Below are positions 1 through 64,000 of a stretch of 64,000 nucleotides of DNA, piece by piece. Source of the stretch: Acidobacteriota bacterium (GTDB taxonomy: Bacteria > Acidobacteriota > Terriglobia > Terriglobales > Acidobacteriaceae); the NCBI GenBank assembly GCA_021800255.1, contig JAJYZC010000003.1, positions 44,475 through 108,474 of the forward strand. Reading direction: 5' to 3'. The translations under genes and the position numbers were made by a program. Below the pieces are notes generated by a model, which was not told the DNA's origin, did not search any database, and saw only the letters and a program-made list of their open reading frames with translations. Numbering within the stretch: the stretch's first letter is position 1; each line of letters starts with the position of its first letter.

Positions 1-119
1 GATTTCGCGCTGGCCGCCGCATTCACTTTGCGATCTCCAGAGGCAGACCGCTGGAGTCTATGCTTCCCTGCCCCGCCACGATAAGCTAGAACCCAGGAGT
101 TAGCAGCGAACAGCCAACC

Positions 120-1268
120 ATGTCCCCATACAAGTACTCGACACTGGCCGTCCACGCGGGGCAGCACCCCGACCCCCAAACGGGGGCGGTGAATGTGCCC
201 GTATACCTTTCCTCTACCTTTGAACTGACCGGCATCGGCAGCGACCGGGGCTGGGACTACTCGCGCGCCGGCAACCCCACGCGGGACCGGCTGGAGACGG
301 CGCTGGCGGCGCTCGAAGGCGGATTCTGCGGTCACGCCTTTGCGAGCGGGATGGCGGCCATTCATGCGCTGGTGACGCCGCTGCGCGCCGGCGACCACGT
401 GCTCTGCTCGCACAACGTGTACGCGGGTACGGTGCGCCTGTTCAACCAGTTTGTGCGCCAGTACGGAATCGACATCGAGTACGTGGACACGAGCAAGCCC
501 GAGGCCGTGGCGGCGGCCATGCGGCCGGCTACCAGGCTGGTGCACGTGGAGACACCGAGCAACCCGGCCATGGTGCTGAGCGACATCCGCGCCATCAGCG
601 AGATCGCCCACGCCCAAGGGGCGGAGGTGAGCGTGGACAACACCTTTATGTCGCCGGTGCTGCAACGGCCGCTGGAGCTGGGCGCGGATATTGTGATGCA
701 CTCGACGACCAAGTACCTGAACGGCCACTCGGACGGGATCGGCGGGGCGCTCGTCGGGTCGAAGCCGGAGCACAAGGAGCGGTACTTGCTCGTCCAAAAG
801 TCGGCGGGGGCGATTCTGTCTCCCTTCGAGTGCTACCTGGTGCTGCGCGGCATCAAAACCATGCCGCTGAGGATCAAGCAGCACGAGGAGAACGGGCGCG
901 CGGTGGCGGAGTTCCTTTCCACCCACCCCAAGGTGCAGCGCCTCGCCTATCCAGGGCTGAAGAGCCATCCGCAACACGAGCTGGCGGTGCGGCAGCAAAA
1001 GGGCTTCGGGTCGATGCTGAGTTTCGACGTGGGATCGCGCGCGGCGGCGGGGCGGTTCCTGGGCGCGCTGAAGATCTTCATCAATGCCGAATCGCTGGGC
1101 GGCGTGGAGTCGCTTGCGTCTCACTCGGCGACCACCACCCACGCGGCGCTCAGCGACGCGGAACGGGCGGCGGCGGGGATCACTGACGGCATGATCCGGC
1201 TGTCGGTCGGCATCGAGGACAAAGAAGACCTGATCGCGGATTTGGAGCAGGGGATGAAGGCGATCTGA
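120..1268 (+). CDS. PLP-dependent Cys/Met metabolism enzyme (cystathionine gamma-synthase/lyase family)
   Basis: [27 protein letters not shown] and PLP-lysine motif [12 protein letters not shown]. Confidence 0.92.
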
Positions 1269-1277
1269 TGAGAGACG

Positions 1278-1973
1278 ATGGCGGACTCTAAGCTGTTGCT
1301 CGGCATCGATACCTGCGGGCCAACGGGGTCAGCGGCGCTGGGGCGGCTGAGCGGCCCGCATCCTGAGATTGCCGTGGAGATTCTTGGGCAGATGGAGCTG
1401 GCGGGGCGTAGCTATTCTGCGACGCTGGTGGCGGCGGTGGGCGATCTGCTGGCCCAGGCCGGGACGCGGCTGAATCTGCTCCATGCCATCGTGGCCGTGA
1501 ACGGGCCGGGCAGCTTTACCGGGGTGCGGGTGGGGCTGAGCGCGGTGAAGGGATTGGCGGAGGGCGCGGGGATTCCGGTTGTGGCCGTTTCGCGCCTCGA
1601 AGTGCTGGCGCAGGCTGCGGGAGTTCCTAGCGCGGCTCTCGACGCCCATCGGAACGAGATCTTTCTCCGGCTGGGGGAGCCATCGGGCGCGGCGCAGGAG
1701 ATGTTGGCCGGGGCGGCCGAGCTGGCCGCCACTCCGCCTCCGCCGCGCGTGGCTGTTTGCGACCAGGGCGCGGCTCAGTTACTCAAGCTGGTTTGGCCGG
1801 CCGCAGAGTTGGTCGAAGTTGCCGCGCCCACTGCCGCCGATGCGCTGCGGCTCTGCGCGGGGAGGGTGGGGCGCGGGGAGTTTGTGGACCTGGCGCAGAT
1901 GGATGGCCACTATCTGCGCCGCTCCGATGCGGAGATCTTCGGCGCTGCGGCCGCCGGGACACAGCGCCCATGA
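1278..1973 (+). CDS. tsaB: tRNA threonylcarbamoyladenosine biosynthesis protein TsaB
   Basis: LLGIDT N-terminus, GPGSFTGVRVG motif, upstream of rimI. Confidence 0.92.
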   Translation: MADSKLLLGIDTCGPTGSAALGRLSGPHPEIAVEILGQMELAGRSYSATLVAAVGDLLAQAGTRLNLLHAIVAVNGPGSFTGVRVGLSAVKGLAEGAGIPVVAVSRLEVLAQAAGVPSAALDAHRNEIFLRLGEPSGAAQEMLAGAAELAATPPPPRVAVCDQGAAQLLKLVWPAAELVEVAAPTAADALRLCAGRVGRGEFVDLAQMDGHYLRRSDAEIFGAAAAGTQRP

Positions 1974-2446
1974 ACTCTTTTGCCGCCCAGGCAGTCATTC
2001 GGCGCATGAGCGCGGCCGATGTGGAGGACGCAGTGGCACTGGCGGCCAGCCTGAAGGACGCGCCGCATTGGCCGCGGACGGTTTATCTAGGAGCCTTGAA
2101 TCCGGCTTCCGTGCCGCGGAGGATCGCGCTGGTTGCCGTGAGTGCGGCGTCCGGTTCCGTAGCCGGCTTCGCGGTGGCCTGCCTGCTGCTGCCGCAGGCC
2201 GAACTGGAGACGATTGCAGTGGCTCGCGAACGGCAGCGCCAAGGCGTAGGCCGCCGGCTATGGGGCGCGATGGCGCGGGAGCTGGAGCGGGCGGGGGTTC
2301 GGCAGGCGCGACTCGAGGTGCGCTCCTCGAACCTGGCGGCGCTGGGGCTATACCAGACCCTGGGCTTCAGGGAGACCGGCCGCCGTCCGCGCTATTACAC
2401 AGATCCTGTTGAGGATGCGGTGCTAATGGATTTGCGGCTCGGGTAG
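1970..2446 (+). CDS. rimI: Ribosomal-protein-alanine N-acetyltransferase (GNAT)
   Basis: ELETIAV...RQGVG, LEVRSSN, RPRYY..PVEDA motifs; ATG 1970 overlaps the tsaB stop (ATGA), so the longer ORF from 1757 is an over-extension. Confidence 0.88.
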   Translation: MNSFAAQAVIRRMSAADVEDAVALAASLKDAPHWPRTVYLGALNPASVPRRIALVAVSAASGSVAGFAVACLLLPQAELETIAVARERQRQGVGRRLWGAMARELERAGVRQARLEVRSSNLAALGLYQTLGFRETGRRPRYYTDPVEDAVLMDLRLG

Positions 2447-2696
2447 AGTGGTCCCCGGGTCCTTAAAGGGGGAGCTGGGGCGCACAGCCGCCGCGGTCTT
2501 ACCAGGCTACGCCGCCGAATACCTTTCGGGTTACAGCCGCGCGCGGGGAGGATTGGAGGCGAAAATCCACAGGGCTGGCGGCTTTCGCCGTTTGCCCTCT
2601 TGCAGTTTGCACGGGAACAGCGATATATGTAAATGTTCTCTTGTAAGCGTGAGGTCTGCTCCACAAACAAAAGGATTGCCGGACCGGAGGTGCCTG

Positions 2697-2906
2697 ATGG
2701 ATGAAGTACAGGATGCCACGCTGGGCGAAGAAATCGATCGCCTGCACGCCGAACATCGGCGCTACGCTCAGCGGTTGGAAGAATTGCTTCGGAAACCCTA
2801 TCTCACAGAAGACGAACAACTCGAAGAAGTGCGCCTGAAAAAACTAAAGCTGCACGCCAAAGACCTGATCTTTGCTCTGGAGCGCCGGTCGCCCGCAGTC
2901 GCGTAA
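2697..2906 (+). CDS. DUF465/YdcH-family small coiled-coil protein
   Basis: GGAGG RBS at 2686-2690; EEVRLKKLKLHAKD motif. Confidence 0.75.
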   Translation: MDEVQDATLGEEIDRLHAEHRRYAQRLEELLRKPYLTEDEQLEEVRLKKLKLHAKDLIFALERRSPAVA

Positions 2907-3033
2907 GGTCTGCGGCTGGCGAACGTGGGCGCAAATTGCCGTGGGCGGGCCGAAGAAGGGTATTGTGTGCGCCCGATGCGGTTCGGCACGAGGCGAGAGG
3001 AATTTTGCGCAGCCGGGAATAACCGTATAATCG

Positions 3034-3756
3034 TTGGGGACGATGGTTCGTGACGGTTACATCTACGGTTCGAGCCTGCTGGCGGTTGCGGCAATGCTGA
3101 AATGGGCCACAGGCGGGTGGGGATGGGCTGTTGCGCCCCTCGCGCTGGCGCTGTTTTTTCTATGGTTTTTCCGCGACCCTCCCCGGGCGGTTCCTGCCGG
3201 CGAGGGATTGATCGTCTCGCCAGGAGACGGTTTGGTCACCGAGGCGGCCACTGTGACAACGCCCGAGGGGCCGCGGCGGAGAATCAGTATCTTCCTCAGC
3301 GTTTTTGATGTACATGTGAATCGCGCACCCATTGGCGGTGTGATCGGCCGGGTGCGCTACCGGAGGGGCGCGTTTTTGAACGCCATGAATCCGGCATCGG
3401 CTGACCGCAACGAACAGAATGTGGTCACGGTACGCGGCGAGGGCAAGGACCAAGGGATTGAAGTGACCTTCAAGCAGATCGCCGGGCTGCTGGCCCGGCG
3501 CATTGTCTTCGACTGTGCGGAGGGCGACCGGGTGGCGCGGGGCCAGCGGGTGGGGATCATCAAATTCGGCTCGCGGGTGGATGTGCTTTTGCCTGCCGAG
3601 GCAGTTTTGCAGGTGCAGGTTGGCGAGCGGGTGAGGGGCGGCGCCAGTGTGCTGGCAGCGATGCCGCGGGCGGCGGCGGCGCTGGCGGTGACGGCCCTGG
3701 ACGGAGCGGCCGGAGCCGGGGAGATGGCCGGCGCGCTCCATGGAGTACGCGCGTGA
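3034..3756 (+). CDS. psd: Phosphatidylserine decarboxylase proenzyme
   Basis: [33 protein letters not shown] self-cleavage motif. Confidence 0.93.
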
Positions 3757-4688
3757 TTGCCCAGGCTAGGGTCCGGCGCGAAGGCAGAGTGCATCCCCAT
3801 CCGCGGCGCGGCATGTTTCTGCTGCCGTCGCTGTTTACCGCGGGGACGATGGCCCTGGGCTATTACTCGATCACACAGACCATCGCGGCGCTGAGCGGCA
3901 GCGCGCAAACTCACCTGGATTGGGCAGCCATCGCCATTCTGATCGCCATCCCCTTTGACGCGCTCGACGGGCGCATCGCACGCATGACCAACACCGCCAG
4001 CGCCTTCGGCAAGGAGTTGGATTCGCTGGCCGATGTAATTGCTTTTGGCGCGGCGCCCAGCCTGCTCTCCTTTGCCTGGGGCTTTCATTTTCTGCCGTTA
4101 TCGGTCAATCCGCACCTGCGGGAACATCTATTGCAGGCCGGCGCTTTCATCTGCTTCCTGTTTCTGCTCAGCGGAGCGTCGCGGCTGGCGCGGTTCAACA
4201 TCAGCCAGGACGCGCAGCCGCGCAATCCCGGACGGCCGGGACACAAGTATTTTGTGGGCATGCCGATTCCGGCAGGAGCGGGGCTGCTGGCCGCCACCGT
4301 CCACTTTTTCTACGGGATTCCCGTTTTCTCCTGGTGGATCTCGCTTCCGTGGCTGGTATTGGTGGGGCTGTGCGCATTTTTGATGGTGAGCACATGGCGG
4401 TTCTGGTCGGCGAAGGAGATCAATCTCTCCCGGCGGCATCCCTTCCAACTGCTGGTTCTGCTTGCGCTTGTGGCCTACATCATGCTCCGCTACTCGAACG
4501 TTATGCTTTTTCTGGCCGCTCTGGTCTATATGTTTTCGGGCATCTGGGCGCGCACGGCCTACTCGTGGTCGCGGCGCAGGCGCAGGCGGGCGGCGGAAGC
4601 GGAGCCTCCGGTCGAGTCTGAACTCGAGTCCGAAATGGGGGACGAGCCGCATTCGCTCGCCCATCATGGCTCCTTCGATCTGCGCTGA
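3753..4688 (+). CDS. pssA: CDP-diacylglycerol--serine O-phosphatidyltransferase
   Basis: DALDGRIAR...[17 protein letters not shown]-alcohol motif; coupled to psd. Confidence 0.9.
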
Positions 4689-4703
4689 AAGAAAAGGACG
4701 TCC

Positions 4704-5729
4704 GTGTACAAGATTGCCATTGTGGGAGCCTCAACGCTCATCGGCCGTGAGCTGAAGGATGCGCTGGCGGAGTCGGCGCTGGCGACGGCCAGCTTTGTCC
4801 TGCTCGACGAAGAAGACGCCCAGGGGCAGTTGGATCAGGTAGGCGACGAAGCTACTTTTATTCAGGCCATCCATGCGGAGGCCTTCGAACACGCCGACTT
4901 TGCCTTTTTCTGCGGCACCGAAGAGATGACGCGCCACTACTGGCGGCAGGCGCTGGAAGCTGGTTCCACGGTGCTTGATCTCTCGGCCGCACTGGACCAG
5001 GAGACGGGAGTGCTGGTGCGCGCCCCATGGTTGGGTGCAGAGACGGCGGCTGTAGACCTGTTCACACCGGCGGTGGTTCCAGCTCACCCCGCGGCGGTGG
5101 CGCTGGCCCTCCTGCTGGAGCGGTTGCAACTGGCTGCCCCAGTGCGCTTTGCCGCCGCCACGGTGGTTGAGCCGGCCAGCGAGTTTGGACGCGCCGCGAT
5201 GGATGAGCTGCATCAGCAGACGGTGAACCTGCTGAGCTTTCAGCAACTACCGCGCGCCATCTACGACGCGCAGGCAGCCTACAACCTGCTAAGCGGCCTG
5301 GGCGAAAGCGCAGCCGTCAGCCTGAACGCGCAGGAGGCGCGGATTCGCCGCCATTATGATCTGCTGACGGAAGGGCGCGGGCCTGCACTGGCGCTGCAGG
5401 TGATTCATGCGCCCGTTTTTCACGGCCACGCCTTCTCCATTGCCGTAGAGATGGAACGTACAGTAGAGATCACCGCTCTTGAAGAGGCGCTGAGCGGCGG
5501 ACACATCGATCTGGTGCTCGAAGACACGGACTCGCCCTCGAATCTGGCCGCCACCGGACAAAATGACGTGCTGGTTCGCCTGCGGACGGAAAAATCCACT
5601 CGCGGCGCGGGTGCAGCTACGCGGTTGTGGCTGTGGGCGGCCTCAGACAATCTGCGGCTGAACGCGCAGAACGCCGTCCAGTGCGCGCTCGATCTGCGCC
5701 GCATTCGCCCGCAAGGAGCGGTGCAGTAG
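4704..5729 (+). CDS. Aspartate-semialdehyde dehydrogenase-like (Asd/ArgC/Usg family) protein lacking the catalytic Cys
   Basis: KIAIVGAS start, QxxxLL, APVFHGH, WAASDNLR..AQNAV are Asd-like; the NPNC motif reads AHPAA. Confidence 0.8.
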   Translation: MYKIAIVGASTLIGRELKDALAESALATASFVLLDEEDAQGQLDQVGDEATFIQAIHAEAFEHADFAFFCGTEEMTRHYWRQALEAGSTVLDLSAALDQETGVLVRAPWLGAETAAVDLFTPAVVPAHPAAVALALLLERLQLAAPVRFAAATVVEPASEFGRAAMDELHQQTVNLLSFQQLPRAIYDAQAAYNLLSGLGESAAVSLNAQEARIRRHYDLLTEGRGPALALQVIHAPVFHGHAFSIAVEMERTVEITALEEALSGGHIDLVLEDTDSPSNLAATGQNDVLVRLRTEKSTRGAGAATRLWLWAASDNLRLNAQNAVQCALDLRRIRPQGAVQ

Positions 5730-5813
5730 TTTCATATCCCTTCAGCCGTAGCCACCTTATTTCCCTTTTGCGCTGGAGCATCGAATTTCCGCCCATGAAA
5801 TGAGCCGGGCGCC

Positions 5814-6989
5814 TCAAACGTTTTGCCGATTGCAGCAGCGATCCCAAAGTTGCTCGATGTAGCTGTCGGTCATGCCGGCGATGTAATCGGCGACGGTGCG
5901 GGCGAGGCCCTGGGTGGGAATCTGCGCCTGGTGGTCCGCCGGCAGCAGGGTGGGATCGGCCATGAATGCGGCAAAGAGCTCCAAAACGACTTGCCCAGCA
6001 TGGGCGTGGACCTCTTCCATTCCCGGTGAGTTGTAAAGGTTGGCGTAGAGAAACGCCTTGGCCTCGACGCGGGCGGATTCCATCTCCGGACTGAGGGCAG
6101 CGAGCCGTTGCGGGGCGCGGCGGATTTCGGCCAGCGTGGCGGCGCCGAGGGCTTTTACGCGAATCCGCACTTCGTTCATCAGGTCTGTGACCAGAGCGTT
6201 GAGCATATTGCGGAGGGTCTCGTAGACAACCAGCCTGGGCGCGGCGGCGGGATAGTTCTGCAACGCGGCGTCATGAAAGCCGCGGAAGAGCGGGATGGCG
6301 GCGCGGACCTCGGCGAGGGTGAGGATGCCGGAGTCGAGGCCATCGTCGAGGTCGGAGGTGAGATAGGCGATCTCGTCGGCCAGATCGATGAGTTGGGCTT
6401 CGAGGGGCGGAAATTCGTCGAGGAAGTACTCCGCCAGCTCGGGATGGGATGCGGCAGAGTAGTCGCGGGAGTGTTTGACGATGCCCTCGCGGAGGGCAAG
6501 GGTCAGGTTGAGGCCACGAAAGGCGGGATAACGCTCCTCGAACCAGGTGACAATGCGCAGGGCATGGAGGTTGTGGTCGAAGCTCAGGCCGTGGGCCTGG
6601 AGGGCGCGGTCGAGGGCCTTTTCGCCGGCGTGGCCGAAGGGGGGGTGACCGATGTCGTGGGCCAGCGCCAGGGCCTCAGCCAGCTCGACATTGAGGCCCA
6701 AGGCGCGGGCCAGGGTGCGGGAGATTTGCGCCACTTCGAGGGTGTGGGTGAGGCGGCTGCGAAAGTGATCGCCCGGAGGATCGGCGGGCAGGCGGGTAAA
6801 GACCTGGGTCTTGCCGGCCAGACGGCGAAAGGCGCGGGCGTGGAGGATGCGCGCGGCGTCGCGGGCGAAGGGAGAACGGTAAGGATGAGGCGGCTCAGGA
6901 TAGGCGCGGGCGGCGAGCTGGCTGTGCGCGTCTGCCGGGACGGCGATCCGCGCCGGCAAAATCCCGAGTAACCCGGAATTAGGGGCCAT
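5814..6989 (-). CDS. dgt: Deoxyguanosinetriphosphate triphosphohydrolase (HD-domain dNTPase)
   Basis: FRRLAGKTQVF, RSRLTHTLEV, AHDIGHPPFGHAGE, ADEIAY..DLDD, YIAGMTD. Confidence 0.92.
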   Translation of the reverse strand: MAPNSGLLGILPARIAVPADAHSQLAARAYPEPPHPYRSPFARDAARILHARAFRRLAGKTQVFTRLPADPPGDHFRSRLTHTLEVAQISRTLARALGLNVELAEALALAHDIGHPPFGHAGEKALDRALQAHGLSFDHNLHALRIVTWFEERYPAFRGLNLTLALREGIVKHSRDYSAASHPELAEYFLDEFPPLEAQLIDLADEIAYLTSDLDDGLDSGILTLAEVRAAIPLFRGFHDAALQNYPAAAPRLVVYETLRNMLNALVTDLMNEVRIRVKALGAATLAEIRRAPQRLAALSPEMESARVEAKAFLYANLYNSPGMEEVHAHAGQVVLELFAAFMADPTLLPADHQAQIPTQGLARTVADYIAGMTDSYIEQLWDRCCNRQNV

Positions 6990-9177
6990 CTTGCGGCTTG
7001 GGCTGACCGATCGCGCTGTCCTCTTTGGCCAGCTTTACGCGGGCGTTTTCGAGCGACTTCTGGACCTTGGCCACGTCGCCCGGCTCGATGTCAGCGGGGT
7101 CGGCCTTGGCGAACTCGGCGAGCGAGAGCTTCCACTGCGCCGCAGCCAAGCGGATGCGGCCCGTCTTCTCGTAGATGTCTCCCAGGTGCATGTGCAGCGT
7201 GGGATCGGTCTGGTCACGCGCGAGGGCCTGACGCTCGTTATCCTCAGCCAGATCGTACTGACCCATTTTGAAATAGGCCCATCCCAGGGAGTCGAGATAA
7301 GCGGCATTCGCCGGTTCGAGGCGGACGGCCTTGCGAATGTAGCCCAGGGCTTCGGGCAGTTTCATGCCCCGGTTGGCCAGCATGTAACCGAGGTAATTGA
7401 GGGTCATGGCGTTGGAGGGGTCCAAGGCCAGAGCCTGGTGGAAGAATTGCACCGCCGGCCCGATGTGCTTTTGCTGATCGGCCAACTCTCCGCGGAGAAA
7501 GAGCAGGTAGACGCGGTCTTGCTTTTTGGAGGCCAGAGCCTGGGCTTTATCCAGCGCCTGGCCGGCATCCTTCCAGCGTTTGAGGCGTATGTCCATTTGG
7601 GCGATGGTGAACCAGACGTTGAGATCGGCTGGGGTGTTGTTGAGCAGCCCTTTGGCGAGCGCGAAACCCTCGGCGGATTGGCCCTGATCGGCCAGTTCCC
7701 CAGCCAGCATGAGCTTGAGATCGCGGTTTTTGGGGTTGGCGGCGACGGCTTGGCGGGAGACCTCGACAGCTTTGGCGAACTCGGTCGCGGTGCGGTAGGC
7801 GTCCACCTCATCCTGGTAGCCCTGGACGGCGCTGCTGCCGCCCATATCGATCATCCTCTGATAGTCGGCGATGGCTTTGCCGATTTGATTTTCCTCGATG
7901 TAGACGCTGCCCTGGCGGTCGAGGAAGATGCTGCGGTTGTGCTTTTCGTCGCTGGTGTAAGCGCCGTTGGCGTGGCTGAGGAGGTCGATCATGCTCTGAT
8001 AGGACTGAATGGCCTTGTCGAACTGGCCCAGGACATCGTAGAGCAAGCCTTCGTTGTATCCGGCTTCGAGCGAGGCAGGATCGATGGTCAGGGCTTTTTT
8101 AGCGGCCGCCAAGGCATCCTCATACTTGCCTTGACGGCGCAGAATCTCTGCGATATGGACGAGGACCTCACTGTTGTCTGGATCCGCATCGGCTAACCGC
8201 TGGTATTGTTTGAGGGCTTCGCCGAGCTGGCCGTTTTTGAGCAGGGCCTGGGCCAGAGCATCGGTGATGCGCAAGTTGCCGGGGGCCATATTGGAAGCGC
8301 TCTGATAGGCGGAGATGGCCTGCTCGGGCTGTTTCATCTGGTCATAGATGGCGCCCAGCGTGAACTCCATCTTCGGTGTGCGGTTGCCGGGAGGGACAGA
8401 TTCAATCACCTTGACGGCATGATCGAAATCCCCGCTCTCGGCGTAGAGGCGGGCGAGGTTCAGCACCACATCCTCGGAATCCGGCTGGATGGCCTGAGCG
8501 GACTCGAACTGCTCTTCCGCCTTTTGGGGCTGGTGCATGACCGTGTAGAGCTGGCCCAGAACCAAACGGTCCTCAACGTCGTTGGGCTGGAGGGCAACGA
8601 TCTTTTCGAATTCGGCGATCGCCTTGTCCAAGTAATTGCTGGAAGGCGAGGTAGACGGAGCGCCGCTCTGCTGCTCGCCGAGCTGGCGCAGATAGATGCG
8701 TCCCAGCAGCTTGTGCGCGTGAATATCGTTAGGATCGGTCTTGAGCAATGATTGCTCGATGGCGATGGCGTCCTGCGCACGGCCGGCGCGGAAGTAAAGG
8801 CCGGCGAGCTCGTTGTTCAACACCGCGGAGCTGGGATCGGCATCGAGCGCGTATTTGTACTCCTCGATGGCGCGGTTGAGGTCGCCCTGCGAGCCTTCAG
8901 AGAAGGCGTCTTCTTCATCGATGGCGGCCAGCGCGGCGTGATAGTAGGCTTTGGCGCGGTCAGCCTCCTGCGCAGCGGTTTCGGCGGGCACGGCTGCGGC
9001 GGGCGCGGATGCGGCAGGCGCGGGGCTGGGCGGCGTCTGGTGAACCTGCGCCGGAGTAGCCGGAGCGCCCATAATACCAGGAGCATTTTGGGCGCAGGCC
9101 AGCGCCACCGGCAGCAGGAGATAAGCGGCGGCGAGCGTGTACTTGGGGGACGGTAAATGCAGTCTTTTTCTCATCAT
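6979..9177 (-). CDS. Exported tetratricopeptide-repeat protein
   Basis: Signal peptide, many TPR units, C-terminal LNYLGY...YLDSLGW...HLGDIY motif. Confidence 0.85.
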   Translation of the reverse strand: MMRKRLHLPSPKYTLAAAYLLLPVALACAQNAPGIMGAPATPAQVHQTPPSPAPAASAPAAAVPAETAAQEADRAKAYYHAALAAIDEEDAFSEGSQGDLNRAIEEYKYALDADPSSAVLNNELAGLYFRAGRAQDAIAIEQSLLKTDPNDIHAHKLLGRIYLRQLGEQQSGAPSTSPSSNYLDKAIAEFEKIVALQPNDVEDRLVLGQLYTVMHQPQKAEEQFESAQAIQPDSEDVVLNLARLYAESGDFDHAVKVIESVPPGNRTPKMEFTLGAIYDQMKQPEQAISAYQSASNMAPGNLRITDALAQALLKNGQLGEALKQYQRLADADPDNSEVLVHIAEILRRQGKYEDALAAAKKALTIDPASLEAGYNEGLLYDVLGQFDKAIQSYQSMIDLLSHANGAYTSDEKHNRSIFLDRQGSVYIEENQIGKAIADYQRMIDMGGSSAVQGYQDEVDAYRTATEFAKAVEVSRQAVAANPKNRDLKLMLAGELADQGQSAEGFALAKGLLNNTPADLNVWFTIAQMDIRLKRWKDAGQALDKAQALASKKQDRVYLLFLRGELADQQKHIGPAVQFFHQALALDPSNAMTLNYLGYMLANRGMKLPEALGYIRKAVRLEPANAAYLDSLGWAYFKMGQYDLAEDNERQALARDQTDPTLHMHLGDIYEKTGRIRLAAAQWKLSLAEFAKADPADIEPGDVAKVQKSLENARVKLAKEDSAIGQPKPQDGP

Positions 9178-9466
9178 CAGGGGGATTCCACGCCATGCTC
9201 AGCTCTTCGGGCGGCTCAAAACCGCTCCGAAAGGCCCAAAGGCGGCGCGGGCAGCGATTCAGAAGCATCTCTACCCATTGCTAAAGACGATTTTACCTGC
9301 TAATGGTCGCAGATGCGCGCTGGGAGAAAAGATTTTTGGTCAGATCCAAATGAGACGGCGCGCGCAAGGCACGCGCGCCAGAGGCGAGAAAGCCGGTGAT
9401 GATAGCGCGGCTGACGGCGCTCCAGCCCGTATGCGAATCCATGGCGGGCGGGATTCAGGACGAGAA

Positions 9467-11068
9467 TCAGTGCCGGAAGTGACGGATTCCGGTGAAGACC
9501 ATAGCGACGCCGAGTTGGTCAGCGGCAGCAATCACCTCCTGATCGCGCACCGATCCGCCGGGTTGGATGACCGCAGTGGCGCCGGCCTGGACCACGGCTT
9601 CAAGGCCGTCGGGAAACGGAAAGAAGGCATCAGAAGCGGCAACGCAGCCGGCGAGCGGCAACGCCGCCTTCATGGCGCCGAAGCGGGCGGCGTCTACGCG
9701 GCTCATCTGGCCGGCGCCGATGCCGAGGGTCTGACCGTCCTTGGCGTAAACGATGGCGTTGGACTTGACGTGCTTGCAGACGCGCCAGGCGAAAAGCAGA
9801 CTGCGCAGCTCCTCGGCGGTAGGTGGGCGCTTGGTGACCACCTTCAGCTCTGGGGCAGCGACACGTCCGGTGTCGGCGTCCTGGAGCAGCAATCCGCCGG
9901 AGACGTGCTTGAGGACGGAACGCGGCGGAGCAGGTTGAACTTCGACCAGACGCAGATTTTTCTTAGCGGCAAAGCAAGCCAGGGCTCCGGCGCTGAAGGC
10001 CGGTGCGGCAATGGCTTCGACAAAGAGCTTGGCAATCTCTTCGGCGGCGGCGGCATCCACTTCGCGGTTGATGCCGATGACCGAGCCGAAGGCCGAGACC
10101 GGGTCGCAGGCCAGGGCTTTTTGATAGGCGTCGAGGAGATTGGCGCCGGTGGCCGCTCCGCAGGGATTGGTGTGCTTGACGATGATGACGGCAGGCTCTT
10201 CAAATTCCTGAACCAACTCCCAGCAGGCGTCCAGATCGACGAGGTTGTTGAAGCTGAGTTCCTTGCCCTGCAACTGTTTCGCGCCGGCCACGCCCAGGCC
10301 CGAGCCGTCCGCGTAGAGCGCGGCGCGCTGATGGGGGTTTTCGCCGTAACGGAGCGGCTGGGCGAGGGGAAGATTGACGCGCAGGGTGGTGGGGAACGCG
10401 CCCAAATCCGGTGCGGCGGGCGCGTCTGGGGCCGGGGCATTTTCGATCCGGTCGAGAATGTTGGCGATGGCCGCGTCGTAGGCGGCGGTAAGCGCGAAGG
10501 CCTGCCTGGCTAAGCGCCAGCGGGTTTCGCGGCTGAGCGCAGCGCCCTGGGAGCCTTTCATCTCTTGGATCAGAGCCGGGTAATCGGAGACGCGCGTGAC
10601 CACGGCCACGTCCTCAAAGTTTTTGGCCGCGGAGCGGACCATGGACGGCCCGCCGATGTCGATGTTTTCAATCAATCGCCCGAAGGCCACGCCGGACTGC
10701 GCGGCGGTTTTCTCGAAGGCGTAGAGATTGACGACCACCATATCGATAGACTGAATGCCGTGCGCGGCTACGGCAGCCTCGTGCTCAGGATTGCCGCGGA
10801 TGTAGAGCAAGCCGCCATGGACGCGCGGGTGAAGGGTTTTGACGCGGCCATCGAGCATCTCAGGAAAGCCGGTCAGGTCGCTGATGTCCTGGACCGCGAG
10901 GCCAGCCTCGCGGAGGGCGCGCGCCGTTCCGCCGGTTGAAATCAGCTCCACTCCGAAGCCCGCCAACACCTGGGCGAACTCCACCAAGCCGGTCTTATCG
11001 GTCACGCTGAGCAGGGCGCGCCGGATGCGTTTTTGGCCGCTTGGGGCTTGCTGCACGTGCGAACTCAC
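9467..11068 (-). CDS. purH: Bifunctional AICAR transformylase/IMP cyclohydrolase
   Basis: [54 protein letters not shown] end. Confidence 0.97.
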
Positions 11069-11343
11069 AGTTTCGCTCCTTTCAAGAACATCTTTCTAAA
11101 TTTGGGCTTTGGCCCGGCCAGCCGCACAGCGACAAGCGCAGCGCACGAACCAATGTTCAGACTACAACCAGGGGCCGAAGCTGCGTGGGCAAAATCTCAC
11201 CGCATGTTGGTACGGTGTCCGGCGCCCATTCGCCGATCCACATGATTCTGTTTCCGCCCCAACACCGGACCAACAGGATCGGCGCCGGGACCGGATCGCG
11301 GGATCGAGGCGGCACAGGCCGTGGAATGCATTACAGTTAGGAC

Positions 11344-12237
11344 ATGGGAAGTTATCCCTCTTCAATTCCACCCCGCAGCCAGGTATCTACCCGTGAGACT
11401 CCTGACATCGCTGCGGAGATTCTGCCGCCGGCCGGGGACTATTCAGGCACTTACCAGCCGCCGCCGGTTCGACGGAAGCGGCCGATATGGCTTGCAGCGC
11501 CGGCTACCCATCTGCTGGTGGGGATCAACTGCGCAGTTTATGTGGCCATGGTGGCGCGCGGGATCAGCCCCGTCAGCCCCACGGTGGGCCAACTGATGAA
11601 CTGGGGCGCGAACAACGCCGGCTCAGTACTGCTGGAGCACCAGTGGTGGCGGATTGTAACCGCCATGTTTCTCCACGTGGGCATTCTGCACCTGGCCGTC
11701 AACATGTGGTGCCTATGGAATCTGGCGCTTCTGGCCGAACCGCTGATGGGCTTCGTGGGAGTGATCGCGGTTTATCTGCTGACGGGCGCGGCGGGCAATC
11801 TGCTATCGATACTGGTGAGCTGGGTATGGCCGATCCACGTGGGCAAAATGATCCTCTTTCCGGCCAGCGCGGGGGCTTCGGGAGCCATCTTCGGAATCGC
11901 CGGCGCCCTGATCGTGCTCCTGAAGCACCGCATGCCGGTGCCGCCCGAGGAACTGAAGAAACTGCGCAAGTCGGTGATCTACTTCGCGGTGCTGAACCTC
12001 GTGCTCGGCCTGGGAATCAGCGTAGGCACGGACGTGATCGGAAGCGGAATCCACATCGACAATATGGCGCACCTGGGCGGTTGCCTGTTCGGACTGCTGT
12101 TTGCGGCGCCCATGGTCCCGCGGCTGGGATCGCCGCCCGAAACCTTCAAGGCCCGGCTGCGGATCGCAGTGGCGATGGTGACGGGATTGCTGGTGCTGTT
12201 CGGGTTCTACCTGGCCCAGTTGCCGCCGCGAAGCTAA
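11344..12237 (+). CDS. Rhomboid intramembrane serine protease (catalytically intact)
   Basis: WWRIVTAMFLH..ILHLAVNM, AGASGAIFG (Ser), NMAHLGG (His). Confidence 0.9.
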   Translation: MGSYPSSIPPRSQVSTRETPDIAAEILPPAGDYSGTYQPPPVRRKRPIWLAAPATHLLVGINCAVYVAMVARGISPVSPTVGQLMNWGANNAGSVLLEHQWWRIVTAMFLHVGILHLAVNMWCLWNLALLAEPLMGFVGVIAVYLLTGAAGNLLSILVSWVWPIHVGKMILFPASAGASGAIFGIAGALIVLLKHRMPVPPEELKKLRKSVIYFAVLNLVLGLGISVGTDVIGSGIHIDNMAHLGGCLFGLLFAAPMVPRLGSPPETFKARLRIAVAMVTGLLVLFGFYLAQLPPRS

Positions 12238-12248
12238 AGCGCGAAAGA

Positions 12249-12596
12249 TTATCGCGTAGCCGTAGCGGCGAACTTTTTCACCATAGCCAGCAGCAGCTTG
12301 CGGTCGCTATCGTTCAAGTTCGACGAGTAGCGCCGGATCTGGGTGAGGAAGCGCAACTCCTCATCGGAGAGCTTTTGAGTGTTGAGCTGGCGGCCCAGCG
12401 AGTCGTCGGCGAAGAACTGGGCGATGGACAGGTCTAGCGCCTGTGCGATTTTGGCCAGCGTCTCAAGCGAGGGCACCGTGTGGCCGTTTTCCACCCGCGA
12501 GAGATAGCAGCGGAGCAGGCCGGTCTTCTTTTCGATGTCTCCTTGGGAAAGGCCCTTCTGGAGGCGGTAGGCGCGAATGGTGGTGCCGATCTTCAT
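12249..12596 (-). CDS. XRE-family helix-turn-helix regulator
   Basis: IRAYRLQKGLSQ...YLSRVENGHTVPSLETLAKIA. Confidence 0.88.
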   Translation of the reverse strand: MKIGTTIRAYRLQKGLSQGDIEKKTGLLRCYLSRVENGHTVPSLETLAKIAQALDLSIAQFFADDSLGRQLNTQKLSDEELRFLTQIRRYSSNLNDSDRKLLLAMVKKFAATATR

Positions 12597-12748
12597 TTTG
12601 GATAGAGTCCTGTCTGACGCTGGCCGTGGTTAACTGGCTTGGTAGCGATCAATACGTTATTGCCACAATAGTAAACACAGGATGGCAGGAATTGCAAGGC
12701 ATATGCGCCTGCGGTGCGATGATTTTCGCGCACGGAGCGCCAAGATGA

Positions 12749-13717
12749 TTACTTCGCCTTCTTGACCGCAGCGGTGAGGGCCGGAAGCACCTCAAAGAGG
12801 TCGCCGGCGATGCCGTAGTCGGCCACTTCGAAGATAGGAGCATCCCGGTCTTTGTTGATGGCTACGATGCACTGCGAGCCTTTGATGCCCACCAGGTGCT
12901 GAATGGCTCCGGAGATGCCGGCGGCCACGTAGAGCTTAGGCGCAACGGTTTGGCCGGAGCTGCCTACCTGCCGCTCCATGGGCAGCCAGCCGTTGTCGCA
13001 GATGGGGCGTGAGGCGGCCAGCTCCGCGCCCAGCGCGGAGGCGAGATCCTGGACGAGAGGCAGGTTGGCGGCGTCCTTGATGCCGCGGCCTACACCCACA
13101 ATGCGTTGCGCCGAACCCAGGTCCACAGTCTGCGCGGAGGCGCGAAAGGGATCGCCGGGGCGGGTGCGGATTTGGGCGGCGTCAATCTCCGGGGTGAAGT
13201 GATCGATCGTAGTTACGCCGCCGCTGGTCCCATCGGGCCGGAACGCCCCGCTTTGGATGGAGACAAAACACGGTCCGCCGCCTGGATGACGATAGACTGC
13301 GTTCATCTTCCCCTGAAAGAGCTGTCGCACGAATGCCGGGCCGGATTCAATGGCGGTCACGTCGCTGATGAGCGCCTGGCTGAACCTGGTTGCCAGACGG
13401 GGAACGAAGTCGCGCGCCTGATACGAATGAGGAAAAACGGCGTATGCAGGCTGGAGTTTGCGGATCAACTGCTCAAAGGCCAGCACATAGCCATCGGAAG
13501 TATAGCGGCTGAGCAGCGGATGCTCGATGGCGTGCGCCGCGGCCGGCGGCGGCCCGATGAATTCCGCAAAGAGATTGCTGTTTGAGTCGCCGACGCCTGC
13601 CGCTTCTATTTCAAGACCTGTATATCCGGCGAGCACACGTCCGGCAGCCAGCGTCTCCTGGAATGCGCGGGTGTTGCCATCTTTGCGCGCCTCCTGCACC
13701 ACCAAAATGCCGCTCAT
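12749..13717 (-). CDS. etfA: Electron transfer flavoprotein alpha subunit
   Basis: AASRPICDNGW, RQVGSSGQTVAPKLY, GISGAIQH, AINKD.DAPIF; start at MSGILVV, overlapping the etfB stop. Confidence 0.92.
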   Translation of the reverse strand: MSGILVVQEARKDGNTRAFQETLAAGRVLAGYTGLEIEAAGVGDSNSNLFAEFIGPPPAAAHAIEHPLLSRYTSDGYVLAFEQLIRKLQPAYAVFPHSYQARDFVPRLATRFSQALISDVTAIESGPAFVRQLFQGKMNAVYRHPGGGPCFVSIQSGAFRPDGTSGGVTTIDHFTPEIDAAQIRTRPGDPFRASAQTVDLGSAQRIVGVGRGIKDAANLPLVQDLASALGAELAASRPICDNGWLPMERQVGSSGQTVAPKLYVAAGISGAIQHLVGIKGSQCIVAINKDRDAPIFEVADYGIAGDLFEVLPALTAAVKKAK

Positions 13718-14499
13718 AGGACCTTCGCCTCGAACTTGAGTTTTTCCACCAGCGCCGCGGCTGCCTCCTCGGCGGAGCCGGAGAGCATCTGGGTGGATTT
13801 TTGCTTTTGGGGCAGGGTGACCTGATCGAGAATAACGGCAGGCGCAGAGGCTAGGCCGAGATCGGCGGCAGCGAGGGTGCGGACCGGCTTGGTCTTGGCG
13901 CGCTTGATGCCCATCAGCGTGGCATAGCGCAGCTTGTTGCCGCCGGACTGGATGGTGAGCACGGCCGGCGCAGGCAGCTCGATGAACTGAAACCATCCCT
14001 CCTCCAGCTCGCGCTTCACCTTGAGGCCGGTTGCCGTCATTTCCGCCTGAACAATGAGCGAGGCGTGAGGCAGGCCGAGCAGCTCGGCGAGGATGACGCC
14101 GGTTTGTCCCTGGCCCAGGTCTTCCGATTGCAGGCCGGTGAGAACCAGGCTGGGATTTTCCGGCTGGATGGCGGCAGCCAGCAGCCGCGCCACGGCCAGC
14201 GCGTCACGGGAGGCGAGATCGCCGCAAACGATATGGATGGCGCGGTCGGCGCCCTTGGCCAGCGCCTCGCGGAGGGTCGTGCCCACGCGCTCTGGCCCAG
14301 CGCTGACGGCCACCACCTCGCCCTCGGTCCCGGCGGACTCCTTGAGCCGCAGCGCCTCTTCAAGCGCATAGGCGTCGGGCTCGTTCATCGCATACCGCAA
14401 ACCCGATTCGCCGATCCATTGGGCCGCCGAGTCGATGCGCAACGGCGCATCGCGTTCTGGAACTTGTTTGATGGCAACGATAATCTTCATGTCCGTCAT
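13714..14499 (-). CDS. etfB: Electron transfer flavoprotein beta subunit
   Basis: MKIIVAIKQVP, MNEPDAYALEEALRLKE, ALAKGADRA, RYATLMGIKRAK; start at 14499 or 14490. Confidence 0.92.
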   Translation of the reverse strand: MTDMKIIVAIKQVPERDAPLRIDSAAQWIGESGLRYAMNEPDAYALEEALRLKESAGTEGEVVAVSAGPERVGTTLREALAKGADRAIHIVCGDLASRDALAVARLLAAAIQPENPSLVLTGLQSEDLGQGQTGVILAELLGLPHASLIVQAEMTATGLKVKRELEEGWFQFIELPAPAVLTIQSGGNKLRYATLMGIKRAKTKPVRTLAAADLGLASAPAVILDQVTLPQKQKSTQMLSGSAEEAAAALVEKLKFEAKVL

Positions 14500-14551
14500 T
14501 ATCTTAGATGCCCGGGCAACCAGGTGCGGTGCCGACGAGTATGCTTGAGGC

Positions 14552-15286
14552 ATGGACGACGCGAGTACTCATGCACCTGCCCGGCCCTCACTCGACCAGC
14601 CGCTGAGTGAGGCGGATTATGACCGCCTGGAGGAAATCCTCAGCCGCTTTCCACAGGAAGACGCGATGGACCTTGAGGAGATGGATGGGTTTTTCGCGGC
14701 GCTGGTTTGCGCGCCGCAAATGGTTCCTCCCAGCGCCTATCTCCACCAGATTTGGGGAGGCGGGGAACCCCCGTTCAGCGGAATCGGCGATTTCGAAGCA
14801 TTTCTCAATCTGGCCATGCGGCATTGGAACACTGTTTCGAAGAAGCTGGCTGACCCGGATCATGTCTTTATGCCTTTGTTGCTAACGGAAGAGGGAGAAG
14901 AATTCCCCAGTGGGAATAGCTGGGCAGAGGGTTTTCTCGCCGGTGTTGCGCTGAGCGGCGAGGGCTGGGATGAACTCTTTGGGAATGAGGACAAGTTCTT
15001 CCTGCTGTTGCCCGTTTTGGTCCTGGCGCATGAGCACGATCCGGACCCGGAGATGCGGACGTGGAAAACACCTCCGAGCGCGGAGCGGCGCAAAGAGCTG
15101 ATCGCAACGCTTTGCATGACGACACAGGGAATCCATGAATATTTCCGTTCCCAGCGCGTACGCGAGGCACGGCATATGCGGGGCGGGACTCGCAAAAGCG
15201 AGAGGAAGATTGGACGAAATGACCCTTGCTATTGCGGTTCCGGCAAGAAGTACAAACACTGCTGCGGAAATGCGACCGTAAACTGA
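14552..15286 (+). CDS. UPF0149/YecA-family protein with C-terminal SEC-C motif
   Basis: LEEMDGFFAALVCAP, WAEGFLAGV, KIGRNDPCYCGSGKKYKHCCG. Confidence 0.88.
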   Translation: MDDASTHAPARPSLDQPLSEADYDRLEEILSRFPQEDAMDLEEMDGFFAALVCAPQMVPPSAYLHQIWGGGEPPFSGIGDFEAFLNLAMRHWNTVSKKLADPDHVFMPLLLTEEGEEFPSGNSWAEGFLAGVALSGEGWDELFGNEDKFFLLLPVLVLAHEHDPDPEMRTWKTPPSAERRKELIATLCMTTQGIHEYFRSQRVREARHMRGGTRKSERKIGRNDPCYCGSGKKYKHCCGNATVN

Positions 15287-15353
15287 ACGGTTCCGCAGCG
15301 CTGACCGGCGCAACACGAAGGCAAATCGTCCTCTCGATGCCGCTCTTTCATTC

Positions 15354-17258
15354 TCACTCAGGCAAGCATTTCGCGGCGATCTGCGCAATATCCAGCAACT
15401 GCAGCGCGCCTTGGCCTCTCGCCGTGAGCGCATCCTGAAACATGGTATTGCAGAAGGGGCAGGCTGCGGCGATGGTTTGGGCGCCGGTGGCGGCCAGCTC
15501 TGCGGCGCGGACGTGGCTTATGCGCTCGCCTGTTTCTTCCCCAAGAAAGACAAGGCCGCCGCCGGCTCCGCAGCAGAAGCTGCGCTCGCGGTGGCGCGGA
15601 GCTTCGACCAGATCTCCGGCAAGCGCGGCGACGGCGCGCGGTTCCTGGTAAACGCCGCGGTAGCGGCCCAGATAGCAGGGATCGTGAAACACGATCTTTC
15701 CCTGCCCGCCATCGGCCGGCAGCTTGCCAAGGCGCCGCGCCAGAAACTCGCTGTGGTGCTCGACCGGCGGAGGCGTGCCGAACTCCTTCCAGTCTTCCTG
15801 GATGGTGCGCACGCAGTGCGGGCAGATCGAAATCATCTTCTTCACTTTGTTCTGAGTCAGGGCTTCGAGGTTGGCCCCGGCCAGTTGCTGGAAGACGAGA
15901 TCGTTGCCCAAGCGGCGGACGGGGTCGCCGGTGCAGCGTTCCTTGCGCAGCACGCCAAAGGTCACGCCCAGGTAATTCATCACGCGAACCAGAGCCAGCG
16001 CGATCTCGCGGCCGCGCGGGTCGTAGCTGCCCATGCAGCCAAGCCACAGGCAGTACTCCTGCGAGCCGTCGAAGATGGGCAGGGCGTTTTTTTCGACGAA
16101 CCTGTCGCGCTCGGTTGCGCTGAGGCCCAGAGCGTTCGATCCGCGTTCGAGCGCGAGAAAGAGCTTGGCGCCGTGCGCGTCGTCCCAGGCGCCGGTGTTG
16201 ACGGCGCCGCGGCGCAAGCCGACGAGGATGGGCAGGTGCTCGATGCCCACTGGGCATTGGAACTCGCAGGCGCCGCAGGTGGTGCACTGGAAGACAGCCT
16301 CCTGTGAGTTGTACTTGCCGAGCAGCGGGAGTTTTTTGGATTCTTGGGACGCCGGACCGTACTCGTTCAGGTAGCCGCGCAGGCCGAGAACGACCTGCTT
16401 GGGGTTGAGCAGCTTGCCGGTGCTGTTCGCCGGGCAGTGCTCGGTGCAGCGTCCGCACTCCACGCAGGAGTAGGCTTGCAGGCTGACCAGCCGCGTGAGG
16501 TCCGCGCCTGTCACCAGCCCAAAGTCCTCATCGCCGCTGAGCGGCGGAATGCGGCTGAAGCCGCCGCGCGAGAAAAATATGGTGAACGGCGCCAGCACCA
16601 GGTGCAGATGCTTGGTTTGAGGGATGACGGGAAGGAACAGGAGCAGAGTAATGGTGTGCGCCCACCAGAGAGCGCGCGCCGCCGGGCCTTCCGCGGTCAC
16701 AAAGAATTCCGCCAGATAGGCCGCCATGAGCAGAAAGATCAGCAACGCAACCAGCCCCGACCCCCACGAAAGCTCCTCCCCAAGCCACCGCGGCCGCACA
16801 AAAAAGCGGCGGATGAAGAGGCCGGCGATGCCCACCGCGCAGGCCAGCGCGAAGACGGCGGCAAAGTAGAAATAAAACCATCCGATCGGAGCCGCGGGGT
16901 CAAGGAACCCCAGCCCGAACAGCGTGGCGCAGTGGTTCAGCGAAACCAGCGCAAAGGCGCAGAAGGCCCAGAAGACGAAGGCGTGCGCCAGGCCGGCGAG
17001 CGGGCGCTGGCGGATGACTTTGGCCTGAAACAGGACCTCCCATAGGAATTCCCGGATGCGTTTGGCAATGGGGCGAAGGTGGAAGTCAGGGTCTTTTTTC
17101 GCGTGCAGGATTTTAGCAAGAATAAGCCCGAAACGCCGCCAGAAGAGCGCGGCCGAAGCGATGGTCAGCACGACGAAGAGCCACCTCTCGCCATGAGAGA
17201 AGTGTTGCGGCTCGGCCGGGGTAGGGAAAAAAGGGATCATCGGCGAACCCACCATCAT
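15354..17258 (-). CDS. Membrane-bound Fe-S oxidoreductase (FadF/GlpC/HdrD-like, CCG domains)
   Basis: N-terminal TM helices, CVECGRCTEHCP and CTTCGACEFQCP, CCGAGGG; lies upstream of etfBA on the same strand. Confidence 0.88.
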   Translation of the reverse strand: MMVGSPMIPFFPTPAEPQHFSHGERWLFVVLTIASAALFWRRFGLILAKILHAKKDPDFHLRPIAKRIREFLWEVLFQAKVIRQRPLAGLAHAFVFWAFCAFALVSLNHCATLFGLGFLDPAAPIGWFYFYFAAVFALACAVGIAGLFIRRFFVRPRWLGEELSWGSGLVALLIFLLMAAYLAEFFVTAEGPAARALWWAHTITLLLFLPVIPQTKHLHLVLAPFTIFFSRGGFSRIPPLSGDEDFGLVTGADLTRLVSLQAYSCVECGRCTEHCPANSTGKLLNPKQVVLGLRGYLNEYGPASQESKKLPLLGKYNSQEAVFQCTTCGACEFQCPVGIEHLPILVGLRRGAVNTGAWDDAHGAKLFLALERGSNALGLSATERDRFVEKNALPIFDGSQEYCLWLGCMGSYDPRGREIALALVRVMNYLGVTFGVLRKERCTGDPVRRLGNDLVFQQLAGANLEALTQNKVKKMISICPHCVRTIQEDWKEFGTPPPVEHHSEFLARRLGKLPADGGQGKIVFHDPCYLGRYRGVYQEPRAVAALAGDLVEAPRHRERSFCCGAGGGLVFLGEETGERISHVRAAELAATGAQTIAAACPFCNTMFQDALTARGQGALQLLDIAQIAAKCLPE

Positions 17259-17325
17259 CCCACGAGAGGCTCACCGCGGTCTCACCCGAAAACGGATTGC
17301 GGCATTCCGCCCGCCTGCAGGCCGC

Positions 17326-18672
17326 TCAGCAGCGCACAATCTTGGGCGACTCGATGCCCATGGTTGCGTTGCGCGTATCCACGACGAGCTGCGAGCGGGC
17401 GACGATGGCGCGGTAGTCGTAGCTGGAGTGGTCGGTGACGATGACCACGGCGTCGTACTGGCCGAGGTTGTCGAGCGGCGTGCTGGTCATGTTCAGGTCG
17501 TAGTGGCGGCCGCGGCCGACGGTGGGAAAGTAAGGATCGTTGTAAGCGACGACCGCACCCTTGGCGCGCAGCAGCTCGATGATGGTGAGCGAGGGCGACT
17601 CGCGCAGGTCGTCCACATCGCGTTTGTAGGCCAGGCCCAGGACCAGCACCTTCGATCCCTTTAGGGCTTTGCCTTGCTGGTTGAGAGCGGCGGCAATCTG
17701 GTCGAGCACGAAATAGGGCATGGCGGTGTTGATTTCGCCGGCCAGCTCGATGAAGCGGGTGCGAAAGTCGAACTCGCGCGCCTTCCAGGAGAGATAGAAG
17801 GGATCGATGGGGATGCAATGGCCGCCCAGGCCGGGGCCTGGATAGAAAGCCTGGAAGCCGAAGGGCTTGGTTTTGGCCGCCGCGATGACTTCATGAATGT
17901 CGATGCCCATCCTCATGCAAAGCTGCTTGAGCTCGTTGACGAGGGCGATGTTGACCGAGCGGTAGATGTTTTCGAGCAGCTTGGTCATCTCGGCCACGGC
18001 GGGGCTGCTCACGCGAACCACGTGGCGGAAGATGGCGCCGTACATGGCGGCGGCCAGCCCGGCAGCCGCTTCCCCACAGCCGCCCACCACTTTGGGTATG
18101 TCGCGGCGGTCGACGACATCGTTGCCGGGATCTTCGCGTTCGGGTGAGAAGGCCAGGTGTAAGCCGGTTTCGCCGGCCCCGCGCGCGATCTTCAAGCCGT
18201 GAGGATTGCCGTCTTCCAGCAGCGGCGCAACGACCTCTTCGGTGGTACCGGGATAGGTGGTGCTTTCGAGCACGATCAACTGGCCCTCGTGAAGATGGGG
18301 CGCAATGGATGCGGCGGTTCCCGTCACGTAGCTCAGGTCGGGTTCGCGGTGCTCGTCGAGCGGCGTGGGCACGCAGATAATGACCGCATCCATGGCGGCG
18401 ATTTCGGAGTAGTCCGATGTGGCGCGGAAGCCCGCCTTTTGCGCCTCCTGAACGGCTTCAGGAGGGATGCGCACAATGTAGGATGCGCCCGCGTTGAGCG
18501 TCTTCACCTTGTCCGGCGCAATGTCAAAGCCCGTGACGCGGAACCGCTCGCCGCTGAACAACAGAGCCAGCGGAAGTCCCACATAGCCCATGCCGACGAT
18601 TCCGATGCGGGCCTCGCGGTTTTCCAACTTGCGTTTCAGCTCTTCCAGCCTGCCGGTCATCGTGGTTGCCAT
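17326..18672 (-). CDS. Nucleotide-sugar dehydrogenase (UDP-GlcNAc/GalNAc 6-dehydrogenase, WbpA/TviB-like)
   Basis: GMGYVGLP, ICVPTP, LESTTYPGTT, FSPERED, KLLENIYR, GPGLGGHCIP, GLAYKRD. Confidence 0.9.
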   Translation of the reverse strand: MATTMTGRLEELKRKLENREARIGIVGMGYVGLPLALLFSGERFRVTGFDIAPDKVKTLNAGASYIVRIPPEAVQEAQKAGFRATSDYSEIAAMDAVIICVPTPLDEHREPDLSYVTGTAASIAPHLHEGQLIVLESTTYPGTTEEVVAPLLEDGNPHGLKIARGAGETGLHLAFSPEREDPGNDVVDRRDIPKVVGGCGEAAAGLAAAMYGAIFRHVVRVSSPAVAEMTKLLENIYRSVNIALVNELKQLCMRMGIDIHEVIAAAKTKPFGFQAFYPGPGLGGHCIPIDPFYLSWKAREFDFRTRFIELAGEINTAMPYFVLDQIAAALNQQGKALKGSKVLVLGLAYKRDVDDLRESPSLTIIELLRAKGAVVAYNDPYFPTVGRGRHYDLNMTSTPLDNLGQYDAVVIVTDHSSYDYRAIVARSQLVVDTRNATMGIESPKIVRC

Positions 18673-18771
18673 ACTGTTGATTGTAAAGCTGCATGGCGAG
18701 ACGGGCAGAATAGTATTCTAAGCCGGTGCGGAGAGATCGCTGGCGCGCGCACCAGTTCTGGGGGAGGAACC

Positions 18772-19719
18772 TTGGCGAAATACCTGGTTACCGGCGTGGC
18801 CGGTTTTATCGGACGCTCGATCGCCGCGGCGCTGGTGGAGCGCGGCGAAGATGTGCGCGGCATCGACAGCTTGATTACCGGCAAGCGCGCCAATCTGATC
18901 GGGCTGGAGGCGATGGAATTCATTGAAGGCGACCTGGCCGATCCCTTGGTCTGCGTGCGGGCCTGCGCCGGCGTGGAGATCGTCTTCCACGAGGCCGCGC
19001 TGGCTTCGGTTCCGCGTTCCGTGGCCGATCCCCTGGCCACCCACGTAAACTGCGTGAACGCCACGCTCAATTTGCTGGTGGCGGCCCGGGCTGCCGGGGT
19101 GCGGCGCATGGTTTACGCGGGATCGTCGTCGGCCTACGGAGACACACCCACGCTGCCCAAGCACGAGCGGATGGCGCCCAACCCCATCAGCCCCTACGCT
19201 GCGGCCAAACTGGCCGGCGAATACTACATGCGCTCCTTTGCGCGCGTTTACGATGTGGAAACGGTGACCTTGCGCTACTTCAACGTCTTCGGTCCTTACC
19301 AGGACCCCAGCTCACAGTACTCCGGCGTGCTGGCCGTCTTCTGCCGCAAGATGCTGGCCGGCGAACAGCCGATCATCCACGGCGACGGCGAGCAGAGCCG
19401 TGATTTTACTTACATCGATAACGTTGTGCAGGCTAACCTGCTGGCTGCGGCGGCGCCGGCTGAAAAGGTATCAGGCCAGGCGATAAACCTGGCGATGGGC
19501 GAGCGATTTACCTTGAACCAGACCTTCGAGATTTTGCGGGAACTCACTGGTTATAAGGGTGAGCCGGCGTACGCTCCTCCCCGCGCCGGCGATATTCGCC
19601 ACTCTCTGGCCGACATTCGGCTGGCCGGTGAGCTGCTCGGCTACCGGCCAGCTGTGGGTTTCCGCGAGGGGCTGCGCAGGACCGTGGAGTGGTACCGGGC
19701 GGCAGGGTTGGCGTCTTAG
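18772..19719 (+). CDS. NAD-dependent nucleotide-sugar epimerase (WbpP/TviC-like SDR)
   Basis: TTG start after GGGGAGG; LVTGVAGFIG, SSSAYG, SPYAAAK, RYFNVFGP, GDGEQSRDFTY. Confidence 0.9.
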   Translation: MAKYLVTGVAGFIGRSIAAALVERGEDVRGIDSLITGKRANLIGLEAMEFIEGDLADPLVCVRACAGVEIVFHEAALASVPRSVADPLATHVNCVNATLNLLVAARAAGVRRMVYAGSSSAYGDTPTLPKHERMAPNPISPYAAAKLAGEYYMRSFARVYDVETVTLRYFNVFGPYQDPSSQYSGVLAVFCRKMLAGEQPIIHGDGEQSRDFTYIDNVVQANLLAAAAPAEKVSGQAINLAMGERFTLNQTFEILRELTGYKGEPAYAPPRAGDIRHSLADIRLAGELLGYRPAVGFREGLRRTVEWYRAAGLAS

Positions 19720-20016
19720 GGCTGTGAACAGCCCCCTGGAACGATCCCAGAATATGCGTGTGATTTTGAGGCTTATGAGAAGTGGCATTTTCTTAAGGGA
19801 ATGCCGCTTGGCTGTGTGCTTTTGGTACAGCAATTCTGGAGCCGTTGTACCGTCGGCTGCGAAACTCCGGGATTTTTGTCTCATTCTGATGTGATGCACA
19901 ACACATACGGCCCTCCCCGAATCGACGAAAATTGCGCAAACCCCTTTTCAGGCGATTTTTGCTTCCGCTAGCCGGGAATTGCCTCGTGCGAGGGCTCTTG
20001 GAACCGAGGTGTTCCC

Positions 20017-22551
20017 GTGCAAGACGCTCCCAATGTTCCGCAGGATTCTTCGCCCGCAGCCGGGCTGCGGCCCACGGCGAATGTGCGGCGGCAGGACGCC
20101 TCGGTTTCCTTGCGCGAGTTATGGCGGGTTCTGATGCGCCGCTGGCGCTTAGTTGCGGGCATTGAGGGCGGCTTGTTGCTGGCGTGCCTGCTGTATTGCC
20201 TGATTGCTCCTAACCAGTACGACGCCACCGCCAGCGTGGAACTGCGCACCGCGCCGGCCTCGCCGTTGAGCCTAAATGCGGCCGAGCCGCTGCTTTCGGC
20301 TTCGATTCTTTCCTCTTCCATCGAGATGGAGACGCTGGCAGGCGTTTTGCGCAGCGACCGGCTGGCCTGGACGGTGATTACCGGGCTGAAGCTCTACCAG
20401 GCGCCGGGCTTCCGGGGCAGCTTTGCCCGCCGTTTCCCCGGGTTTCGGCCCCAGACACCCTCACCGCGCGCTGAAGCCTGGCTGCTGAAGAGGTTTGCGT
20501 GGCGATTGCACGTGGAGATCCTGCCCCACACGCTGCTGGCGAGGATTCGCTTTCGCTCCGGGGACGCGGCGTTGTCGGCGGCCGTGGTGAACGCGCTGAT
20601 CCGCGCCTACAACGAGCAGGACCGTGAGTCGCAGGTCGAGGCCACCGAGCAGGCCTCGGCGTGGCTGGAGGAGCAACTGAGGGCCTTGAAGGCGCGCGAA
20701 GAGCAGGATGATCGCCGTCTGACGGAATTCGAGGACAGGCACGGCATCCTGAGCACTCCGGAGACGCTGGTCAACGGCCAGCCCAGTGAGGCTGAGCAAA
20801 GCCCTTTGGAGATGGAGATCGACGAGTTGGGCCGTCAGTTGGTGGCCGCCACGACGGAGCGCATTTTGTGCGAGGCAGAGTACCGCGCCGCCGCCGGGGG
20901 CGATCCGGAGATGGTGATCGCTGCCGACCCGCGCCTGCAGGCCCAGAGCAGCAGCTTTCCGACCTCACTGCTCCAGCAGCTTCGCGCCCAGCGCAGCAGC
21001 TTGGAGCAGGAACAGGCGCAACTGAGCGCCGAGCACGGACCGAATTTCCCTCGCGTGGTGGAGATTGACCGTGAGCTCACAGACCTGAGCCGGCAAAAGA
21101 AGGCCGAGGACGCCAGGCTTGTAGAGCGGTTCCGCGTGAACTGGCAGACGGCGGTTGCACGCGAACAGCTTGTGCGCAAGAGCCTGGAAGAAGCCACCCG
21201 CGAAGGCATGAAGCTGAACCAAGCGGCAACCGAATACACGGCCATGCGCCAGGAAGCCGGCTCCAGCCACGAGCTTTATGTGCGAGTGCTGGAGCGGGTG
21301 GAGGAAGCAGGATTGTCGGCCGGCATCCACGCTTCGAATATCTCGGTGGTGGACTACGCCCGCCAGCCCGTAAAGCCCGCAGCTCCCAATCTGCCGCTTT
21401 ACATGGCCATCACCTTTTTCGCCGGACTTTGGCTGGCGATGGGAGGCGCGCTCATGATGGAATCGATTCATCCCTCCAAAATCGCTGTGGCGGCGGCACT
21501 GCTCGCGGTGCTGGCGGCTGGCTCGCTGGCTCACGGCCAGGCGCCGACGCCCAGCACCTCGGGGCTGCCCACCGGGGTGGCCAGCTTTCCGCTGTCGCAT
21601 GAAACCAAAAATTTGCCCAACGCCAAGAAAGCGCCGCTGATATGGGGGAACCCGGCGGGCGGAGCGCAGACCGGCGCGCCGCCGTTTACGGTGCCGCAAT
21701 CCGGCTTACCGATGCCGGCGCCGATCAGCCCCGGAGACTTCCTCGACGTGAGCGAGTATCACACGCCGGAGTTTCATTCACTGGTGCGGGTCTCCGAAGA
21801 AGGGACCGTCACGCTGCCTATGATCGGCGAGATCAAGGTGGGCGGAATGGGCGAGCTGGCAGCCGCGCATGCCATTGAATCGGCGCTGGTGGCCAAGGGC
21901 ATGCTGCTCCATCCGCTGGTAACGGTGCTGGTGACCGCTTACGCCGGTCAGGATGTAAGCGTGCTCGGCGAGGTTGCCCGTCCGGGCGTCTATCCTTACA
22001 CCTATCATCACCGGCTGCTGGACCTGATCGCGGCGGCCTCCGGCCTCACGCCCGGCGCCGGCCGCCTGGTGAACATTTTTCACGCCAGCGATCCCAAGAC
22101 GCCACATGCGGTGGTGCTGGACCCCAGCGGAACCGACCCCAACGGAGATCACAACCCGGAATTACTCCCCGGCGACACCGTGCAGGTGACCCGCGCGGGG
22201 CTGGTGTACGTGGTGGGCGAAGTGATCCGGCCAGGCGGATTCGCGGTCGATCCGGTACAGAAGCTGACGGTGGTCCAGGCGCTGGCGCTGGCCTGGGGAC
22301 CGTCGCAAAACGCAGCCCTCACGAAGGCCGTGCTCATCCGCGAGCAGAAGGGCGGGCGCACCATCACCAGGCTCAACCTGAAACGATTGCTCCGCGGCCA
22401 GGATCCCGATGAACTGGTTCATGACCGCGACATTATCTACGTACCCGAATCGGTAGCCAAGAACCTGGTGAACGAGACCATGGAGTCGGCCATTCAATCC
22501 ACCATTGGCGTCTCCATCTACTCCGCGTTGGTGTATTCGCAGAGGTATTGA
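20017..22551 (+). CDS. Fusion of polysaccharide co-polymerase (Wzz/GumC/Wzc N-terminal part) and OPX/Wza polysaccharide export protein
   Basis: aa 30-485: SLRELWRVL, TM1, coiled coil, NISVVDYARQP..PAAP, TM2. aa ~570-844: ISPGD.L.V...TPE...VRVSEEGTVTLPMIG Poly_export domain and two SLBB repeats. One continuous frame. Confidence 0.85.
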   Translation: MQDAPNVPQDSSPAAGLRPTANVRRQDASVSLRELWRVLMRRWRLVAGIEGGLLLACLLYCLIAPNQYDATASVELRTAPASPLSLNAAEPLLSASILSSSIEMETLAGVLRSDRLAWTVITGLKLYQAPGFRGSFARRFPGFRPQTPSPRAEAWLLKRFAWRLHVEILPHTLLARIRFRSGDAALSAAVVNALIRAYNEQDRESQVEATEQASAWLEEQLRALKAREEQDDRRLTEFEDRHGILSTPETLVNGQPSEAEQSPLEMEIDELGRQLVAATTERILCEAEYRAAAGGDPEMVIAADPRLQAQSSSFPTSLLQQLRAQRSSLEQEQAQLSAEHGPNFPRVVEIDRELTDLSRQKKAEDARLVERFRVNWQTAVAREQLVRKSLEEATREGMKLNQAATEYTAMRQEAGSSHELYVRVLERVEEAGLSAGIHASNISVVDYARQPVKPAAPNLPLYMAITFFAGLWLAMGGALMMESIHPSKIAVAAALLAVLAAGSLAHGQAPTPSTSGLPTGVASFPLSHETKNLPNAKKAPLIWGNPAGGAQTGAPPFTVPQSGLPMPAPISPGDFLDVSEYHTPEFHSLVRVSEEGTVTLPMIGEIKVGGMGELAAAHAIESALVAKGMLLHPLVTVLVTAYAGQDVSVLGEVARPGVYPYTYHHRLLDLIAAASGLTPGAGRLVNIFHASDPKTPHAVVLDPSGTDPNGDHNPELLPGDTVQVTRAGLVYVVGEVIRPGGFAVDPVQKLTVVQALALAWGPSQNAALTKAVLIREQKGGRTITRLNLKRLLRGQDPDELVHDRDIIYVPESVAKNLVNETMESAIQSTIGVSIYSALVYSQRY

Positions 22552-22554
22552 GCG

Positions 22555-23775
22555 ATGAGAAGGGTTGCGTGGCGGCTGCTGGTGCTCTTCGCCTTCACCA
22601 TTCCCTGGGAGTATTCCCTGAATTTGGGCGCTCCGCTGGGCAATGTGGCGCGCATCGCAGGATTGCTGCTGCTGCTGGCCGCTGTTCCCGCCGTCCTGCA
22701 GGCCGGACGGATGCGTCTCCCGGGTGCGCTTGGGTGGGTGGTGCTGGTCTTCTATCTCTTCTTTTGCTGCACGTATTTCTGGACCATCGATCCGGCCGCA
22801 ACCCTGGAAAAGATGCGCGGCTATTTTCAGGAGATGATGATCGTCTGGCTGGTGTGGGAGTTTGCCGAGAGCTCCGGCGACTTGCGCACCCTGCTGCGCG
22901 CCTACGTGGCTGGTTCCTGGGTGCTGGCCGCGCTTACCGTCGCCAACTTCAGTTCCGCTGCGGCGATCGCTGCCAGCCAGATCCGCTTTGCCGCCTACGG
23001 GCAGGACCCTAACGATGTGGCGCGTTTTCTCGATCTTGGATTTCCGCTGGCGGCCCTGCTGGTAAACAGCGAGCGGCGCTGGCCCGGCCGCCTGCTGGCG
23101 CTGGGCTATCTGCCGCTGGGCCTATTTTCCGTTTTGCTCACCGCCTCGCGCAGCGGGTTTCTGGCCGCCGTGATGGCGTTCACGGGGTGCAGCTTTCTGC
23201 TGGCGCGCGGGCATGCCAAGAGCGCGCTGGCGTGGATTCTTGCTTTGCCCGCCATAGCGGCGGCTCTTTGGTTCATGGTTCCGAGTGATACTCTGGCGCG
23301 CCTGGCGACCATCCCTCAGCAGCTTGCGGGCGGCGACCTGAATCAACGGCTGAACATCTGGTCGGCGGGCTGGCGCGCGTTTGTGCAAGCGCCGCTGTTG
23401 GGCACAGGCGCGGGCACCTTTGTCAGCGCGGCGGGAACGTCGTCGCTCGATACGGCTCACAACACGGCGCTCGCCATTCTCGTTGGCGGCGGGCTTTGCG
23501 CTTTATTCCTGGCGGCAGCCATCGTGGCGCTGGTGGCGCGCGCAGCCCTCCAAACCCAAGGGGCCTTGCGGCTGGCTTTGGTGACCGCCCTGCTGGTCTG
23601 GATCGTGACATCGCTGGTCCTGACCGTGGAGGAGAGCCGCACCACTTGGCTGTTGTTTGCCTTGATTGCCCTTGCCGGACGGGTTGCCGCAGAGGATCCC
23701 GAGGCCCTTGCCGAATGCTTTTCCAGTTCAGTCCCGCTGCATGAGCTGGCCGCGGCAGCAACCGCGGTTGTGTAG
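22555..23775 (+). CDS. O-antigen ligase/Wzy polymerase-like membrane protein
   Basis: Multiple TM helices; DPND, LTASRSG, R..IW..G...F...PLLGTGAG, AHN motifs. Confidence 0.85.
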   Translation: MRRVAWRLLVLFAFTIPWEYSLNLGAPLGNVARIAGLLLLLAAVPAVLQAGRMRLPGALGWVVLVFYLFFCCTYFWTIDPAATLEKMRGYFQEMMIVWLVWEFAESSGDLRTLLRAYVAGSWVLAALTVANFSSAAAIAASQIRFAAYGQDPNDVARFLDLGFPLAALLVNSERRWPGRLLALGYLPLGLFSVLLTASRSGFLAAVMAFTGCSFLLARGHAKSALAWILALPAIAAALWFMVPSDTLARLATIPQQLAGGDLNQRLNIWSAGWRAFVQAPLLGTGAGTFVSAAGTSSLDTAHNTALAILVGGGLCALFLAAAIVALVARAALQTQGALRLALVTALLVWIVTSLVLTVEESRTTWLLFALIALAGRVAAEDPEALAECFSSSVPLHELAAAATAVV

Positions 23776-23808
23776 ACCGGCGGATCGGTTTTCTCCACTC
23801 GGACTGCT

Positions 23809-25170
23809 ATGTTTTCCGCTCCTCAAATCGCGCCGCCTTGCAAAGATTCCAGCGTGAACCGCAGCATCTTTCGCGCCGCCACATCGGTGGGCGCGGCGGG
23901 GATTGTGGTAAAAATCGCGGCGGTGTTCAAGGAGATTGCTGTAGCCGGCGTTTATGGCCGCTCTGACGCCATGGATGCCTTTCTGGCCGCGGCGCTCATT
24001 CCCGGCCTGCTCGTCAACCTCATCTCCGAGTCGATGAACCAGGCGCTTGTGCCCACGCTGATCCGGGTGCGGGAGCACGAAGGCCGCGAGCGCGCGCAGC
24101 AACTGCTCTCCATCTCCATGCTGTGGGTGTGCCTGCTGCTCGTGGCCGCTTCGGGCGCAATGGCCCTCGCCGCGCATGGCGTTTTCCCGCTGATCGCTTC
24201 GCATTTTTCTCCAGCAAAAATGGCGCTCTCGATCCGGCTCTTTTATGCGCTGTTGCCGGTGGTCCTGATGACGGGAATCGCCAGCAACTGCACGGCGGTT
24301 TTGAACACGCTGGACCGTTTTGCGCTGCCCGCGCTGGCGCCGATGGCGATTTCCGTCTCCATCCTTCTCGGAGTGCTGGCCTGGAGCGGCCGGCTGGGAA
24401 TCTGGGCCATGGTCTACTCCACGCTGGCCGGCGCGGCGATTCACGCGGGTCTCATGGCCTGGATGATGAACGCGCACGGCTACCGCTTCCGTCTGCGCTG
24501 GTATGGAATGACGGAGGCTACGCGCGAGGTGGGGCGCCAGTACGGGCCGGTGCTGGTGAGCGGAGTGGTGGCCTCGGGCGGCTTGGTCGTGGATCAGGCA
24601 ATGGCCGCCATGCTGCCCGCCGGAAGCGTCTCGGCGCTGGTCTACGCCACGCGCTTTGTCAGCGTAGTGCTGACGCTGCTGGCCGGCGCGGTCGCCACGG
24701 CCGTCACGCCCTACTTCTCGCGCCTGATCGCCTACCGGGATTGGAGCGGCTGCCGCCACACGTTGCGCACCTGGGTTCGGATCACGGCGCTGGTTTCAGC
24801 GCCCATCGCGGCGCTGCTGATGGCGGGCGCGCACTTCCTTGTCCGCATCACCCTGCAGCACGGAGCATTTGGCCGGCGCGACACGGCCGTGGTCGCCCAA
24901 GTGCTCATCATGTTCGCCATTCAGATTCCGTTCTTTGCCGTCAGCCGGGTCTTTTACCGCTTTATCGTCGCCATGCGGCGCACCGAACTGATTCTTTACT
25001 GCGGCATTCTCAATCTTGGACTGGATGTGGCGCTGAACCTGCTGCTGATGCACTGGTTCGGCGTGGCTGGAATCGCATTGGCCACTTCACTGTGGACGGT
25101 GAGCACGTTTTTCTACCTTTGGTATTGGTCGCGGAGGCTTTTGACGGAAGCAAGTTTAAGAGCGGTTTAG
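23809..25170 (+). CDS. MurJ/MviN-family lipid-linked oligosaccharide flippase
   Basis: KEIAVA..YG.S.AMDAF..A..IP, VD...A..L..GSVSAL.YA.R, LQHGAF. Confidence 0.82.
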   Translation: MFSAPQIAPPCKDSSVNRSIFRAATSVGAAGIVVKIAAVFKEIAVAGVYGRSDAMDAFLAAALIPGLLVNLISESMNQALVPTLIRVREHEGRERAQQLLSISMLWVCLLLVAASGAMALAAHGVFPLIASHFSPAKMALSIRLFYALLPVVLMTGIASNCTAVLNTLDRFALPALAPMAISVSILLGVLAWSGRLGIWAMVYSTLAGAAIHAGLMAWMMNAHGYRFRLRWYGMTEATREVGRQYGPVLVSGVVASGGLVVDQAMAAMLPAGSVSALVYATRFVSVVLTLLAGAVATAVTPYFSRLIAYRDWSGCRHTLRTWVRITALVSAPIAALLMAGAHFLVRITLQHGAFGRRDTAVVAQVLIMFAIQIPFFAVSRVFYRFIVAMRRTELILYCGILNLGLDVALNLLLMHWFGVAGIALATSLWTVSTFFYLWYWSRRLLTEASLRAV

Positions 25171-25240
25171 ACCGGAGCCGCGAGAAGCGCGGAGAGAGAA
25201 CGTTCTGGATGACCACTGCGAAAAACGCACCGGAGGGGAT

Positions 25241-26026
25241 ATGACGCTGCCGAAGCCTGCACAGTATCTGCTTCGTTGCGACGATCTCTGCCCCACGGCC
25301 GGCGCGGAACGGTGGCGGCGTTTGCAGGCATGGATCGAGGAGTTCGGAATCCAACCCATTCTCGCCGTGGTTCCCGACAACCGTGATCCGGATTTGCAGT
25401 ATGAGCCGCCTGACCCCGAGTTTTGGGTGCGCATGAGGACGATGGAGGCCGCCGGCGCGGCCATCGCATTGCACGGCTACCGGCATCTGTGCACGAGCGC
25501 GGGCCGCAGTCTGATGCCCCTGAACCGCCGCTCCGAGTTTGCCGGCGTTCCCATCAATATGCAGCGCGAGTGGATCCGCGCAGGTCTGCGCATTCTCCGC
25601 GATCGCGGCCTCAACCCGCGCCTGTGGGTCGCGCCGCGCCATGGCTTCGACCGCGGAACGCTCGCCGTGCTCCGGGCCGAGGGAATCAGCCTGCTCTCGG
25701 ACGGCTTGGCGCGCGTCCCTTTTCTTCGCGGCGGCCTCACCTGGATTCCGCAGCAGCTTTGGGCTCCTATGAAAAAGTCGAAGGGGCTGTGGACCATTTG
25801 CGTTCATCCCCACACGGTTCGCGAATCGGAGTTGGAGGAGCTGCGCGGCTTTCTCAGCCGCCATTCGATGCAGTTCACCTCAGTGGAGCGCGTGCTGGAC
25901 GAGTTCGAGCCTGCCCGGCTCAGTTTGTGCGAATCTGCCTACTCCCGTCTCGCGCTGTGCCGGGTGAAAGTCTCCGGCGCGCGCAAGAGCCTCCGGCGCG
26001 AGCTACGAAGAGCCGCTTCCGGTTAG
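25241..26026 (+). CDS. DUF2334/polysaccharide deacetylase-like (NodB fold) protein
   Basis: YLLRCDDLCP, IALHGYRH, WVAPRHGFD. Confidence 0.78.
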   Translation: MTLPKPAQYLLRCDDLCPTAGAERWRRLQAWIEEFGIQPILAVVPDNRDPDLQYEPPDPEFWVRMRTMEAAGAAIALHGYRHLCTSAGRSLMPLNRRSEFAGVPINMQREWIRAGLRILRDRGLNPRLWVAPRHGFDRGTLAVLRAEGISLLSDGLARVPFLRGGLTWIPQQLWAPMKKSKGLWTICVHPHTVRESELEELRGFLSRHSMQFTSVERVLDEFEPARLSLCESAYSRLALCRVKVSGARKSLRRELRRAASG

Positions 26027-27166
26027 AGCGGCTGCGCCGGCGGACGCAATGGAGAGTGATTTTCCCGCGAGCAACTCCGCGTAAAGCCGTTCCCAGCGGT
26101 CAAGAACGGCATCGAGGCTGAAGCGCTCAATGGCCTGGCGTCGCGCCTGCTCGCCCATGATGCGGCGCTGGTCCGGCGACCTTTGCATGAGGGTGGTCAT
26201 TGCCTGAGCCAGTGCGGCAGCATCGCCGGGCGCGGCGAGCCAGCCAGTCAGCCCATGGGCAATCACCTCCCGCGAGCCAGGAACATCCGTGGCGATGGCC
26301 GGTAAGGCGCAGGCCGCAGCTTCGATCAGCCCCATCGGCAGCCCCTCCCACCGCGATGAGAGCACAAAGGCATCGGCGGCTTGAAGCCAGCGCGTCAGGC
26401 CGGGAACGAAACCTAAAAAGCGCACCCGGCGCTCCAGGCCGAGCCGCGCGGAAAGAGCAAGCAGCTCGCTGCGAAGCGGACCGTCGCCCGCGATCAGCAG
26501 CCGCGCCGGCTCAGGGGTTGCGGACATGGCGCGGAGGAGGGTGGGATAGTCCTTCACCGCGTCCAGCCGTCCGGCGGCCAGCCACAAAAATTTGTCTACA
26601 AGGTTTAGTTCTTGGCGCGCCGCTGCTCGAATGGACGGATCCGTCCGCCAGGCTTCGATGTCCGCTCCGTTGGGGAGAACGGAGAGTTTGCTTCGGCTCA
26701 CCAATCCGGCGGATAGATGCGCGCGGGCGACAGATTGGCTCACGGCGGTGACATGATCTGGCAGCCAGCCGCTCAGCCGGTAGCCCAGCCGCCGTCCGAG
26801 CGGTCCGGTCCACGAGCTGTGCAGCGTATCAATCACCACGGGCGACGGCGCGCACAGCCGCGACCAACGGGCCAGCCATGCGGCGTGGGGCAGGTGCGCA
26901 TGAACCACCTCCGGCCTCTCGCGCCGCAGCCAACGATGGAAGCGAACCCACCCCCGCGGGTCGGCCCATCCCTTGCGCATCTCCAGGCTGAGGAATGCCA
27001 CGCCTGCATTGGCCAGCTCGTGAGCCGCCTGTCCGCCGGAACCGGTGAGGGCAACCACGCTCACACGCCAGCCGCGCCCGCGCAGCCCTTTGGCCAGCAG
27101 CATGACCTGCCGTTCCGCTCCGCCGATGCGGTCAAGGCCGGGAATGACCAGGGCAGCGTGACTCAT
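26003..27166 (-). CDS. GT4 (GT-B) glycosyltransferase
   Basis: IGGAERQV, HAHL, AGRLDAVKDY, SSRWEGLPMGLIEA, C-terminal RFSLDAVLDRWERLY. Confidence 0.92.
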   Translation of the reverse strand: MSHAALVIPGLDRIGGAERQVMLLAKGLRGRGWRVSVVALTGSGGQAAHELANAGVAFLSLEMRKGWADPRGWVRFHRWLRRERPEVVHAHLPHAAWLARWSRLCAPSPVVIDTLHSSWTGPLGRRLGYRLSGWLPDHVTAVSQSVARAHLSAGLVSRSKLSVLPNGADIEAWRTDPSIRAAARQELNLVDKFLWLAAGRLDAVKDYPTLLRAMSATPEPARLLIAGDGPLRSELLALSARLGLERRVRFLGFVPGLTRWLQAADAFVLSSRWEGLPMGLIEAAACALPAIATDVPGSREVIAHGLTGWLAAPGDAAALAQAMTTLMQRSPDQRRIMGEQARRQAIERFSLDAVLDRWERLYAELLAGKSLSIASAGAAALTGSGSS

Positions 27167-27420
27167 GCGCGCCTTTGCGCATAAGCGGCGTCGATCAACC
27201 TCTCATAGGCCTCAATGGCGTGCTCAAAGGCGAACTCTTCGCCGGCTTGATGCTCTAAATGTTGCAGGTTCCTGGGGCTGTGGTAACGCAGCGGGATACG
27301 AACGAGGAAGTCGCAGACAACAGCGCCGAACTTGGAGAGGATTGTGGAAAACTCCTGAACTAGAAGTAAGAAGGCGAGCAGCAAGGCTGCAAATACGGAA
27401 TTTACGAGGCGAGCAAGCAT
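27163..27420 (-). CDS. Small hypothetical membrane protein (85 aa) ending in a GT4-type C-terminal helix
   Basis: ATG at 27420 after GGTGGA; hydrophobic N-terminus; stop overlaps the next GT start (ATGA). Confidence 0.5.
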   Translation of the reverse strand: MLARLVNSVFAALLLAFLLLVQEFSTILSKFGAVVCDFLVRIPLRYHSPRNLQHLEHQAGEEFAFEHAIEAYERLIDAAYAQRRA

Positions 27421-27769
27421 GAAAATTCCACCGAACTTAGAGGATTCACAGCCTGCTCCGGAACCGGCCAGGTGGCCGCAGTTAAGCAACGCATTTTCAA
27501 CGGGGGAGTGGATGCAGTCTGACTGTGAATCCGGATGATTTAAGGCCCGGTTGGTGGTCCCTGTCCCAATATGAGCCACTTTTCCTCTACGGGTGAGCGG
27601 GAAAAGTACCCAAACTGGGCCTTTCGTTGATTTAAAAGAAACTGTACAGAAAGGAAACAACGTTGCGCTTTAAATGTCAAGGGGTTAAATCAGGCGAGGA
27701 AAAATAGGCTGAATATTACTTTTGGGCCTATGAAAATGGATCCGGACCGGGGCTCAGTTTTCTGCCTGG

Positions 27770-28882
27770 CTAACCCTCAACTTTCGCTCTTTCCAGGTTG
27801 GAAGGCGGCAATGCAACTGACTGCGGGATTGCCGGCTCGCGGCGGCTGGAAAACTGGTGGTGAAACCTCTGGCCTGGACGCAGAGCGACTAATGCCGCGT
27901 GGAGGGAGGCGGAGAGCGCATCGGCGCTAACCTCGTGCGCGAGCCAGGCTCCGGGCCGGCCGCGGAGCAGGTCCACGACGCCACCCGATGCTGGCAGGGC
28001 TACGATGGGCAGACCGGCGGCTGCGGCTTCGAGCAGGGCGTTGGGCATTCCCTCGTGGCGCGAGGAGAGCACAAACAAGGTGGCCCCTGGGAAGAAGACG
28101 TAGGGGCAATCGACGCGGCCCGCGAAGCGCACGGCCGCTTCGAGCCCCAGCGAGCGGCACTGGGCTTTGAGCGCCGCCTCCTCAGGTCCTGCGCCGGCAA
28201 TGAACAGATCAGCCTGCGGGAAATTCTGCCGCACGCCGGCAAGCGCACGCAGCAAGAGGTCAAACCCCTTTTCCGGCGCCAGCCTTCCCACGGCCAGCAG
28301 ATGCGGGCCAGGACCGGCCCACTGCTCCGAATCAGATTGAACCGCGCGGATTCCTTCCAGGTCCACCGGATTGGGCAGAACGGAGATCAGATCGGAGCCA
28401 ATGTCCAACTGGCTGGCCAAATCCTCGGCCATGGCGCGCGACTGGCAGATGATGCGGTCCGCACGGCGGTAGAGCAGCCTGTAGAGCAGGCCGGTGAAAC
28501 TAGGCAGGCCGCCAAAGGCCAGAGCAGCCGAAACGGTCGCGTTCTGGCGCACCAAAACCCGAGTTCCGCGCGGGAAGAAGGGGCGCAGTAGAAGCACGAG
28601 AAAATTCACGTGCGCTATACCGGAGAGGATCACGCCGGGCCGCAGGCGGCGCACCAGGCGCAGCAGTTTGAAGGCTGCGGCGCGCACTCGGGTAGCGCCC
28701 AGGGGATGAATGACTACCCAGGGGGGCAGTTGGGCGGCGCCAGCATCGGGCTGGGTAATCAGACCGAGGTGTAGTTCATACTTTTCGCGCGACAATCCTC
28801 GCGCAAGCAGCGTGGTCACCTGCTCTGCGCCGCCGCCTCCAAGATGCGGGATCAGCAGCAGGATTCTCAACGGTTGGGCCAT
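27770..28882 (-). CDS. GT4 glycosyltransferase, apparently lacking its terminal helix
   Basis: RILLLIPHLGGGGAEQV, VGRLAPEKGFD, SSRHEGMPNALLEA; tail SSRREPAIP... is unlike GT4. Confidence 0.88.
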   Translation of the reverse strand: MAQPLRILLLIPHLGGGGAEQVTTLLARGLSREKYELHLGLITQPDAGAAQLPPWVVIHPLGATRVRAAAFKLLRLVRRLRPGVILSGIAHVNFLVLLLRPFFPRGTRVLVRQNATVSAALAFGGLPSFTGLLYRLLYRRADRIICQSRAMAEDLASQLDIGSDLISVLPNPVDLEGIRAVQSDSEQWAGPGPHLLAVGRLAPEKGFDLLLRALAGVRQNFPQADLFIAGAGPEEAALKAQCRSLGLEAAVRFAGRVDCPYVFFPGATLFVLSSRHEGMPNALLEAAAAGLPIVALPASGGVVDLLRGRPGAWLAHEVSADALSASLHAALVALRPGQRFHHQFSSRREPAIPQSVALPPSNLERAKVEG

Positions 28883-29027
28883 GCGTTTCCTGGTAGTGGA
28901 CGATTTTGGGACATTCGAGTGTACTTGTGCTGTGTTCTGGGTCACACATTTCAGGCTGTCCAAAAATGATACATTTTTTGTAATCTCGCTCGAAATTTGA
29001 CGAATTCCGGCTCATACGGGGATTACC

Positions 29028-30236
29028 TTGGCAGCTTCACCAGCCCTCGAACGCGACCCGCCTTTGCCGGCTCTTGGAGCCAAGCGGCCGCCTATTGTGG
29101 TGGGCGTCACCCATCCGCAGACCTGCCTGGTGCTGGGCGCGCGCTTACGGGCGCTGCGGGAGGCGGGCTTTCGCGTCACGGTGGTTTCCGGTCCCGGCGA
29201 GTTGCTGGAGCGCACGGCCGCGCGCGCAGGCGTGGAGTGGGTTGCGATTCCCATGCGGCGGGGGATTGCGCCGCTTGCGGATATGCTCTCCTTGCTGCTC
29301 CTGTGGCGGCTGCTGGGCAGGCTGAAGCCGGAGGTAGTGGAATTCAGCACACCCAAGGCGGGACTTTTAGGTACCCTGGCGGCCAGATTGCGCGGCGTTC
29401 GGCGGCGCGTCTACCTGCTGCGCGGGCTGAAGCTGGAAACCACCAGCGGAAGCAAGCGCCGCATCCTGCTGGCGGCCGAGCGGCTGGCCGCCCGGTGCGC
29501 GCACATGGTCTTATGTAACAGCGCAAGCCTGCGCGACCGGGCGCTGGAGCTGCGTCTGGCGCCGCCAGCCAAGTTGCGCCTGCTGGGCTACGGGAGCAGC
29601 AACGGCGTGGACGTGGAGCGGTTTTCGCCGGGACCGTGCGACCTGCGCGAGCGGCTGGGGTTTCGACGCGAAGCTCCAGTGGTGGGCTTCGTGGGCCGGT
29701 TGAGCCGCGACAAAGGGGCGCCGGAGCTGATCGATGCCTTCGACGCCATCCTGGCGGTGGAGCCGCAAGCGCGACTCTTGCTGGTTGGCTGGTTCGATGC
29801 CGGGGAGGATGCGCTGGACGGCCGGCTGCGCGCACGCATTGAGAGGCATCCGGGCATTCATTGCGCCGGCTTGGTTGAGGATACGGCGCCTTATTACCGC
29901 GCCATGGACGTGCTGGTTTTGCCCACTTGGCGGGAGGGGTTTCCGAATGTTGTGCTGGAGGCGGCAGCCACCGGGATTCCCGCCATTACCACACTGTCGA
30001 CGGGCGCGCGCGACGCCGTGGTACACGAGGTGACGGGTCTGCTCATCCCGCCCGGCCGCCCGCAAGCTATCGCCGAAGCCGTGTTGAAGCTGCTCAGCGA
30101 CCCTGAACGGCGGAGGCGCATGGGGCGGGCTGCGCGCGCCTGGGTCATTGAGCACTACACCGAGCAACGGGTTTTGGGGCTCACCACCGCATATTACCGG
30201 AGTTTGGCGGATCCGGCAGCCGCCCAGACAAACTGA
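29028..30236 (+). CDS. GT4 glycosyltransferase (PglA/CapM-like)
   Basis: STPKAGLLG, SSNGVD, GFVGRLSRDKG, PTWREGFPNVVLEA. Confidence 0.9.
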   Translation: MAASPALERDPPLPALGAKRPPIVVGVTHPQTCLVLGARLRALREAGFRVTVVSGPGELLERTAARAGVEWVAIPMRRGIAPLADMLSLLLLWRLLGRLKPEVVEFSTPKAGLLGTLAARLRGVRRRVYLLRGLKLETTSGSKRRILLAAERLAARCAHMVLCNSASLRDRALELRLAPPAKLRLLGYGSSNGVDVERFSPGPCDLRERLGFRREAPVVGFVGRLSRDKGAPELIDAFDAILAVEPQARLLLVGWFDAGEDALDGRLRARIERHPGIHCAGLVEDTAPYYRAMDVLVLPTWREGFPNVVLEAAATGIPAITTLSTGARDAVVHEVTGLLIPPGRPQAIAEAVLKLLSDPERRRRMGRAARAWVIEHYTEQRVLGLTTAYYRSLADPAAAQTN

Positions 30237-30330
30237 AAACGGCGCTTCCCATTTGCCGTTCCAGCGGCGAAGCAGTCACAATCTCTGAGTAAGAAAGATT
30301 CCCGCACACCCCTTTCACGAGGAGAATCGT

Positions 30331-31536
30331 ATGAACGAACCACGGCGGCTGCCGCCCGTCTGGCTGATGGGCCTCACCAACGCTCTCTTTGGGTTCACGG
30401 GCGGATTCGCTGTGGTCACGGCGCCGGAGATGCTGGCGGCACAGGGAGTTCCAGGAGGGCACATTGCGGTCATTACCGCGACGGTTCTCTCGCCGGGTTT
30501 CTGGGCCTTTGCGGTAGCGCCGATGCTCGATGTGCGCTTCAGCCGCAGAAGCTATGCGCTGCTGTTTGGGACTCTGGCGGCCGCGGCCGTGGGTTACACC
30601 GTCTTCAACCACGCGCACCCGGCAATGGTGGAGGGGGTAATGCTCGCCGGCATGGTGGCGGCCACGCTGTATCAGGGCGCGGTGGGCGGGTGGATGGGCA
30701 GCCTGATCTCGAAGGACCAAGACAGCCGGCTGGGCATGTGGTTTGCCGTAGCCAATACCGGCGCCAGCGGGTTGATGATCCTCTTCGCGGGCAGCATTGT
30801 CGAGCACTTTCGGCCCGCCGTGGCGGCTGGGCTGGTGGGCGGGGCAATGCTCGTGCCCATGCTGCTGTTCCTAGCGGTTCCGGCGCCTGGACCGGACCGG
30901 CGGCTGGCGCGCGAGAGCTTTGGCCGCTTCTGGGGCGAGGTAGCGTCGCTGCTGAAGCGGCGGGAGGTGCTGATCGCGCTCACGCTGTTTCTGCTGCCCT
31001 CGGCTTCCTTCGCGCTCACCAACGTGCTGGGCGGAGTGGGCAGAGCCTTTTACGCCAGCCGGAACATGGTGAGCCTGTTTGGCGGTGCGGGCGCGGTGGC
31101 CGCGGGGCTGGCCGGCAGCTTTTTGTTGCAGCCGCTGGCGAAGCGATTCGCGTTGCGCCCCCTTTATCTGGGCGTGGGGATTACCGGCGGCTTGTTCACG
31201 CTCAGCCTGCTGGCTCTGCCACGCGCCGTGTGGACTCTGGGGCTGGCGATGACGGGCGAGAACCTCTTTCAAGCCCTGGCGTTCGCCGTCGGCAACGCCA
31301 TCAGCTTTGAGGTGATCGGCCCGGAGAACCCGCTGGCGGCTACGCTCTTCACGCTGTTGATGGCGGCGGCGAACCTGCCCATCGTGTACATGGGCTATAT
31401 CGACGGCCACGGGTACGACTGGGACGGCGTGACGGGGAGTTTCTTGACCGACGCGAGCATCAGTATCGCCGTCTGCCTGTTTCTCTACTGGGCGCTGCAT
31501 TGCTGGCGGCGGCCTTCAGACTATGTTGAAAGCTAG
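30331..31536 (+). CDS. MFS transporter (AmpG-like)
   Basis: About 12 TM helices; FAVAPMLDVRFSRR; ATLFTLL..AANLPI.YM. Confidence 0.8.
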   Translation: MNEPRRLPPVWLMGLTNALFGFTGGFAVVTAPEMLAAQGVPGGHIAVITATVLSPGFWAFAVAPMLDVRFSRRSYALLFGTLAAAAVGYTVFNHAHPAMVEGVMLAGMVAATLYQGAVGGWMGSLISKDQDSRLGMWFAVANTGASGLMILFAGSIVEHFRPAVAAGLVGGAMLVPMLLFLAVPAPGPDRRLARESFGRFWGEVASLLKRREVLIALTLFLLPSASFALTNVLGGVGRAFYASRNMVSLFGGAGAVAAGLAGSFLLQPLAKRFALRPLYLGVGITGGLFTLSLLALPRAVWTLGLAMTGENLFQALAFAVGNAISFEVIGPENPLAATLFTLLMAAANLPIVYMGYIDGHGYDWDGVTGSFLTDASISIAVCLFLYWALHCWRRPSDYVES

Positions 31537-31597
31537 AAGCTCCAGTAACCTTACCCGCACCTTACCGCACTTTCAGCGTTCGCTTATCTCCACCAAG

Positions 31598-31626
31598 AAA
31601 AAGGCGGTAGCCGAAGCCGCCGCCTT
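31598..31626 (-). terminator. Intrinsic terminator after the TonB-dependent receptor gene
   Basis: Minus strand AAGGCGGCGGC-TTCG-GCTACCGCCTT followed by TTT. Confidence 0.7.
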
Positions 31627-31646
31627 GACCTCAGAGCCATCAGGTC

Positions 31647-34600
31647 TCAGAAGATCAGCTTGGCCGAGATCTGCAACTGCCGCGGTCCCCATAGGATGCT
31701 GTTGGTCGTATTTGGCTGTGCGAAGTCCTCGTAGGCCGATGACGGTGTATAGGGCCCAATGCAACCGTCAAAGCTCGATCCCGCCGGCACGCTCGCCGTT
31801 GCCGGGCAACTGCTGCCCTTGGCTCCGGGCGCGAAGTACTGCGCATAGGTCGAGTTCACGCCCGCAATAATCTTTTGATTAAGCAGGTTGAATGCTTCGC
31901 CGATGACTTGAAAGGACGCCCGCTCATGAATGGGAATATCGCGGGTAACCCGGAAGTCGATGTCTCGCAATCCAGGGCCTGGCTGGCTGTTGCGCTGAAT
32001 CTCCGGCGGCCGGCCCATGGTGGGCGCGCCCGAGCCCGAGCTCATCGCTCCGCCGTAAATTCCGCCGTCGGCCTGCGCCGTAGCGCCTGAACCCGCCGGA
32101 ACCGAGCCAGCCACGCCGGCTACGATCGGCAGCCCCGTCGACTCGGTCGCGGATCCCGAGAAGACAAACCCGTCCAGCCCCTGTTTCATCCAAGGATTGC
32201 CCTGCATGAACATGGGCTGCCACACCAAAGTGCCCGTGAAGCGGTTGCGCATGTCCAGGTCGGAACGTCCATACTCGGCCATCAGGTTGTTGGGGTCCAG
32301 CACCGGATTGCCCCCATAGAACGTACCGTAGGTGCCGGCAACCTGATCATCGTCCATGGCCCTCGCCCAGGTGTAGTTGAGCAGCACCTCCAGCCCGTGA
32401 TCGTACTGCCGGTGCACGGTAACTGCCATCGAGTTGTACCACGAGTTGGCCACGCTGAAGCCGGTATTGAGCGAGGTCAAGGAGGGGTCGATCCGGTCCG
32501 ACACCAAATAGTACGGCACCGTTACCAGCGGCATGGCCCCATTCGGGTACTTGATGTAAAACGAGTGCAACCCGTGCGGCTTCTGTCCCACCAGGTTGGC
32601 ATCGATAAATACCGGCAGCCGCTGTGCCCGCGACCCCACGTAGCCGATGGAAAGCATCATCTGCCCCGGCAGCGCCTGCTCCACCGCCAAGGAGAACTCG
32701 TAGGCCAGCGGCGGTACAAAGTCCGGCGACAGTCCGTGGAAGCTGGAGCTCGCCGGTGCGCTCTCGCTCGTCACCTGAGGCCCCGTTCCTCCGCTGGGAT
32801 AAATCGCTTGGCTCAGCGGCGGCCCGGTCGCGGGGAAAGGAACGTTGGGGAATTTCAGCGCCGGTTGGTTCGACGCCGTGCACGCCCCGCTGCAGCCCAA
32901 GTAGTTGTAGTTGATCTGGTACTCGCCGTTCTCCACACGCATTGCGTAGTAGGTGCTGCCCTGGTTCAGCGCCGAGAAAACGCCGAACCCTCCGCGCAGG
33001 ACCGTTCCCGGCACGGGGTTCCACGCGAAGCCAATGCGTGGCTGTACCCGGTCCTCCACATTCTTGATGGTCGTGTTGTACTTGGTGGCCAGCGCCGATG
33101 ACGTGTTGGGGATGGCCGGCGGCGGCGTCAACTGCAGGTCGTAACGCACCCCCAGGTTCAGGGTCACCAACGGGCTTACCTTCCAGGTATCCTCAGCAAA
33201 TCCGTCGTACATCTTCATCCAGAAATTGTCTGACCCGGCCAAGCCCGACGATACCGGGTGCTGCTTGTCGATGGTCTGCACAAAGGTGTAGTAATGAGAG
33301 CCCGCATAGGGATCCGTGTCCCCTGCCTGACCCGCGAATGCGTCCTGCACCCAGTTCTGGAACTCCTGGGTAATCGTCCCCGTGTAGTTGTACAGGCCAC
33401 CGCCCTGATAGAGATCGATCATCACCTCGTGCACCAGGTTGATATCTCCGCCGAACTTGAACGTGTGTCTGTCCTGCACCTTCGTGAATACGTCCGTGAT
33501 TTGGTAGCGGTGCTCGTCTGGCTCCGCCTTGCGGGGCAAGGCATTGGGCATTCCGTAGGTTTCCACGCCCATCCCCACGCTCGGTCCGGGCGCATTTGCC
33601 CCCGCCGTCTCCAGGTCGCGTCCCCACTGGAACATCAGGTCGTTGACCGCGGTGTTGGTGATCGTCGAAGTCCAGTGGGTAACAAAGAATCGCTCATGAT
33701 AGCTGGTGGGCGCATTGGTGCTCGGCGACGAGTTGGAAAAGGTCGGGCTCGGGTTGTACCCATAGGTGGTGTCGAAGTCCGCATAGTTGAAGTCCGCGTA
33801 GATGAGGTTCTTGCTGTTCAACTGATAGTCTACGCGCGGAAACAGGAGCGTCTCCTTGGCGAACCGCGACGGCGCAGCCTGCTGGCCGAGCAGAAACTTG
33901 ATCGCCGACGTACACTGCGCGCCGGTGATGGTCGCCGGGCACTGGGTTGGCGTTACGTCGGTGCTGCTCGTATACGTTCCCGCCGGCGTCAGCGACACGT
34001 TGTCGGTCTCGTAGTAGAGTGCCCGGCCCACGCGCCGGAAGTTGTCTGAGGTCAGAAAGTAAAAGAGCTTACCCTTCTTGAAAGGTCCGCCCACGCTCCC
34101 GCCAAACTCCTGCTGCTGGTGAATGGGCTGCGTCAGCAAGAATGAAACGGCGTGGTTGTACAGCACCGACCACTTGCTATAAGGATCCAGCGCATTCAGG
34201 CTGGGATAGCGCAAGTAGTAGAACAGGTCCCCGTGCAGCGTATCCGTGCCGCTTTTGGTGATCGCGTTCACCACACCCCCCGCCGCCTGCCCGAACTCCG
34301 CCGAGTAATCCGACGTCTCCGTCTGGAACTCCTTGATCGAGTCCAGACTGTAAACAAACGGCGCCCCCGACGCCCTGCCCCGCGCTTCGCTGAACAGCAT
34401 CTCGTTGTTGTTCGCTCCATCCACGTAGTTCTCGTTATAGAGTCCGCTGATGCCGTGGAAGCTCACCAGGCCACTGGTGCCGTCCTCGACCACGTTCGGC
34501 GCCAGCAGCACAAAATCGCTCCAGTTGCGCCCATTCACGGGCAGGTTACGAATGATCGCCTGGTCCACTACCTGCGAAACCTGCGTCTGCTCCACGTCCA

Positions 34601-35006
34601 GCAGAGGCGTCGTTGCTGAGACCTCGACAGTGGTGGAGGCGGACCTCACCTTCAGCGTCAGATTCACCGTCAGCGTTTGGCCCACCAGCAACGTCAGATT
34701 CTCCGCCTCCACGGTTCCAAAATTATTCGCGGTGGCTGAAACCACATACCGTCCCGGGGTTAGAAAGGGCGCCGCGTAGAGGCCCGCCGAGTTTGTCGTA
34801 AATATGTGGGCGATTCCTGTATCCAAGTCCATAACCGTCACCTTTGCGCCGGCAATCACGGCGTGGCTGACATCGGTTACAGTTCCCGTTATTTGGCCCG
34901 CAGCCGAAGTTTGCGCTCTGGCAGGTCTGGCGGTGAACGCGGCGATGAATCCCACCGCCAGAAGGATGCCGATGAGACACTTAAAGAACCTGAGATAGTG
35001 CGTCAA
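31647..35006 (-). CDS. TonB-dependent receptor with carboxypeptidase-regulatory N-domain (Oar-like)
   Basis: Signal peptide, GQITGTVTD, LPVNGRNW, AEFGQAAGGVVNAITKSGT, GPRQLQISAKLIF end. Confidence 0.92.
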   Translation of the reverse strand: MTHYLRFFKCLIGILLAVGFIAAFTARPARAQTSAAGQITGTVTDVSHAVIAGAKVTVMDLDTGIAHIFTTNSAGLYAAPFLTPGRYVVSATANNFGTVEAENLTLLVGQTLTVNLTLKVRSASTTVEVSATTPLLDVEQTQVSQVVDQAIIRNLPVNGRNWSDFVLLAPNVVEDGTSGLVSFHGISGLYNENYVDGANNNEMLFSEARGRASGAPFVYSLDSIKEFQTETSDYSAEFGQAAGGVVNAITKSGTDTLHGDLFYYLRYPSLNALDPYSKWSVLYNHAVSFLLTQPIHQQQEFGGSVGGPFKKGKLFYFLTSDNFRRVGRALYYETDNVSLTPAGTYTSSTDVTPTQCPATITGAQCTSAIKFLLGQQAAPSRFAKETLLFPRVDYQLNSKNLIYADFNYADFDTTYGYNPSPTFSNSSPSTNAPTSYHERFFVTHWTSTITNTAVNDLMFQWGRDLETAGANAPGPSVGMGVETYGMPNALPRKAEPDEHRYQITDVFTKVQDRHTFKFGGDINLVHEVMIDLYQGGGLYNYTGTITQEFQNWVQDAFAGQAGDTDPYAGSHYYTFVQTIDKQHPVSSGLAGSDNFWMKMYDGFAEDTWKVSPLVTLNLGVRYDLQLTPPPAIPNTSSALATKYNTTIKNVEDRVQPRIGFAWNPVPGTVLRGGFGVFSALNQGSTYYAMRVENGEYQINYNYLGCSGACTASNQPALKFPNVPFPATGPPLSQAIYPSGGTGPQVTSESAPASSSFHGLSPDFVPPLAYEFSLAVEQALPGQMMLSIGYVGSRAQRLPVFIDANLVGQKPHGLHSFYIKYPNGAMPLVTVPYYLVSDRIDPSLTSLNTGFSVANSWYNSMAVTVHRQYDHGLEVLLNYTWARAMDDDQVAGTYGTFYGGNPVLDPNNLMAEYGRSDLDMRNRFTGTLVWQPMFMQGNPWMKQGLDGFVFSGSATESTGLPIVAGVAGSVPAGSGATAQADGGIYGGAMSSGSGAPTMGRPPEIQRNSQPGPGLRDIDFRVTRDIPIHERASFQVIGEAFNLLNQKIIAGVNSTYAQYFAPGAKGSSCPATASVPAGSSFDGCIGPYTPSSAYEDFAQPNTTNSILWGPRQLQISAKLIF

Positions 35007-35201
35007 GGTAGGGCTCTCCTATCTACAACCAAGTTTTTTTACAGGATTCTGCGTGGAGAATAGCCCGGCAGGGAAAGAAAGTCAATTTGTGGATTTCATT
35101 TTTATTTTCTTAATATCTGGAATAGCAACCTTATCTTGAAGGCATCGCGCAGTGTAATCTTCGTCCCAGTGCGAGAGGCTACGGCCGCCGGTCAGCCAGC
35201 C

Positions 35202-37352
35202 TCAGTCCGCGGCGGTGGCTCTGTTCTGAGCAAGCCTGGCAGCCGCAGCGGACCGGCGCGGCTTGGGGATTGCATCCAGGCCGGTTTTGCCTTCAGCCAA
35301 CTGGAGGAGGAAGTCCTGGCTGGAGAATGCCGGAGCGTCCTTGAGCAGCTTGCCGGCGCGGATGTAGTTGCCGTCGGGCTGCTGGAGGCGAGCCTTGACC
35401 GTGTCGGCCAGGGAGGCGGGCAGAATCTCATCGTGAATGCGCGCCAGAGCGGCCGCATCGCGGACCGGGAAGGCCACCTCGCAACGCTCGAAGAGATTGC
35501 GCGGCATCCAGTCGGCTGAACCGACGTAGATCTCATCCTCGCCGCCATTGGCGAAGTGAAAGATGCGGGAGTGCTCAAGGAAGCGGCCGACGATGGAGCG
35601 TACGCGAATCCTCTCTGAAAGCCCTTTGACGCCGGGGCGCAGAATGGAGAGGCCGCGAACGATGAGGTCGATCTCGACGCCGGCCTGCGAGGCCTGATAG
35701 AGCGCCCGGATAATCGACGGCTCGAGCAGCGAGTTCATCTTGGCGACGATGTGGGCGGGCCGTCCGGCCTGGGCGTGCTCCTGCTCGCGGCGGATGAGGC
35801 GCAAAAAACTCTCCGCCATGGTGAGCGGCGCCACGAGAAGCGGGCTGTAGTCGTCGATCTCGGCGTGCGCGGTCAGGTAATTGAAGACCATGTGGACGCG
35901 CTCGGCGATCTGCGGATCGGCAGTGAGCAGGCTCAGATCGGTATAGAAGCGCGCGGTCACGGGATTGTAGTTGCCGGTGCCTAGGTGGCAGTAGCGGCGG
36001 GTTTGGCCGTCTTCGTCGCGGCGCACCAGCAGGGCCAGCTTGCAGTGAGTCTTCAGGCCGACCACGCCGTGAAAGACCTGCACGCCCGCATCCTCCATGC
36101 TGCGCGCCCAGCGGATGTTGGAAGCCTCGTCGAAGCGCGCCATCAGCTCGACGACGACGGTAGCTTCCTTGCTGGCGCCGGCCTCAGTGAGCGCATGAAA
36201 CATGGGCGAGTCCTCGCTGGTGCGGTAGAGGGTCTGCTTCATGGTCACGACGGCGGGGTCCTGCGCGCCCTGTTGGATGAAGTTCACCACCGGGTCGTAA
36301 GAATCGTAGGGGTGGTGAAGCAGAATGTCACGATGACGCAGCTCCTCGAAGATGCCGGCCGATTTGCGGGTGAGCAGCAGGGGCTTGGGTGTGAAGGGCT
36401 GAAACTTCAAGTCCGGCCGCGGCACATCGTCGTAGAAGAACATCAGCCGGGAAAGGTTCACCGGACCATCGCAAGGGAAGATATGCTCCTCAGAGATCTC
36501 AAAGTTGACGCGCAGACGCTCGACGATCTCCGCATCCGCGCCGGTCTCGATTTCGAGGCGCACAGCATCGCCCTTGCGGCGGTTGTGCAGCTCCACGCGA
36601 ATGGTTTCCAGCAGCGAGCGCGCTTCTTCCTCCTCAAAGTAGAGGTTGGAGTTGCGAGTGACGCGGAAGGCAGCCTGCGCTAGCACCTGGTAACCGCGGT
36701 ACATGCCGGCGAGGTGCTGCGCGATCAGGTCTTGGAGCAAGAGGTAATGGGAGCAGCCGGCGGCGGCCGGCAAGCGGACAAAGCGCGGCAGCGCCCGCGG
36801 CACAGTGACCACGCCCAGCACGCGCGGAGCGGAGCTGCGCCGCTTGGCGCGCAACAAAAGCGCCAGGCAAAGCGCCTTATTGATGACGCGGGGAAAGGGA
36901 TGGGCAGGGTCAATCGAGATGGGCGTCAGCAGCGGGTCGACTTCGCGTTGAAAATAGCTCCGTGCGAAGGCTCGCGCCTCTTCGTCCAGATCGTCCCACT
37001 CCAGCAGCCGCACTCCCTGTTTGCCGAGCTCGGGCAGCAGTTGCTGGTTCCAGCAGCGGTACTGCGCGGCCACAAAGGTGTGCATCTCGGCAGTCAGGAC
37101 GGCCAGGGCTTCATCGGGGCGCAAGCCGTCGTAGCCCGGCTCGCGGTCGCCGTCTTCAATGCGCTGCATTAGGCCGGCTTGGCGCACCTCGACGTACTCA
37201 TCAAGGTTAGAGGCGGTGATGGCCAGGAACTTGACGCGCTCCAGCAGCGGGTTGGAGGGGTCTTCGGCTTCTTCGAGAACACGCCGGTTGAACTGCATCC
37301 AGGAGTAGTCCCGGCCGTTGAAGAGCTTTACTTTCTGCGCCGTTCTGGCCAT
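35202..37352 (-). CDS. ppk1: Polyphosphate kinase 1
   Basis: FNRRVLEEA, LERVKFLAI, HPFP, KQTLYRT, ELMARFDE, LKTHCK, GTGNYN, RFLEHSR. Confidence 0.96.
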   Translation of the reverse strand: MARTAQKVKLFNGRDYSWMQFNRRVLEEAEDPSNPLLERVKFLAITASNLDEYVEVRQAGLMQRIEDGDREPGYDGLRPDEALAVLTAEMHTFVAAQYRCWNQQLLPELGKQGVRLLEWDDLDEEARAFARSYFQREVDPLLTPISIDPAHPFPRVINKALCLALLLRAKRRSSAPRVLGVVTVPRALPRFVRLPAAAGCSHYLLLQDLIAQHLAGMYRGYQVLAQAAFRVTRNSNLYFEEEEARSLLETIRVELHNRRKGDAVRLEIETGADAEIVERLRVNFEISEEHIFPCDGPVNLSRLMFFYDDVPRPDLKFQPFTPKPLLLTRKSAGIFEELRHRDILLHHPYDSYDPVVNFIQQGAQDPAVVTMKQTLYRTSEDSPMFHALTEAGASKEATVVVELMARFDEASNIRWARSMEDAGVQVFHGVVGLKTHCKLALLVRRDEDGQTRRYCHLGTGNYNPVTARFYTDLSLLTADPQIAERVHMVFNYLTAHAEIDDYSPLLVAPLTMAESFLRLIRREQEHAQAGRPAHIVAKMNSLLEPSIIRALYQASQAGVEIDLIVRGLSILRPGVKGLSERIRVRSIVGRFLEHSRIFHFANGGEDEIYVGSADWMPRNLFERCEVAFPVRDAAALARIHDEILPASLADTVKARLQQPDGNYIRAGKLLKDAPAFSSQDFLLQLAEGKTGLDAIPKPRRSAAAARLAQNRATAAD

Positions 37353-37440
37353 TGATCAATCCAGTAAGCCGTGTTGGCAGTCTACAGCGTTTGGGGGCGA
37401 AAACGGAACGGAGGCATCCGTCCCGGCGGTGCGCTCGCCT

Positions 37441-37462
37441 GCCCAGATCCTATCTGGGCACC
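37441..37462 (-). repeat. Short REP-like palindrome with GGTG foot
   Basis: GCCCAGAT-CCT-ATCTGGGC-ACC perfect 8-bp stem; same end pattern as 39225-39255. Confidence 0.5.
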
Positions 37463-37498
37463 GGCGCGCATAAGATGGAGTGCGGAGGCGCAGTGCTT

Positions 37499-37963
37499 AT
37501 GTTTACGCCGCAGCCGATTGCCTACGTACACACGCCGTTCAAGGAAACCGCAACTATTCCCAAGGGACTGGGCGCCAAACACGAGGCCGAAGGCGTGATC
37601 GAGTTGCTGCGCGAGTTCGAGCCGGGGCTCGCCGACATCGAAGGCTTCTCGCACCTGTTCGTGCTCTGGGAGTTTGACCGTTCCGAGGGCTTCGATCTCA
37701 TCGCCCATCCGCCCACGGACGAGCGCCGTCCGCACGGCGTCTTCGCTACCCGCTCGCCGCGCCGTCCCAACCCCATCGGCCTTACCGTGGTCGAGCTGCT
37801 GCGCCGCGACGGAGCTTTGCTCCACGTGCGCGGGGTGGATATGCTCGACGGCACGCCGGTCCTCGACATCAAACCCTATCTCTCCAGCATTCGAGCCGAG
37901 AAACTGCGGCGCGGCTGGCTGGCGGAAGCGGAGAAAAGACAGGCAATAGGCAATAGGCAATAG
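37499..37963 (+). CDS. trmO: tRNA (N6-threonylcarbamoyladenosine)-methyltransferase TrmO/TsaA
   Basis: GVFATRSPRRPNPIGLT, VDMLDGTPVLDIKPY. Confidence 0.9.
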   Translation: MFTPQPIAYVHTPFKETATIPKGLGAKHEAEGVIELLREFEPGLADIEGFSHLFVLWEFDRSEGFDLIAHPPTDERRPHGVFATRSPRRPNPIGLTVVELLRRDGALLHVRGVDMLDGTPVLDIKPYLSSIRAEKLRRGWLAEAEKRQAIGNRQ

Positions 37964-37970
37964 GCAATAG
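37941..37970 (+). repeat. Heptamer tandem array (AGGCAAT)x4 across the trmO stop
   Basis: aggcaataggcaataggcaataggcaatag read directly. Confidence 0.9.
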
Positions 37971-38080
37971 AAAGACGGCGGAGAAAACATTGATTTCGAT
38001 GATCTTTCAACTTCGCTCTTTTGATTTTGTGCGAGGACCGTCGCCGACAACTTCCTCGGCCATCGCGCGGGTCCCTGCTC

Positions 38081-38806
38081 TTACGGAATGCCCAGCAACT
38101 TGTGCGTTTGCAGGCTGATGCGCCACTGTGGATGGTCGAGACAGTAGCGCAGCGCCAGTTGCGTGTTGCGCTCGCGGTCAGGCCCATCCATCGGCTGCAA
38201 GAAAAAATGCCGGAAGGCAAGGTCCGCAAAGGCTTCCGGCCCGGCGCCCGGCTGCGGATACACCAGCTTCAGTTCGTCGCCGCTGCGCTGCCGGAGTTCC
38301 GTTCCTGCTTTGGGGCTGACGCAAATCCAGTCCAGCCCGGCCGGCGCGACACAGGTTCCGTTCGTCTCTACGGCAATCTCAAAGCCGCGCCCATGCAGCG
38401 CGCCGATCAGGCTCGCATCGAGTTGCAGCAGAGGCTCGCCGCCGGTGCAGACGACGAATCGCCTCCGCGGCTTGTCCTCCTGAGTAGAGGCCGCTGTGGC
38501 GGCCGCAGTTGAAAGCCTGCTCTGGGCCAGCCGGAGGGGATCTGCGGTTGCTTTTCCGGGCTTGACTGGCGGCCATTTCTCTGCAATCGCCGCAGCCAAT
38601 TCCTTTGCGGTGGGGAACTTCCCGCCGCCCGGCCCGTTGGTATCGGCAAAATCCGTATCGCAGAATTGGCAGACGGCCGAGGCGCGATCCGCTTCACGCC
38701 CCGACCAGAGATTGCACCCGGCAAAGCGGCAGAACACTGCGGCGCGGCCGGTCTGCGCGCCTTCACCCTGCAGCGTATAGAAGATCTCTTTGACGGCGTA
38801 GCTCAT
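38081..38806 (-). CDS. queE: 7-carboxy-7-deazaguanine synthase (CX14CX2C radical SAM type)
   Basis: YAVKEIFYTLQGEG, CNLWSGREADRASAVCQFCDT, CTGGEPLLQL, ETNG, SLQTHK. Confidence 0.93.
   Translation of the reverse strand: MSYAVKEIFYTLQGEGAQTGRAAVFCRFAGCNLWSGREADRASAVCQFCDTDFADTNGPGGGKFPTAKELAAAIAEKWPPVKPGKATADPLRLAQSRLSTAAATAASTQEDKPRRRFVVCTGGEPLLQLDASLIGALHGRGFEIAVETNGTCVAPAGLDWICVSPKAGTELRQRSGDELKLVYPQPGAGPEAFADLAFRHFFLQPMDGPDRERNTQLALRYCLDHPQWRISLQTHKLLGIP
38474..38551 (+). repeat. Degenerate (T/C)GTC-tagged REP-like palindromic element inserted in frame in queE
   Basis: GTCCTCCTGAGTAGA-GGCCGC-TGTG-GCGGCC-GCAGTTGAAAG...GGGGATCTGC resembles recalled GTCATCCTGAGCG...GTCGAAGGATCT elements; coincides with an insertion of about 30 aa. 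Confidence 0.6.
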
Positions 38807-38881
38807 TCAGTTTCCGGCCCCTAGCACCGTGTCTTCGCAGATGAGGAATGGGGTCTGCTCTGGGCTTGTATGCGCATGAAA

Positions 38882-39075
38882 TTCCAATCGCTGGATGTAT
38901 CCATCCTCTAACTTCACCACGCCCCACATTCTTCCCGCAACGGCTTCAGGTTGCGGCTCCGAAGCAGCACGTGAACCCCGGCCGGAGAAACATGTTCGAC
39001 CAGCTTGCGCTTCACCGTCTCCGCGGCGATCAGCCGCACCGTTCACCACGCCGGGCCCGTTTTTGGGCAGCTCGC
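38882..39075 (-). mobile_element. Degenerate IS630-family transposase fragment
   Basis: Frames read W*TVRLIAAETVKRKLV..V.....HVLLRSRNLKPLRE, then MWGVVKLEDGYIQRLE; resembles IS630 RWTVRL...LKPWREK/MWCV.EL..EYI.RME across the frameshift site (recalled similarity). Confidence 0.65.
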
Positions 39076-39224
39076 AAAAGCTGAATTCGCAATCTGTTGC
39101 GCCATCCTATGCTTCTGCTATATCCCAACGCAACATGGCGGCAAAAGTACCTCCCTCGATTAAGTATCTATGAAGACACGGTACTCGTTCGTTGACCGCA
39201 TGAATTCGTTCCGGTTCGCGCTTT

Positions 39225-39255
39225 CCCAGTTCCCAAAGGGAACTTGGGGCACCCC
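39225..39255 (-). repeat. REP-like palindrome with GGTG foot
   Basis: CCCAGTTCCC-AAA-GGGAACTTGGG-GCACCC. Confidence 0.55.
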
Positions 39256-39380
39256 AATGGTGCAAAACAAGCGGTCAAAGACCTAGGTCCGGATGGGGAT
39301 CGGAATCCCAAATCAGCCGGGCAATAGGAGCAAATCCGCAGGTTCACTTTTGCCCAACCTTTATTCGGGCGGAACGCACA

Positions 39381-39407
39381 TCAAGAAGTTCTGTCCGGCG
39401 CCGATAA
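39381..39407 (+). promoter_or_regulatory. Sigma28 (FliA)-type promoter of the chemotaxis operon
   Basis: TCAA-N15-GCCGATAA (TCAAG 39381-39385, GCCGATAA 39400-39407), 127 nt before cheA. Confidence 0.8.
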
Positions 39408-39534
39408 GATACGCAGTCGCGTGCTCACTGCGCCCGCAGCCATCCGTTCCCAGATGAAGTTTGGCAGAAGGAGCCGGCGCTGCGAGGCTGGGAGAGCGCG
39501 CCAAGGAATTAAGCGGTTCCTGGAGTAAAAGCTC

Positions 39535-42129
39535 ATGCAGGAAGATCAGGATGTAATTCGTGAATTTTTAGTTGAGAGCCATGAAAACCTCTCCCGCCTC
39601 GACCAGGAACTGATTGCGCTTGAGTCGCACCCCAAAGACGCGGCCCTTCTGGCGAGCGTTTTCCGCACCATCCACACCATCAAGGGAACCTGTGGTTTCT
39701 TCGCTTTTTCGACCCTCGAGAAGATCACCCATCAGGCCGAGAGCCTTTTGAGCCAACTGCGCGATGGTCAGCGAGAACTCGATCCGTCTTTGGTATCTCT
39801 CATTCTGGAAACCGTGGACGCGACGCGCAAGGTGCTGGCGTCGATTGAAGCCGGCGGCAACGAAGGCCCTGACCTTTATGAAGACCTGATCGGGCGTTTA
39901 CGAGCCGCGGCGCAAGGCTCCGGCAAAATCGAGAACCGGCCGGATTCCGAGCAACAGCCTGACCCTGCAACGGACCTTCACGAAGGGGGCGGTTCCGCGG
40001 AGCGGGCTGACACGGCAAAGCCGGAGGAAGACACCGCCAAATCCTCCGCTGTGGTGGATGCGAACATCCGCGTCGGGGTTGTGCTCCTGGACAAGCTGAT
40101 GGATTTGGTGGGCGAGTTGGTGCTAACCCGTAATCAGATTCTCCAGTTCAACACCGAGCGTGAGGATCCAGCCCTCAACACCACCTCTCAGCGCTTGAAC
40201 CTGATTACCACCGAGCTGCAGGAAGGCGTGATGAAGACGCGCATGCAGCCCATCGGCATGGTCTGGAACAAGCTGCCGCGCGTAGTTCGTGACATGTCGG
40301 TGTCACTTGGCAAGCAGATCCGGCTGGAAACAGACGGCGCCGAAACAGAACTCGACCGGACAATTATCGAGGCCATCAAGGACCCGCTGGTGCACCTGGT
40401 CCGCAATGCCTGCGACCACGGCATTGAGCCTGCGGAGGCGCGTGTGCGCGCGGGCAAGCCCGCCCAGGGAAAACTGTCTCTGCGCGCGTATCACGAGGGC
40501 GGGCAAGTCAACATCGAGATTGGGGATGACGGCGCGGGCGTGGATGTGGAGCGGGTGAAACAGAAGGCCATCGAGAAAGGACTCCTGCGGCCCGAACAGG
40601 CCCAGAAGCTGGGCGACCGGGAGGCGCTGAACCTGATCTTCCAGCCGGGGTTCTCGACGGCGGAGGCCATCACTAAAGTCTCCGGGCGCGGCGTCGGTAT
40701 GGACGTGGTGAGGTCCAATATTGAAAAGATTGGCGGAGTGGTGGACATTAACAGCCTGCCCGGAGTTGGCACCACCGTCAAGCTCAAGATCCCGCTTACT
40801 CTGGCCATCATTCCGGGTCTGGTGATCAACAGCGGCGGCGAGCGGTTCGTCATCCCCCAGGTCAGCCTGCTGGAGTTGATTCGCCTGGAGGGCGACTCCT
40901 CAGAAAAGCACATCGAGTACGTGCACGGCACGCCGGTCTACCGCCGGCGCGGCAGCCTGCTCCCCATCGCCTATCTCAACCAGGTTTTGGGGCTGAAATC
41001 GCCGCAGCGCGCCGAGGCCGTGAGCATGGTGGTGCTGCAGGCCGAGGACCGCCAGTTCGGTCTGGTGGTGGACGGCATCAACGACACGCAGGAGATCGTC
41101 GTCAAGCCGCTGGGTAAGCAATTGAAGGGGCTGACCGTTTACGCGGGCGCGACCATCATGGGCGACGGCAAGGTGGCTTTGATTCTCGACGTGCTGGGTA
41201 TCGGACAGCGTTCCGGGGTGTTGGCCCAATCGCGCGAGCAGACGCGCAGCGCGACAGAACACAAAGCGCAATCGGCGATCGATCAACAGCGGCTGCTCTT
41301 GTTCTGCGCAGGGTCTTTCGAGCGTCTGGCGGTGCCCCTCTCGCTCGTCGCCAGGCTAGAGGAATTCCCGCGATCCTCGATTGAACATGCCGGCGGGCGC
41401 CAGGTGGTGCAATACCGGAACCGCATCCTCCCCCTGGTTTCATTGCGCGAAGTGCTTGAGGCCGGCGGACAGGTTCAGGAGCAAACGGCCGACCCCGCGC
41501 AAGTGATCGTCTTCAACGACGGCGACCGCAGCGTCGGTTTGATGGTCGACCAGATCCTGGATGTCGCAGAAGATGCGGTCACCGTGCGTCAGAATTCGAA
41601 CCGCAAGGGCCTCATGGGCTCGGCGGTGGTGGGCAAGCGGGTTACCGACTTCCTCGATCTCAATTACGTCCTCAGCGCGTCCGCCGAGGACTGGTTCCAG
41701 AGCAAGCGCGCGCCGGCAAACGGCAAGGTGGTCCTGGTGGCCGAAGCCACGGCATTCGCCCGAGGCCTGATTCGGAGCGGTTTGGACATGGCGGGTTACC
41801 GGGTCCTTGAGGCCGCGAATCTGGACGAGGCGATCCGGGAGCTGGAGCAGCATCCGGTCGATATCGCCGTGGCCGCGCTCGATCTTCCGCCGCACGGCAG
41901 CGCCGCTCTGCGGGCCGCGATGGGCCGCCGTCCAGAGTGGAAGGCGATCCCTGTGCTGGCGCTGGCCGAGTCGGCCGAGCAGCTTGAAGCACAGGCCGGC
42001 CAGGCGGCGGATTTTGCCGCTTGCCAAGTGAAATCCGACCGGGAGGCCATGCTCGATGCGGTAGCGCGGCTGGCCGCGGCGCAGCCGGTGACTGAGAACG
42101 AGCCGGTGTGCGTGGGAGAGGAGAGTTAA
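39535..42129 (+). CDS. cheA: Chemotaxis histidine kinase CheA (Hpt, dimerization, HATPase, two CheW-like domains, degenerate receiver)
   Basis: FRTIHTIKG, HLVRNACDHGIE, IGDDGAG, GFSTAE.ITKVSGRGVGMDVV, IPLTLAI. Confidence 0.95.
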   Translation: MQEDQDVIREFLVESHENLSRLDQELIALESHPKDAALLASVFRTIHTIKGTCGFFAFSTLEKITHQAESLLSQLRDGQRELDPSLVSLILETVDATRKVLASIEAGGNEGPDLYEDLIGRLRAAAQGSGKIENRPDSEQQPDPATDLHEGGGSAERADTAKPEEDTAKSSAVVDANIRVGVVLLDKLMDLVGELVLTRNQILQFNTEREDPALNTTSQRLNLITTELQEGVMKTRMQPIGMVWNKLPRVVRDMSVSLGKQIRLETDGAETELDRTIIEAIKDPLVHLVRNACDHGIEPAEARVRAGKPAQGKLSLRAYHEGGQVNIEIGDDGAGVDVERVKQKAIEKGLLRPEQAQKLGDREALNLIFQPGFSTAEAITKVSGRGVGMDVVRSNIEKIGGVVDINSLPGVGTTVKLKIPLTLAIIPGLVINSGGERFVIPQVSLLELIRLEGDSSEKHIEYVHGTPVYRRRGSLLPIAYLNQVLGLKSPQRAEAVSMVVLQAEDRQFGLVVDGINDTQEIVVKPLGKQLKGLTVYAGATIMGDGKVALILDVLGIGQRSGVLAQSREQTRSATEHKAQSAIDQQRLLLFCAGSFERLAVPLSLVARLEEFPRSSIEHAGGRQVVQYRNRILPLVSLREVLEAGGQVQEQTADPAQVIVFNDGDRSVGLMVDQILDVAEDAVTVRQNSNRKGLMGSAVVGKRVTDFLDLNYVLSASAEDWFQSKRAPANGKVVLVAEATAFARGLIRSGLDMAGYRVLEAANLDEAIRELEQHPVDIAVAALDLPPHGSAALRAAMGRRPEWKAIPVLALAESAEQLEAQAGQAADFAACQVKSDREAMLDAVARLAAAQPVTENEPVCVGEES

Positions 42130-42132
42130 CCG

Positions 42133-42612
42133 ATGCCGAGCGATACCGGAACCATGAAGGCCGATGGGGCGCAAACCAGCGGGCAGTTCTCCACGTTTTT
42201 TGTGGCGGATTTGTTCTTTGGCGTGGATGTTCTCCGCGTCCAGGAGGTGCTGCGCTTCCAGCAGATGACCGGCGTGCCGCAAGCGCCGGAGGTCATTGAG
42301 GGGTTGATTAACCTGCGCGGGCAGATCGTCACCGCCATCGACATGCGGCGGCGGCTGAAGTTGCCGCCGCGCGGCGGCGATCTGATGCCGATGAACATGG
42401 TGGTCCGCACCGAGGACGGCGCCGTCAGTCTGCTGGTGGACGAAATCGGAGACGTACTGGATGTGGATCTCGCGACTTACGAGCGGCCGCCGGAAAATCT
42501 CGATCCGGCAGCGCGCGAACTCATCCGCGGCGTCTTCAAGCTGAAAGACCGGCTGCTGCTGGTTCTGGATACGGAGCGGACCGTGGACCTAGCCGTGGGG
42601 AGGGCCGCGTAG
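42133..42612 (+). CDS. cheW: Chemotaxis coupling protein CheW
   Basis: VQEVL, GLINLRGQIVTAID, LLVDEIGDV. Confidence 0.94.
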   Translation: MPSDTGTMKADGAQTSGQFSTFFVADLFFGVDVLRVQEVLRFQQMTGVPQAPEVIEGLINLRGQIVTAIDMRRRLKLPPRGGDLMPMNMVVRTEDGAVSLLVDEIGDVLDVDLATYERPPENLDPAARELIRGVFKLKDRLLLVLDTERTVDLAVGRAA

Positions 42613-42806
42613 TGCCGTCCTTGCGATCAATACGGCGAGAAGGCGTGCACGGTCCTCCGCTGACAGAGCGATGTAACGAGAGGCTGCGGGAATCGTGGCG
42701 CATGGCCAGCGCGAGCGCGCCAGCCAGCGCAAGGCGACAACAAATCACGAGTTTGGCGCCGACGACGGCGAAGTAACCATAACCGGGAAACAAAAGGAGA
42801 GAGAAA

Positions 42807-45500
42807 ATGACAAGACAAGGAAATAACGGCCGGCGCGTGGGCCCCGGCCACGATTCGTCCGCCGGCGCCGCCGTTCTGGACCGCGAAGAGATCACCCTCG
42901 ACAGCCTTGGAGTGGACAAGGCGGAACTGATGGACCTGGTGCCGCAGCCGGTGGTGGTGATGGACTGCGACCACACGATCCTGTACCTCAACAAACCCGC
43001 CGCCGAGACTGCAGGAAAGGCGCGCGAGGCGTGCGTTGGCCTCAAGTTCTGGGATCTGTTCGACAACCAGGCCTGCCGCGCCGGCACCTGCGCGGCCGCC
43101 CAGGCGGTGAACTCAGGAAAGGTGTGCTCGGGAGAAGCGCTGCCGGTGATCCAGGGGAAAAAGGTCGCTGTGCGAGTCACGGCGTCTCCGGTGTTCGATA
43201 ACCGGCGCCAGGTCGCCGGGGTGGTGGAACTGATTGTTCCGATTGACACCGAGGTCGAGTTGTTGGGGCAGGTTACCGCCATCCGCAGGTCGCAGGCGGT
43301 GATCGAGTTCGGCATGGACGGCACGATTCTCGACGCCAACGACAACTTCCTGAAGGCGTTGGGCTACACGCTGGAGGAGATCAAGGGCCGGCACCACAGC
43401 ATGTTTGTGGATGAAGCTTACCGGCAGAGCCCGGAGTACAAGGAGTTCTGGGCCAAGCTAAACCGCGGCGAGTACCAGGCGGCGGAGTACAGGCGCATCG
43501 GCAAGGGCGGCAAGGAGGTCTGGATTCAGGCTTCGTACAACCCCATCCTAGACCTCAACGGAAAGCCGTTCAAGGTGGTGAAATACGCCACCGATATTAC
43601 GCCCGAGAAGAATGCCATCAACGCGATGATCGCCGACGCCATGATGTTGGCGCAGGCGGCGGCAGAGGGCAAGCTGGCCACGCGCGCTGACGCCAGCAAG
43701 CACCAGGGCGACTACCGCAAGGTCGTCGAGGGCGTGAACCAGACCCTGGACGCGGTGATCGGCCCCCTGAACGTGTCGGCGGAGTACGTAGACCGCATCT
43801 CCAAGGGCGACATTCCACCCAAGATCACCGACAATTACAACGGCGACTTCAACGAGATCAAGAACAACCTGAACGCCTGCATCGACAACATCAACGCGCT
43901 GGTTGCCGAGGCCGGCGTGCTGAGCAAGGCGGCGGTGGAGGGCAAGCTGGCCACGCGCGCCGACGCCAGCAAGCACCAGGGCGATTACCGCAAGATCGTG
44001 CAAGGCGTCAACGATACATTGGACGCGGTGATCGGCCCCCTGAACGTGTCGGCGGAGTACGTAGACCGCATCTCCAAGGGCGACATTCCGCCCAAGATCA
44101 CCGACAATTACAACGGCGATTTCAACGAGATCAAGAACAACCTGAACGCCTGCATTGACGCGGTGAATGGGCTGGTGGCCGAAACCGACGTGCTGATCAA
44201 GGCTTCAGTGGAGGGCAAGCTGGGCACGCGCGCCGACGCCAGCAAGCACCAGGGCGCCTACGCCGGCATCGTCAAGGGCGTCAACGAGATGCTGGACGCA
44301 ATTCTCGTGCCCATCGGCGAAGGAAACCGCATCCTGCGCCTGATCCGCGGCGGCAACCTGCGCGAAAAGGTCGAGATCGCCTGCAAAGGCGACCACGAAC
44401 AGATGAAGAACGCCGTAAACGGTATCCATTCATGGCTCACCGATCTGATCGCCTACGTCACAAAGATCGCCAACGGGGATATGTCGGCCACCATGGAGAA
44501 GGCTTCCGATCAGGACCAGATTCATGAATGGCTGGTCCTTCTCAAGACCAACATCCATGCACTAACTTCCGACACGGACGCGCTGGTCAAGGCGGCGGCC
44601 GAAGGAAAGTTGGGCACGCGCGCGGACGTATCCAAACACGCTGGCGACTACCGCAAGATCGTGGAAGGCATCAACAAGACTCTTGAGACGGTGGTTGAGC
44701 CGTTGAAGGTGACGGCGCAGAACGCCACGGCGCTGGCCTCATCGAGTGAGGAGTTGACGGCGGTGAGCCAGCAGATGGCGGGGAATGCGGAAGAGACCGC
44801 GACCCAGGCCAACGTGGTTTCGGCGGCCTCCGAGCAGGTGTCGCGGAATGTAGCCTCGGTCGCCTCGGCCTCCGAGCAGATGCAGGCTTCGATCCGCGAG
44901 ATCGCCAAGAACGCCAACGAGTCGGCGCGCGTGGCGGGGAACGCCGTCAGCGTAGCGCAATCGACCAATCAAACTGTGACGAAACTGGGCGAATCGAGCC
45001 AGGAGATCGGCAACGTAATCAAGGTGATTACCTCGATTGCGCAGCAGACCAACCTGCTGGCACTGAACGCGACCATCGAGGCGGCTCGCGCCGGCGAAGC
45101 CGGCAAGGGCTTCGCGGTGGTAGCCAACGAGGTGAAGGAGCTGGCCAAGCAGACCGCCAAAGCCACCGAGGATATTGGCCGGAAGATCGAGGCCATTCAG
45201 GGCGATACCCAGGGGGCGGTGAAGGCGATCGAGGAGATCGGCACCATCATCAACCAGATCAACGACATCTCCAACAGCATCGCCACGGCGGTCGAAGAGC
45301 AGACCGTGACCACCAATGAGATCGGCCGCAATGTAACCGAAGCGGCCAAGGGGGTCAACGACATCGCCAAGAACATTGGCGGCGTGGCGGTGGCGGCCAA
45401 GAACACCACGCAGGGAGCGAACGACACGCAGAAGGCGTCACAGGAGTTGAGCCGGATGGCGGCCCAGCTCCAGAGCGTGATCTCAAAGTTCACTTTCTGA
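42807..45500 (+). CDS. Soluble chemoreceptor: two PAS domains, poly-HAMP-like repeats, MCP signalling domain
   Basis: No TM segment; [22 protein letters not shown]; [33 protein letters not shown]. Confidence 0.93.
43665..44290 (+). repeat. Intragenic near-identical 273-bp (91-aa) tandem duplication in the MCP
   Basis: GAGGGCAAGCTG starts at 43665, 43938 and 44211; a diverged copy starts at 44601. Confidence 0.9.
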
Positions 45501-45591
45501 TTGGATTGAATGCCGTGGGCACAGCCGGGCGGCTGCGATTGATCCGTCTGACTGCGCCCATGAATTCAAGAGAACGGATGCAGGAAAGACA

Positions 45592-45966
45592 ATGCTAAAA
45601 GCGCTGGTCGTGGACGATTCGAGAGCCGTTCGCATGATCCTGGCGAAGACCCTGAAGGATCTCGGTTATGTGGTCATCGAGGCGGCAAACGGCAAAGAAG
45701 CACTGGACGTGATCGGAGCCGAAAAGACCGCGGTAACACTGGTTTTGGCGGATTGGAACATGCCCGAAGTGAATGGCTTGGAGCTGCTGAAACAGTTGCG
45801 CCAAAATCCAGCCCTTTCTTCGCTGGTAGTGATTATGGTTACCACGGAGACCGAATTGGACCAGATGAAGGCCGCACTGGATGCGGGCGCCAACGAGTAC
45901 GTGATGAAGCCATTCACCAAAGACATCCTGATAGAGAAGCTCCAGCTTGCCGGGATCCGCCCTTGA
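45592..45966 (+). CDS. cheY: Chemotaxis response regulator CheY
   Basis: LVVDDS, LADWNMP, MVTTE, YVMKPF. Confidence 0.93.
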   Translation: MLKALVVDDSRAVRMILAKTLKDLGYVVIEAANGKEALDVIGAEKTAVTLVLADWNMPEVNGLELLKQLRQNPALSSLVVIMVTTETELDQMKAALDAGANEYVMKPFTKDILIEKLQLAGIRP

Positions 45967-45974
45967 GAGGGGAA

Positions 45975-47078
45975 ATGGCTATAGTGAACAAACGTCTGCT
46001 CCAGACCGGAGAGCGGATTCGGGTTCTGGTCGTGGACGATTCCGTCGTCATCCGGCGCTTGGTTACCCACGCTCTCGAGGAAGACCCGGTAGTTGAGGTT
46101 GTGGGCACGGCGTCGAATGGGGCCATCGCGCTGCAACGGATTCCGCAGCTCAATCCCGACGTGCTTACGTTGGACATCGAAATGCCGCAGATGGACGGCT
46201 TGGAGATGCTGCGGCATGTGCGGCGGGATTATCCCCAGTTGCGCGTGATTATGTTCAGCACGCTCACCGAGCGCGGCGCGGCGGTGACCCTCGAAGCCTT
46301 AAGCCTGGGGGCGGACGATTACGTAGCCAAGGCATCCAACGAGGGATCGCTGGATCGCTCGATGGCACGGCTGCGGGAAGAACTCATCCCTAAGATCAAA
46401 CAGTTTTTCAGAATGCCGCAATCGGCGCAAAACCTGGCCGCCGCCTGGCCGGGACCGGCGCAGATTCCGGCTGCGCCGGCGATGCGGCTGGAGACGAAGG
46501 CGCGTCCTAAAGCCGTTGCCATTGGAGTTTCCACGGGCGGTCCAACCGCCTTGGGCGCAATTTTGCCGCAGTTGCCGGCAGGGTTCCACCTTCCCATCCT
46601 GGTGGTGCAGCACATGCCGCCTCTTTTCACCCGCCTGCTGGCCGAGCGTCTTCATACCTCTTGCCAGTTGGCGGTCGGGGAAGCAACTCAGGGTGAGCCG
46701 GTAAATGCAGGCAAGATCCTGATCGCGCCCGGAGACTTTCACATGAAGGTGGCCAGCGACGGCGGCGCAGTGCATGTGAGTCTGGATCAGTCGCCGCCGC
46801 AGAACTCCTGCCGTCCTGCGGTCGATGCGCTATTTGCCTCCATCGGAGAAGTCTACGGCGGCGCCGTGATCGCCGTAATTCTAACGGGAATGGGGCAGGA
46901 CGGGCTGCGCGGGGCACAGATTTTAAAGGCGCAGGGAGCGAGCGTGCTCGCGCAGGATGAGGCTTCGAGCGTGGTGTGGGGAATGCCGGGCGCGGTCGTG
47001 AATGCGGGCATTGCCGATAGTGTGCTGCCTCTGGATCAGGTGGTGCCGGAGATTTTGCGCCGGGCTTTTCGAACTTAG
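45975..47078 (+). CDS. cheB: Chemotaxis methylesterase CheB
   Basis: Receiver VLVVDDS/TLDIEMP; GVSTGGP, VQHMP, ILTGMGQDG. Confidence 0.95.
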   Translation: MAIVNKRLLQTGERIRVLVVDDSVVIRRLVTHALEEDPVVEVVGTASNGAIALQRIPQLNPDVLTLDIEMPQMDGLEMLRHVRRDYPQLRVIMFSTLTERGAAVTLEALSLGADDYVAKASNEGSLDRSMARLREELIPKIKQFFRMPQSAQNLAAAWPGPAQIPAAPAMRLETKARPKAVAIGVSTGGPTALGAILPQLPAGFHLPILVVQHMPPLFTRLLAERLHTSCQLAVGEATQGEPVNAGKILIAPGDFHMKVASDGGAVHVSLDQSPPQNSCRPAVDALFASIGEVYGGAVIAVILTGMGQDGLRGAQILKAQGASVLAQDEASSVVWGMPGAVVNAGIADSVLPLDQVVPEILRRAFRT

Positions 47079-47088
47079 GGAGAACTTG

Positions 47089-47919
47089 ATGTCTACTAGC
47101 TCAATCGCATCCATCGATTGGGAGAACTACCGGTTCCTTCAGGAGCATGTCTATTCCCAAGCCGGGATTGTGCTCGAAGACAACAAGCATTATCTGTTTG
47201 AAAGCCGTCTCACGCCGATTGTCAGGCGGCTTGGCCTCGGCTCGATCAACGACTTGTGCGCGCTCCTGAAAGTAAGCCGGGAAGCAGAGGTTGGCCGTCA
47301 GGTGGTTGAAGCCATGACCACCAACGAAACCTACTTTTTCCGGGATCCGGCCCATTATGAAGCCATCCGAACCGCGCTGCTGCCCCGCGTGAAACAGGAG
47401 CGGCGCGATACGAGGAAGCTGCGATTCTGGTCGGCTGCGGCATCAACAGGACAAGAGGCGTACAGCCTGGCCATGCTGCTGCTGGAACAAAATCTGGCGG
47501 ACTGGGATATTCAAATCCTGGGCACCGATTTTTCATCGCAGGTGTTGGAGCGGGCCAGGGCCGGGAAATATCAGCAGATCGAGGTCAACCGGGGTCTGCC
47601 GGCTTCTCTGCTTGTGAAATACTTCAGCCGCTCGGGTGTGGATTGGCAGTTGAGCGAGGCGGTGCGGCGGATGGCCCGATTCGAGACGATCGATTTGCGC
47701 AAAAGTATGCGCACTCTTGGGCCCTTTGACCTGGTTTTCTGCCGCAACGTCATGATTTACTTCGACGCCGAAACCAAGAAGAAAATAATGAAGGAACTCC
47801 ATGGCACTCTTTTTAGAGGCGGTTGGCTGCTGCTGGGGGGCGCCGAAACGGCATTAGGCGTTGAAGAGTGGTTCGACAAGCAGATCATCGAGAATGCGAC
47901 CGTGTACGTCGCCCGCTGA
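47089..47919 (+). CDS. cheR: Chemotaxis methyltransferase CheR
   Basis: TTNETYFFRD, WSAAASTGQEAYS, VFCRNVMIYF. Confidence 0.95.
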   Translation: MSTSSIASIDWENYRFLQEHVYSQAGIVLEDNKHYLFESRLTPIVRRLGLGSINDLCALLKVSREAEVGRQVVEAMTTNETYFFRDPAHYEAIRTALLPRVKQERRDTRKLRFWSAAASTGQEAYSLAMLLLEQNLADWDIQILGTDFSSQVLERARAGKYQQIEVNRGLPASLLVKYFSRSGVDWQLSEAVRRMARFETIDLRKSMRTLGPFDLVFCRNVMIYFDAETKKKIMKELHGTLFRGGWLLLGGAETALGVEEWFDKQIIENATVYVAR

Positions 47920-47929
47920 AAGGAGAAAG

Positions 47930-48394
47930 ATGCCAACGGAATTGAACGTGGAAATCCCGCCCAATGACCTGGCGCAGATTGTGGGTTCTGTGTGCGGGGC
48001 CATGATGGACCTGGAAGCCAGCGAATGTGACTTACAATGGTTCCCCGGCGAGGACCGCTTAACTGCGGCGGTTCATCTTGCCGGAGATTGGAATGGCGCG
48101 GTATTGGTGGAGTGCAGTCGTGAGCAGGCCTGCCGCTTCGCGAGCCGTTTCCTTTCGATTGATCCGCCCGAGACGGTGGATGATATGGTCCGCGACGTGC
48201 TGGGGGAGCTGGCCAACATGATCGGCGGCAACCTGAAATGCTTGTTGACGCCGGGAATCCATCTCTCCATGCCATCTGTAGTGAATGGCAGCGACTACGC
48301 ATTTCAGATCTGCGGTGCCGAGATTCAGCGGCGGCTCGCATTCCGATGTGCGGAGGGCGAGTTTTGGGTCACGATCCTCACCACCCGATCCTGA
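47930..48394 (+). CDS. cheX: CheX-family phosphatase
   Basis: DVLGELANMIGGN (E-x2-N), LSMPSVV; AGGAGA RBS. Confidence 0.88.
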   Translation: MPTELNVEIPPNDLAQIVGSVCGAMMDLEASECDLQWFPGEDRLTAAVHLAGDWNGAVLVECSREQACRFASRFLSIDPPETVDDMVRDVLGELANMIGGNLKCLLTPGIHLSMPSVVNGSDYAFQICGAEIQRRLAFRCAEGEFWVTILTTRS

Positions 48395-48438
48395 ACGCAG
48401 GGCAGTTGACAGGAAACAAGACCCGGTCACAGCGCCTG

Positions 48439-48481
48439 AAATCTGCTGCGGCCCAGCGCGAGGCCCCTTTGCAGATTTTTT
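48439..48481 (+). terminator. Probable terminator of the che operon
   Basis: AAATCTGC...GGCC/GGCC...GCAGATTT followed by a T run. Confidence 0.45.
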
Positions 48482-48506
48482 CGCAGGAGTGCGTACCATA
48501 AACATC

Positions 48507-48911
48507 ATGGCAACCGTCTTCGAGAAACTCAACTTGTGCGGACGCCAGGAGATCGTGGCGCTACGCGCTCCGGAGAGTTTTGAGCCGGAGCTGGCGCGCC
48601 TGCCGGTCATCACCATCCATCGCCATTTGGAGTCCGTTGCGCAGGCGGAGTTCTGGCTGGCCTTTGTCACTCGCAAGGACGAGGTGGACGCTCTGGCGCC
48701 GCAGATCGCCAGGCGCGCCCCGGGGGACGCAATCGTTTGGTTTGCCTATCCCAAAGGCTCGTCGAAGAAATATACCTGCGACTTCAATCGCGACACCGGA
48801 TGGGACGCAATGAAGAAGCTCGGCTTTGAAACCGTACGCTCGGCAGCCATCGACGAGGACTGGACGGCGCTGCGCTTCCGGCGCAAACAGTACGTCAAGG
48901 CGCGGCGTTAG
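48507..48911 (+). CDS. Conserved hypothetical protein (DUF3052-like)
   Basis: VWFAYPKGSSK..TCDFNRD.GW, AIDEDWTALRFR. Confidence 0.75.
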   Translation: MATVFEKLNLCGRQEIVALRAPESFEPELARLPVITIHRHLESVAQAEFWLAFVTRKDEVDALAPQIARRAPGDAIVWFAYPKGSSKKYTCDFNRDTGWDAMKKLGFETVRSAAIDEDWTALRFRRKQYVKARR

Positions 48912-49003
48912 CAAGTCAGGCAAGCCAGCGGGCCCGGCATCCCGTCAAAACAACATCTGCTGAGCTTGGAATGGATCGAGACATCGAGACAGAAGGGAGA
49001 TGT

Positions 49004-49168
49004 ATGCAAACCACACCGAGGAAACTGCACCCGGCGCAGGATGAGGTTCACCAGGCTGCGCACAAACAGGAATTGACCGAGGTTCCCAGACGCGCCATGC
49101 TGGACCGCGAGGGCGAAGGAAGACGGCTGAAACATTCGCGCGTAGAGCCGGTCGAACAGGACAAGTAG
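49004..49168 (+). CDS. Small hypothetical protein (54 aa)
   Basis: GAAGGGAGA RBS before ATG 49004; fills the intergenic gap; no motif recognised. Confidence 0.4.
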   Translation: MQTTPRKLHPAQDEVHQAAHKQELTEVPRRAMLDREGEGRRLKHSRVEPVEQDK

Positions 49169-49185
49169 AAACCGGGCAGAGGGCC

Positions 49186-49908
49186 TCAGCTTTCAACCTG
49201 AAACAGCCCCGGCAGCACCTCGCCGGCCTTGCCTTTGACCACGTGCGTGAAAGCTGCGGCGTTGAGCGGCTCCTCCGGCCCCACGTAGACGGTGCGCGCG
49301 CCGGCAGCCCGCGCCCAATGGACGAAGCTGGCCGCGGGATAGACGGAGCCGGAGGTGCCGGCGACGATCATCAACGTGGCTCGGCCGATCTCGCGCTCGA
49401 TACGCGGCATCTCCAAAGGCATCTCGCCGAAGAAGACGATGTGAGGCCGCAGCCGCCCGCCGCACGGGCAATGGCCAACTTCGTCGAGCGAAGCGTAGAC
49501 GGCGTGATCTTCGACCGGCGGCCGGCCGCACTCGCGCTCGCAGCGCGATTTGGCCAGCTCGCCGTGCATGTGGACGAGATTTGTGCTGCCGGCTCGTTCG
49601 TGCAAGCCGTCCACGTTCTGCGTGCAGAGGAAGAAGCGGCCGGGAAGCTGGCTTTCCAGTCCGGCGAGCGCAAAGTGCGCGGGGTTGGGCTGGGCTTTTT
49701 GTCCGGCGGCGCGGCGCGCGGAGTAAAACGCCCACACACCCGCCGGATCGCGCCTCCATGCATCTGGCGTACACACATCCTCGATGCGGTAGCCGGCCCA
49801 AAGACCATCCGAGGCGCGAAATGTGGGCAAGCCGCTCTCCGCGCTAACGCCAGCGCCGGTAAGAACGAAGACGCGGTCGGCAGGAAGAATGGAAATCGAT
49901 GGCATCAT
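49186..49908 (-). CDS. cobB: NAD-dependent protein deacylase (sirtuin)
   Basis: GAGVSAESGLPTFR, TQNVDGLHE, HMHG, RPHIVFFGE, GTSGSVYPA. Confidence 0.94.
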   Translation of the reverse strand: MMPSISILPADRVFVLTGAGVSAESGLPTFRASDGLWAGYRIEDVCTPDAWRRDPAGVWAFYSARRAAGQKAQPNPAHFALAGLESQLPGRFFLCTQNVDGLHERAGSTNLVHMHGELAKSRCERECGRPPVEDHAVYASLDEVGHCPCGGRLRPHIVFFGEMPLEMPRIEREIGRATLMIVAGTSGSVYPAASFVHWARAAGARTVYVGPEEPLNAAAFTHVVKGKAGEVLPGLFQVES

Positions 49909-49922
49909 CCGGCTCCGTGCTC

Positions 49923-50005
49923 ATCGGCTTTTGGCCATCAGTCCTTTGCGCAATCACCATCGAATCCGCGATGCAAAAGCTGATAGCTGACGGCTGATAG
50001 CTGTC
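49923..50005. repeat. Inverted pair of heptamer arrays in the qor-cobB spacer
   Basis: atcggct-tttggcc-atcagtc (49923-49943) versus agctgat-agctgac-ggctgat-agctgtc (49978-50005). Confidence 0.7.
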
Positions 50006-50006
50006 T

Positions 50007-50975
50007 CTATGGCACCAGCAAAACCTTGCCCGTCGATCTGCGGCCTTCCAGGTCCGCATGCGCCTGAGCAGCCTGGGCCAGGGGATAAACGAACTCCGTG
50101 CGCAGCTTGAGATCACCCTTGGCGGCCCAGCCCAGCACGTCGCCGGCGCGCCACTCCAGCTCAGCGCGCGTGGAGATGTAGTGCCAAAGGGAGGGCCGGG
50201 TGATGAACAACGAACCTTTGCTGTTGAGCTGCGCCAAGTCGAACGGCGGCACCGGTCCGCTGGAGGCGCCGAAAAGCGCCAGCAGGCCGCGCGGACGCAA
50301 GCAGTTCAGGCTCTTGTCAAAGGTAGTTTTGCCTACGGAGTCGTAGACCACATCTACGCCCTTGCCGCCGGTGAGCCGCTTGACCTCGGCCTCGAAGTCC
50401 TGCTCGGTGTAGAGAATCGCGTGTGCGGCTCCGGCCTCGCGCGCGAGTTCCGCCTTGGCCTTCGTGGAGACGGTGCAAATTACGCGCGCGCCCAGCCGCT
50501 TCGCCATCTGCGTCAACAACAAGCCCACACCACCGGCTCCGGCATGAACCAGCGCCGTATCTCCGGCCTTGAGCGGAAAGGTGGAATAAGCCAGATAGTG
50601 CGCCGTCATTCCCTGGAGCATCACGGCTGCGGCCTTTTCCGGGGAGAGCCCCGCGGGCACTTTGACCAACTGCGCCGCGGGTACCAGCGCGTACTCGGCA
50701 TAGCTGCCCAGCACGCTGGTCGAGGCCACGGCCTCACCGGCGGCGAATCCTGTCACGCCCGGACCCAACTCTTCTACGGTGCCCGCGGCTTCGCTGCCCG
50801 GCGTCAGCGGAAACGACGCTTTGTATACGCCGGTACGGAAGTAGATTTCGATGAAGTTGATCCCGATGGCCTCCACCCGGATCAACACTTGGCCCGGTCC
50901 CGGTTGCGGAATAGGCAACTCGGCTAGTTGAAGGACCTCCGGCCCGCCTTTCTCGTGAATCCGAATCGCTTGCAT
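50007..50975 (-). CDS. qor: NADPH:quinone oxidoreductase (zeta-crystallin MDR)
   Basis: GINFIEIYFRTG, QGMTAHYL, HAGAGGVG, DSVGKTT, STGKVLL. Confidence 0.93.
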   Translation of the reverse strand: MQAIRIHEKGGPEVLQLAELPIPQPGPGQVLIRVEAIGINFIEIYFRTGVYKASFPLTPGSEAAGTVEELGPGVTGFAAGEAVASTSVLGSYAEYALVPAAQLVKVPAGLSPEKAAAVMLQGMTAHYLAYSTFPLKAGDTALVHAGAGGVGLLLTQMAKRLGARVICTVSTKAKAELAREAGAAHAILYTEQDFEAEVKRLTGGKGVDVVYDSVGKTTFDKSLNCLRPRGLLALFGASSGPVPPFDLAQLNSKGSLFITRPSLWHYISTRAELEWRAGDVLGWAAKGDLKLRTEFVYPLAQAAQAHADLEGRRSTGKVLLVP

Positions 50976-51173
50976 ATCAGGCTAAGAATGAACCTTGAGG
51001 GCAGGTGACCGCAAGGGCTACGATTTGCATCTGTTCTCTGCCCTGCCGCACTGCCTGGCGGCGAACCCCTTACAAATGGCCGCGCCGGCTTGCGCGATCC
51101 GCGCGCTCACAAATTGTTCGAGCAGAGCGGTTGCAGCGGTTCCGAAGTTGCCATGTACAGGAAGCAAACAGCC

Positions 51174-51203
51174 GGCCGGCATTTCCCTTGGGAAACGCCG
51201 GCC
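51174..51203 (-). terminator. Hairpin downstream of the GT2 gene (probable terminator)
   Basis: Minus strand GGCCGGCGTTTCCC-AA-GGGAAATGCCGGCC, 14-bp stem with one G.U pair. Confidence 0.55.
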
Positions 51204-51244
51204 TCCGCGAAGCTCAAAAACGGCGCATGATCCCTGGAGCCGCT

Positions 51245-52249
51245 CTAAAAACTCCCGTCCTGCCCCTCCTGCATCAGGCTGTGCTCTTCAGGAGGAGACA
51301 AGCGCACGATGCGGTCGATGATGTAAGGGGTGGGATGCTGGCTGGTGTAGTGGTGGCGCACCTGCAACTCGCCCAGCAAGCCGATGGCCAGCAACTGAAT
51401 GCCGGATATGATGAGCACTCCCGCAATGACGAACAGCGGACCGTGCTGGTCCATGACGTTCTGGTGAGGGTTGAGTATCTTCGCGCCGAGCAACACGGCG
51501 GAGATGGCGCTGCCAGCCAGGATGCCGAGCGCGCCCAGGCGGCCGAAAAGGTGCAAGGGGCGGCTCAGATACTTGAGCAGGAAGCGGATGGTGATGAGAT
51601 CGAAGAAGACGCGGAAGGTGCGCCCGATGCCGTAATGGCTCTTGCCCCGCACGCGGTTCACATTTTTGATGGGAACCTCGCAGATAGAGGCTCCATACCA
51701 ACTGGCCAGCGCAGGAATGAAGCGGTGCATCTCGCCATACAGCGGGATGTTTTGAATCACATCGCGCCGGTATGCCTTGAAGGTGGTTCCGAAGTCGTGA
51801 ATCTCCACGCCCGATAGCTTGGCCATAAGCCAGTTGGCGCAGCGCGAGGGGATACGCCGCATCACGAAGTTGTCGATGCGCTCCTTACGCCAGCCGGAAA
51901 CCACGTCGTAGCCCTCTTCGAGTTTTTCCAGAAAGCCGGGGATGTCGTTGGGATCGTGCTGCAGGTCGCCATCCATAGCCAGCACGAACTCGCCCGAAGC
52001 GTGGTCGAAGCCTGCGGCCAGAGCGGAGGTCTGGCCGAAGTTGCGCCGCAATTTCACCACCAGCACGCGGCTATCGACCGCGGCAATCTCTTCCAGGAGC
52101 TTATACGTGCGGTCGTTCGAGCCATCGTCCACCAGCACCAGTTCAAAGCTCTCGCCCACCTGCTCCATCACCTGCTTCAGCCGCGCATAGAGGATGGTGA
52201 CGTTTTCCTCTTCATTATGGAAAGGCACCACAATGGAGTATTTAGCCAT
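51245..52249 (-). CDS. GT2 polyprenol-phosphate glycosyltransferase (ArnC/GtrB-like)
   Basis: SIVVPFHNEE, VDDGSND, RNFGQTSA, MDGDLQHDP, two C-terminal TM helices. Confidence 0.9.
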   Translation of the reverse strand: MAKYSIVVPFHNEEENVTILYARLKQVMEQVGESFELVLVDDGSNDRTYKLLEEIAAVDSRVLVVKLRRNFGQTSALAAGFDHASGEFVLAMDGDLQHDPNDIPGFLEKLEEGYDVVSGWRKERIDNFVMRRIPSRCANWLMAKLSGVEIHDFGTTFKAYRRDVIQNIPLYGEMHRFIPALASWYGASICEVPIKNVNRVRGKSHYGIGRTFRVFFDLITIRFLLKYLSRPLHLFGRLGALGILAGSAISAVLLGAKILNPHQNVMDQHGPLFVIAGVLIISGIQLLAIGLLGELQVRHHYTSQHPTPYIIDRIVRLSPPEEHSLMQEGQDGSF

Positions 52250-52400
52250 ATAGCATATTAGATGCTCTTTCTATGAAAAAGTCCAAGCCGCGAGCCATGC
52301 CGCACGATAAGCCGCGAGCCGGGATCGAGGCTCGTCCCCACAAGGCGGACGGGCTGCAATCACTCCGTAAAAGCCCTATCGGTGCTGGGGGTGAACTGCC

Positions 52401-52712
52401 CTACCTGTCCAGCTCGTCGAGCATGGCCTGCATCTCGCTCAAGGCGTGGCTATTGCCGGTACGCGCGGCGCAGGCGATCCCGGCCTTCAGCCGCTCCGCG
52501 GCCTCCGCTTTGCGGCCAGCGCCAGCCAAGGTCTGCGCAGACATGAAATAGCCGGCGGTGTAATCGGGATCGTTAGCGAGCAGCGTGTCGAACTCGGCGA
52601 GCGCCGCGCCGGTTTCGCCGCGGCCGGCCAGTTCCATGGCCACGCCGTAGCGAGCAAAGCTGTTTTTAGGGTCCAGCGCCAGAATCTCTCTCAGCCCTGC
52701 GATCTTGTCCAT
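52401..52712 (-). CDS. Small TPR protein
   Basis: DPKNSFARYGVAME, DPDYTAGYF; RBS GAAGGAG. Confidence 0.8.
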   Translation of the reverse strand: MDKIAGLREILALDPKNSFARYGVAMELAGRGETGAALAEFDTLLANDPDYTAGYFMSAQTLAGAGRKAEAAERLKAGIACAARTGNSHALSEMQAMLDELDR

Positions 52713-52898
52713 TTTTCTCCTTCGAACTCCGCTGCGCAGGATTGGGGCCCCGCGGATTTGCGTTATTGGCTGGGATTGCCGAAACTGGAGAAGGATGCCT
52801 GGCCCGGTTCCCAAGGCCGCAGCCCAGCATCAGGCGAATCTTAACATGCCCGCCAGGGCACACGGCGGGGATGAAACCTTGAATGAAGCGAGGCGAAC

Positions 52899-53444
52899 AT
52901 GAGCGGGGCGGAAGGCAATCCTACGGTGCGCACGGTGGCGAGCACGCAGTCGGAGATGACAGAGATCATCCTGCCCAACGACACCAACGTGCTGGGCAAC
53001 CTGCTGGGCGGGCGGTTGATGCACTTCATCGATTTGACGGGGGCCATGGCAGCTTACCGCCATTCGCGCACGCCTGTGGTCACTGCGGCCATGGACCACA
53101 TCGACTTCATCCGCCCCGTGCACTTGGGCGACCTGGTGATCCTCAAGTCGAGCGTGAATCGGGCATTCACCACCTCAATGGAAGTGGGCGTGAAGGTGTG
53201 GGCGGAAAACCCGCAGACCGGATCGGTGACTCATGTGGCCAGCGCCTACATGGTGTATGTGGCCGTGGACGAGCACGGCCGGAGGCAAAAGGTTCCCCGC
53301 CTGCTGCCGGAGACGCCCGACGAGATCCGCCACTATGAAGATGCCTTGCGCCGCCGCGAATATCGCGAATCGGAACGCGCCCGGCGCCAGCAGGAGCGGC
53401 TGGCCACGGCGGCGCTCGAGAGCTCGGAGCACGGCCAACCGTGA
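52899..53444 (+). CDS. Acyl-CoA thioesterase (hotdog fold, YciA-like)
   Basis: PNDTNVLGNLLGG, VVTAAMD.IDF..PV, SMEVGV. Confidence 0.9.
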   Translation: MSGAEGNPTVRTVASTQSEMTEIILPNDTNVLGNLLGGRLMHFIDLTGAMAAYRHSRTPVVTAAMDHIDFIRPVHLGDLVILKSSVNRAFTTSMEVGVKVWAENPQTGSVTHVASAYMVYVAVDEHGRRQKVPRLLPETPDEIRHYEDALRRREYRESERARRQQERLATAALESSEHGQP

Positions 53445-53528
53445 GGACCGGCCAGATGCGCAGCGGCGGAGCTCGGCCGTCAGCCGCGTTTCTAACCATT
53501 TGCAAGTGAAAGGAGTAATTCAGACATT

Positions 53529-54359
53529 ATGGCGCATTCACATGCCATACCTCCGCCGGCGGCTTTACCCGGCGTCGCCAAGATCGTCGCCATCGGCTCC
53601 GGCAAGGGCGGGGTGGGCAAAACCACAGTGGCCGTCAATCTGGCCGTAGCCCTCTCCAAGCTCGGACAGCGCGTGGGCCTGATGGACGCCGACGTTTACG
53701 GCCCCAACGTGCCCCTCATGATGGGTTCAACGCAGTCGCCCAAGATCGGCCCCGGCAACATGATCCAGCCCAACCTGACGCACGGCGTCAAAACCATCTC
53801 CATCGGCTACATCTCGCCCGGCGACAAACCCATGATTATGCGCGGACCCATGCTGCATCAGATCATCCGCCAGTTCCTGCAGCAGGTGGACTGGGGCGAG
53901 CTGGACTATCTGATCGTGGATCTGCCTCCGGGCACTGGCGACGTGGCCATCTCGCTGGTGCAGACCGTGCCGCTGACCGGCGCGGTGGTGGTTTCCACGC
54001 CCAGCGACGTAAGCCTGGAGGACGCGCGCAAGGCCCTGGAGATGTTCGCCGAGGTCAATGTGGAGGTGCTGGGCATCGTCGAGAACATGAGCTTCTTCAC
54101 CTGCCCCCACTGCCACAAGGAGATCGACGTCTTCTCGCGCGGCGGAGCGGAACGCACGGCGCAGCAGTTCAACGTGCCGTTTTTGGGATCGATTGAGTTG
54201 ATTCCGGCCATCCGCGAAGGCGGCGACCGCGGCCTGCCCGTAACCCTGGCCGGACCCAAGAGCCCGCAAGCGGCCTTGTTCTACGCCGCGGCGGAAAAGC
54301 TGATGGCCCGCGCCGAAGCAGCCGCAGCAGCAGCCAAGGATGTGATCGAGATCCAGTAA
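53529..54359 (+). CDS. mrp: Mrp/ApbC/NBP35 Fe-S carrier ATPase
   Basis: GSGKGGVGKTT, DADVYGP, DLPPGTGD, ENMS.F.CPHC. Confidence 0.93.
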   Translation: MAHSHAIPPPAALPGVAKIVAIGSGKGGVGKTTVAVNLAVALSKLGQRVGLMDADVYGPNVPLMMGSTQSPKIGPGNMIQPNLTHGVKTISIGYISPGDKPMIMRGPMLHQIIRQFLQQVDWGELDYLIVDLPPGTGDVAISLVQTVPLTGAVVVSTPSDVSLEDARKALEMFAEVNVEVLGIVENMSFFTCPHCHKEIDVFSRGGAERTAQQFNVPFLGSIELIPAIREGGDRGLPVTLAGPKSPQAALFYAAAEKLMARAEAAAAAAKDVIEIQ

Positions 54360-54383
54360 GCAGAGATCATCTTCGCGGTTTGC

Positions 54384-54412
54384 TCTTGGCGGCGGTTCAG
54401 CCCCCGCCAAGA
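54384..54412. terminator. Hairpin between convergent mrp and carboxypeptidase-domain genes
   Basis: TCTTGGCGG...CCGCCAAGA inverted repeat; U tract weak. Confidence 0.45.
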
Positions 54413-54426
54413 CGCCGGGGGGGGGC

Positions 54427-54807
54427 TTACTTCAGCGTCAGATCGATGATGAAATCAGTGCGCGTATCCCAGGAGCTGACGATCCTGGTGGCGCTTTTTT
54501 GCTTGTTTTTTTGCGCCCAAAGGTTGTAGTTGTCATTCATGCTGACCTGGGCAAAGTAGAAGCGGCCATTCCGGGGCGTGATACAACTGCGAATGGTCTT
54601 GGTCTGTTGGTTTTCGAGGAAGACCGTGGCATCTGAAACAGCCTCGGACTTCACGTCCAGCACCATGCCCGAGACGGTCCTCATGCCCGTGCTTTGGGCC
54701 GAGGCATAGGGCACAGTCAGCGCGCCCCCAGGTCCCTGCGGAACGAAGCCCACTGCCAAGGCGGCAAACACGATTCCAGCCAGCCAACCGGCCCTTCGCA
54801 TCTTCAC
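54427..54807 (-). CDS. Exported carboxypeptidase-regulatory-like domain protein
   Basis: Signal peptide; RTVSG.V.D...AVSDATVFL, GRFYF. Confidence 0.75.
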   Translation of the reverse strand: MKMRRAGWLAGIVFAALAVGFVPQGPGGALTVPYASAQSTGMRTVSGMVLDVKSEAVSDATVFLENQQTKTIRSCITPRNGRFYFAQVSMNDNYNLWAQKNKQKSATRIVSSWDTRTDFIIDLTLK

Positions 54808-54998
54808 TCCTCCTCGTCTTCATTTTTGTATAGGTCGTCTTCCTCATCAAAGCCGGATTCAACCCGCGCCAGTTCCAGCGGTTCGACGCCGACTACCTCG
54901 AACTCCGTTCCGCACTCGTCGCAGGTAATCACGTCGCCTTCCTCCACTTCGTCGACTTCGATGTCCAAATTGTTATCACATTCAGGGCAACTGGGCAT
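54804..54998 (-). CDS. LysW-like acidic zinc-ribbon protein
   Basis: CPEC...GDVITCDECGTEFEVV..EPLEL; highly acidic tail; no EDWGE. Confidence 0.75.
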   Translation of the reverse strand: MPSCPECDNNLDIEVDEVEEGDVITCDECGTEFEVVGVEPLELARVESGFDEEDDLYKNEDEEE

Positions 54999-55247
54999 GA
55001 CAGCGTCCTCTCCTTCCGAAACCTCTCATAGATTAAGCACCTTGCGCGGTCATATCGCAAGGGCAGAACCGGAATCCATGCGCAATGGCCTTATCTGCCG
55101 CCGGCTGCATAGCTTTCGTCCAAACGTCATCCCGGCAGATTCTTCCGCGGCGCATCGACTCAGGTTCGGCTATAGTTTTAGAGACGACCCCGCCTCTGGT
55201 CAAGGGCCAGCAGACGTGAGACGAATCCGAACTGCGGAGGAGCGTTC

Positions 55248-56696
55248 ATGAACCTTCCGAGCACCATCCTCGCTTGCGGGCTGGCGCTGGCGGCACCGTT
55301 CTGCCAGGCGCAGCCAGATTACGCGCTGCACGCAGCCCGCGTTGCCCCAGCCAAGCCGGATCCGGCCATAGCCAAAGCCCTCCAGACGATCACAGCCGCG
55401 CGCATAGAACAGACGATCAAGACCCTGGTAAGGTTTGGCACCCGCAACACACTTTCGAGCATGGAGACGGATTTGCCGCGCGGCCAGGGCATCAACGCGG
55501 CGGCGGACTGGATTACGGAGCAGTTTGAGCAGATCTCAAAGCAGTGCGGGGGGTGCCTGGAGGTGCGCCGCGATGTGTTCATCGCCAATCCTGCGCAGGG
55601 AGGCGCCTGGGCGGGCCGAATTCCGCAGCCCACCCGGATTACCAATGTTTACGCGATTTTGCAGGGGACGGACCCTGTGCAGGCGAAGCGCATGTACCTG
55701 GTGACCGGCCACTACGATTCGCGGAACTCCAACGTGTTGGACGCGCGGGGCGCGGCGCCGGGAGCGAACGACGACGGCTCCGGCGTGGCCGTGTCGCTGG
55801 AGTGCGCACGCGCCTTGAGCAAGATGCGATTCCCGGCCACCCTGGTTTTTGTGGCCGTAGCGGGCGAGGAGCAGGGGTTGTTTGGCTCGGCACACCTGGC
55901 GCACCTGGCGCGGGAGCAAGACTGGCATCTGGAGGCGGTGCTGAACAACGACATTGTAGGCGGAAACACAACACCGGGTGACAGGCTGCAACTGAAGGAC
56001 CGGGTGCGGGTGTTTTCCGAAGGGATTCCGGCAACGGCGACGGCGGCCCAAATGCGGCGTCTGCTGGCGCTGGGCCAGTTAAGCGACTCGCCCAGCCGGG
56101 AACTGGCCCGCGCGGTTGCGGACACGGCGCGGAGTTACTTTCCCGCCGGGAGCGGTTCGCCGTTTTCCGCATTTCTCGTGTTCCGGCCGGATCGCTACCT
56201 GCGGGGCGGCGACCAGAGTTCTTTCAACGACGAGGGCTTCGCGGCGGTGCGGCTGACTGAGTGGCGCGAGGACTACAACCACCAGCACCAGAACGTGGTG
56301 TATCCCGCAGCAGGCTCCCATGCGCCGATCTTGGGCGATTTGCCGCAGTTTGTGGACTTCCACTATGTAGCGCGGGTGGCGCGGCTGAATGCGGCTACTC
56401 TGGCTACACTGGCCTCCGCGCCGGGCCAGCCGCGGAAGGTGACGATTGACGTGCGCAATCTCGAGAACACGACAACTCTGCGCTGGAAGGCGCCGGCGGG
56501 CGCCGGCGCCGGCGTGCACTATGAAGTGCTGTGGAGAGAAACCACCGCGCCGGATTGGCAGTTTGTGAAGACGGTCGAGCCGGGTAAGCCGGGCGGGATC
56601 GTGTCCGTCACCTTGCCCATTTCAAAGGACAACGTGATCTTCGGCGTGCGCTCTGTGGATGCTGCCGGACATCGCAGCCTGGCTGTGGTTCCCTGA
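55248..56696 (+). CDS. Exported M28-family metallopeptidase
   Basis: TGHYDSR, GANDDGSG, GEEQGL, NNDIVG; Fn3-like tail. Confidence 0.9.
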   Translation: MNLPSTILACGLALAAPFCQAQPDYALHAARVAPAKPDPAIAKALQTITAARIEQTIKTLVRFGTRNTLSSMETDLPRGQGINAAADWITEQFEQISKQCGGCLEVRRDVFIANPAQGGAWAGRIPQPTRITNVYAILQGTDPVQAKRMYLVTGHYDSRNSNVLDARGAAPGANDDGSGVAVSLECARALSKMRFPATLVFVAVAGEEQGLFGSAHLAHLAREQDWHLEAVLNNDIVGGNTTPGDRLQLKDRVRVFSEGIPATATAAQMRRLLALGQLSDSPSRELARAVADTARSYFPAGSGSPFSAFLVFRPDRYLRGGDQSSFNDEGFAAVRLTEWREDYNHQHQNVVYPAAGSHAPILGDLPQFVDFHYVARVARLNAATLATLASAPGQPRKVTIDVRNLENTTTLRWKAPAGAGAGVHYEVLWRETTAPDWQFVKTVEPGKPGGIVSVTLPISKDNVIFGVRSVDAAGHRSLAVVP

Positions 56697-56751
56697 GCAT
56701 TCGCCCGCTCCATGACATGATCGCGGTGCAGCGTTTACCCTGTTGACAACG

Positions 56752-57567
56752 ATGCGCAGGATTGGTTCCACCCCGTTTGCATTTCCCGGCTTCACCGGGG
56801 CCACGCGCCAATTGGTCCTGCTGAATCTATGCACTTACTTCGCCCTGTTGCTGATACGATTGGCATCTGCGCCGGCGGCGAGCCAGTTGAGCTATCTGTT
56901 GGCCTTTGAGCCAAGCAAATTTTTCCACGGCGGCATCTGGCAGCCGTTTACCTATAGTTTCGTTCACTTCGGATTGCTGGAGACGCTCTTCGAACTTCTG
57001 TCTCTGTGGTTTCTGGCTGGATTCCTGGAGGGATTTCACGACGCGAACTGGGTGCTTTGGCTCTACGGGGTCTCAGTGCTGGGAACGGCCGGGGCGGCGG
57101 CGCTGATCGATCTGGCTGGCGGCGTCTTCGGCTTCTCCCCTGCCCCGATTCCGCTCTACGGCTGCTTTGGCGGCATCTTCGGCCTGCTGGTGGCCATTGG
57201 CGTGCTCTACGGCGAAACCGAGTTCCTGCTCTTTTTCGTAATCGGCATGAAGGCCAAGTATATGGCGATCATCTTCGGGCTGATCGCGATTGCCATGCTC
57301 TTCGGCGAACAGCGCATGTATGCCTTCGCGGAGCTGGGCGGAGCAGCGGCCGGACTGCTCTATGTGCGCTCTGCGCCGCGCCGCGGCATGAGCTTTGCGA
57401 TGAGCGAGGGCTGGTATGGGCTGCGTAACCGCTACTACCGCTGGAAGCGCCGCCGGACAGCCCGCAAGTTCGAGGTCTATATGCGCTCCCAGGGCCGCAC
57501 CGTGCGTTTTGACGGAGAGGGCAAGCGCATTGACGAAGACCCCAACGACAAGACGCGCTGGAATTGA
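56752..57567 (+). CDS. Rhomboid-family protein lacking the catalytic dyad
   Basis: IWQPFTYSFVH rhomboid L1 motif; GxSG reads GCFG and HLGG reads ELGG; alternative start 56743. Confidence 0.8.
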   Translation: MRRIGSTPFAFPGFTGATRQLVLLNLCTYFALLLIRLASAPAASQLSYLLAFEPSKFFHGGIWQPFTYSFVHFGLLETLFELLSLWFLAGFLEGFHDANWVLWLYGVSVLGTAGAAALIDLAGGVFGFSPAPIPLYGCFGGIFGLLVAIGVLYGETEFLLFFVIGMKAKYMAIIFGLIAIAMLFGEQRMYAFAELGGAAAGLLYVRSAPRRGMSFAMSEGWYGLRNRYYRWKRRRTARKFEVYMRSQGRTVRFDGEGKRIDEDPNDKTRWN

Positions 57568-57628
57568 GGGCATTGCAAAGATGCAAAGCCGAAAAGCGCG
57601 GTCCTTGCCCTCTCCATTAGAATGATGA

Positions 57629-59209
<1,581 letters not shown>

Positions 59210-59220
59210 CCGGCGGGCGC

Positions 59221-60360
59221 TCATCCTTCGCCCTTGGTTTCGAGTTCCAACTCCTCGAACCTGCGCAGCCGGTAAATCGCGATGGAGCCGATCCAGGTCA
59301 AGGCGAAGATGGCGATAATGCAATAGCCGAGTACGCCGAAGTTGTTGTTCAGCCGCGCCACAAAGCCCCAAAAATCGCCTTGCAAGTGCATCTGGCCGCC
59401 CAAAAGACCAAGGGCTTCCACGCCGCCCACCGCCAAAGCCACAACTACGGAGACAAAGGTGATGGTCACGTTGTAGTAGAGCTTGCGAATGGGCTTGACG
59501 TAGGCCCAGCCATAAGCGCCCAGCATGAGCACGTTGTCAGTGGTGTCGATCAGCGACATGCCCGCGGCGAAGAGCACGGGAAAGACCAGGATCGACAGCA
59601 GCGGCAGACCTTTTGCGGCCTCCGCGGCCGAGATTCCCAGCAGTCCGATCTCCGTCGCGGTGTCAAACCCAAGGCCGAAGAGCAAACCCAGCGGGTACAT
59701 GTGCCAACTGCGCCGGATCATGGCGAACAGACGCCGGAAGATGCGCGCCAGGAAGCCGCGGTTCGCGAGCAGGAGATTGAGATCCTCCTCCACATACGGC
59801 TCGCCGCGCCGCACGCTCTGGAAGGTGCGGAATACTGAACCCAGGATGACCAGGTTGACGGCGGCAATAGCCAACAGGAAGAAGGATGAGACCAGCGTCC
59901 CGACAACCGCTCCCCAACTGCGGAAGAAAGGCATATGCTGCTGCAACCTGAGCGCAGCGGCAGCAATGGCCAGCGCACCCGCCACGACGATTGTGGAATG
60001 GCCGAGTGAAAACATAAAGCCAACGGCCACGGACCGCTTGCCTTCCTGCATCAGCTTGCGAGTTACGTTGTCAATGGCGGCGATGTGATCCGCGTCCACG
60101 GCGTGGCGCAAGCCAAAGCTATAGGCTAAAAAAGCGGTGCCAAGCAAGACCGGATAGCGGTGAAAGGCCACGGCCGCCCACAGCCATGCGCCGGCATTGA
60201 ACAACGCCAGGAGCGCATAGATACCCGCAATCCTGCTTTTGATGCCCGCCGGGCTGGCGGCACGGAGATTGCCGAGCGCCCACCGGCGGGCACTGTGCCG
60301 TGGCGCAGCTAGCGATCCCTGGTCTTCGGACGTTGGCTTGGCATCGCAGTTACACATCAA
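59221..60360 (-). CDS. High-affinity Ni/Co transporter (NiCoT, HoxN/NixA family)
   Basis: RHAVDADHIAAID, FSLGHST, LFGLGFDTATE; exact start uncertain. Confidence 0.92.
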   Translation of the reverse strand: MMCNCDAKPTSEDQGSLAAPRHSARRWALGNLRAASPAGIKSRIAGIYALLALFNAGAWLWAAVAFHRYPVLLGTAFLAYSFGLRHAVDADHIAAIDNVTRKLMQEGKRSVAVGFMFSLGHSTIVVAGALAIAAAALRLQQHMPFFRSWGAVVGTLVSSFFLLAIAAVNLVILGSVFRTFQSVRRGEPYVEEDLNLLLANRGFLARIFRRLFAMIRRSWHMYPLGLLFGLGFDTATEIGLLGISAAEAAKGLPLLSILVFPVLFAAGMSLIDTTDNVLMLGAYGWAYVKPIRKLYYNVTITFVSVVVALAVGGVEALGLLGGQMHLQGDFWGFVARLNNNFGVLGYCIIAIFALTWIGSIAIYRLRRFEELELETKGEG

Positions 60361-60531
60361 AATTGAGCATCGGCTCGCTTGGCCATGCCTTCATCGGCCT
60401 TTGCGCAAGCCATTTTCTTTCAGGGAATCGTTCTACGTGCGGCAGCGCAAATTGAAGTTCATGCTGCCTAGCCCAGTATAGTCTGGCGGGGGAAAAGCAT
60501 GAGAAGAGATGTCAGGCGGTGAGGCGCATGG

Positions 60532-60565
60532 AAAACCGGCGCATCCCTCGAAGGAGATGCGCCGG
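60532..60565 (-). terminator. Intrinsic terminator ending the alpha operon
   Basis: Minus strand CCGGCGCATC...GATGCGCCGG then TTTT, downstream of rplQ. Confidence 0.8.
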
Positions 60566-60611
60566 GAGGTGTTACTGCGCGAAGGCGGGAGCGAAGAATC
60601 GCTGTATATGA

Positions 60612-61100
60612 TTACGCCGCTTCTTCGCCGCCTTGGCCTTCAGTTTCCTCTTGTTTTTTCTGCTCTTCGATCTGTTTTTCGAGTTCGGCGCGCTTTTTGG
60701 CCTTGAGATCGGCGCGCTTCTGGCGCTTGACTTCCAATTGTTTTTCAGCGCCCAGCAGCTCGATAAAGGCTTTCTCTGCTCCGTCGCCCTGCTGGAAGCC
60801 GGTGCGAACGATGCGCAGATAGCCGCCGTTGCGGTCGCCGTAGCGCGGCGCCACCACGTCGAACAGCCGCTTCACGGCATCGTCCGTGGCAAGAAAGGCG
60901 TGCGCTTGCCGGCGCGCGTTCAGATCGCCCTTCTTACCCAGGGTGATCATTTTTTCAACGTGCGGACGCACGGCCTTGGCCTTAGCTATGGTGGTTTGCA
61001 CGCGGTCTTCCTGGATGACGGACGTAGCCAAGTTGCGCAACAAGGCGCGGCGATGGCTGGTGTTGCGTCCGAGCTTGAATCCTGCATTGCGATGGCGCAT
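60612..61100 (-). CDS. rplQ: 50S ribosomal protein L17
   Basis: [32 protein letters not shown]. Confidence 0.98.
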
Positions 61101-61160
61101 GTCTTTTCCTTCTAGGAACTGAGGGACATAGACTAAGGGCTAGCGCGGGGCGGCCTTTCC

Positions 61161-61188
61161 AGTCCCTAGTCCCTATTCCCTAGTCCCT
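61161..61188. repeat. Heptamer array (AGTCCCT)x4 in the rpoA-rplQ spacer
   Basis: agtccct agtccct attccct agtccct. Confidence 0.85.
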
Positions 61189-61193
61189 GTTTC

Positions 61194-62288
61194 TCAAAAA
61201 TTCTCCGTCTCCGTGGGCAAATGCACGTCCACTGAATCCAGGGGTTCATCCTCTTCATCGAAGCGGTTGTAGCCGGCGGCCAGCGCAGCAGCCGGGGGAA
61301 TGCTGGTCGGTCCCGGCACCGCGTTGCCGTGCTCGTCGATCTTCATGCCCAGCGACAAACCCATCTGCGCCAGGATCTCCTTGATCTCGTTCAGGCTCTT
61401 GCGGCCGAAGTTTTTGGTCTTCAGCATCTCGGCCTCAGTCTTCTGCACCAGCTCGCCGATGGTCTGGATATTGGCGTTCTTCAGGCAGTTGTAACTGCGC
61501 ACCGACAGCTCCAATTCCTCCACATTGCGGTTGAGGTTGTCGTTGCGCAGCAGAAGGCGGCCTTCCTCGCCGCGCGCCTCGGCCTCAATCTCCTCTTCAA
61601 AGTTGATGAAGATGTTCATGTGGTCCTTGAGCAGCTTGGCCGCCAGGCCCACGGCGTCGGCGGGCAGCACGGCCCCGTTGGTCCACACCTCGAGGGTCAG
61701 CTTGTCGTAGTCGGTGATCTGGCCCAGGCGGGCGGCATCGACGATATAGTTCACGCGCCGCACCGGAGAGTGGACCGAATCGACGGGAATAAAGCCCAGT
61801 CCCAGGTCGGCGTCGAAGTTCTTGTCGGCGGAGACGTATCCGCGGCCGCGCTTGAGGCGCATCTCCATCTCCAGCTTGCCGCCCTCGGAGACGGTGGCGA
61901 TATAGACGTTCTTATCCAGAATCTCCACATCGCTGTCGGCCTCGATCATTCCCGAGGTGACGACGCCGGGCTGGCCAGCGCGCAGGTACAGCGCCTTGGG
62001 ACCCTCGCCGACGAGCTTGAAGGGAATCTGTTTGAGGTTGAGAACGATGTCGGTGGCGTCCTCGACCACGCCGGTGATGGACTGGAACTCGTGCAGCACG
62101 CCCTCAATGCGGACAGCGGTGACAGCGGCGCCCTCAATGGAGCTGAGCAGGGTGCGGCGCAGGGCGTTGCCGATGGTGGTGCCAAACCCGCGCTCAAAGG
62201 GCTGGGCGCTGAATTTGCCAAACGTGTCAGTGAGCGTCTCGGCGTCTACTGCCAGACGCTTGGGCTTTTGAAATCCTCTCCACAGCAT
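61194..62288 (-). CDS. rpoA: RNA polymerase alpha subunit
   Basis: [40 protein letters not shown]; start at 62288 or 62294. Confidence 0.98.
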
Positions 62289-62355
62289 AGTCATCTCTCG
62301 TTTCTGCGCGGCATGTGCGTCGCGATGCATTTTGCGGCGGCCGCGCGAGTTCTCC

Positions 62356-62465
62356 TTTTCAGTTTTCAGTTGACGGTTCTCAGTTATCTGTTGTCAATTT
62401 CTAGTTACAAGCCGGATGGAAGCAGGCAGATAACGAACAACTGATCACTGACGACTGACAACTCT
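62356..62465. repeat. Inverted pair of heptamer arrays in the rpsD-rpoA spacer
   Basis: ttttcag ttttcag ttgacgg ttctcag ttatctg ttgtcaa tttctag versus caactga tcactga cgactga caactct. Confidence 0.75.
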
Positions 62466-63093
62466 ATTTCGAGTACAACTCCACGATCAACTGCTCGTTG
62501 ACGGGAAGGTTGACGTCCGCGCGCTTGGGCAGATGGAGCACGCGCCCAGACAGATTTTCAAAGTTAGCTTCCAGCCACGTGGGCGCGGGGTTTTGGGCGG
62601 CATACTGCGAGGCCTGCTCCACGATCTGCAGCTTCTTGGCGCCCTCGCGCACGGCAATCTCGTCGCCCACGTTCACCTGGTAAGAAGGAATGTTCACCTT
62701 GCGCGCGTTGACTGTTACGTGCCCGTGACGAACCAATTGCCTGGCCTGGCGGCGCGAGATGGCAAAGCCCAGCCGGAAGGCCACATTATCGAGGCGCCGC
62801 TCAAGCTGCTGGATGAGCAACTCGCCGGTGACGCCGGTAGCGCGGTTGGCTTTTTCGTAATATTCGCGGAACTGGCCCTCGAGCGTGAAGTACATGCGCT
62901 TGGCCTTTTGCTTTTCGTGCAGTTGCAGGCCGTAGCCCACGATCTTGGCCTTGCGATCTTTACCGTGCTGTCCGGGAGGAAAGTTGCGCTTCTCCAGCGG
63001 GCAGCGGTCTGAGGCGCATTTAGCGCCCTTCAAAAAGAGCTTGGCGCCTTCGCGCCGGCAAAGCCGGCAAACTGCTCCGGTATAACGTGCCAT
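62464..63093 (-). CDS. rpsD: 30S ribosomal protein S4
   Basis: [43 protein letters not shown]. Confidence 0.98.
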
Positions 63094-63137
63094 TTTTTTC
63101 TCCTGACTTCGGATGCCGGCCGGTTTACGCGAAAAGC

Positions 63138-63352
63138 AGCTTTCAGCCTTTAGCTCTCAGCTTTTAGCTCGTCGTGCAAGAACTATCAGCATTGGCTTGA
63201 GCTTGTATCTTACTTGCTGCAATGGGACGCTTCGTCCCGGCCCGTTGTTGTTAGGAATCAGGCACGAGGCATTCGTTGAAACGATGCAACGCTCAAATCG
63301 CTACGCGATTCCTAATCCCTATTGCCTAATGCCTATTGCCTATTGCCTGCCT
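63138..63352. repeat. Heptamer arrays in the rpsK-rpsD spacer
   Basis: agctttc agccttt agctctc agctttt (63138-63170); taggaat caggcac gaggcat (63252-63272) inverted to cctaatc cctattg cctaatg cctattg cctattg (63311-63345). Confidence 0.8.
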
Positions 63353-63353
63353 C

Positions 63354-63779
63354 TCAGACCCGCCGCCGCTTCGGCGGGCGGCAGCCGTTGTGCGGCACCG
63401 GGGTCACATCGCGGATGGACTTGACCTCAATGCCCGCGGCGGCCAGTGCGCGGATGGCCGACTCGCGGCCCGACCCCGGTCCGGCGACGCGCACATCCAC
63501 GGTGCGCACGCCGTGGTCGCGCGCCATCGACGCAGCGGTTGAAGCCGCCAACTGCGCCGCGAAGGGAGTGCCCTTGCGCGACCCGCGCATACCCTGGAGC
63601 GAGCCTGAGCTTTTCCAGCTCAAGGTATTGCCCACCGGGTCAGTGATGGTGACGATAGTGTTGTTGAACGAGGCTTGAATGTGCGCAATTGCGAACGGCA
63701 CATTCTTGCGCTCGCGCTTCTTAAACTTCTTGCCCTTGCCGCTTTTGCCAGCGGCGCCTTTCTGCTCCGTCTTCGCCAT
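63354..63779 (-). CDS. rpsK: 30S ribosomal protein S11
   Basis: [44 protein letters not shown]. Confidence 0.98.
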
Positions 63780-64000
63780 TATGTCTTCGCCGTCGCTTTC
63801 TTCTTGCCAGCAATCGTGCCCTTGCGCGGGCCCTTGCGAGTGCGGGCATTGGTGTGGGTGCGCTGACCGCGCACCGGCAGCGACCGCCGGTGACGGCTGC
63901 CGCGGTAACTTTGAATGTCGATGAGGCGCTTGATGTGCATCTGGACATCCTTGCGCAGGTCGCCCTCGACGCCGCCTTCATCCTCAATCACCTGACGGAT
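63779..64000 (-). CDS. rpsM: 30S ribosomal protein S13 (3' part; the gene starts beyond the window)
   Basis: [19 protein letters not shown]...[17 protein letters not shown]; TAATG overlap with rpsK. Confidence 0.97.

Follow-up and report, generated by a model that had tools for sequence, protein, structure and literature searches.

The Wza-Wzc system of E. coli is encoded by two genes, one for Wza, a lipoprotein export protein (OPX) with a Wza_C helix in the outer membrane, and one for Wzc, a co-polymerase (PCP) which carries a BY-kinase and a Tyr tail, and the assembly they form has been described as an 'octameric heterodimer' with 1:1 (8:8) stoichiometry (PMC12881504). Only from 2026 have direct contacts between PCP and OPX been described and a first complete Wza-Wzc structure been available (PMC12819527, PMC12881504), and for Wzx/Wzy-dependent export of capsule and EPS it is still an open question how the PCP and the OPX meet, at which ratio they do so, and whether the cycling of the tyrosine kinase is needed. 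Class-3 OPX proteins are defined by the architecture Poly_export-SLBBn, with neither Wza_C nor GfcC (PMC9603273), and one of them, WzaB of Myxococcus xanthus, depends on a lipid anchor and on a neighbouring beta-barrel porin of 18 strands (PMC12819527, PMC9603273, PMC9601211). Methylobacillus-type EpsE (OPX) and EpsF (PCP), represented by the models TIGR03028 and TIGR03017, are encoded by separate genes, and the EpsF model contains no kinase domain.

The window, by which we mean the whole stretch of 64,000 nucleotides that was analysed, comes from a soil/mine-drainage Acidobacterium in which inner-membrane and periplasmic/outer-membrane proteins that are normally two are encoded as one gene. 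A GAGG is located 7 nt 5' of the GTG start, and the gene and its parts are as follows.

20017..22551, + strand: fused PCP-OPX gene, 844 aa, GTG start, TGA stop
20149..20205, + strand: TM1, aa 45-63 (Kyte-Doolittle peak)
20206..21390, + strand: periplasmic PCP domain, aa 64-458, with an alpha/beta base and long helices
21391..21459, + strand: TM2, aa 459-481, conserved (Kyte-Doolittle peak at aa 463-481)
21441..21459, + strand: SD-like GGGAGG (21441-21446), 7 nt, then ATG ATG (M480, M481; 21454-21459), a possible pre-OPX start
21460..21480, + strand: cytoplasmic loop ESIHPSK, aa 482-488, the n-region of the predicted internal signal peptide
21481..21537, + strand: TM3, aa 489-507 (Kyte-Doolittle peak), with h-region, Gly helix breaker and c-region A-H-G
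21535..21540, + strand: predicted signal peptidase I site G507|Q508 (from junction statistics and the window's own signal peptides)
21538..21723, + strand: Pro/Gly/Ser-rich disordered linker, aa 508-569
21724..21933, + strand: Poly_export (PES) domain, aa 570-639 (Pfam, Foldseek)
21949..22446, + strand: two SLBB domains, about aa 645-722 and about aa 728-810 (Pfam, Foldseek)
22459..22548, + strand: conserved C-terminal 30 residues, a low-confidence predicted helix

The three hydrophobic helices which the initial annotation had placed in this frame were recovered as hydropathy peaks, and the nucleotide positions it gave for TM3 proved correct; TM1 is preceded by an Arg-rich cytoplasmic N-terminus with 8 K+R within aa 1-44. 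Among Pfam matches, accepted above the gathering scores, are Wzz at aa 30-121 (28.1 bits against a cut-off of 25.5) and GNVR at aa 411-480 (35.8 against 27.7), followed by Poly_export at aa 570-639 (47.3 against 28) and, from aa 645, SLBB/SLBB_2 in two stretches (58 against 27). A PCP is characterised by Wzz/GNVR signatures and by a helical periplasmic domain that lies between two TM helices, an OPX by Poly_export followed by one or more SLBB domains; these assignments show the N-terminal half (TM1, periplasmic helical domain, TM2) to be a Wzc-like co-polymerase without the kinase and the C-terminal half to be a Wza-like export protein with Poly_export and two SLBB domains, the latter as initially annotated.

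Structural comparison gave the same picture, the top Foldseek matches being chains of Wza and Wzc that share complex entries (9r64/9r68), with E values of 3.7e-8 for the PCP half against Wzc and 2.9e-20 against Wza for the OPX core, which is modelled at pLDDT 80-90. Sequence matches in the PDB were to class-3 OPX 9n9a (the best), Wza 2j58 and Wzc 7nhr. Long helices occupy aa 184-431 in the full-length AlphaFold model, which has low confidence (pLDDT 61.6, pTM 0.39) and is too uncertain for reading TM2-TM3 packing or PCP-OPX docking. The best NCBIfam models were EpsE (TIGR03028, aa 570-813) and EpsF (TIGR03017, aa 31-486), both below their equivalog cut-offs (139.9 against 262.65 and 117.4 against 422.75, respectively).

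Neither a P-loop family match (Pfam, NCBIfam) nor a Walker A pattern was found in the 844-aa protein, kinase-bearing relatives being readily detected, and with 7 residues only between TM2 and TM3 and no BY-kinase the protein is, as judged from its sequence, not a PCP-2a (Wzc-type) protein, a type marked by a cytoplasmic BY-kinase at the C-terminus with Walker A and a Tyr-rich tail. The lipobox pattern L-[AS]-[GA]-C is absent from the 844 residues as well, the only Cys residues being 57, 61 and 285, and by that criterion the protein is not a SPase II lipoprotein; on both absences the initial annotation was right. Wza_C, the amphipathic helix across the outer membrane which together with a lipoprotein signal marks Class 1 (Wza-like) OPX proteins, gave no match in the C-terminal tail even at E up to 10 (Pfam), and the OPX half falls into Class 3 by the Pfam-level criterion of PMC9603273, a paper that also reclassified at HHpred level. 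In Foldseek, the alignment to full-length Wza covers 305-324 columns against 267-269 to D4-truncated Wza, about 40 more. The terminal amphipathic helix noted earlier is borne out as a predicted helix but not in its amphipathicity, since its hydrophobic moment reaches at most 0.28, at pLDDT below 45.

The genes surrounding the fusion are listed below.

17326-18672, - strand: UDP-glucose dehydrogenase, upstream of the fusion gene
within 18199-19719, + strand: NAD-dependent epimerase, upstream of the fusion gene
22555-23775, + strand: Wzy-type polymerase, directly downstream of the fusion gene
23809-25170, + strand: MurJ/Wzx-type flippase, after Wzy
25241-26026, + strand: DUF2334 protein, a cluster gene
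26003-27166 (- strand), 27770-28963 (- strand) and 29028-30236 (+ strand): three GT4 glycosyltransferases, which complete the conserved cluster

The order epimerase, fusion, Wzy, Wzx, DUF2334 and three GT4 genes is kept across the loci of relatives, and in the fusion gene a single reading frame encodes both the PCP and the OPX of an exopolysaccharide pathway of the Wzx/Wzy-dependent type. Pfam searches of 40 window ORFs found no BY-kinase, phosphatase, initiating phosphoglycosyl transferase or PgaA-like porin, and tblastn with the kinase domain gave no BY-kinase match in 80 loci. Among the window genes scanned, the sole barrel near the fusion gene is a 1119-aa CarboxypepD_reg/OMP_b-brl_4 protein at 31647-35006; PgaA-like porins often have no Pfam match and may be encoded elsewhere in a genome.

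The origin of this arrangement can be read from one syntenic locus (L083), which consists of the epimerase (61% identity), a PCP with BY-kinase, a spacer of 34 nt, an OPX and Wzy (39% identity). The first of the two export genes encodes 770 aa that are 39% identical to window aa 30-487, the match stopping just after TM2, and the second encodes a 352-aa OPX which is 49% identical to window aa 564-840. Since the Wzc-kinase and OPX genes are adjacent in this locus, comparison with it shows the fusion as the product of an in-frame loss of kinase and spacer from a PCP-kinase gene, spacer and OPX gene. The same alignment, in which homology ends after TM2 and resumes in the OPX, substantiates the earlier proposal that an OPX module stands where the kinase belongs.

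The peptide across the TM3/OPX junction includes ...SLAHGQAPTPSTSG..., in its longer form IAVAAALLAVLAAGSLAHGQAPTPS..., and the segment itself reads K488, then IAVAAALLAVLAAG, then S-L-A-H-G|Q. Residues 482-507 have the features expected of a Sec/SPase I signal, namely a basic n-region, a hydrophobic core of 7-15 residues and small uncharged residues at -3 and -1, the window's own -1 being Gly and not Ala. Across 110 distinct junctions the -1 residue is Ala in 96, Gly in 12 and Ser and Pro in one each, and Gln occupies +1 in all 110; the -3 residue is always uncharged, aliphatic or small, save for 2 Phe, and is Leu or Ile in 50 of the 110, residues which are tolerated but are not the classic Ala. 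The last charged residue typically lies 17 residues from the site, which is short for a stable TM helix. The basic residue, the short hydrophobic core and a conserved Gly are kept across the family in what is the most variable stretch of the protein (column entropy of 1.87 bits, against 0.54 for TM2). The alignment of a stand-alone OPX (P0186) starts at query aa 490 and there brings in the N-terminal MKAILGAVLLVLSSAGAMFA|QAP of P0186, fusions as distant as 28-31% identity retain [AG]|Q, and four genuine N-terminal signal peptides within the window end in ARA|Q, ACA|Q, ASA|Q and CQA|Q. The high entropy, the conserved A/G|Q, the homology to stand-alone N-termini and the window's A|Q sites together show TM3 to be, by all signs in its sequence, the original Sec signal peptide of the OPX retained in the fusion, and the likeness of K-hydrophobic-AHG|Q to a SPase I site, remarked upon in the initial annotation, is strengthened by this conservation and homology and by the A|Q sites of the window.

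With the secretion signal of the OPX in the middle of the protein, the product is probably cut back into its two partners in equal amounts, and we favour, with moderate confidence, cleavage at the predicted site into PCP and OPX over permanent tethering. TM1 and TM2 would insert with the loop ESIHPSK in the cytoplasm, and TM3 would act as an internal N-in/C-out signal by which the OPX half is exported via Sec. Cleavage by signal peptidase I after A-H-G507 would then release a soluble, non-lipidated OPX from Gln508 (predicted mature N-terminus QAPTPSTSGLPTGVASFPLSHETK) and leave a three-TM PCP, and the two products would assemble as the usual PCP-OPX conduit (8:8 in E. coli). The fusion would guarantee equal synthesis at one membrane site without tyrosine-kinase control, a stoichiometric rationale which derives from the 1:1 Wza-Wzc complex of E. 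coli (PMC12881504), and in the subclade of the window an internal GGAGG-ATG may additionally yield the same pre-OPX alone.

The rival that survives best is that of an uncleaved chain, with TM3 as a third anchor and 844 residues linking the inner membrane, by way of the flexible 62-residue linker, to an OPX ring seated on its own PCP, a reading to which we give roughly a one-in-four standing. Eight (or n) uncut 844-residue chains with three TM each would then, in a scenario we consider rather unlikely, build the whole conduit from inner to outer membrane and, with the same low standing, would tie a PCP ring that has no kinase covalently to the OPX ring formed by the same chains. A polysaccharide exporter that crosses the envelope as a single polypeptide would, if this is true, be the first of its kind in nature. 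In at least 80 species the frame is conserved as one, without interruption, no lipobox anchors the OPX elsewhere, and a kinase-less PCP is without the phosphorylation switch for Wzc octamerisation (PMC12881504), for which a tether could substitute. The linker, which is 62 residues long with 13 Pro, 8 Ala and 7 Gly and is conserved over its initial ~35 residues (QAPTPSTSGLPTGV...), is disordered in both models and, when extended, could span the PCP periplasmic domain and so hold an uncleaved OPX at the inner membrane; it is not, however, specific to fusions, and since stand-alone OPXs carry one as well it says nothing for or against tethering. Against an uncut chain, the variability of TM3 (1.87 bits, where TM2 has 0.54) is that of a signal peptide which can be discarded, and its hydrophobic core is short with a conserved Gly. 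Positions -1 and +1 are moreover held as constant as they are in stand-alone relatives, whose secretion is certain, and such constancy would be difficult to account for at a site where no cleavage takes place.

A second rival, which we think improbable, is that of two cistrons in one frame, the OPX of the window's subclade being made mainly from M480/M481, behind the in-frame GGAGG, as an ordinary pre-OPX whose signal peptide is N-terminal, and the full-length chain being minor or regulatory. A conserved GGAGG-N7-10-ATG/TTG just upstream of TM3 in half the family, including the window, is a possible internal start, and is a new observation that had gone unnoticed in the initial annotation. The window has GGGAGG at 21441-21446 with ATG ATG 7 nt later; in the 'GG' subclade the first Gly is the rare GGA codon in 33 of 34 species (GGA makes up 14.7% of Gly codons in these ORFs), and ATG or TTG follows 7-10 nt downstream in 32 of 34. 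Among 278 conserved degenerate columns, no more than 8 show a codon fixed at >=95%, and this is the sole Gly column with GGA above 62%. These sequences are nonetheless related, making the counts non-independent, an SD-like GGAGG within Gly-Gly codons may have other causes, and three metatranscriptome runs, all of one study, contained none (0.00) of the gene's sampled sequence words. The other 39 species analysed (VGAALLRES type) keep the fusion without the motif, and the internal start is therefore not a general mechanism.

Full-length homologues with TM3 and a small -1 residue, the check proposed at the outset, are abundant, with more than 120 protein clusters at 68-99% identity. Relatives are encoded in 234 species genomes, in a taxonomic mapping that took in the close family and left fusions of 25-27% identity outside; the best 80 of these 234 are all species-level Terracidiphilus/Acidobacteriaceae genomes, among them a closed 4.18 Mb chromosome, and in every one the fused gene is present at full length. 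The PCP-OPX architecture recurs far more often than chance would allow, purifying selection on both halves is strong, and the junction is identical and without indels in independent contigs that come from two studies and four runs. An assembly error, recent frameshift or decaying pseudogene uniting two normal genes, which deserves mention as adjacent-gene fusions in MAGs are often artefacts and the close relatives found are all MAGs, is rejected with near certainty by those >120 full-length clusters, at least 80 species loci on contigs up to the closed chromosome, the shared junction, the purifying selection and an analogous Granulicella arctica fusion on a 4.7 Mb contig which has no MAG label at NCBI.

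The Granulicella arctica protein, a 1066-aa 'polysaccharide biosynthesis tyrosine autokinase' (P0291), likewise has PCP and OPX in one frame and belongs to a group of Acidobacteriaceae Wzc(kinase)-OPX fusions, also in Wzx/Wzy-type clusters and with a signal-peptide-like segment ending in [AG]|Q that lies between cytoplasmic part and OPX, which differ from the window protein (~30-36% identity) in keeping the BY-kinase, Walker A and a YYYW Tyr cluster. These sister fusions are an addition to the picture given by the initial annotation. Their OPX domains form a clade apart from the window family in an NJ tree without support values, which suggests that the kinase-keeping fusions are probably an independent event; if this tree holds, PCP and OPX appear to have been fused at least twice in Acidobacteriaceae, with the kinase lost once and kept once. 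NCBI names the window family by its OPX half ('SLBB domain-containing protein') and the sister family by its kinase, so censuses of OPX or PCP proteins that follow single-domain logic will mis-count these abundant soil/peat bacteria.

No description of a PCP-OPX fusion was found in the parts of the literature open to full-text search, including papers on OPX classification and mechanism, an older mention being possible outside them; the initial annotation likewise knew of no characterised example. Such fusions offer a natural test system for obligatory 1:1 coupling and kinase-independent PCP function, as well as for the way a bacterial polyprotein uses a signal peptide in its interior and, possibly, for dual initiation inside one frame.

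Compared with known systems, the window protein has the same two modules, in a Wzx/Wzy cluster, as E. coli Wza-Wzc (PDB 2J58, 7NHR, 9R64): two TMs with a long helical periplasmic domain as in Wzc-type PCPs, and Poly_export with two SLBB domains as in Wza. Unlike the E. coli pair, it is encoded in one frame, has neither kinase nor lipobox, carries its SPase-I-type signal internally and gives no Wza_C match. The OPX half resembles the Class-3 OPX of M. xanthus (WzaB/WzcB/WzpB; EpsY/EpsV/EpsX) in being, as judged by Pfam, Poly_export-SLBBn without Wza_C or GfcC, and EpsV is likewise a kinase-less PCP (PMC12004946). The M. xanthus systems are nevertheless encoded by separate genes, their type of porin gene was not recognised among the scanned window genes, and the two SLBB domains with a 30-residue tail are unlike them; these C-terminal 30 residues also reach beyond the EpsE model. 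For the internal signal, a parallel from unrelated proteins and an unrelated pathway is the FbcH cytochrome b-c1 precursor of Bradyrhizobium japonicum, reportedly described by Thony-Meyer et al. in 1991, a membrane polyprotein in which a signal peptide inside the chain, following the final TM of the first protein, is said to export the second and to be cut by signal peptidase, as reportedly shown by experiment, one gene thus yielding two subunits of one complex at 1:1.

The co-polymerase (PCP, Wzc-like) and export (OPX, Wza-like) modules lie in one open frame, the coordinates of which, as given in the initial annotation, were exact on re-checking. All four Pfam domain families score above their gathering thresholds in the 844-aa product and match both of its halves, the C-terminal one by Poly_export and SLBB as had been proposed. 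The features are as follows (models are of the full-length protein):

20017-22551, + strand: fused PCP-OPX gene, 844 codons open, GTG start with GAGG 7 nt 5' of it
aa 30-121: Wzz (Pfam)
aa 32-66: TM1 helix (AlphaFold)
to aa 431: alpha/beta base and long helices (AlphaFold)
aa 411-480: GNVR (Pfam)
aa 459-483: TM2 (AlphaFold)
aa 488-504: TM3 (AlphaFold)
aa 505-574: disorder, then beta-rich OPX (AlphaFold)
aa 570-639: Poly_export (Pfam)
from aa 645: SLBB/SLBB_2, two stretches (Pfam)
aa 815-839: C-terminal helix (AlphaFold)

The top NCBIfam models are EpsF, a kinase-less co-polymerase (aa 31-486), and EpsE, an export protein (aa 570-813), with both scores far under the equivalog cut-offs. Hydropathy gives three membrane-grade peaks (aa 45-63, 463-481 and 489-507), the last of which, TM3, separates PCP helix TM2 from the OPX half; aa 1-44 hold eight K+R residues, the 7-residue TM2-TM3 loop has a single Lys and the 23 residues that follow TM3 carry no positive charge, while aa 508-569 (62 residues) contain 13 Pro, 8 Ala and 7 Gly. 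The reported absence of Walker A and lipobox motifs was confirmed by a pattern scan of the 844-aa protein, the only cysteines being 57, 61 and 285.

AlphaFold gave only a weak model of the full-length protein (pLDDT 61.6, pTM 0.39), the secondary structure of which nevertheless agrees with the sequence reading. Its best Foldseek matches are Wza chains (E ~2e-12) and Wzc chains (E ~4e-8), among them chains A and I belonging to the same Wza-Wzc complex (entries 9r64/9r68). Modelled separately with a more diverse alignment, mature OPX (aa 508-844) has a core pLDDT of 80-90, with its first 59 residues disordered and its C-terminal helix of low confidence, and matches Wza at E 2.9e-20 (Foldseek), over 305-324 alignment columns for full-length Wza as against 267-269 (~40 fewer) for D4-truncated Wza; there are hints that the OPX tail may correspond to the Wza outer-membrane helix. 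Of the terminal amphipathic helix initially described, the helix itself is predicted (aa 815-839), but with pLDDT <45, a hydrophobic moment of at most 0.28 and no Wza_C match in the window protein at E up to 10. Two homologues, P0082 and P0120, end in ...VYSQW plus a Thr/Pro-rich extension of ~30-35 residues instead of the terminal ...VYSQRY, which may reflect a frameshift or translation running on into the spacer that precedes Wzy.

Full-length homologues spanning both halves were found in two surveys. A search of 5.8 billion proteins gave 1344 matches at E ≤1e-10 among 8000 candidates scored, and the best 120 clusters (68-99% identity, 798-874 aa, one 700-aa fragment) all carry both domain sets, their NCBI-named members all coming from Terracidiphilus MAGs. 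With one genome per GTDB species, relatives are encoded in 234 stretches, the best 80 of which are all full-length (query residues 1/32 to 844, 64-73% identity) and belong to Terracidiphilus/Acidobacteriaceae MAGs, one being a closed 4.18 Mb chromosome. An assembly error at the junction is ruled out by independent Logan contigs (four runs from two studies, of mine drainage and sediment), which span nt 20900-22300 with no indel or joint.

Gene order is kept across related loci as (UDP-Glc dehydrogenase), epimerase, fusion, Wzy (76/81 loci; epimerase 74/81), MurJ/Wzx-like flippase, DUF2334 and three GT4, which places the window gene in a Wzx/Wzy-dependent EPS cluster. No initiating phosphoglycosyl transferase, BY-kinase, phosphatase or PgaA-like porin is recognisable in this cluster (17326-31536), and neither an initiating transferase nor a separate kinase was found in the window. 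An ORF at 27163-27660 (- strand, 165 aa) has no Pfam match, and tblastn finds a counterpart in the window alone and in none of the 80 related loci. Two genes past the cluster, at 31647-35006 (- strand), lies a 1119-aa outer-membrane beta-barrel with a CarboxypepD_reg domain and the signal peptide ...ARPARA↓QTS (arrow, predicted signal peptidase I cut), which related loci stop short of reaching; a chemotaxis block (39535-45500, + strand) includes a CheA-CheW-receiver hybrid kinase (864 aa) and a soluble-looking MCP (897 aa) with two PAS and four HAMP_2 domains.

Over 121 aligned family members, the TM3 block (aa 481-500) varies as much as the unconserved N-terminus does (1.87 bits entropy, with indels), TM2 and TM1 having 0.54 and 0.90 bits, and the QAPTPSTSGLPTGV directly after TM3 is almost invariant. 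Across 110 distinct junctions, +1 is always Gln (110/110), -1 is Ala 96, Gly 12, Ser 1 or Pro 1, -2 is polar (His 60, Arg 35, others) and -3 is never charged (Leu 35, Ala 24, Ile 15, Val 14, Gly 9, Thr 8, Met 3, Phe 2), with a basic residue typically 17 residues ahead of the predicted site and Gly near -5/-6. As a sequence pattern this matches the n-h-c layout that defines a Sec/SPase I signal peptide (PMC3509430), and a stable TM helix would normally be longer.

Exhaustive phmmer searching of 1.84 billion representatives identified stand-alone OPX proteins (310-420 aa) with 36-48% identity to the C-terminal half; the alignment of one of them, P0186, starts at query aa 490 with its own N-terminal signal MKAILGAVLLVLSSAGAMFA↓QAPS, and the signals of others end VRA↓Q, VHA↓Q, ALG↓Q and SSG↓Q. 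Given these alignments and a variable segment with n-h-c layout, TM3 is OPX's own signal peptide, now internal. Four window proteins with genuine N-terminal signals, serving as an internal control, end ARA↓Q, ACA↓Q, ASA↓Q and CQA↓Q, in agreement, like the junction counts and stand-alone signals, with the signal peptidase I-like site first suspected at the end of TM3; the predicted processing site is no less strictly conserved than in relatives whose secretion is certain. In the predicted mature OPX, the first ~35 residues (aa 508-541, window 21538-21640; QAPTPSTSGLPTGVA..LPNPKEAP.VW) are strongly conserved while disordered and of low complexity, docking or glycosylation being guesses as to their role.

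An unfused counterpart is found on contig L083 (1-5133), in the order epimerase (61% identity to the window's), PCP with BY-kinase, 34-nt spacer containing AGGAGG, OPX and Wzy (39%). Its 352-aa OPX, P0157, is the closest stand-alone relative (49% identical to window aa 564-840), and its 770-aa PCP-kinase is 39% identical to window aa 30-487, the match stopping right after TM2, where the kinase linker starts, and returning in OPX. The window gene is therefore the two-gene arrangement minus kinase, stop codon and spacer, which bears out the proposal that OPX occupies the kinase position; the deletion is old, being common to at least 80 species.

In the mechanism that we propose, TM1 and TM2 would enter the membrane in the usual PCP manner, TM3 would restart export for the OPX half, SPase I would cut at G507↓Q508 and the released, non-lipidated OPX would assemble with PCP. 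The E. coli counterpart being an 'octameric heterodimer' (8:8; PMC12881504), one frame would supply matched amounts at one site. We consider it reasonably likely that the chain is cleaved; a permanent tether, in which the same TM3 and its conserved site would stay uncut, is unlikely, and the readings, including internal initiation, are not fully exclusive.

Internal initiation as the main OPX source in the window's subclade appears decidedly improbable, though it has a candidate element. Within TM2, the G475-G476 codons GGA GGC create GGGAGG at nt 21441-21446, followed after 7 nt by in-frame ATG ATG (M480, M481; element 21441-21459), and a start there would yield MMESIHPSKIAVAAALLAVLAAGSLAHG↓QAP..., which is an ordinary pre-OPX carrying its signal peptide at the N-terminus. 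Among 73 sequences (the window and 72 related loci, so that counts are not independent), the Gly-Gly dipeptide occurs in 34, all of one subclade (mean pairwise identity 75%), of which 33 use GGA for the first Gly (a codon that accounts for only 14.7% of those for Gly in these ORFs) and 32 have ATG or TTG 7-10 nt downstream. A codon is fixed at ≥95% in only 8/278 conserved degenerate-codon columns, and GGA exceeds 62% in this Gly column only, a pattern suggesting that half of the family is under nucleotide-level selection for an internal SD-start; the motif is absent in the other 39 species surveyed (VGAALLRES type).

Two further fused architectures appear in the phmmer list: the kinase-less P0183 (840 aa) and P0198 (800 aa), only 28-29% identical to the window protein, and tri-modular Wzz-GNVR-BY-kinase-[signal-like TM]-Poly_export-SLBB proteins (981-1217 aa), in which a Tyr cluster (DFYYYWGK...GY) precedes R/K, a hydrophobic core and [AG]↓Q. 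A second database search, with one tri-modular protein as query, returned ~40 clusters of this type. One such protein, P0291, is from Granulicella arctica (4.7 Mb contig, not labelled MAG; NCBI name 'polysaccharide biosynthesis tyrosine autokinase'), others being from MAGs of Granulicella, Acidisarcina and Acidobacteriaceae; locus L081 (8001-11180) also carries this kinase-keeping type. The tri-modular P0163 is present on contigs of two samples, where its neighbours in an EPS cluster are Bac_transf, WecG, GT4 and Wzy. A neighbour-joining tree of OPX domains, built without support values, groups the window family with stand-alone P0157 and places the kinase-containing fusions, P0183 and P0198 in a separate clade, which points, if only suggestively, to at least two independent fusions.

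No description of a PCP-OPX fusion was found in the full-text literature searched; NCBI names mask one half or the other, and the architecture is visible to automatic annotation as a double COG name on some members (JGI). Conserved and recurrent, the fusion lends itself to experiment and is relevant to PCP-OPX coupling and to kinase independence. The two modules and their pathway are already textbook, and the fused protein would be a new kind of machine only if the chain proves uncleaved.

What the first reader, a model, noticed from the sequence alone, without database searches (positions are those of the whole stretch)
27163..27862. GT4 gene separated from its own C-terminal helix by an AT-rich insert of about 0.6 kb; the helix now ends a new small membrane ORF
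Seen: the GT4 at 28882-27770 loses GT-like sequence after RPGQRFHHQ (27854). About 610 nt downstream, the 85-aa ORF ends in EEFAFEHAIEAYERLIDAAY, matching the terminal helix of the neighbouring GT4 (ERFSLDAVLDRWERLY). Its stop overlaps the next GT start (ATGA), as an operonic GT would. The insert is AT-rich and has a minus-strand TTGACA at 27675-27680. GCCGGCT occurs at both 27241 and 27831, but exact excision (590 nt) would not restore the frame. Known: the GT-B terminal helix packs back on the N-terminal domain. Inference: an insertion split the gene. The GT is either crippled or complemented in trans by a membrane-anchored helix, and the insert may give the downstream GT its own promoter.
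Basis: partly seen in the sequence, partly recalled or inferred. Interest (0 to 1): 0.6.

Follow-up and report, generated by a model that had tools for sequence, protein, structure and literature searches.

The report
Glycosyltransferase split from its last helix
In this soil and mine-drainage acidobacterium (Terracidiphilus) a sugar-transferring enzyme gene has been cut just before its last helix, and that helix now ends a small membrane protein encoded 0.35 kb downstream; about a quarter of the genus species sampled keep this layout under selection, so it is probably a working two-piece enzyme.

Summary
The GT4 gene (28882-27770, minus strand) matches its orthologs only to residue ~346 (..RFHHQF). 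Intact orthologs go straight on into F-I-E-E-F-R-x-x-R-A-I-x-A-Y-E-x-L-I-D. That helix is the tail of the 85-aa ORF (27420-27163), whose stop overlaps the next GT4's start (ATGA).

- **Distribution:** this is not a private lesion. The order truncated GT4, ~0.35-0.48 kb non-coding spacer, ~83-aa ORF, next GT4 occurs in about 48 of 200 Terracidiphilus genomes searched. The small protein forms about 115 clusters at 50% identity in metagenomes.
- **Selection:** all parts are under purifying selection. dN/dS is 0.17 for the GT4 body, 0.12 for the helix and 0.32 for the hydrophobic N-terminal half.
- **Translation signals:** the start codon column, a GGAGG-like site and the ATGA/GTGA overlap are conserved.
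- **Predicted docking:** a complex model places the helix on the GT4 N-terminal domain (ipSAE 0.80, best control 0.00). This may reflect likeness to solved intact GT-B folds.
- **Natural variants:** in one species the two parts lie ~400 kb apart. In others the small ORF is fused to the downstream GT, or the intact GT4 is fused to it.

Best reading: a stable gene fission gave a two-piece GT4 whose closing helix sits on a membrane anchor. The spacer carries a conserved promoter-like block; its promoter function is not shown. This is a new variant of split GT-B enzymes.

The parts
27845..28882 (-). GT4 body (residues 1-346): both Rossmann domains of a GT-B family-4 glycosyltransferase, ending ..RPGQRFHHQF. 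It lacks the terminal crossover helix.
   Evidence: Pfam PF13439 and PF00534 match, the latter cut at profile position 155/172. Orthologs at 50-72% identity align to residues ~344-348. E277-x7-E285, R200 and K205 are invariant in 29 truncated copies. dN/dS is 0.17.
27770..27844 (-). Read-through tail of the GT4 ORF into the inserted DNA (24 codons plus stop). It is not GT-like and not conserved.
   Evidence: In relatives the ORF stops 0-36 codons after the break, with unrelated sequence. Nucleotide identity here is 0.34-0.38 in distant pairs, at or below the 4-fold-site level.
27244..27844 (-). DNA that is extra relative to intact orthologs, about 600 nt. It comprises the GT4 read-through tail, the non-coding spacer, and the N-terminal 59 codons of the small ORF.
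   Evidence: Boundaries come from the alignment to intact orthologs. GC is 0.44-0.55. It is single copy in this genome. Its homolog is single copy and found only at this locus in relatives.
27421..27769 (-). Non-coding spacer of 349 nt between the GT4 stop and the small-ORF start. Relatives have 412-477 nt; the window lacks about 130 nt of their leader.
   Evidence: Alignments A1 and A3. No conserved ORF on either strand. No 3-periodicity of substitutions. No Rfam family and no tRNA.
27641..27690 (-). Conserved promoter-like block: an AT-rich stretch, TTGACA (27680-27675), 15 nt, TGTTTCCTT (27659-27651), then GTACAG (27647-27642).
   Evidence: TTGACA is present in 28 of 29 split loci, and the boxes are invariant or nearly invariant. 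The block is also present in G012 and G152. No canonical sigma-70 -10 hexamer follows. The pattern has only one other match in the genome.
27427..27432 (-). Shine-Dalgarno-like GGTGGA, 6 nt upstream of the small-ORF ATG.
   Evidence: GGAGG, GGAGA or GGGGGA lies 5-9 nt upstream of the aligned ATG/GTG/TTG start in all 29 loci.
27163..27420 (-). Small ORF, 85 aa plus stop: an N-terminal hydrophobic helix, a linker, then the GT4 terminal helix.
   Evidence: It is found full length in about 48 of 200 genus genomes and in about 115 clusters of 80-130 aa proteins. dN/dS is 0.29. P0039, 64% identical over all 85 residues, shows that the window's own subtype is conserved. It matches no Pfam or NCBIfam family.
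27298..27414 (-). Predicted membrane helix of the small protein (residues ~3-41).
   Evidence: The Kyte-Doolittle 19-residue maximum is 2.27 here and 2.25-3.07 across all 29. AlphaFold2 predicts one helix over residues 2-41, pLDDT 84-94 over the first 30. There are more K+R on the C-terminal flank. dN/dS is 0.32.
27172..27243 (-). Relocated GT4 terminal helix (residues 60-83, GEEFAFEHAIEAYERLIDAAYAQR).
   Evidence: hhalign aligns it to columns 345-365 of intact orthologs. dN/dS is 0.12. It is predicted to contact GT4 residues 5-35, 83-110, 142-176 and 284-288.
26003..27166 (-). Downstream GT4 (gt2, 387 aa, complete with its own terminal helix). Its ATG overlaps the small ORF's TGA.
   Evidence: Pfam matches run full length. 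The ATGA/GTGA overlap holds in all 29 loci. In other species it is fused in frame to the small ORF (P0086 cluster, G152) or to the intact GT4 (G206, G190).

Best explanation
An old insertion of about 0.5-0.6 kb into the 3' end of a GT4 glycosyltransferase gene of an exopolysaccharide locus split it into two genes, and both have been kept.

- **Gene 1** encodes the catalytic body: both Rossmann domains with the E-x7-E motif. It lacks the C-terminal helix that in GT-B enzymes crosses back and packs on the N-terminal domain.
- **Gene 2** is an ~85-aa protein with an N-terminal membrane helix, a basic and variable linker, and that missing helix at its C-terminus.

The proposed mechanism is that the helix of the small protein docks in trans into its ancestral groove on the N-terminal domain. 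This completes the fold and tethers the enzyme to the cytoplasmic face of the inner membrane, next to its lipid-linked acceptor and to the following GT4. That GT4 is translationally coupled to the small ORF, and in some species is fused to it. The inserted DNA also carries a conserved promoter-like block and leader, so the small ORF and the downstream GT probably form a transcription unit of their own.

Shown: the split, its exact complementarity, its wide conservation, purifying selection on every coding part, and the conserved translation signals.

Inferred: physical assembly, membrane topology, promoter activity and enzymatic activity.
For: - **Exact complementarity.** The GT4 matches orthologs up to residue ~346, and the small-ORF tail matches columns 345-365 of intact orthologs (hhalign 96.3%, E 1.9e-9). 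In the loci examined the helix occurs once per locus, either on the GT4 or on the small ORF.
- **Conservation.** The full-length small ORF is in about 48 of 200 genus genomes. Synteny GT4(truncated)-spacer-small ORF-gt2 holds in 29 of 29 fetched loci and in most of 51 named Terracidiphilus/Acidobacteriaceae MAG loci. There are about 115 clusters at 50% identity, nearly all 70-135 aa.
- **Selection.** dN/dS is 0.17 for the GT4 body, 0.12 for the helix, 0.32 for the hydrophobic part and 0.53 for the linker. The GT4 read-through tail evolves neutrally. E-x7-E and other GT4 signature residues are invariant.
- **Translation signals.** ATG/GTG/TTG falls in one alignment column, with a GGAGG-like site 5-9 nt upstream and an (A/G)TGA overlap with gt2 in all 29 loci.
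- **Membrane helix.** It is predicted in all 29. The model shows helix 2-41, a disordered stretch at 42-48, and helix 49-84.
- **Complex model.** The median ipSAE of three runs is 0.80 and the best of 3 controls is 0.00. That mark was reached by 58 of 80 solved complexes and 2 of 110 mismatched pairs; these counts hold only roughly, because own alignments were used. The runs share at least 62% of contacts, and partner pLDDT is at least 58. The interface is small-protein residues 62-83 against GT4 residues 5-35, 83-110, 142-176 and 284-288, which is the canonical GT-B position of the terminal helix. These are halves of a split gene, so the pass may come from likeness to solved intact GT-B structures.
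- **Natural experiments.** In G012 the truncated GT4 lies at ~740 kb, while the promoter block, leader, small ORF and gt2 lie at ~1,139.6 kb of the same contig. The small ORF is fused in frame to gt2 in G152 and in the P0086 cluster, where 3 fused members come from JGI and Logan. The intact GT4 is fused to gt2 in G206 and G190. Together these tie the helix, the GT4 body and gt2 to each other.
- **Origin.** The 29 split copies form one clade (SH-aLRT 99). A single origin that also includes the window and G012 is not rejected (AU p = 0.44).
Against: - No experimental or expression data exist. No RNA run holds this DNA, so transcription, the start site and translation of the small ORF are unverified.
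- The complex score can arise from the model's memory of intact GT-B folds.
- The window's small ORF is divergent in its N-terminal half from the main clade (pN 0.53 against pS 0.68). It is, however, matched over its full length at 64% identity by P0039.
- The window and G012 fall outside the well-supported split clade, in an unresolved polytomy with three intact forms. Two events, or a re-fusion, cannot be excluded.
- The promoter-like block lacks a canonical -10 hexamer.
- The small ORF could owe part of its conservation to translational coupling of gt2, or to a role with gt2 rather than with the GT4 body.
Confidence: 0.68

Rival explanations
1. The truncated GT4 works, or has acquired a new role, without its terminal helix. 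The small membrane protein is kept for something else: as an anchor or adaptor for the downstream GT4 (gt2), or mainly as an upstream reading frame that keeps gt2 translated through the ATGA coupling.
For: - The small ORF always travels with gt2, not with the GT4 body. In G012 and in several MAG loci the small ORF and gt2 lie without an adjacent GT4.
- The small ORF is fused to gt2 in G152 and in the P0086 cluster.
- The ATGA/GTGA overlap is universal.
Against: - Coupling alone would keep the frame open but would not give dN/dS 0.12 over 26 codons, nor keep the same F-x-F-x-x-A-x-x-x-Y-E-x-L-I pattern as intact orthologs.
- gt2 has its own complete terminal helix.
- The complex model places the helix on the GT4 N-terminal domain (0.80 against a best control of 0.00).
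- The truncated GT4 has never been seen with a helix of its own.
Confidence: 0.17
2. The GT4 was crippled by the insertion. It persists as an inactive relic or non-catalytic scaffold, and the helix-bearing ORF is an evolutionary leftover.
For: - In GT-B enzymes the C-terminal helix normally packs on the N-terminal domain, and its loss would be expected to destabilise the fold (general structural knowledge of the family).
- The Pfam C-terminal domain match is cut short.
Against: - The ORF is intact in every split locus examined.
- dN/dS is 0.17.
- The catalytic E-x7-E and nucleotide-sugar-binding residues are invariant in 29 species.
- The arrangement persists across a large clade with saturated synonymous sites (dS ~1.2). 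A dead gene would have decayed over that distance.
Confidence: 0.07
3. The two pieces are rejoined in cis into one polypeptide or one mRNA. Under this reading the spacer is an intron or is bypassed by the ribosome.
For: The coding pieces are exactly complementary, and parts of the spacer are conserved above the neutral level.
Against: - No Rfam intron or any other RNA family matches.
- The leader folds no better than shuffled sequence (z = -0.43), and the consensus structure is weak (-3.7 kcal/mol).
- Spacer lengths vary from 349 to 477 nt and the frames differ.
- The small ORF has its own conserved start codon and ribosome-binding site.
- In G012 the pieces are ~400 kb apart.
- Gene callers in several sources report the 83-85 aa product.
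Confidence: 0.02
4. The layout is an assembly or binning artefact of this MAG.
For: The genome is a metagenome assembly of 102 contigs.
Against: - One contig of run X1 spans the whole stretch, contigs from two studies bridge the GT4/spacer/small-ORF junctions, and no alternative joint was seen.
- The same layout occurs in dozens of independent genomes, including long contigs over 1 Mb.
Confidence: 0.01

Closest known systems
Alg13/Alg14 (eukaryotes) and EpsF/EpsE-type bacterial and archaeal homologs: a naturally split GT-B N-acetylglucosaminyl/hexosyl transferase
   Same: A GT-B enzyme is made from two polypeptides, one of them membrane-anchored. Assembly depends on the short C-terminal helix that packs on the N-terminal domain (Gao et al. 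2008, as cited in PMC8993221). Repeated re-fusions are seen in that family (PMC8993221), and fused forms occur here too.
   Different: The Alg13/14 split lies between the two Rossmann domains, whereas here only the last ~25 residues are detached. The family differs: MurG-like GT28/GT1 there, GT4 here. The anchor differs too: there it is on the N-domain subunit, while here a new ~40-residue hydrophobic helix of unknown origin carries nothing but the closing helix. There is no sequence relationship.
Ordinary single-chain GT4 enzymes of polysaccharide loci (e.g. PglJ, PglH, WcaL, EpsE-GT4, TIGR03088 stp2)
   Same: The body has both GT4 Pfam domains and the E-x7-E motif. Its best NCBIfam hits are PglJ, TIGR03088 and EpsE, all far below their cut-offs. 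It sits in an exopolysaccharide cluster. The intact orthologs in the same genus are ordinary members.
   Different: The terminal helix is not part of the polypeptide. Profile matches stop at 155/172 (Pfam) and 333/374 (TIGR03088).
Gene fission by insertion with capture of a new promoter and start (general phenomenon of split genes in prokaryotes)
   Same: An intervening segment supplies a stop for the upstream piece, and a promoter-like block, a ribosome-binding site and a start for the downstream piece.
   Different: The downstream piece is only one helix, and it has gained a membrane anchor. The fission is kept in many species under selection, which is unusual for so asymmetric a split. No mobile-element hallmarks were found.

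Membership tests
GT4 glycosyltransferase (GT-B fold; Pfam PF13439/PF13579 plus PF00534/PF13692) | N-terminal Glyco_transf_4 domain | tested here: met
   PF13439 matches at E 1.9e-16 over residues 17-176, profile 2-169/170.
GT4 glycosyltransferase (GT-B fold; Pfam PF13439/PF13579 plus PF00534/PF13692) | C-terminal Glycos_transf_1 domain with the E-x7-E motif | tested here: met
   PF00534 matches at E 1.1e-27 over residues 185-330, but only profile positions 8-155 of 172. E277 and E285 are invariant or nearly invariant in the alignment of 29 truncated copies.
GT4 glycosyltransferase (GT-B fold; Pfam PF13439/PF13579 plus PF00534/PF13692) | C-terminal crossover helix on the same polypeptide, packing on the N-terminal domain | tested here: not met
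   The polypeptide ends in non-homologous read-through after residue 346. The helix is encoded by the separate 85-aa ORF.
Alg13/Alg14 - EpsF/EpsE type split GT-B | Split between the N-terminal and C-terminal Rossmann domains | tested here: not met
   Both domains are on one chain. The split lies after the C-terminal domain, before the last helix.
Alg13/Alg14 - EpsF/EpsE type split GT-B | One subunit carries a membrane anchor that recruits the other | tested here: inconclusive
   A hydrophobic helix is predicted in all 29 small ORFs. Membrane insertion and recruitment have not been measured.
Alg13/Alg14 - EpsF/EpsE type split GT-B | Assembly through the C-terminal helix docking on the N-terminal domain | tested here: inconclusive
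   The complex model scores ipSAE 0.80 against a best control of 0.00, with the interface on N-domain residues. This is a prediction only and may reflect memory of intact folds.
Alg13/Alg14 - EpsF/EpsE type split GT-B | Sequence membership in the MurG-like (GT28/GT1) lineage | tested here: not met
   Only GT4 families are hit.
Insertion sequence / MITE | Several copies per genome, terminal inverted repeats, a target-site duplication, or a transposase | tested here: not met
   The segment is single copy in this genome and single copy only at this locus in relatives. It holds no conserved ORF. The flanking 7-mer is at chance level.
Self-splicing intron or known cis-regulatory RNA (Rfam) | Match to a covariance model, or a stable conserved structure | tested here: not met
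   There are no Rfam hits at E <= 1 in the window or in six relatives. RNAalifold gives -3.7 kcal/mol with 19 pairs. The MFE z-score is -0.43.
Sigma-70 promoter | -35 TTGACA and -10 TATAAT-like hexamers 16-18 nt apart | tested here: inconclusive
   A perfect and conserved -35 is present. No acceptable -10 follows; instead there is an invariant TGTTTCCTT box. No transcript data are available.

The most novel reading that the evidence does not exclude
The fission made GT4 activity conditional on a separately expressed partner. Under this reading the catalytic body is inert until the membrane-anchored helix closes its fold. That helix would be made from its own promoter, behind a ~200-nt leader that is conserved above the neutral level, and together with the next glycosyltransferase. 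The small protein would then act as an assembly switch that builds a membrane-bound two-enzyme complex (GT4 body, helix-anchor, gt2) and sets the stoichiometry of two consecutive sugar additions. The anchor itself may have arisen de novo from the inserted DNA.
Probability: 0.25. Interest if true: 0.78.

Novelty: new variant of a known kind. Interest (0 to 1): 0.62.

Why it matters
Split GT-B glycosyltransferases are known (Alg13/Alg14, EpsE/EpsF), but there the cut lies between the two domains. I found no description of a natural, long-lived fission that detaches only the fold-closing terminal helix and grafts it onto a membrane anchor.

If the pieces assemble as proposed, three things follow:
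- The terminal helix of a GT4 can act as a portable docking element in trans. That is useful for engineering split or inducible glycosyltransferases.
- It gives a clean natural series in one genus: intact, long-linker, split, relocated, re-fused to the neighbour. Such a series is good material for studying how gene fission, promoter capture and a new membrane anchor arise and become fixed.
- It adds an unannotated small membrane protein family (about 115 clusters at 50% identity, no Pfam or NCBIfam model) to acidobacterial exopolysaccharide loci. Genome annotation currently reads the locus as a short GT4 plus a hypothetical protein.

Tried and rejected
- **Known RNA in the spacer:** Rfam and tRNA scans of the spacer in the window and six relatives found nothing.
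- **Structured leader RNA:** rejected for now. The RNAalifold consensus is weak and the MFE z-score is -0.43. One hairpin (A3 columns 104-127) shows compensatory changes, but these trace to a single clade.
- **Hidden coding gene in the spacer:** there is no ORF conserved across species on either strand and no 3-periodicity of substitutions.
- **Mobile element origin:** the segment is single copy in this genome and in relatives. The flanking GCCGGCT is at chance level.
- **Regulon-type promoter motif:** the TTGACA..TGTYTYMTT pattern has only one other match in the genome.
- **Canonical sigma-70 promoter:** none was found by the consensus scan.
- **Expression data:** no RNA holder is listed for this DNA, so nothing can be said about expression.
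- **Family assignment of the small ORF:** Pfam and NCBIfam give none. There are only scattered single-member hits with E > 0.008.
- **Literature:** full-text searches for a split GT with a detached C-terminal helix, and for Terracidiphilus exopolysaccharide glycosyltransferases, found no prior description.
- **Alternative start:** the 165-aa reading from TTG at 27660 was considered and rejected. Relatives share the start at the ATG 27420 column, with a ribosome-binding site, and the frame upstream of it is not conserved.
- **Unpublished genomes:** no claim in this report rests on G029, G034, G035, G036, G038 or G040. They appeared only as weak paralog hits.


Full report
**What is in the window**

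The minus strand between 26003 and 28882 carries three ORFs:
- a 370-aa GT4 at 28882-27770;
- an 85-aa ORF at 27420-27163;
- a 387-aa GT4, called gt2 here, at 27166-26003.

The 85-aa ORF's TGA overlaps the ATG of gt2 as ATGA. GC content drops from 0.64-0.70 to 0.44-0.55 between about 27200 and 27900. Pfam sees both GT4 domains in the first protein, but Glycos_transf_1 stops at profile position 155 of 172. In gt2 it runs to 171 of 172. NCBIfam TIGR03088 likewise stops at 333 of 374 in the window protein, and runs to 374 of 374 in an intact ortholog. The 85-aa ORF matches no Pfam or NCBIfam family.

Orthologs in 23 of 24 first-sampled genomes of the same genus align to the window GT4 at 50-72% identity, but only up to residues 344-348. 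Intact orthologs continue directly from ..RPGERFAHxF into (I/V)EEFR(L/M)xRAIxAYExLID and end 20-30 residues later. The window protein instead reads RFHHQF and then 24 unrelated codons. The missing helix is the tail of the 85-aa ORF (GEEFAFEHAIEAYERLIDAAY).

A profile of 29 such small ORFs aligns at its columns 58-78 to columns 345-365 of a profile of 27 intact orthologs (hhalign probability 96.3%, E 1.9e-9). The two window pieces therefore abut at the same column. Relative to intact genes about 600 nt are extra (27844-27244), and the two frames differ.

The GCCGGCT pair is there too, but this 7-mer occurs 40 times in the window (28 expected), so it says nothing about a target-site duplication.

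Contigs from two independent studies cover the junctions, one 21-kb contig spans everything, and no alternative joint appears.

**It is not a private lesion**

Record titles place the relatives in Terracidiphilus, family Acidobacteriaceae. An HMM of the small ORF finds a full-length, stand-alone copy in about 48 of 200 genus genomes searched. In roughly 50 further genomes it hits only the C-terminal ~20 residues of 370-420-aa frames, which are the intact orthologs.

In all 29 fetched loci the order is the same: GT4 truncated at ~344, a 412-477 nt spacer, the small ORF, then gt2. Most of 51 further named MAG loci show the same order. Against 1.84 billion representative proteins the profile finds 121 hits. 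About 115 of these are 70-135-aa proteins matched end to end. Gene callers of NCBI, ENA, JGI and Logan already report the 83-85-aa product, unnamed.

The window's own small ORF differs from the main clade in its N-terminal half. P0039, however, is 64% identical to it over all 85 residues without gaps. So this subtype is conserved as well.

**Selection and signals**

Pooled Nei-Gojobori estimates over 28 split loci, leaving the window out, are as follows:

| Part | dN/dS |
|---|---|
| GT4 body | 0.17 |
| Small ORF, whole | 0.29 |
| Small ORF, hydrophobic part | 0.32 |
| Small ORF, linker | 0.53 |
| Small ORF, helix | 0.12 |

Synonymous divergence is near saturation (dS ~1.2). The other two frames of the small ORF hold 75-88 stops over the 29 copies.

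The GT4 signature residues, including E277-x7-E285, R200 and K205, are invariant or nearly invariant in the truncated copies. The read-through tail after the break is not conserved, at identity 0.34-0.38.

All 29 small ORFs share three translation signals:
- they start with ATG, GTG or TTG in one alignment column;
- a GGAGG-like site lies 5-9 nt upstream;
- they end in (A/G)TGA overlapping gt2.

Every small ORF has a hydrophobic stretch with a Kyte-Doolittle 19-residue maximum of 2.25-3.07, and more basic residues on its C-terminal side. AlphaFold2 models helix 2-41, a disordered stretch at 42-48, and helix 49-84 (mean pLDDT 76).

**The spacer**

The spacers are homologous across species. They share an AT-rich stretch, TTGACA, a TGTTTCCTT box 15 nt later, and GTACAG. 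The block is also present in G012 and G152.

In distant pairs 4-fold-site identity is 0.41-0.49. The block and roughly the first 200 nt after it are 0.64-0.70 identical in those same pairs, which is above neutral.

I could not assign this region a known role:
- no Rfam family and no tRNA;
- no ORF conserved on either strand;
- no codon periodicity;
- a weak consensus structure;
- a folding energy like that of shuffles (z = -0.43);
- no canonical -10 hexamer;
- the block's pattern is not a common motif of the genome.

The segment is single copy in each genome and is found only at this locus. It is not a current mobile element, and its origin is open.

**Does the helix still serve the GT4?**

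A complex model of the GT4 body (residues 1-346) with small-protein residues 41-85 was run with alignments of the split-clade sequences. It gave ipSAE 0.78, 0.80 and 0.82 in three runs, against 0.00 for the best of three controls. That mark was reached by 58 of 80 solved complexes and 2 of 110 mismatched pairs in the tool's calibration. Those counts hold only roughly here, because my own alignments were used. The runs share at least 62% of contacts, and partner pLDDT is at least 58.

Residues 62-83 of the small protein lie on GT4 residues 5-35, 83-110, 142-176 and 284-288. That is where the terminal helix of a GT-B enzyme sits. These are halves of a split gene, so the pass may come from likeness to solved intact GT-B structures. 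It supports binding but does not show it.

**Natural experiments**

- **Relocation.** In G012, the closest relative of the window GT4 at 72% identity, the truncated GT4 lies at ~740 kb. The promoter-like block, leader, small ORF and gt2 lie at ~1,139.6 kb of the same contig. Several MAG loci likewise have the small ORF and gt2 without an adjacent GT4.
- **Small ORF fused to gt2.** In G152 and in the P0086 cluster the small ORF is fused in frame to gt2. The cluster has three fused members of 483-487 aa from JGI and Logan, and one unfused member.
- **Intact GT4 fused to gt2.** This occurs in G206 and G190.
- **Long linkers.** Some intact orthologs carry 10-40 extra residues before the helix (L021, L055, L056, L058, L064, L066).

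The fusions argue that the GT4, its terminal helix and gt2 work in physical proximity. The relocation argues against any rejoining in cis.

**History**

In a maximum-likelihood tree of the GT4 body, with the trait's own columns excluded, 29 split copies form one clade (SH-aLRT 99). The window and G012 sit just outside, in an unresolved polytomy with three intact forms. The label needs two changes, and starred branches force only one. An AU test does not reject a single clade of all split copies (p = 0.44). The spacers of the window and of the main clade are homologous. One old insertion, followed by occasional re-fusion or relocation, is therefore the simplest history, but this is not proven.

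**Comparison with what is known**

The nearest precedent is Alg13/Alg14 and the bacterial and archaeal EpsF/EpsE pairs. These are split GT-B enzymes with one membrane-anchored subunit. Their assembly needs the short C-terminal helix (Gao et al. 2008, as cited in PMC8993221), and they have re-fused repeatedly.

The present case works like that but is not a member:
- the family is GT4, not MurG-like;
- both Rossmann domains stay on one chain;
- only the last ~25 residues are detached;
- those residues ride on a new anchor.

Full-text searches found no description of such a split.

**Context**

Earlier notes of this scan describe 17326-30236 as an exopolysaccharide locus with a PCP-OPX fusion, a MurJ-type flippase, a deacetylase-like protein and three GT4s. 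My Pfam scan agrees for the GT4s and for the DUF2334 protein.

**Verdict**

Assembly, topology, promoter activity and enzyme activity remain inferred.

Noticed in passing
L127 (G206:C138, minus strand) and L057 (G190:C148): The intact GT4 ortholog is fused in frame to the downstream GT4 (gt2), giving one ORF of more than 600 aa. This is Rosetta-stone evidence that the two transferases act together.
   Followed up: partly
L126 (G152:C547) and protein cluster P0086/P0129/P0130: The small membrane ORF is fused in frame to gt2 (483-494 aa). A truncated GT4 and the TTGACA/TGTTT(C/T)CTT block still lie upstream.
   Followed up: partly
L003 (G012:C1 ~740 kb) and L017 (G012:C1 ~1,139.6 kb): The truncated GT4 is separated by ~400 kb from the unit formed by the promoter-like block, the leader, the small ORF and gt2. 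The 5' part of the insert is still attached to the GT4.
   Followed up: partly
window 27440-27690 (-); A3 columns ~10-215: The promoter-like block and the first ~200 nt of the leader are conserved above the 4-fold-site level (0.64-0.70 against 0.41-0.49). They have no known RNA family, stable fold or ORF. The window copy lacks about 130 nt of the relatives' leader.
   Followed up: partly
L021, L055, L056, L064 (408-aa forms); L058, L066: These intact orthologs carry 10-40 extra residues between RF..F and the terminal helix. Their helix resembles the split type (EFxFERAxEAYEALID). They may be intermediates or re-fusions.
   Followed up: no
L084 and L093: The GT4 end and the helix are ~1.2 kb apart instead of ~0.5 kb, so something further may be inserted there.
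   Followed up: no
window 27241-27352: Logan unitigs of three runs (X3, X5, X7) all break at 27241-27270 and at 27323-27352, inside the small ORF. This may reflect strain variation or a graph bubble. No differing letters were reported there.
   Followed up: no
G000:C85:13956-13986 (L131): This is the only other genome match to the TTGACA-N-TGTYTYMTT pattern. It was not examined.
   Followed up: no

Follow-up and report, generated by a model that had tools for sequence, protein, structure and literature searches.

Selfish palindromic repeats that survive in frame inside essential-looking enzymes are known above all from Rickettsia and a few REP-rich proteobacteria. Rickettsia palindromic elements (RPEs) lie in frame within protein-coding genes, according to Ogata et al. 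2000 as cited in PMC3733652. Di Nocera et al. 2013 described GTAG- and CGTC-tagged REPs that sit inside genes and code for extra residues, and reported a bias of intragenic REPs toward replication and repair genes (PMC3733652). The same paper also describes the acidobacterial TIRYT/TIRtron units, which are Y1 transposases with long terminal inverted repeats (PMC3733652).

The locus we describe here is a gene for QueE (7-carboxy-7-deazaguanine synthase of the Cx14CxxC type) at 38081..38806 on the (-) strand of a 64,000-nucleotide stretch of DNA from a member of the Acidobacteriaceae, which is referred to below as the window. The ORF is intact, encodes 241 aa and matches TIGR04508 at 345.2 bits (cut-off 240) over model positions 1-208 of 208. 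The QueE of Burkholderia multivorans (PDB 4njg) aligns to it at E=5e-81 in two blocks that are collinear on both sides of an insert, with residues 81-114 (34 aa) standing in for 3 residues, 101-103, of the 4njg chain. This in-frame insert (codons 81-114, PVKPGKATADPLRLAQSRLSTAAATAASTQEDKPRR) occupies 38465..38566 on the (-) strand between a helix (67-77) and a strand (116-121), and the predicted peptide segments of its region are EKWPPVKPGKATADP and TQEDKPRRRF. We compared 80 QueE-bearing genomes of the same genus, of other Acidobacteriota and of many other phyla, and found that the loop from W to FVVCTGGEP, which is 39 aa long in the window protein, measures 8-13 aa in about 70 of the 80 orthologues. 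The long loop is absent from orthologues across the phylum and beyond. A preliminary description of the locus had counted about 30 extra residues.

The enzyme that hosts the insert looks functional. C31-x14-C46-xx-C49 and T121-G-G-E-P125 are invariant in a 41-sequence alignment that includes the window QueE, which retains each residue invariant among the 41 orthologues, the cluster cysteines and the GGE motif included, as expected of a gene under purifying selection. Its reading frame crosses the insert without interruption or stop codon and a QueC gene was found on another contig of the same genome. The identical 241-aa protein, encoded by identical DNA, is present on 16 contigs, which come from 6 or more independent assemblies, and the insert is thus not an assembly error. 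An AlphaFold model of the protein has a mean pLDDT of 84, with values above 90 in the core and of 49-70 in the insert, where one helix is weakly predicted. Taken with the 4njg alignment this low-confidence stretch suggests that the insert is a flexible surface excursion. Strand 116-121 ends in the SAM-binding GGE motif, which places the insert at the N-terminal end of the strand, and by radical-SAM barrel topology it would lie on the barrel face opposite the active site with its Fe-S cluster and SAM. We infer that the insert is translated, and it is probably neutral.

The extra 34 residues of QueE are very probably the antisense in-frame translation of a short non-coding hairpin repeat, here called the A element, whose insertion in QueE is old, mostly inherited and tolerated. 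The A element is 50-75 nt long and has the form TGTCATCCTGAGCG, then a variable hairpin, then GTCGAAGGATCTGCGGTTGCTTTT. Its copies have in common a 5-bp closing stem P1 (ATCCT/AGGAT), an internal loop and an inner hairpin that differs from copy to copy in both sequence and length. In order to search the 3.36-Mb assembly we used an nhmmer profile made from 13 other copies, with the QueE copy left out, which returned 19 matches at E<0.01, the majority of them outside long ORFs. The QueE copy was among these matches (E=0.0018, 19.9 bits, model positions 2-68 of 69), and intergenic copies scored 37-51 bits with the same profile. A loose pattern of the two termini matched 41 times in the genome versus 8 times in the reversed genome. 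The exact pattern GTCATCCTGAGC-N15-45-GAAGGATCTGC is present in 7 of 301 genomes of the phylum, of which 6 belong to the window's own family (two genera) and 1 to another family, with 38 matches in one relative (G020), 10 in G125 and 7 in G161; the reversed exact pattern gave zero matches in all genomes scanned. The intergenic family named in the preliminary description exists with exactly those ends, in up to 38 exact copies per relative genome, and it is typical of Acidobacteriaceae such as Terracidiphilus.

The family is recognised through its termini; when the insert was compared with the genome by blastn-short, short matches alone were returned. No description of the A element was found in the literature searched. 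Rfam gave no match in the window at the gathering threshold and none at E<=1 in 20 loci that hold copies, which rules out a described RNA family, hammerheads included. When the insert region of a relative (G012, 52 aa) was searched against a database of 5.8 billion proteins, a size at which E-values are harsh, the query itself was the sole sequence returned. An intrinsic terminator was also considered and rejected, as the T-run lies 9 nt from the stem and the copies have no consistent orientation to neighbouring genes.

The copy in the window is a degraded A-type hairpin repeat of the double form, placed by nhmmer and alignments at 38473..38555 on the (+) strand, antisense to QueE. Its 5' terminus TGTCCTCCTGAGT (38473..38485, (+); family consensus TGTCATCCTGAGCG) reads TQEDK in antisense, where relatives have AQDD. 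Hairpin 1, GGCCGC-TGTG-GCGGCC, follows at 38489..38504 (+) in the place where family members have the variable inner hairpin, and is seen both in the sequence, where it had been pointed out before, and in the centroid fold. An internal junction box GTTGAAAGCCTGCTCTGGGC (38508..38527, (+); double-form consensus GTCGAAAGCCTGCCCTGAGC) reads AQSRLST in antisense and AQGRLST in relatives. It is followed by the remnant of hairpin 2 and the 3' terminus (CAGCCGGAGGGGATCTGC, 38528..38545, (+)), which align to the C84 copy, and by the conserved tail of the repeat (GGTTGCTTTT, 38546..38555, (+)), which with the preceding bases encodes GKATADP and is identical in intergenic copies such as C23 and in the QueE copy of G012. 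The adjoining CCGGGCTTGACTGGCGG (38556..38573, (+)) resembles CCCGGGCTCGTCCGCCGCGG, which comes after the A element in the G012 QueE, and is a possible if uncertain remnant of a B-type hairpin repeat. The motifs quoted in the preliminary description are all in place, GTCCTCCTGAGT from 38474, GTTGAAAG from 38508 and GGGGATCTGC at 38536-38545.

Alignment to individual copies agrees with this anatomy. The QueE copy aligns over its 5' 55 nt with the copy at C41:192 and over its 3' 45 nt with that at C84:8454; both alignments score 43, and among 2000 random genome segments the highest score was 27. The window copy matches the double forms in the QueE genes of loci L191 and L192, compared with which most of its hairpin 2 is deleted, and its peptide KATADPLRLAQSRLSTAAATAASTQEDK belongs to the double type. 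Both of its termini carry changes (TGTCcTCCTGAGta; GGAGGGGATCTGC). The fold energy of its hairpin region is unexceptional versus shuffles (z=-1.5), and for single A copies, too, folding is not significantly better than in shuffles.

Less degraded copies are found at the same site in relatives. The QueE gene of G012 holds a canonical A copy and then a degenerate second hairpin repeat (B, of the form GGGTGCCCC-GGTCTC...GAGACC-GGGGCACCC), that of G042 (locus L051) holds A with an intact B, and that of G015 keeps TGTCAT and B and nothing else of the repeat DNA. Together with the antisense copy in the window, the canonical copies of G012 and G042 bear out the earlier proposal that a repeat had landed in QueE in frame. 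The QueE copies of G012 and G042 have a common inner hairpin, GTCCGCC-N4-GGCGGAC, of which no close copy exists elsewhere in either genome save for one 3-mismatch match in G012, and the two therefore share it by descent; gene conversion of the hairpin interior from donors in the same genome was rejected on the same grounds. Among the best 120 QueE homologues (71-78% identical) 74 have a long loop at this site in this frame, and about 60 of the 74 read (K)ATADPST, a variable stretch, SAQDD, five residues and then F. Many long-loop homologues carry the B signature PGLKxETWGT N-terminal to the A peptide. Some have the double-form peptide ATADPHST...AQGRLST...SAQDD, and so the AQGRLST reading given in the preliminary description does occur in inserts of relatives.

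We retrieved DNA for eight further carriers, and in all 11 sequences with an intact element start the distance from that start to the Phe codon of FVVC is exactly 14 nt. Several inserted lineages have the flank CTTCCTCAAAGGCC in common, and no target-site duplication is visible between filled and empty QueE sites. The shared ancestry of the insert, with about 74 of the 120 nearest homologues carrying it in the same position and reading frame, was not part of the preliminary description. The A element entered QueE as an insertion that is old and shared and not private to the window genome.

In the course of events that we propose, an A element would have landed in the loop preceding the RFVVCTGGEP strand in the ancestor of a large Terracidiphilus-like group, the B hairpin repeat would have arrived together with A in some lineages, and the insert would mostly have been inherited since. 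It would persist because it contains no stop codon in its antisense orientation and frame and its length is divisible by three. Placed where the strand starts and opposite the Fe-S/SAM face, it would be tolerated by the enzyme as a flexible surface excursion. The window genome has the double form minus its second hairpin, diverged from the consensus.

A further process may add to this repeat origin. Under exaptation the element would be selected as a nucleic-acid signal or as a useful peptide, with selection relaxed in the lineage of the window genome (G000) alone, and we regard this as a tentative alternative. From one carrier lineage to another the A element is 0.81-0.90 identical where the QueE core of the same lineages is 0.75-0.82 identical overall and about 0.50-0.65 identical at third codon positions. 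Third-position identity within the element is 0.81-0.89, about equal to that of its first and second positions, which points to nucleotide constraint. The comparison of element with core third positions gives Fisher p 0.004-0.02 per pair in six pairs, which share phylogeny and in which the element amounts to just 16-19 codons. The terminus codons are nearly uniform and of a rare A/T-ending kind (GCT CAG GAT GAC; GCA..CCT TCG ACT), compared with a QueE core in which one third base dominates in just 26% of the invariant-residue columns and an A/T base does so in just 4 of 124. The QueE hairpins of G012 and G042 have identical stems and differ in the hairpin loop by two synonymous changes, and the protein-loop residues directly N-terminal to the element vary freely. 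Judged from these alignments, the pattern points to nucleotide-level constraint or homogenisation and not to peptide selection, and we treat it as a lead and not as a result.

Gene conversion from other genomic copies could, however, keep the termini uniform without any function, and in several lineages, as well as in the window genome, the insert has been lost or degraded with QueE intact. The absence of an Rfam match and the unremarkable fold energies of single copies also speak against a selected signal. The window copy is 0.61-0.65 identical to other double forms, versus 0.81-0.90 among the relatives, and appears to be the decayed end of the series and its most degraded version. The preliminary description had the repeat as now decaying, which holds for the window copy with its lost second hairpin and does not hold in relatives, where the element is conserved above synonymous sites. 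It is conceivable, if on balance improbable, that in most carrier lineages the embedded A element is maintained as a nucleic-acid element within the coding region. Were this true, it could be a structured DNA or RNA, a protein-binding site, or a site that precise excision and re-insertion keep fresh, and such maintenance would explain why synonymous positions and stems are conserved well above the neutral rate of the host gene.

The distribution of the insert also has to be reconciled with an old entry that was mostly inherited. On a QueE tree built without the loop, presence of the insert needs 12 changes versus a shuffled mean of 37, with none of 500 shuffles as low, and it fills one clade of 17 rows and 39 of the 40 rows of another. 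On rpoB DNA the four genome-resolved carriers fall within a well-supported seven-species clade together with three non-carriers, and a tree constrained to group the four as a single clade is rejected (AU p=0.0014). With the QueE protein alone, a single carrier clade is not rejected (p=0.28), and the rpoB protein tree is a star in which species are not separated. Uninserted alleles are nested among inserted ones, and their ancestral-looking loops (WP.....GKRF) do not resemble flanks joined by deletion. Not all data fit a single origin followed by simple vertical inheritance. The patchy history may reflect recombination between related species, the sorting of a polymorphism of long standing, or precise loss and re-insertion that happened repeatedly.

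Two further genes of the window genome contain strong, canonical A copies in frame. The copy in PriA reads KKTASDPSARLSLHESPARDDA, has the same orientation and frame as in QueE, and lies in the stretch that separates the 3'-DNA-binding domain (residues 6-100) from the helicase (from 311). The copy in an ABC-F ATPase reads TVILSDAARSAAQSKGLRLPFS in the sense frame and lies where the second ABC domain is linked to the C-terminal coiled coil. Neither copy is present at the same linker in 13-14 relatives. In other species the PriA linker holds different peptides of the A-, B- and a third (C) type of repeat at differing positions, which indicates that tolerant linkers are struck repeatedly. The window genome also has three Y1_Tnp (IS200/IS605-like) genes, one of which, at C2:19727, lies between inverted repeats of about 40 nt with B-type hairpins adjoining.

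These observations allow for a hot spot at the QueE loop, with repeated entry and exit by, for example, fixed-target insertion and precise excision of the Y1 kind (IS200/IS605-like, RAYT/TIRYT-type), which would account for the patchiness as well as for termini that look fresh. The nested ancestral-type loops, the rejection of a single carrier clade on rpoB, and the scatter of interior hairpin types and of single and double forms over the QueE tree are in line with such traffic. So are the repeated strikes on the PriA linker and the TIR-flanked Y1 gene with its B hairpins, considering the acidobacterial TIRYTs of PMC3733652. The identical 14-nt offset and the related flank in several lineages nevertheless fit one event, and no donor was found in G012 or G042 for the hairpin interior of their QueE copies. 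No A copy adjoins any of the three Y1_Tnp genes of the window genome, no common target motif was seen upstream of the intergenic A copies, and recombination between related species explains the patchiness equally well. We therefore consider a hot spot unlikely.

Growth of the loop in place by slippage or de novo, a chance likeness to the repeat, or mis-assembly is effectively refuted, as the divergence of the window copy (19.9 bits) and its non-significant fold energy are outweighed by the match of both termini, the tail and the internal junction box to the A family, by undegraded copies at the same QueE site in relatives and by the identical DNA of the independent assemblies.

With antisense translation of an old A insertion as the preferred reading, one copy in the QueE loop has persisted across a large radiation. 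Such repeats account for many odd loop insertions in acidobacterial annotations, and they probably explain spurious small ORFs in acidobacterial annotations, recognisable by VILSEAKDL, AQDD and ATADPS peptides. The QueE series amounts to dozens of natural variants (single, double, with or without the B hairpin, decayed and empty) which allow both the absorption of foreign sequence by a loop and the retention of an embedded repeat at the nucleotide level to be tested.

Among larger described classes the A element can be set beside the bacterial MITEs (NEMIS/Correia, ERIC, RUP), with which it shares being small, non-autonomous, structured and located in or near coding sequence. Unlike these it lacks terminal inverted repeats of 15-30 bp, having just the 5-bp ATCCT/AGGAT, shows no target-site duplication and is smaller. 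The window genome's TIR-flanked Y1 unit is of the TIRYT/TIRtron kind, and B-type hairpins also accompany A in the QueE genes of relatives, and one may conjecture a link between the A element and Y1 transposases. In contrast to a REPtron, however, no RAYT or Y1 gene flanked by A copies exists in the window genome.

The GTAG- and CGTC-tagged REPs and the A element are alike as stem-loops within ORFs, and the PriA copy fits the bias toward replication and repair genes. Canonical A copies, however, read ...CCTGAGCG(R)AG-stem with no tag beside the stem. The tetranucleotide GTAG is seen in the mutated QueE copy of the window genome alone (GAGTAGAGG); it is a mutation private to that genome and a GTAG-type REP nested in the A element was rejected for this reason. 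The stems of A copies also vary in sequence within one genome, which is not usual for REPs.

The comparison with the Rickettsia elements, made already in the preliminary description, is apt. As far as RPEs are covered by the account cited above, both they and the A element are short palindromic multi-copy repeats that occur between genes and in frame within functional-looking proteins, and both insert outside the catalytic core at orthologous sites common to related species. The A element differs in that its sequence family is unrelated, in that it is hosted by a free-living acidobacterium of soil whose genome is high in GC, and in that conserved ends flank a hypervariable inner hairpin. Its QueE copy in relatives is moreover conserved at synonymous sites. 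The same process as in Rickettsia thus now extends to free-living, high-GC soil Acidobacteriaceae, where the A element acts like an RPE yet belongs to a different repeat family.

Beyond the antisense copy carried by QueE, the genome holding the window (G000) contains further copies of the A element, the short hairpin repeat with conserved ends, that lie in the open frames of other genes. A canonical copy lies in frame in PriA (contig C20:24882-24945, outside the window), where it reads KKTASDPSARLSLHESPARDDA and occupies the linker that joins the 3'BD domain to the helicase. In related genomes this linker contains other repeat-derived peptides, namely ADLSVRL..VAQND in G043, ..SAQDD in G015, SGPGAPG in G009, SRPGPP in G018 and AMNGAQ in G006. 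A sense-frame copy reading TVILSDAARSAAQSKGLRLPFS (C59:58809-58870, outside the window) is carried inside an ABC-F ATPase, after the second ABC domain and ahead of the C-terminal coiled coil; this copy is missing from all 13 relatives examined. In a YbeY-like gene, the open frame ends in residues supplied by an antisense copy (C23:31115-31172, outside the window) reading KKATADPSARLLRSLAQDDK, which may represent a repeat-derived C-terminal tail or may merely lie downstream of the true stop.

The inner hairpins of the A copies in three related genomes (G020, G125 and G161) are very diverse in sequence with self-complementarity maintained, as illustrated by the arm pairs TTTGGCCG/CGGCCAAA, TTTGCCGCG/TGCGGCAAA and TTTGGTGCG/CGCCAAAA. 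Such variation looks like compensatory change within a structured element and is not accounted for by any simple copy-and-paste model.

QueC, the usual upstream neighbour of QueE, has been lost from that position in G000 and is now found on contig C53. The approximately 730 nt between QueE and the CheA gene (38807-39534 in the window) are without a convincing gene and include a stretch at ~38836-38870 (GAGGAATGGGGTCTGCTCTGGGCTTG) similar to the A-element 3' end, which may be a remnant of another copy. QueE and a TrmO-like gene are adjacent and convergent in the window; two relatives known from metagenomes have a gene for an HNH endonuclease between them (L193 1740-2408; L195 1710-2372). In the related genome G001 (L019 1227-1866) a frameshift at VVCTGG/GEP splits QueE, which means that the gene is a pseudogene or that the sequence contains an error.

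G000 also contains a Y1 (IS200/IS605-like) transposase gene unit outside the window (C2:19600-20540), in which the gene is bounded by inverted repeats of ~40 nt (CCCGCTCATCGCAAAGAACGCGATGAACGGGGCAC) and is followed by two hairpins (..CCAGGCCCCAAAGTACGGGGGACCTGGGGCACCC) of the B type, the second repeat that accompanies the A element in QueE of some relatives. TIRtron-type units have been reported from Acidobacteria (PMC3733652), and the unit described here is TIRtron-like and of the same kind.
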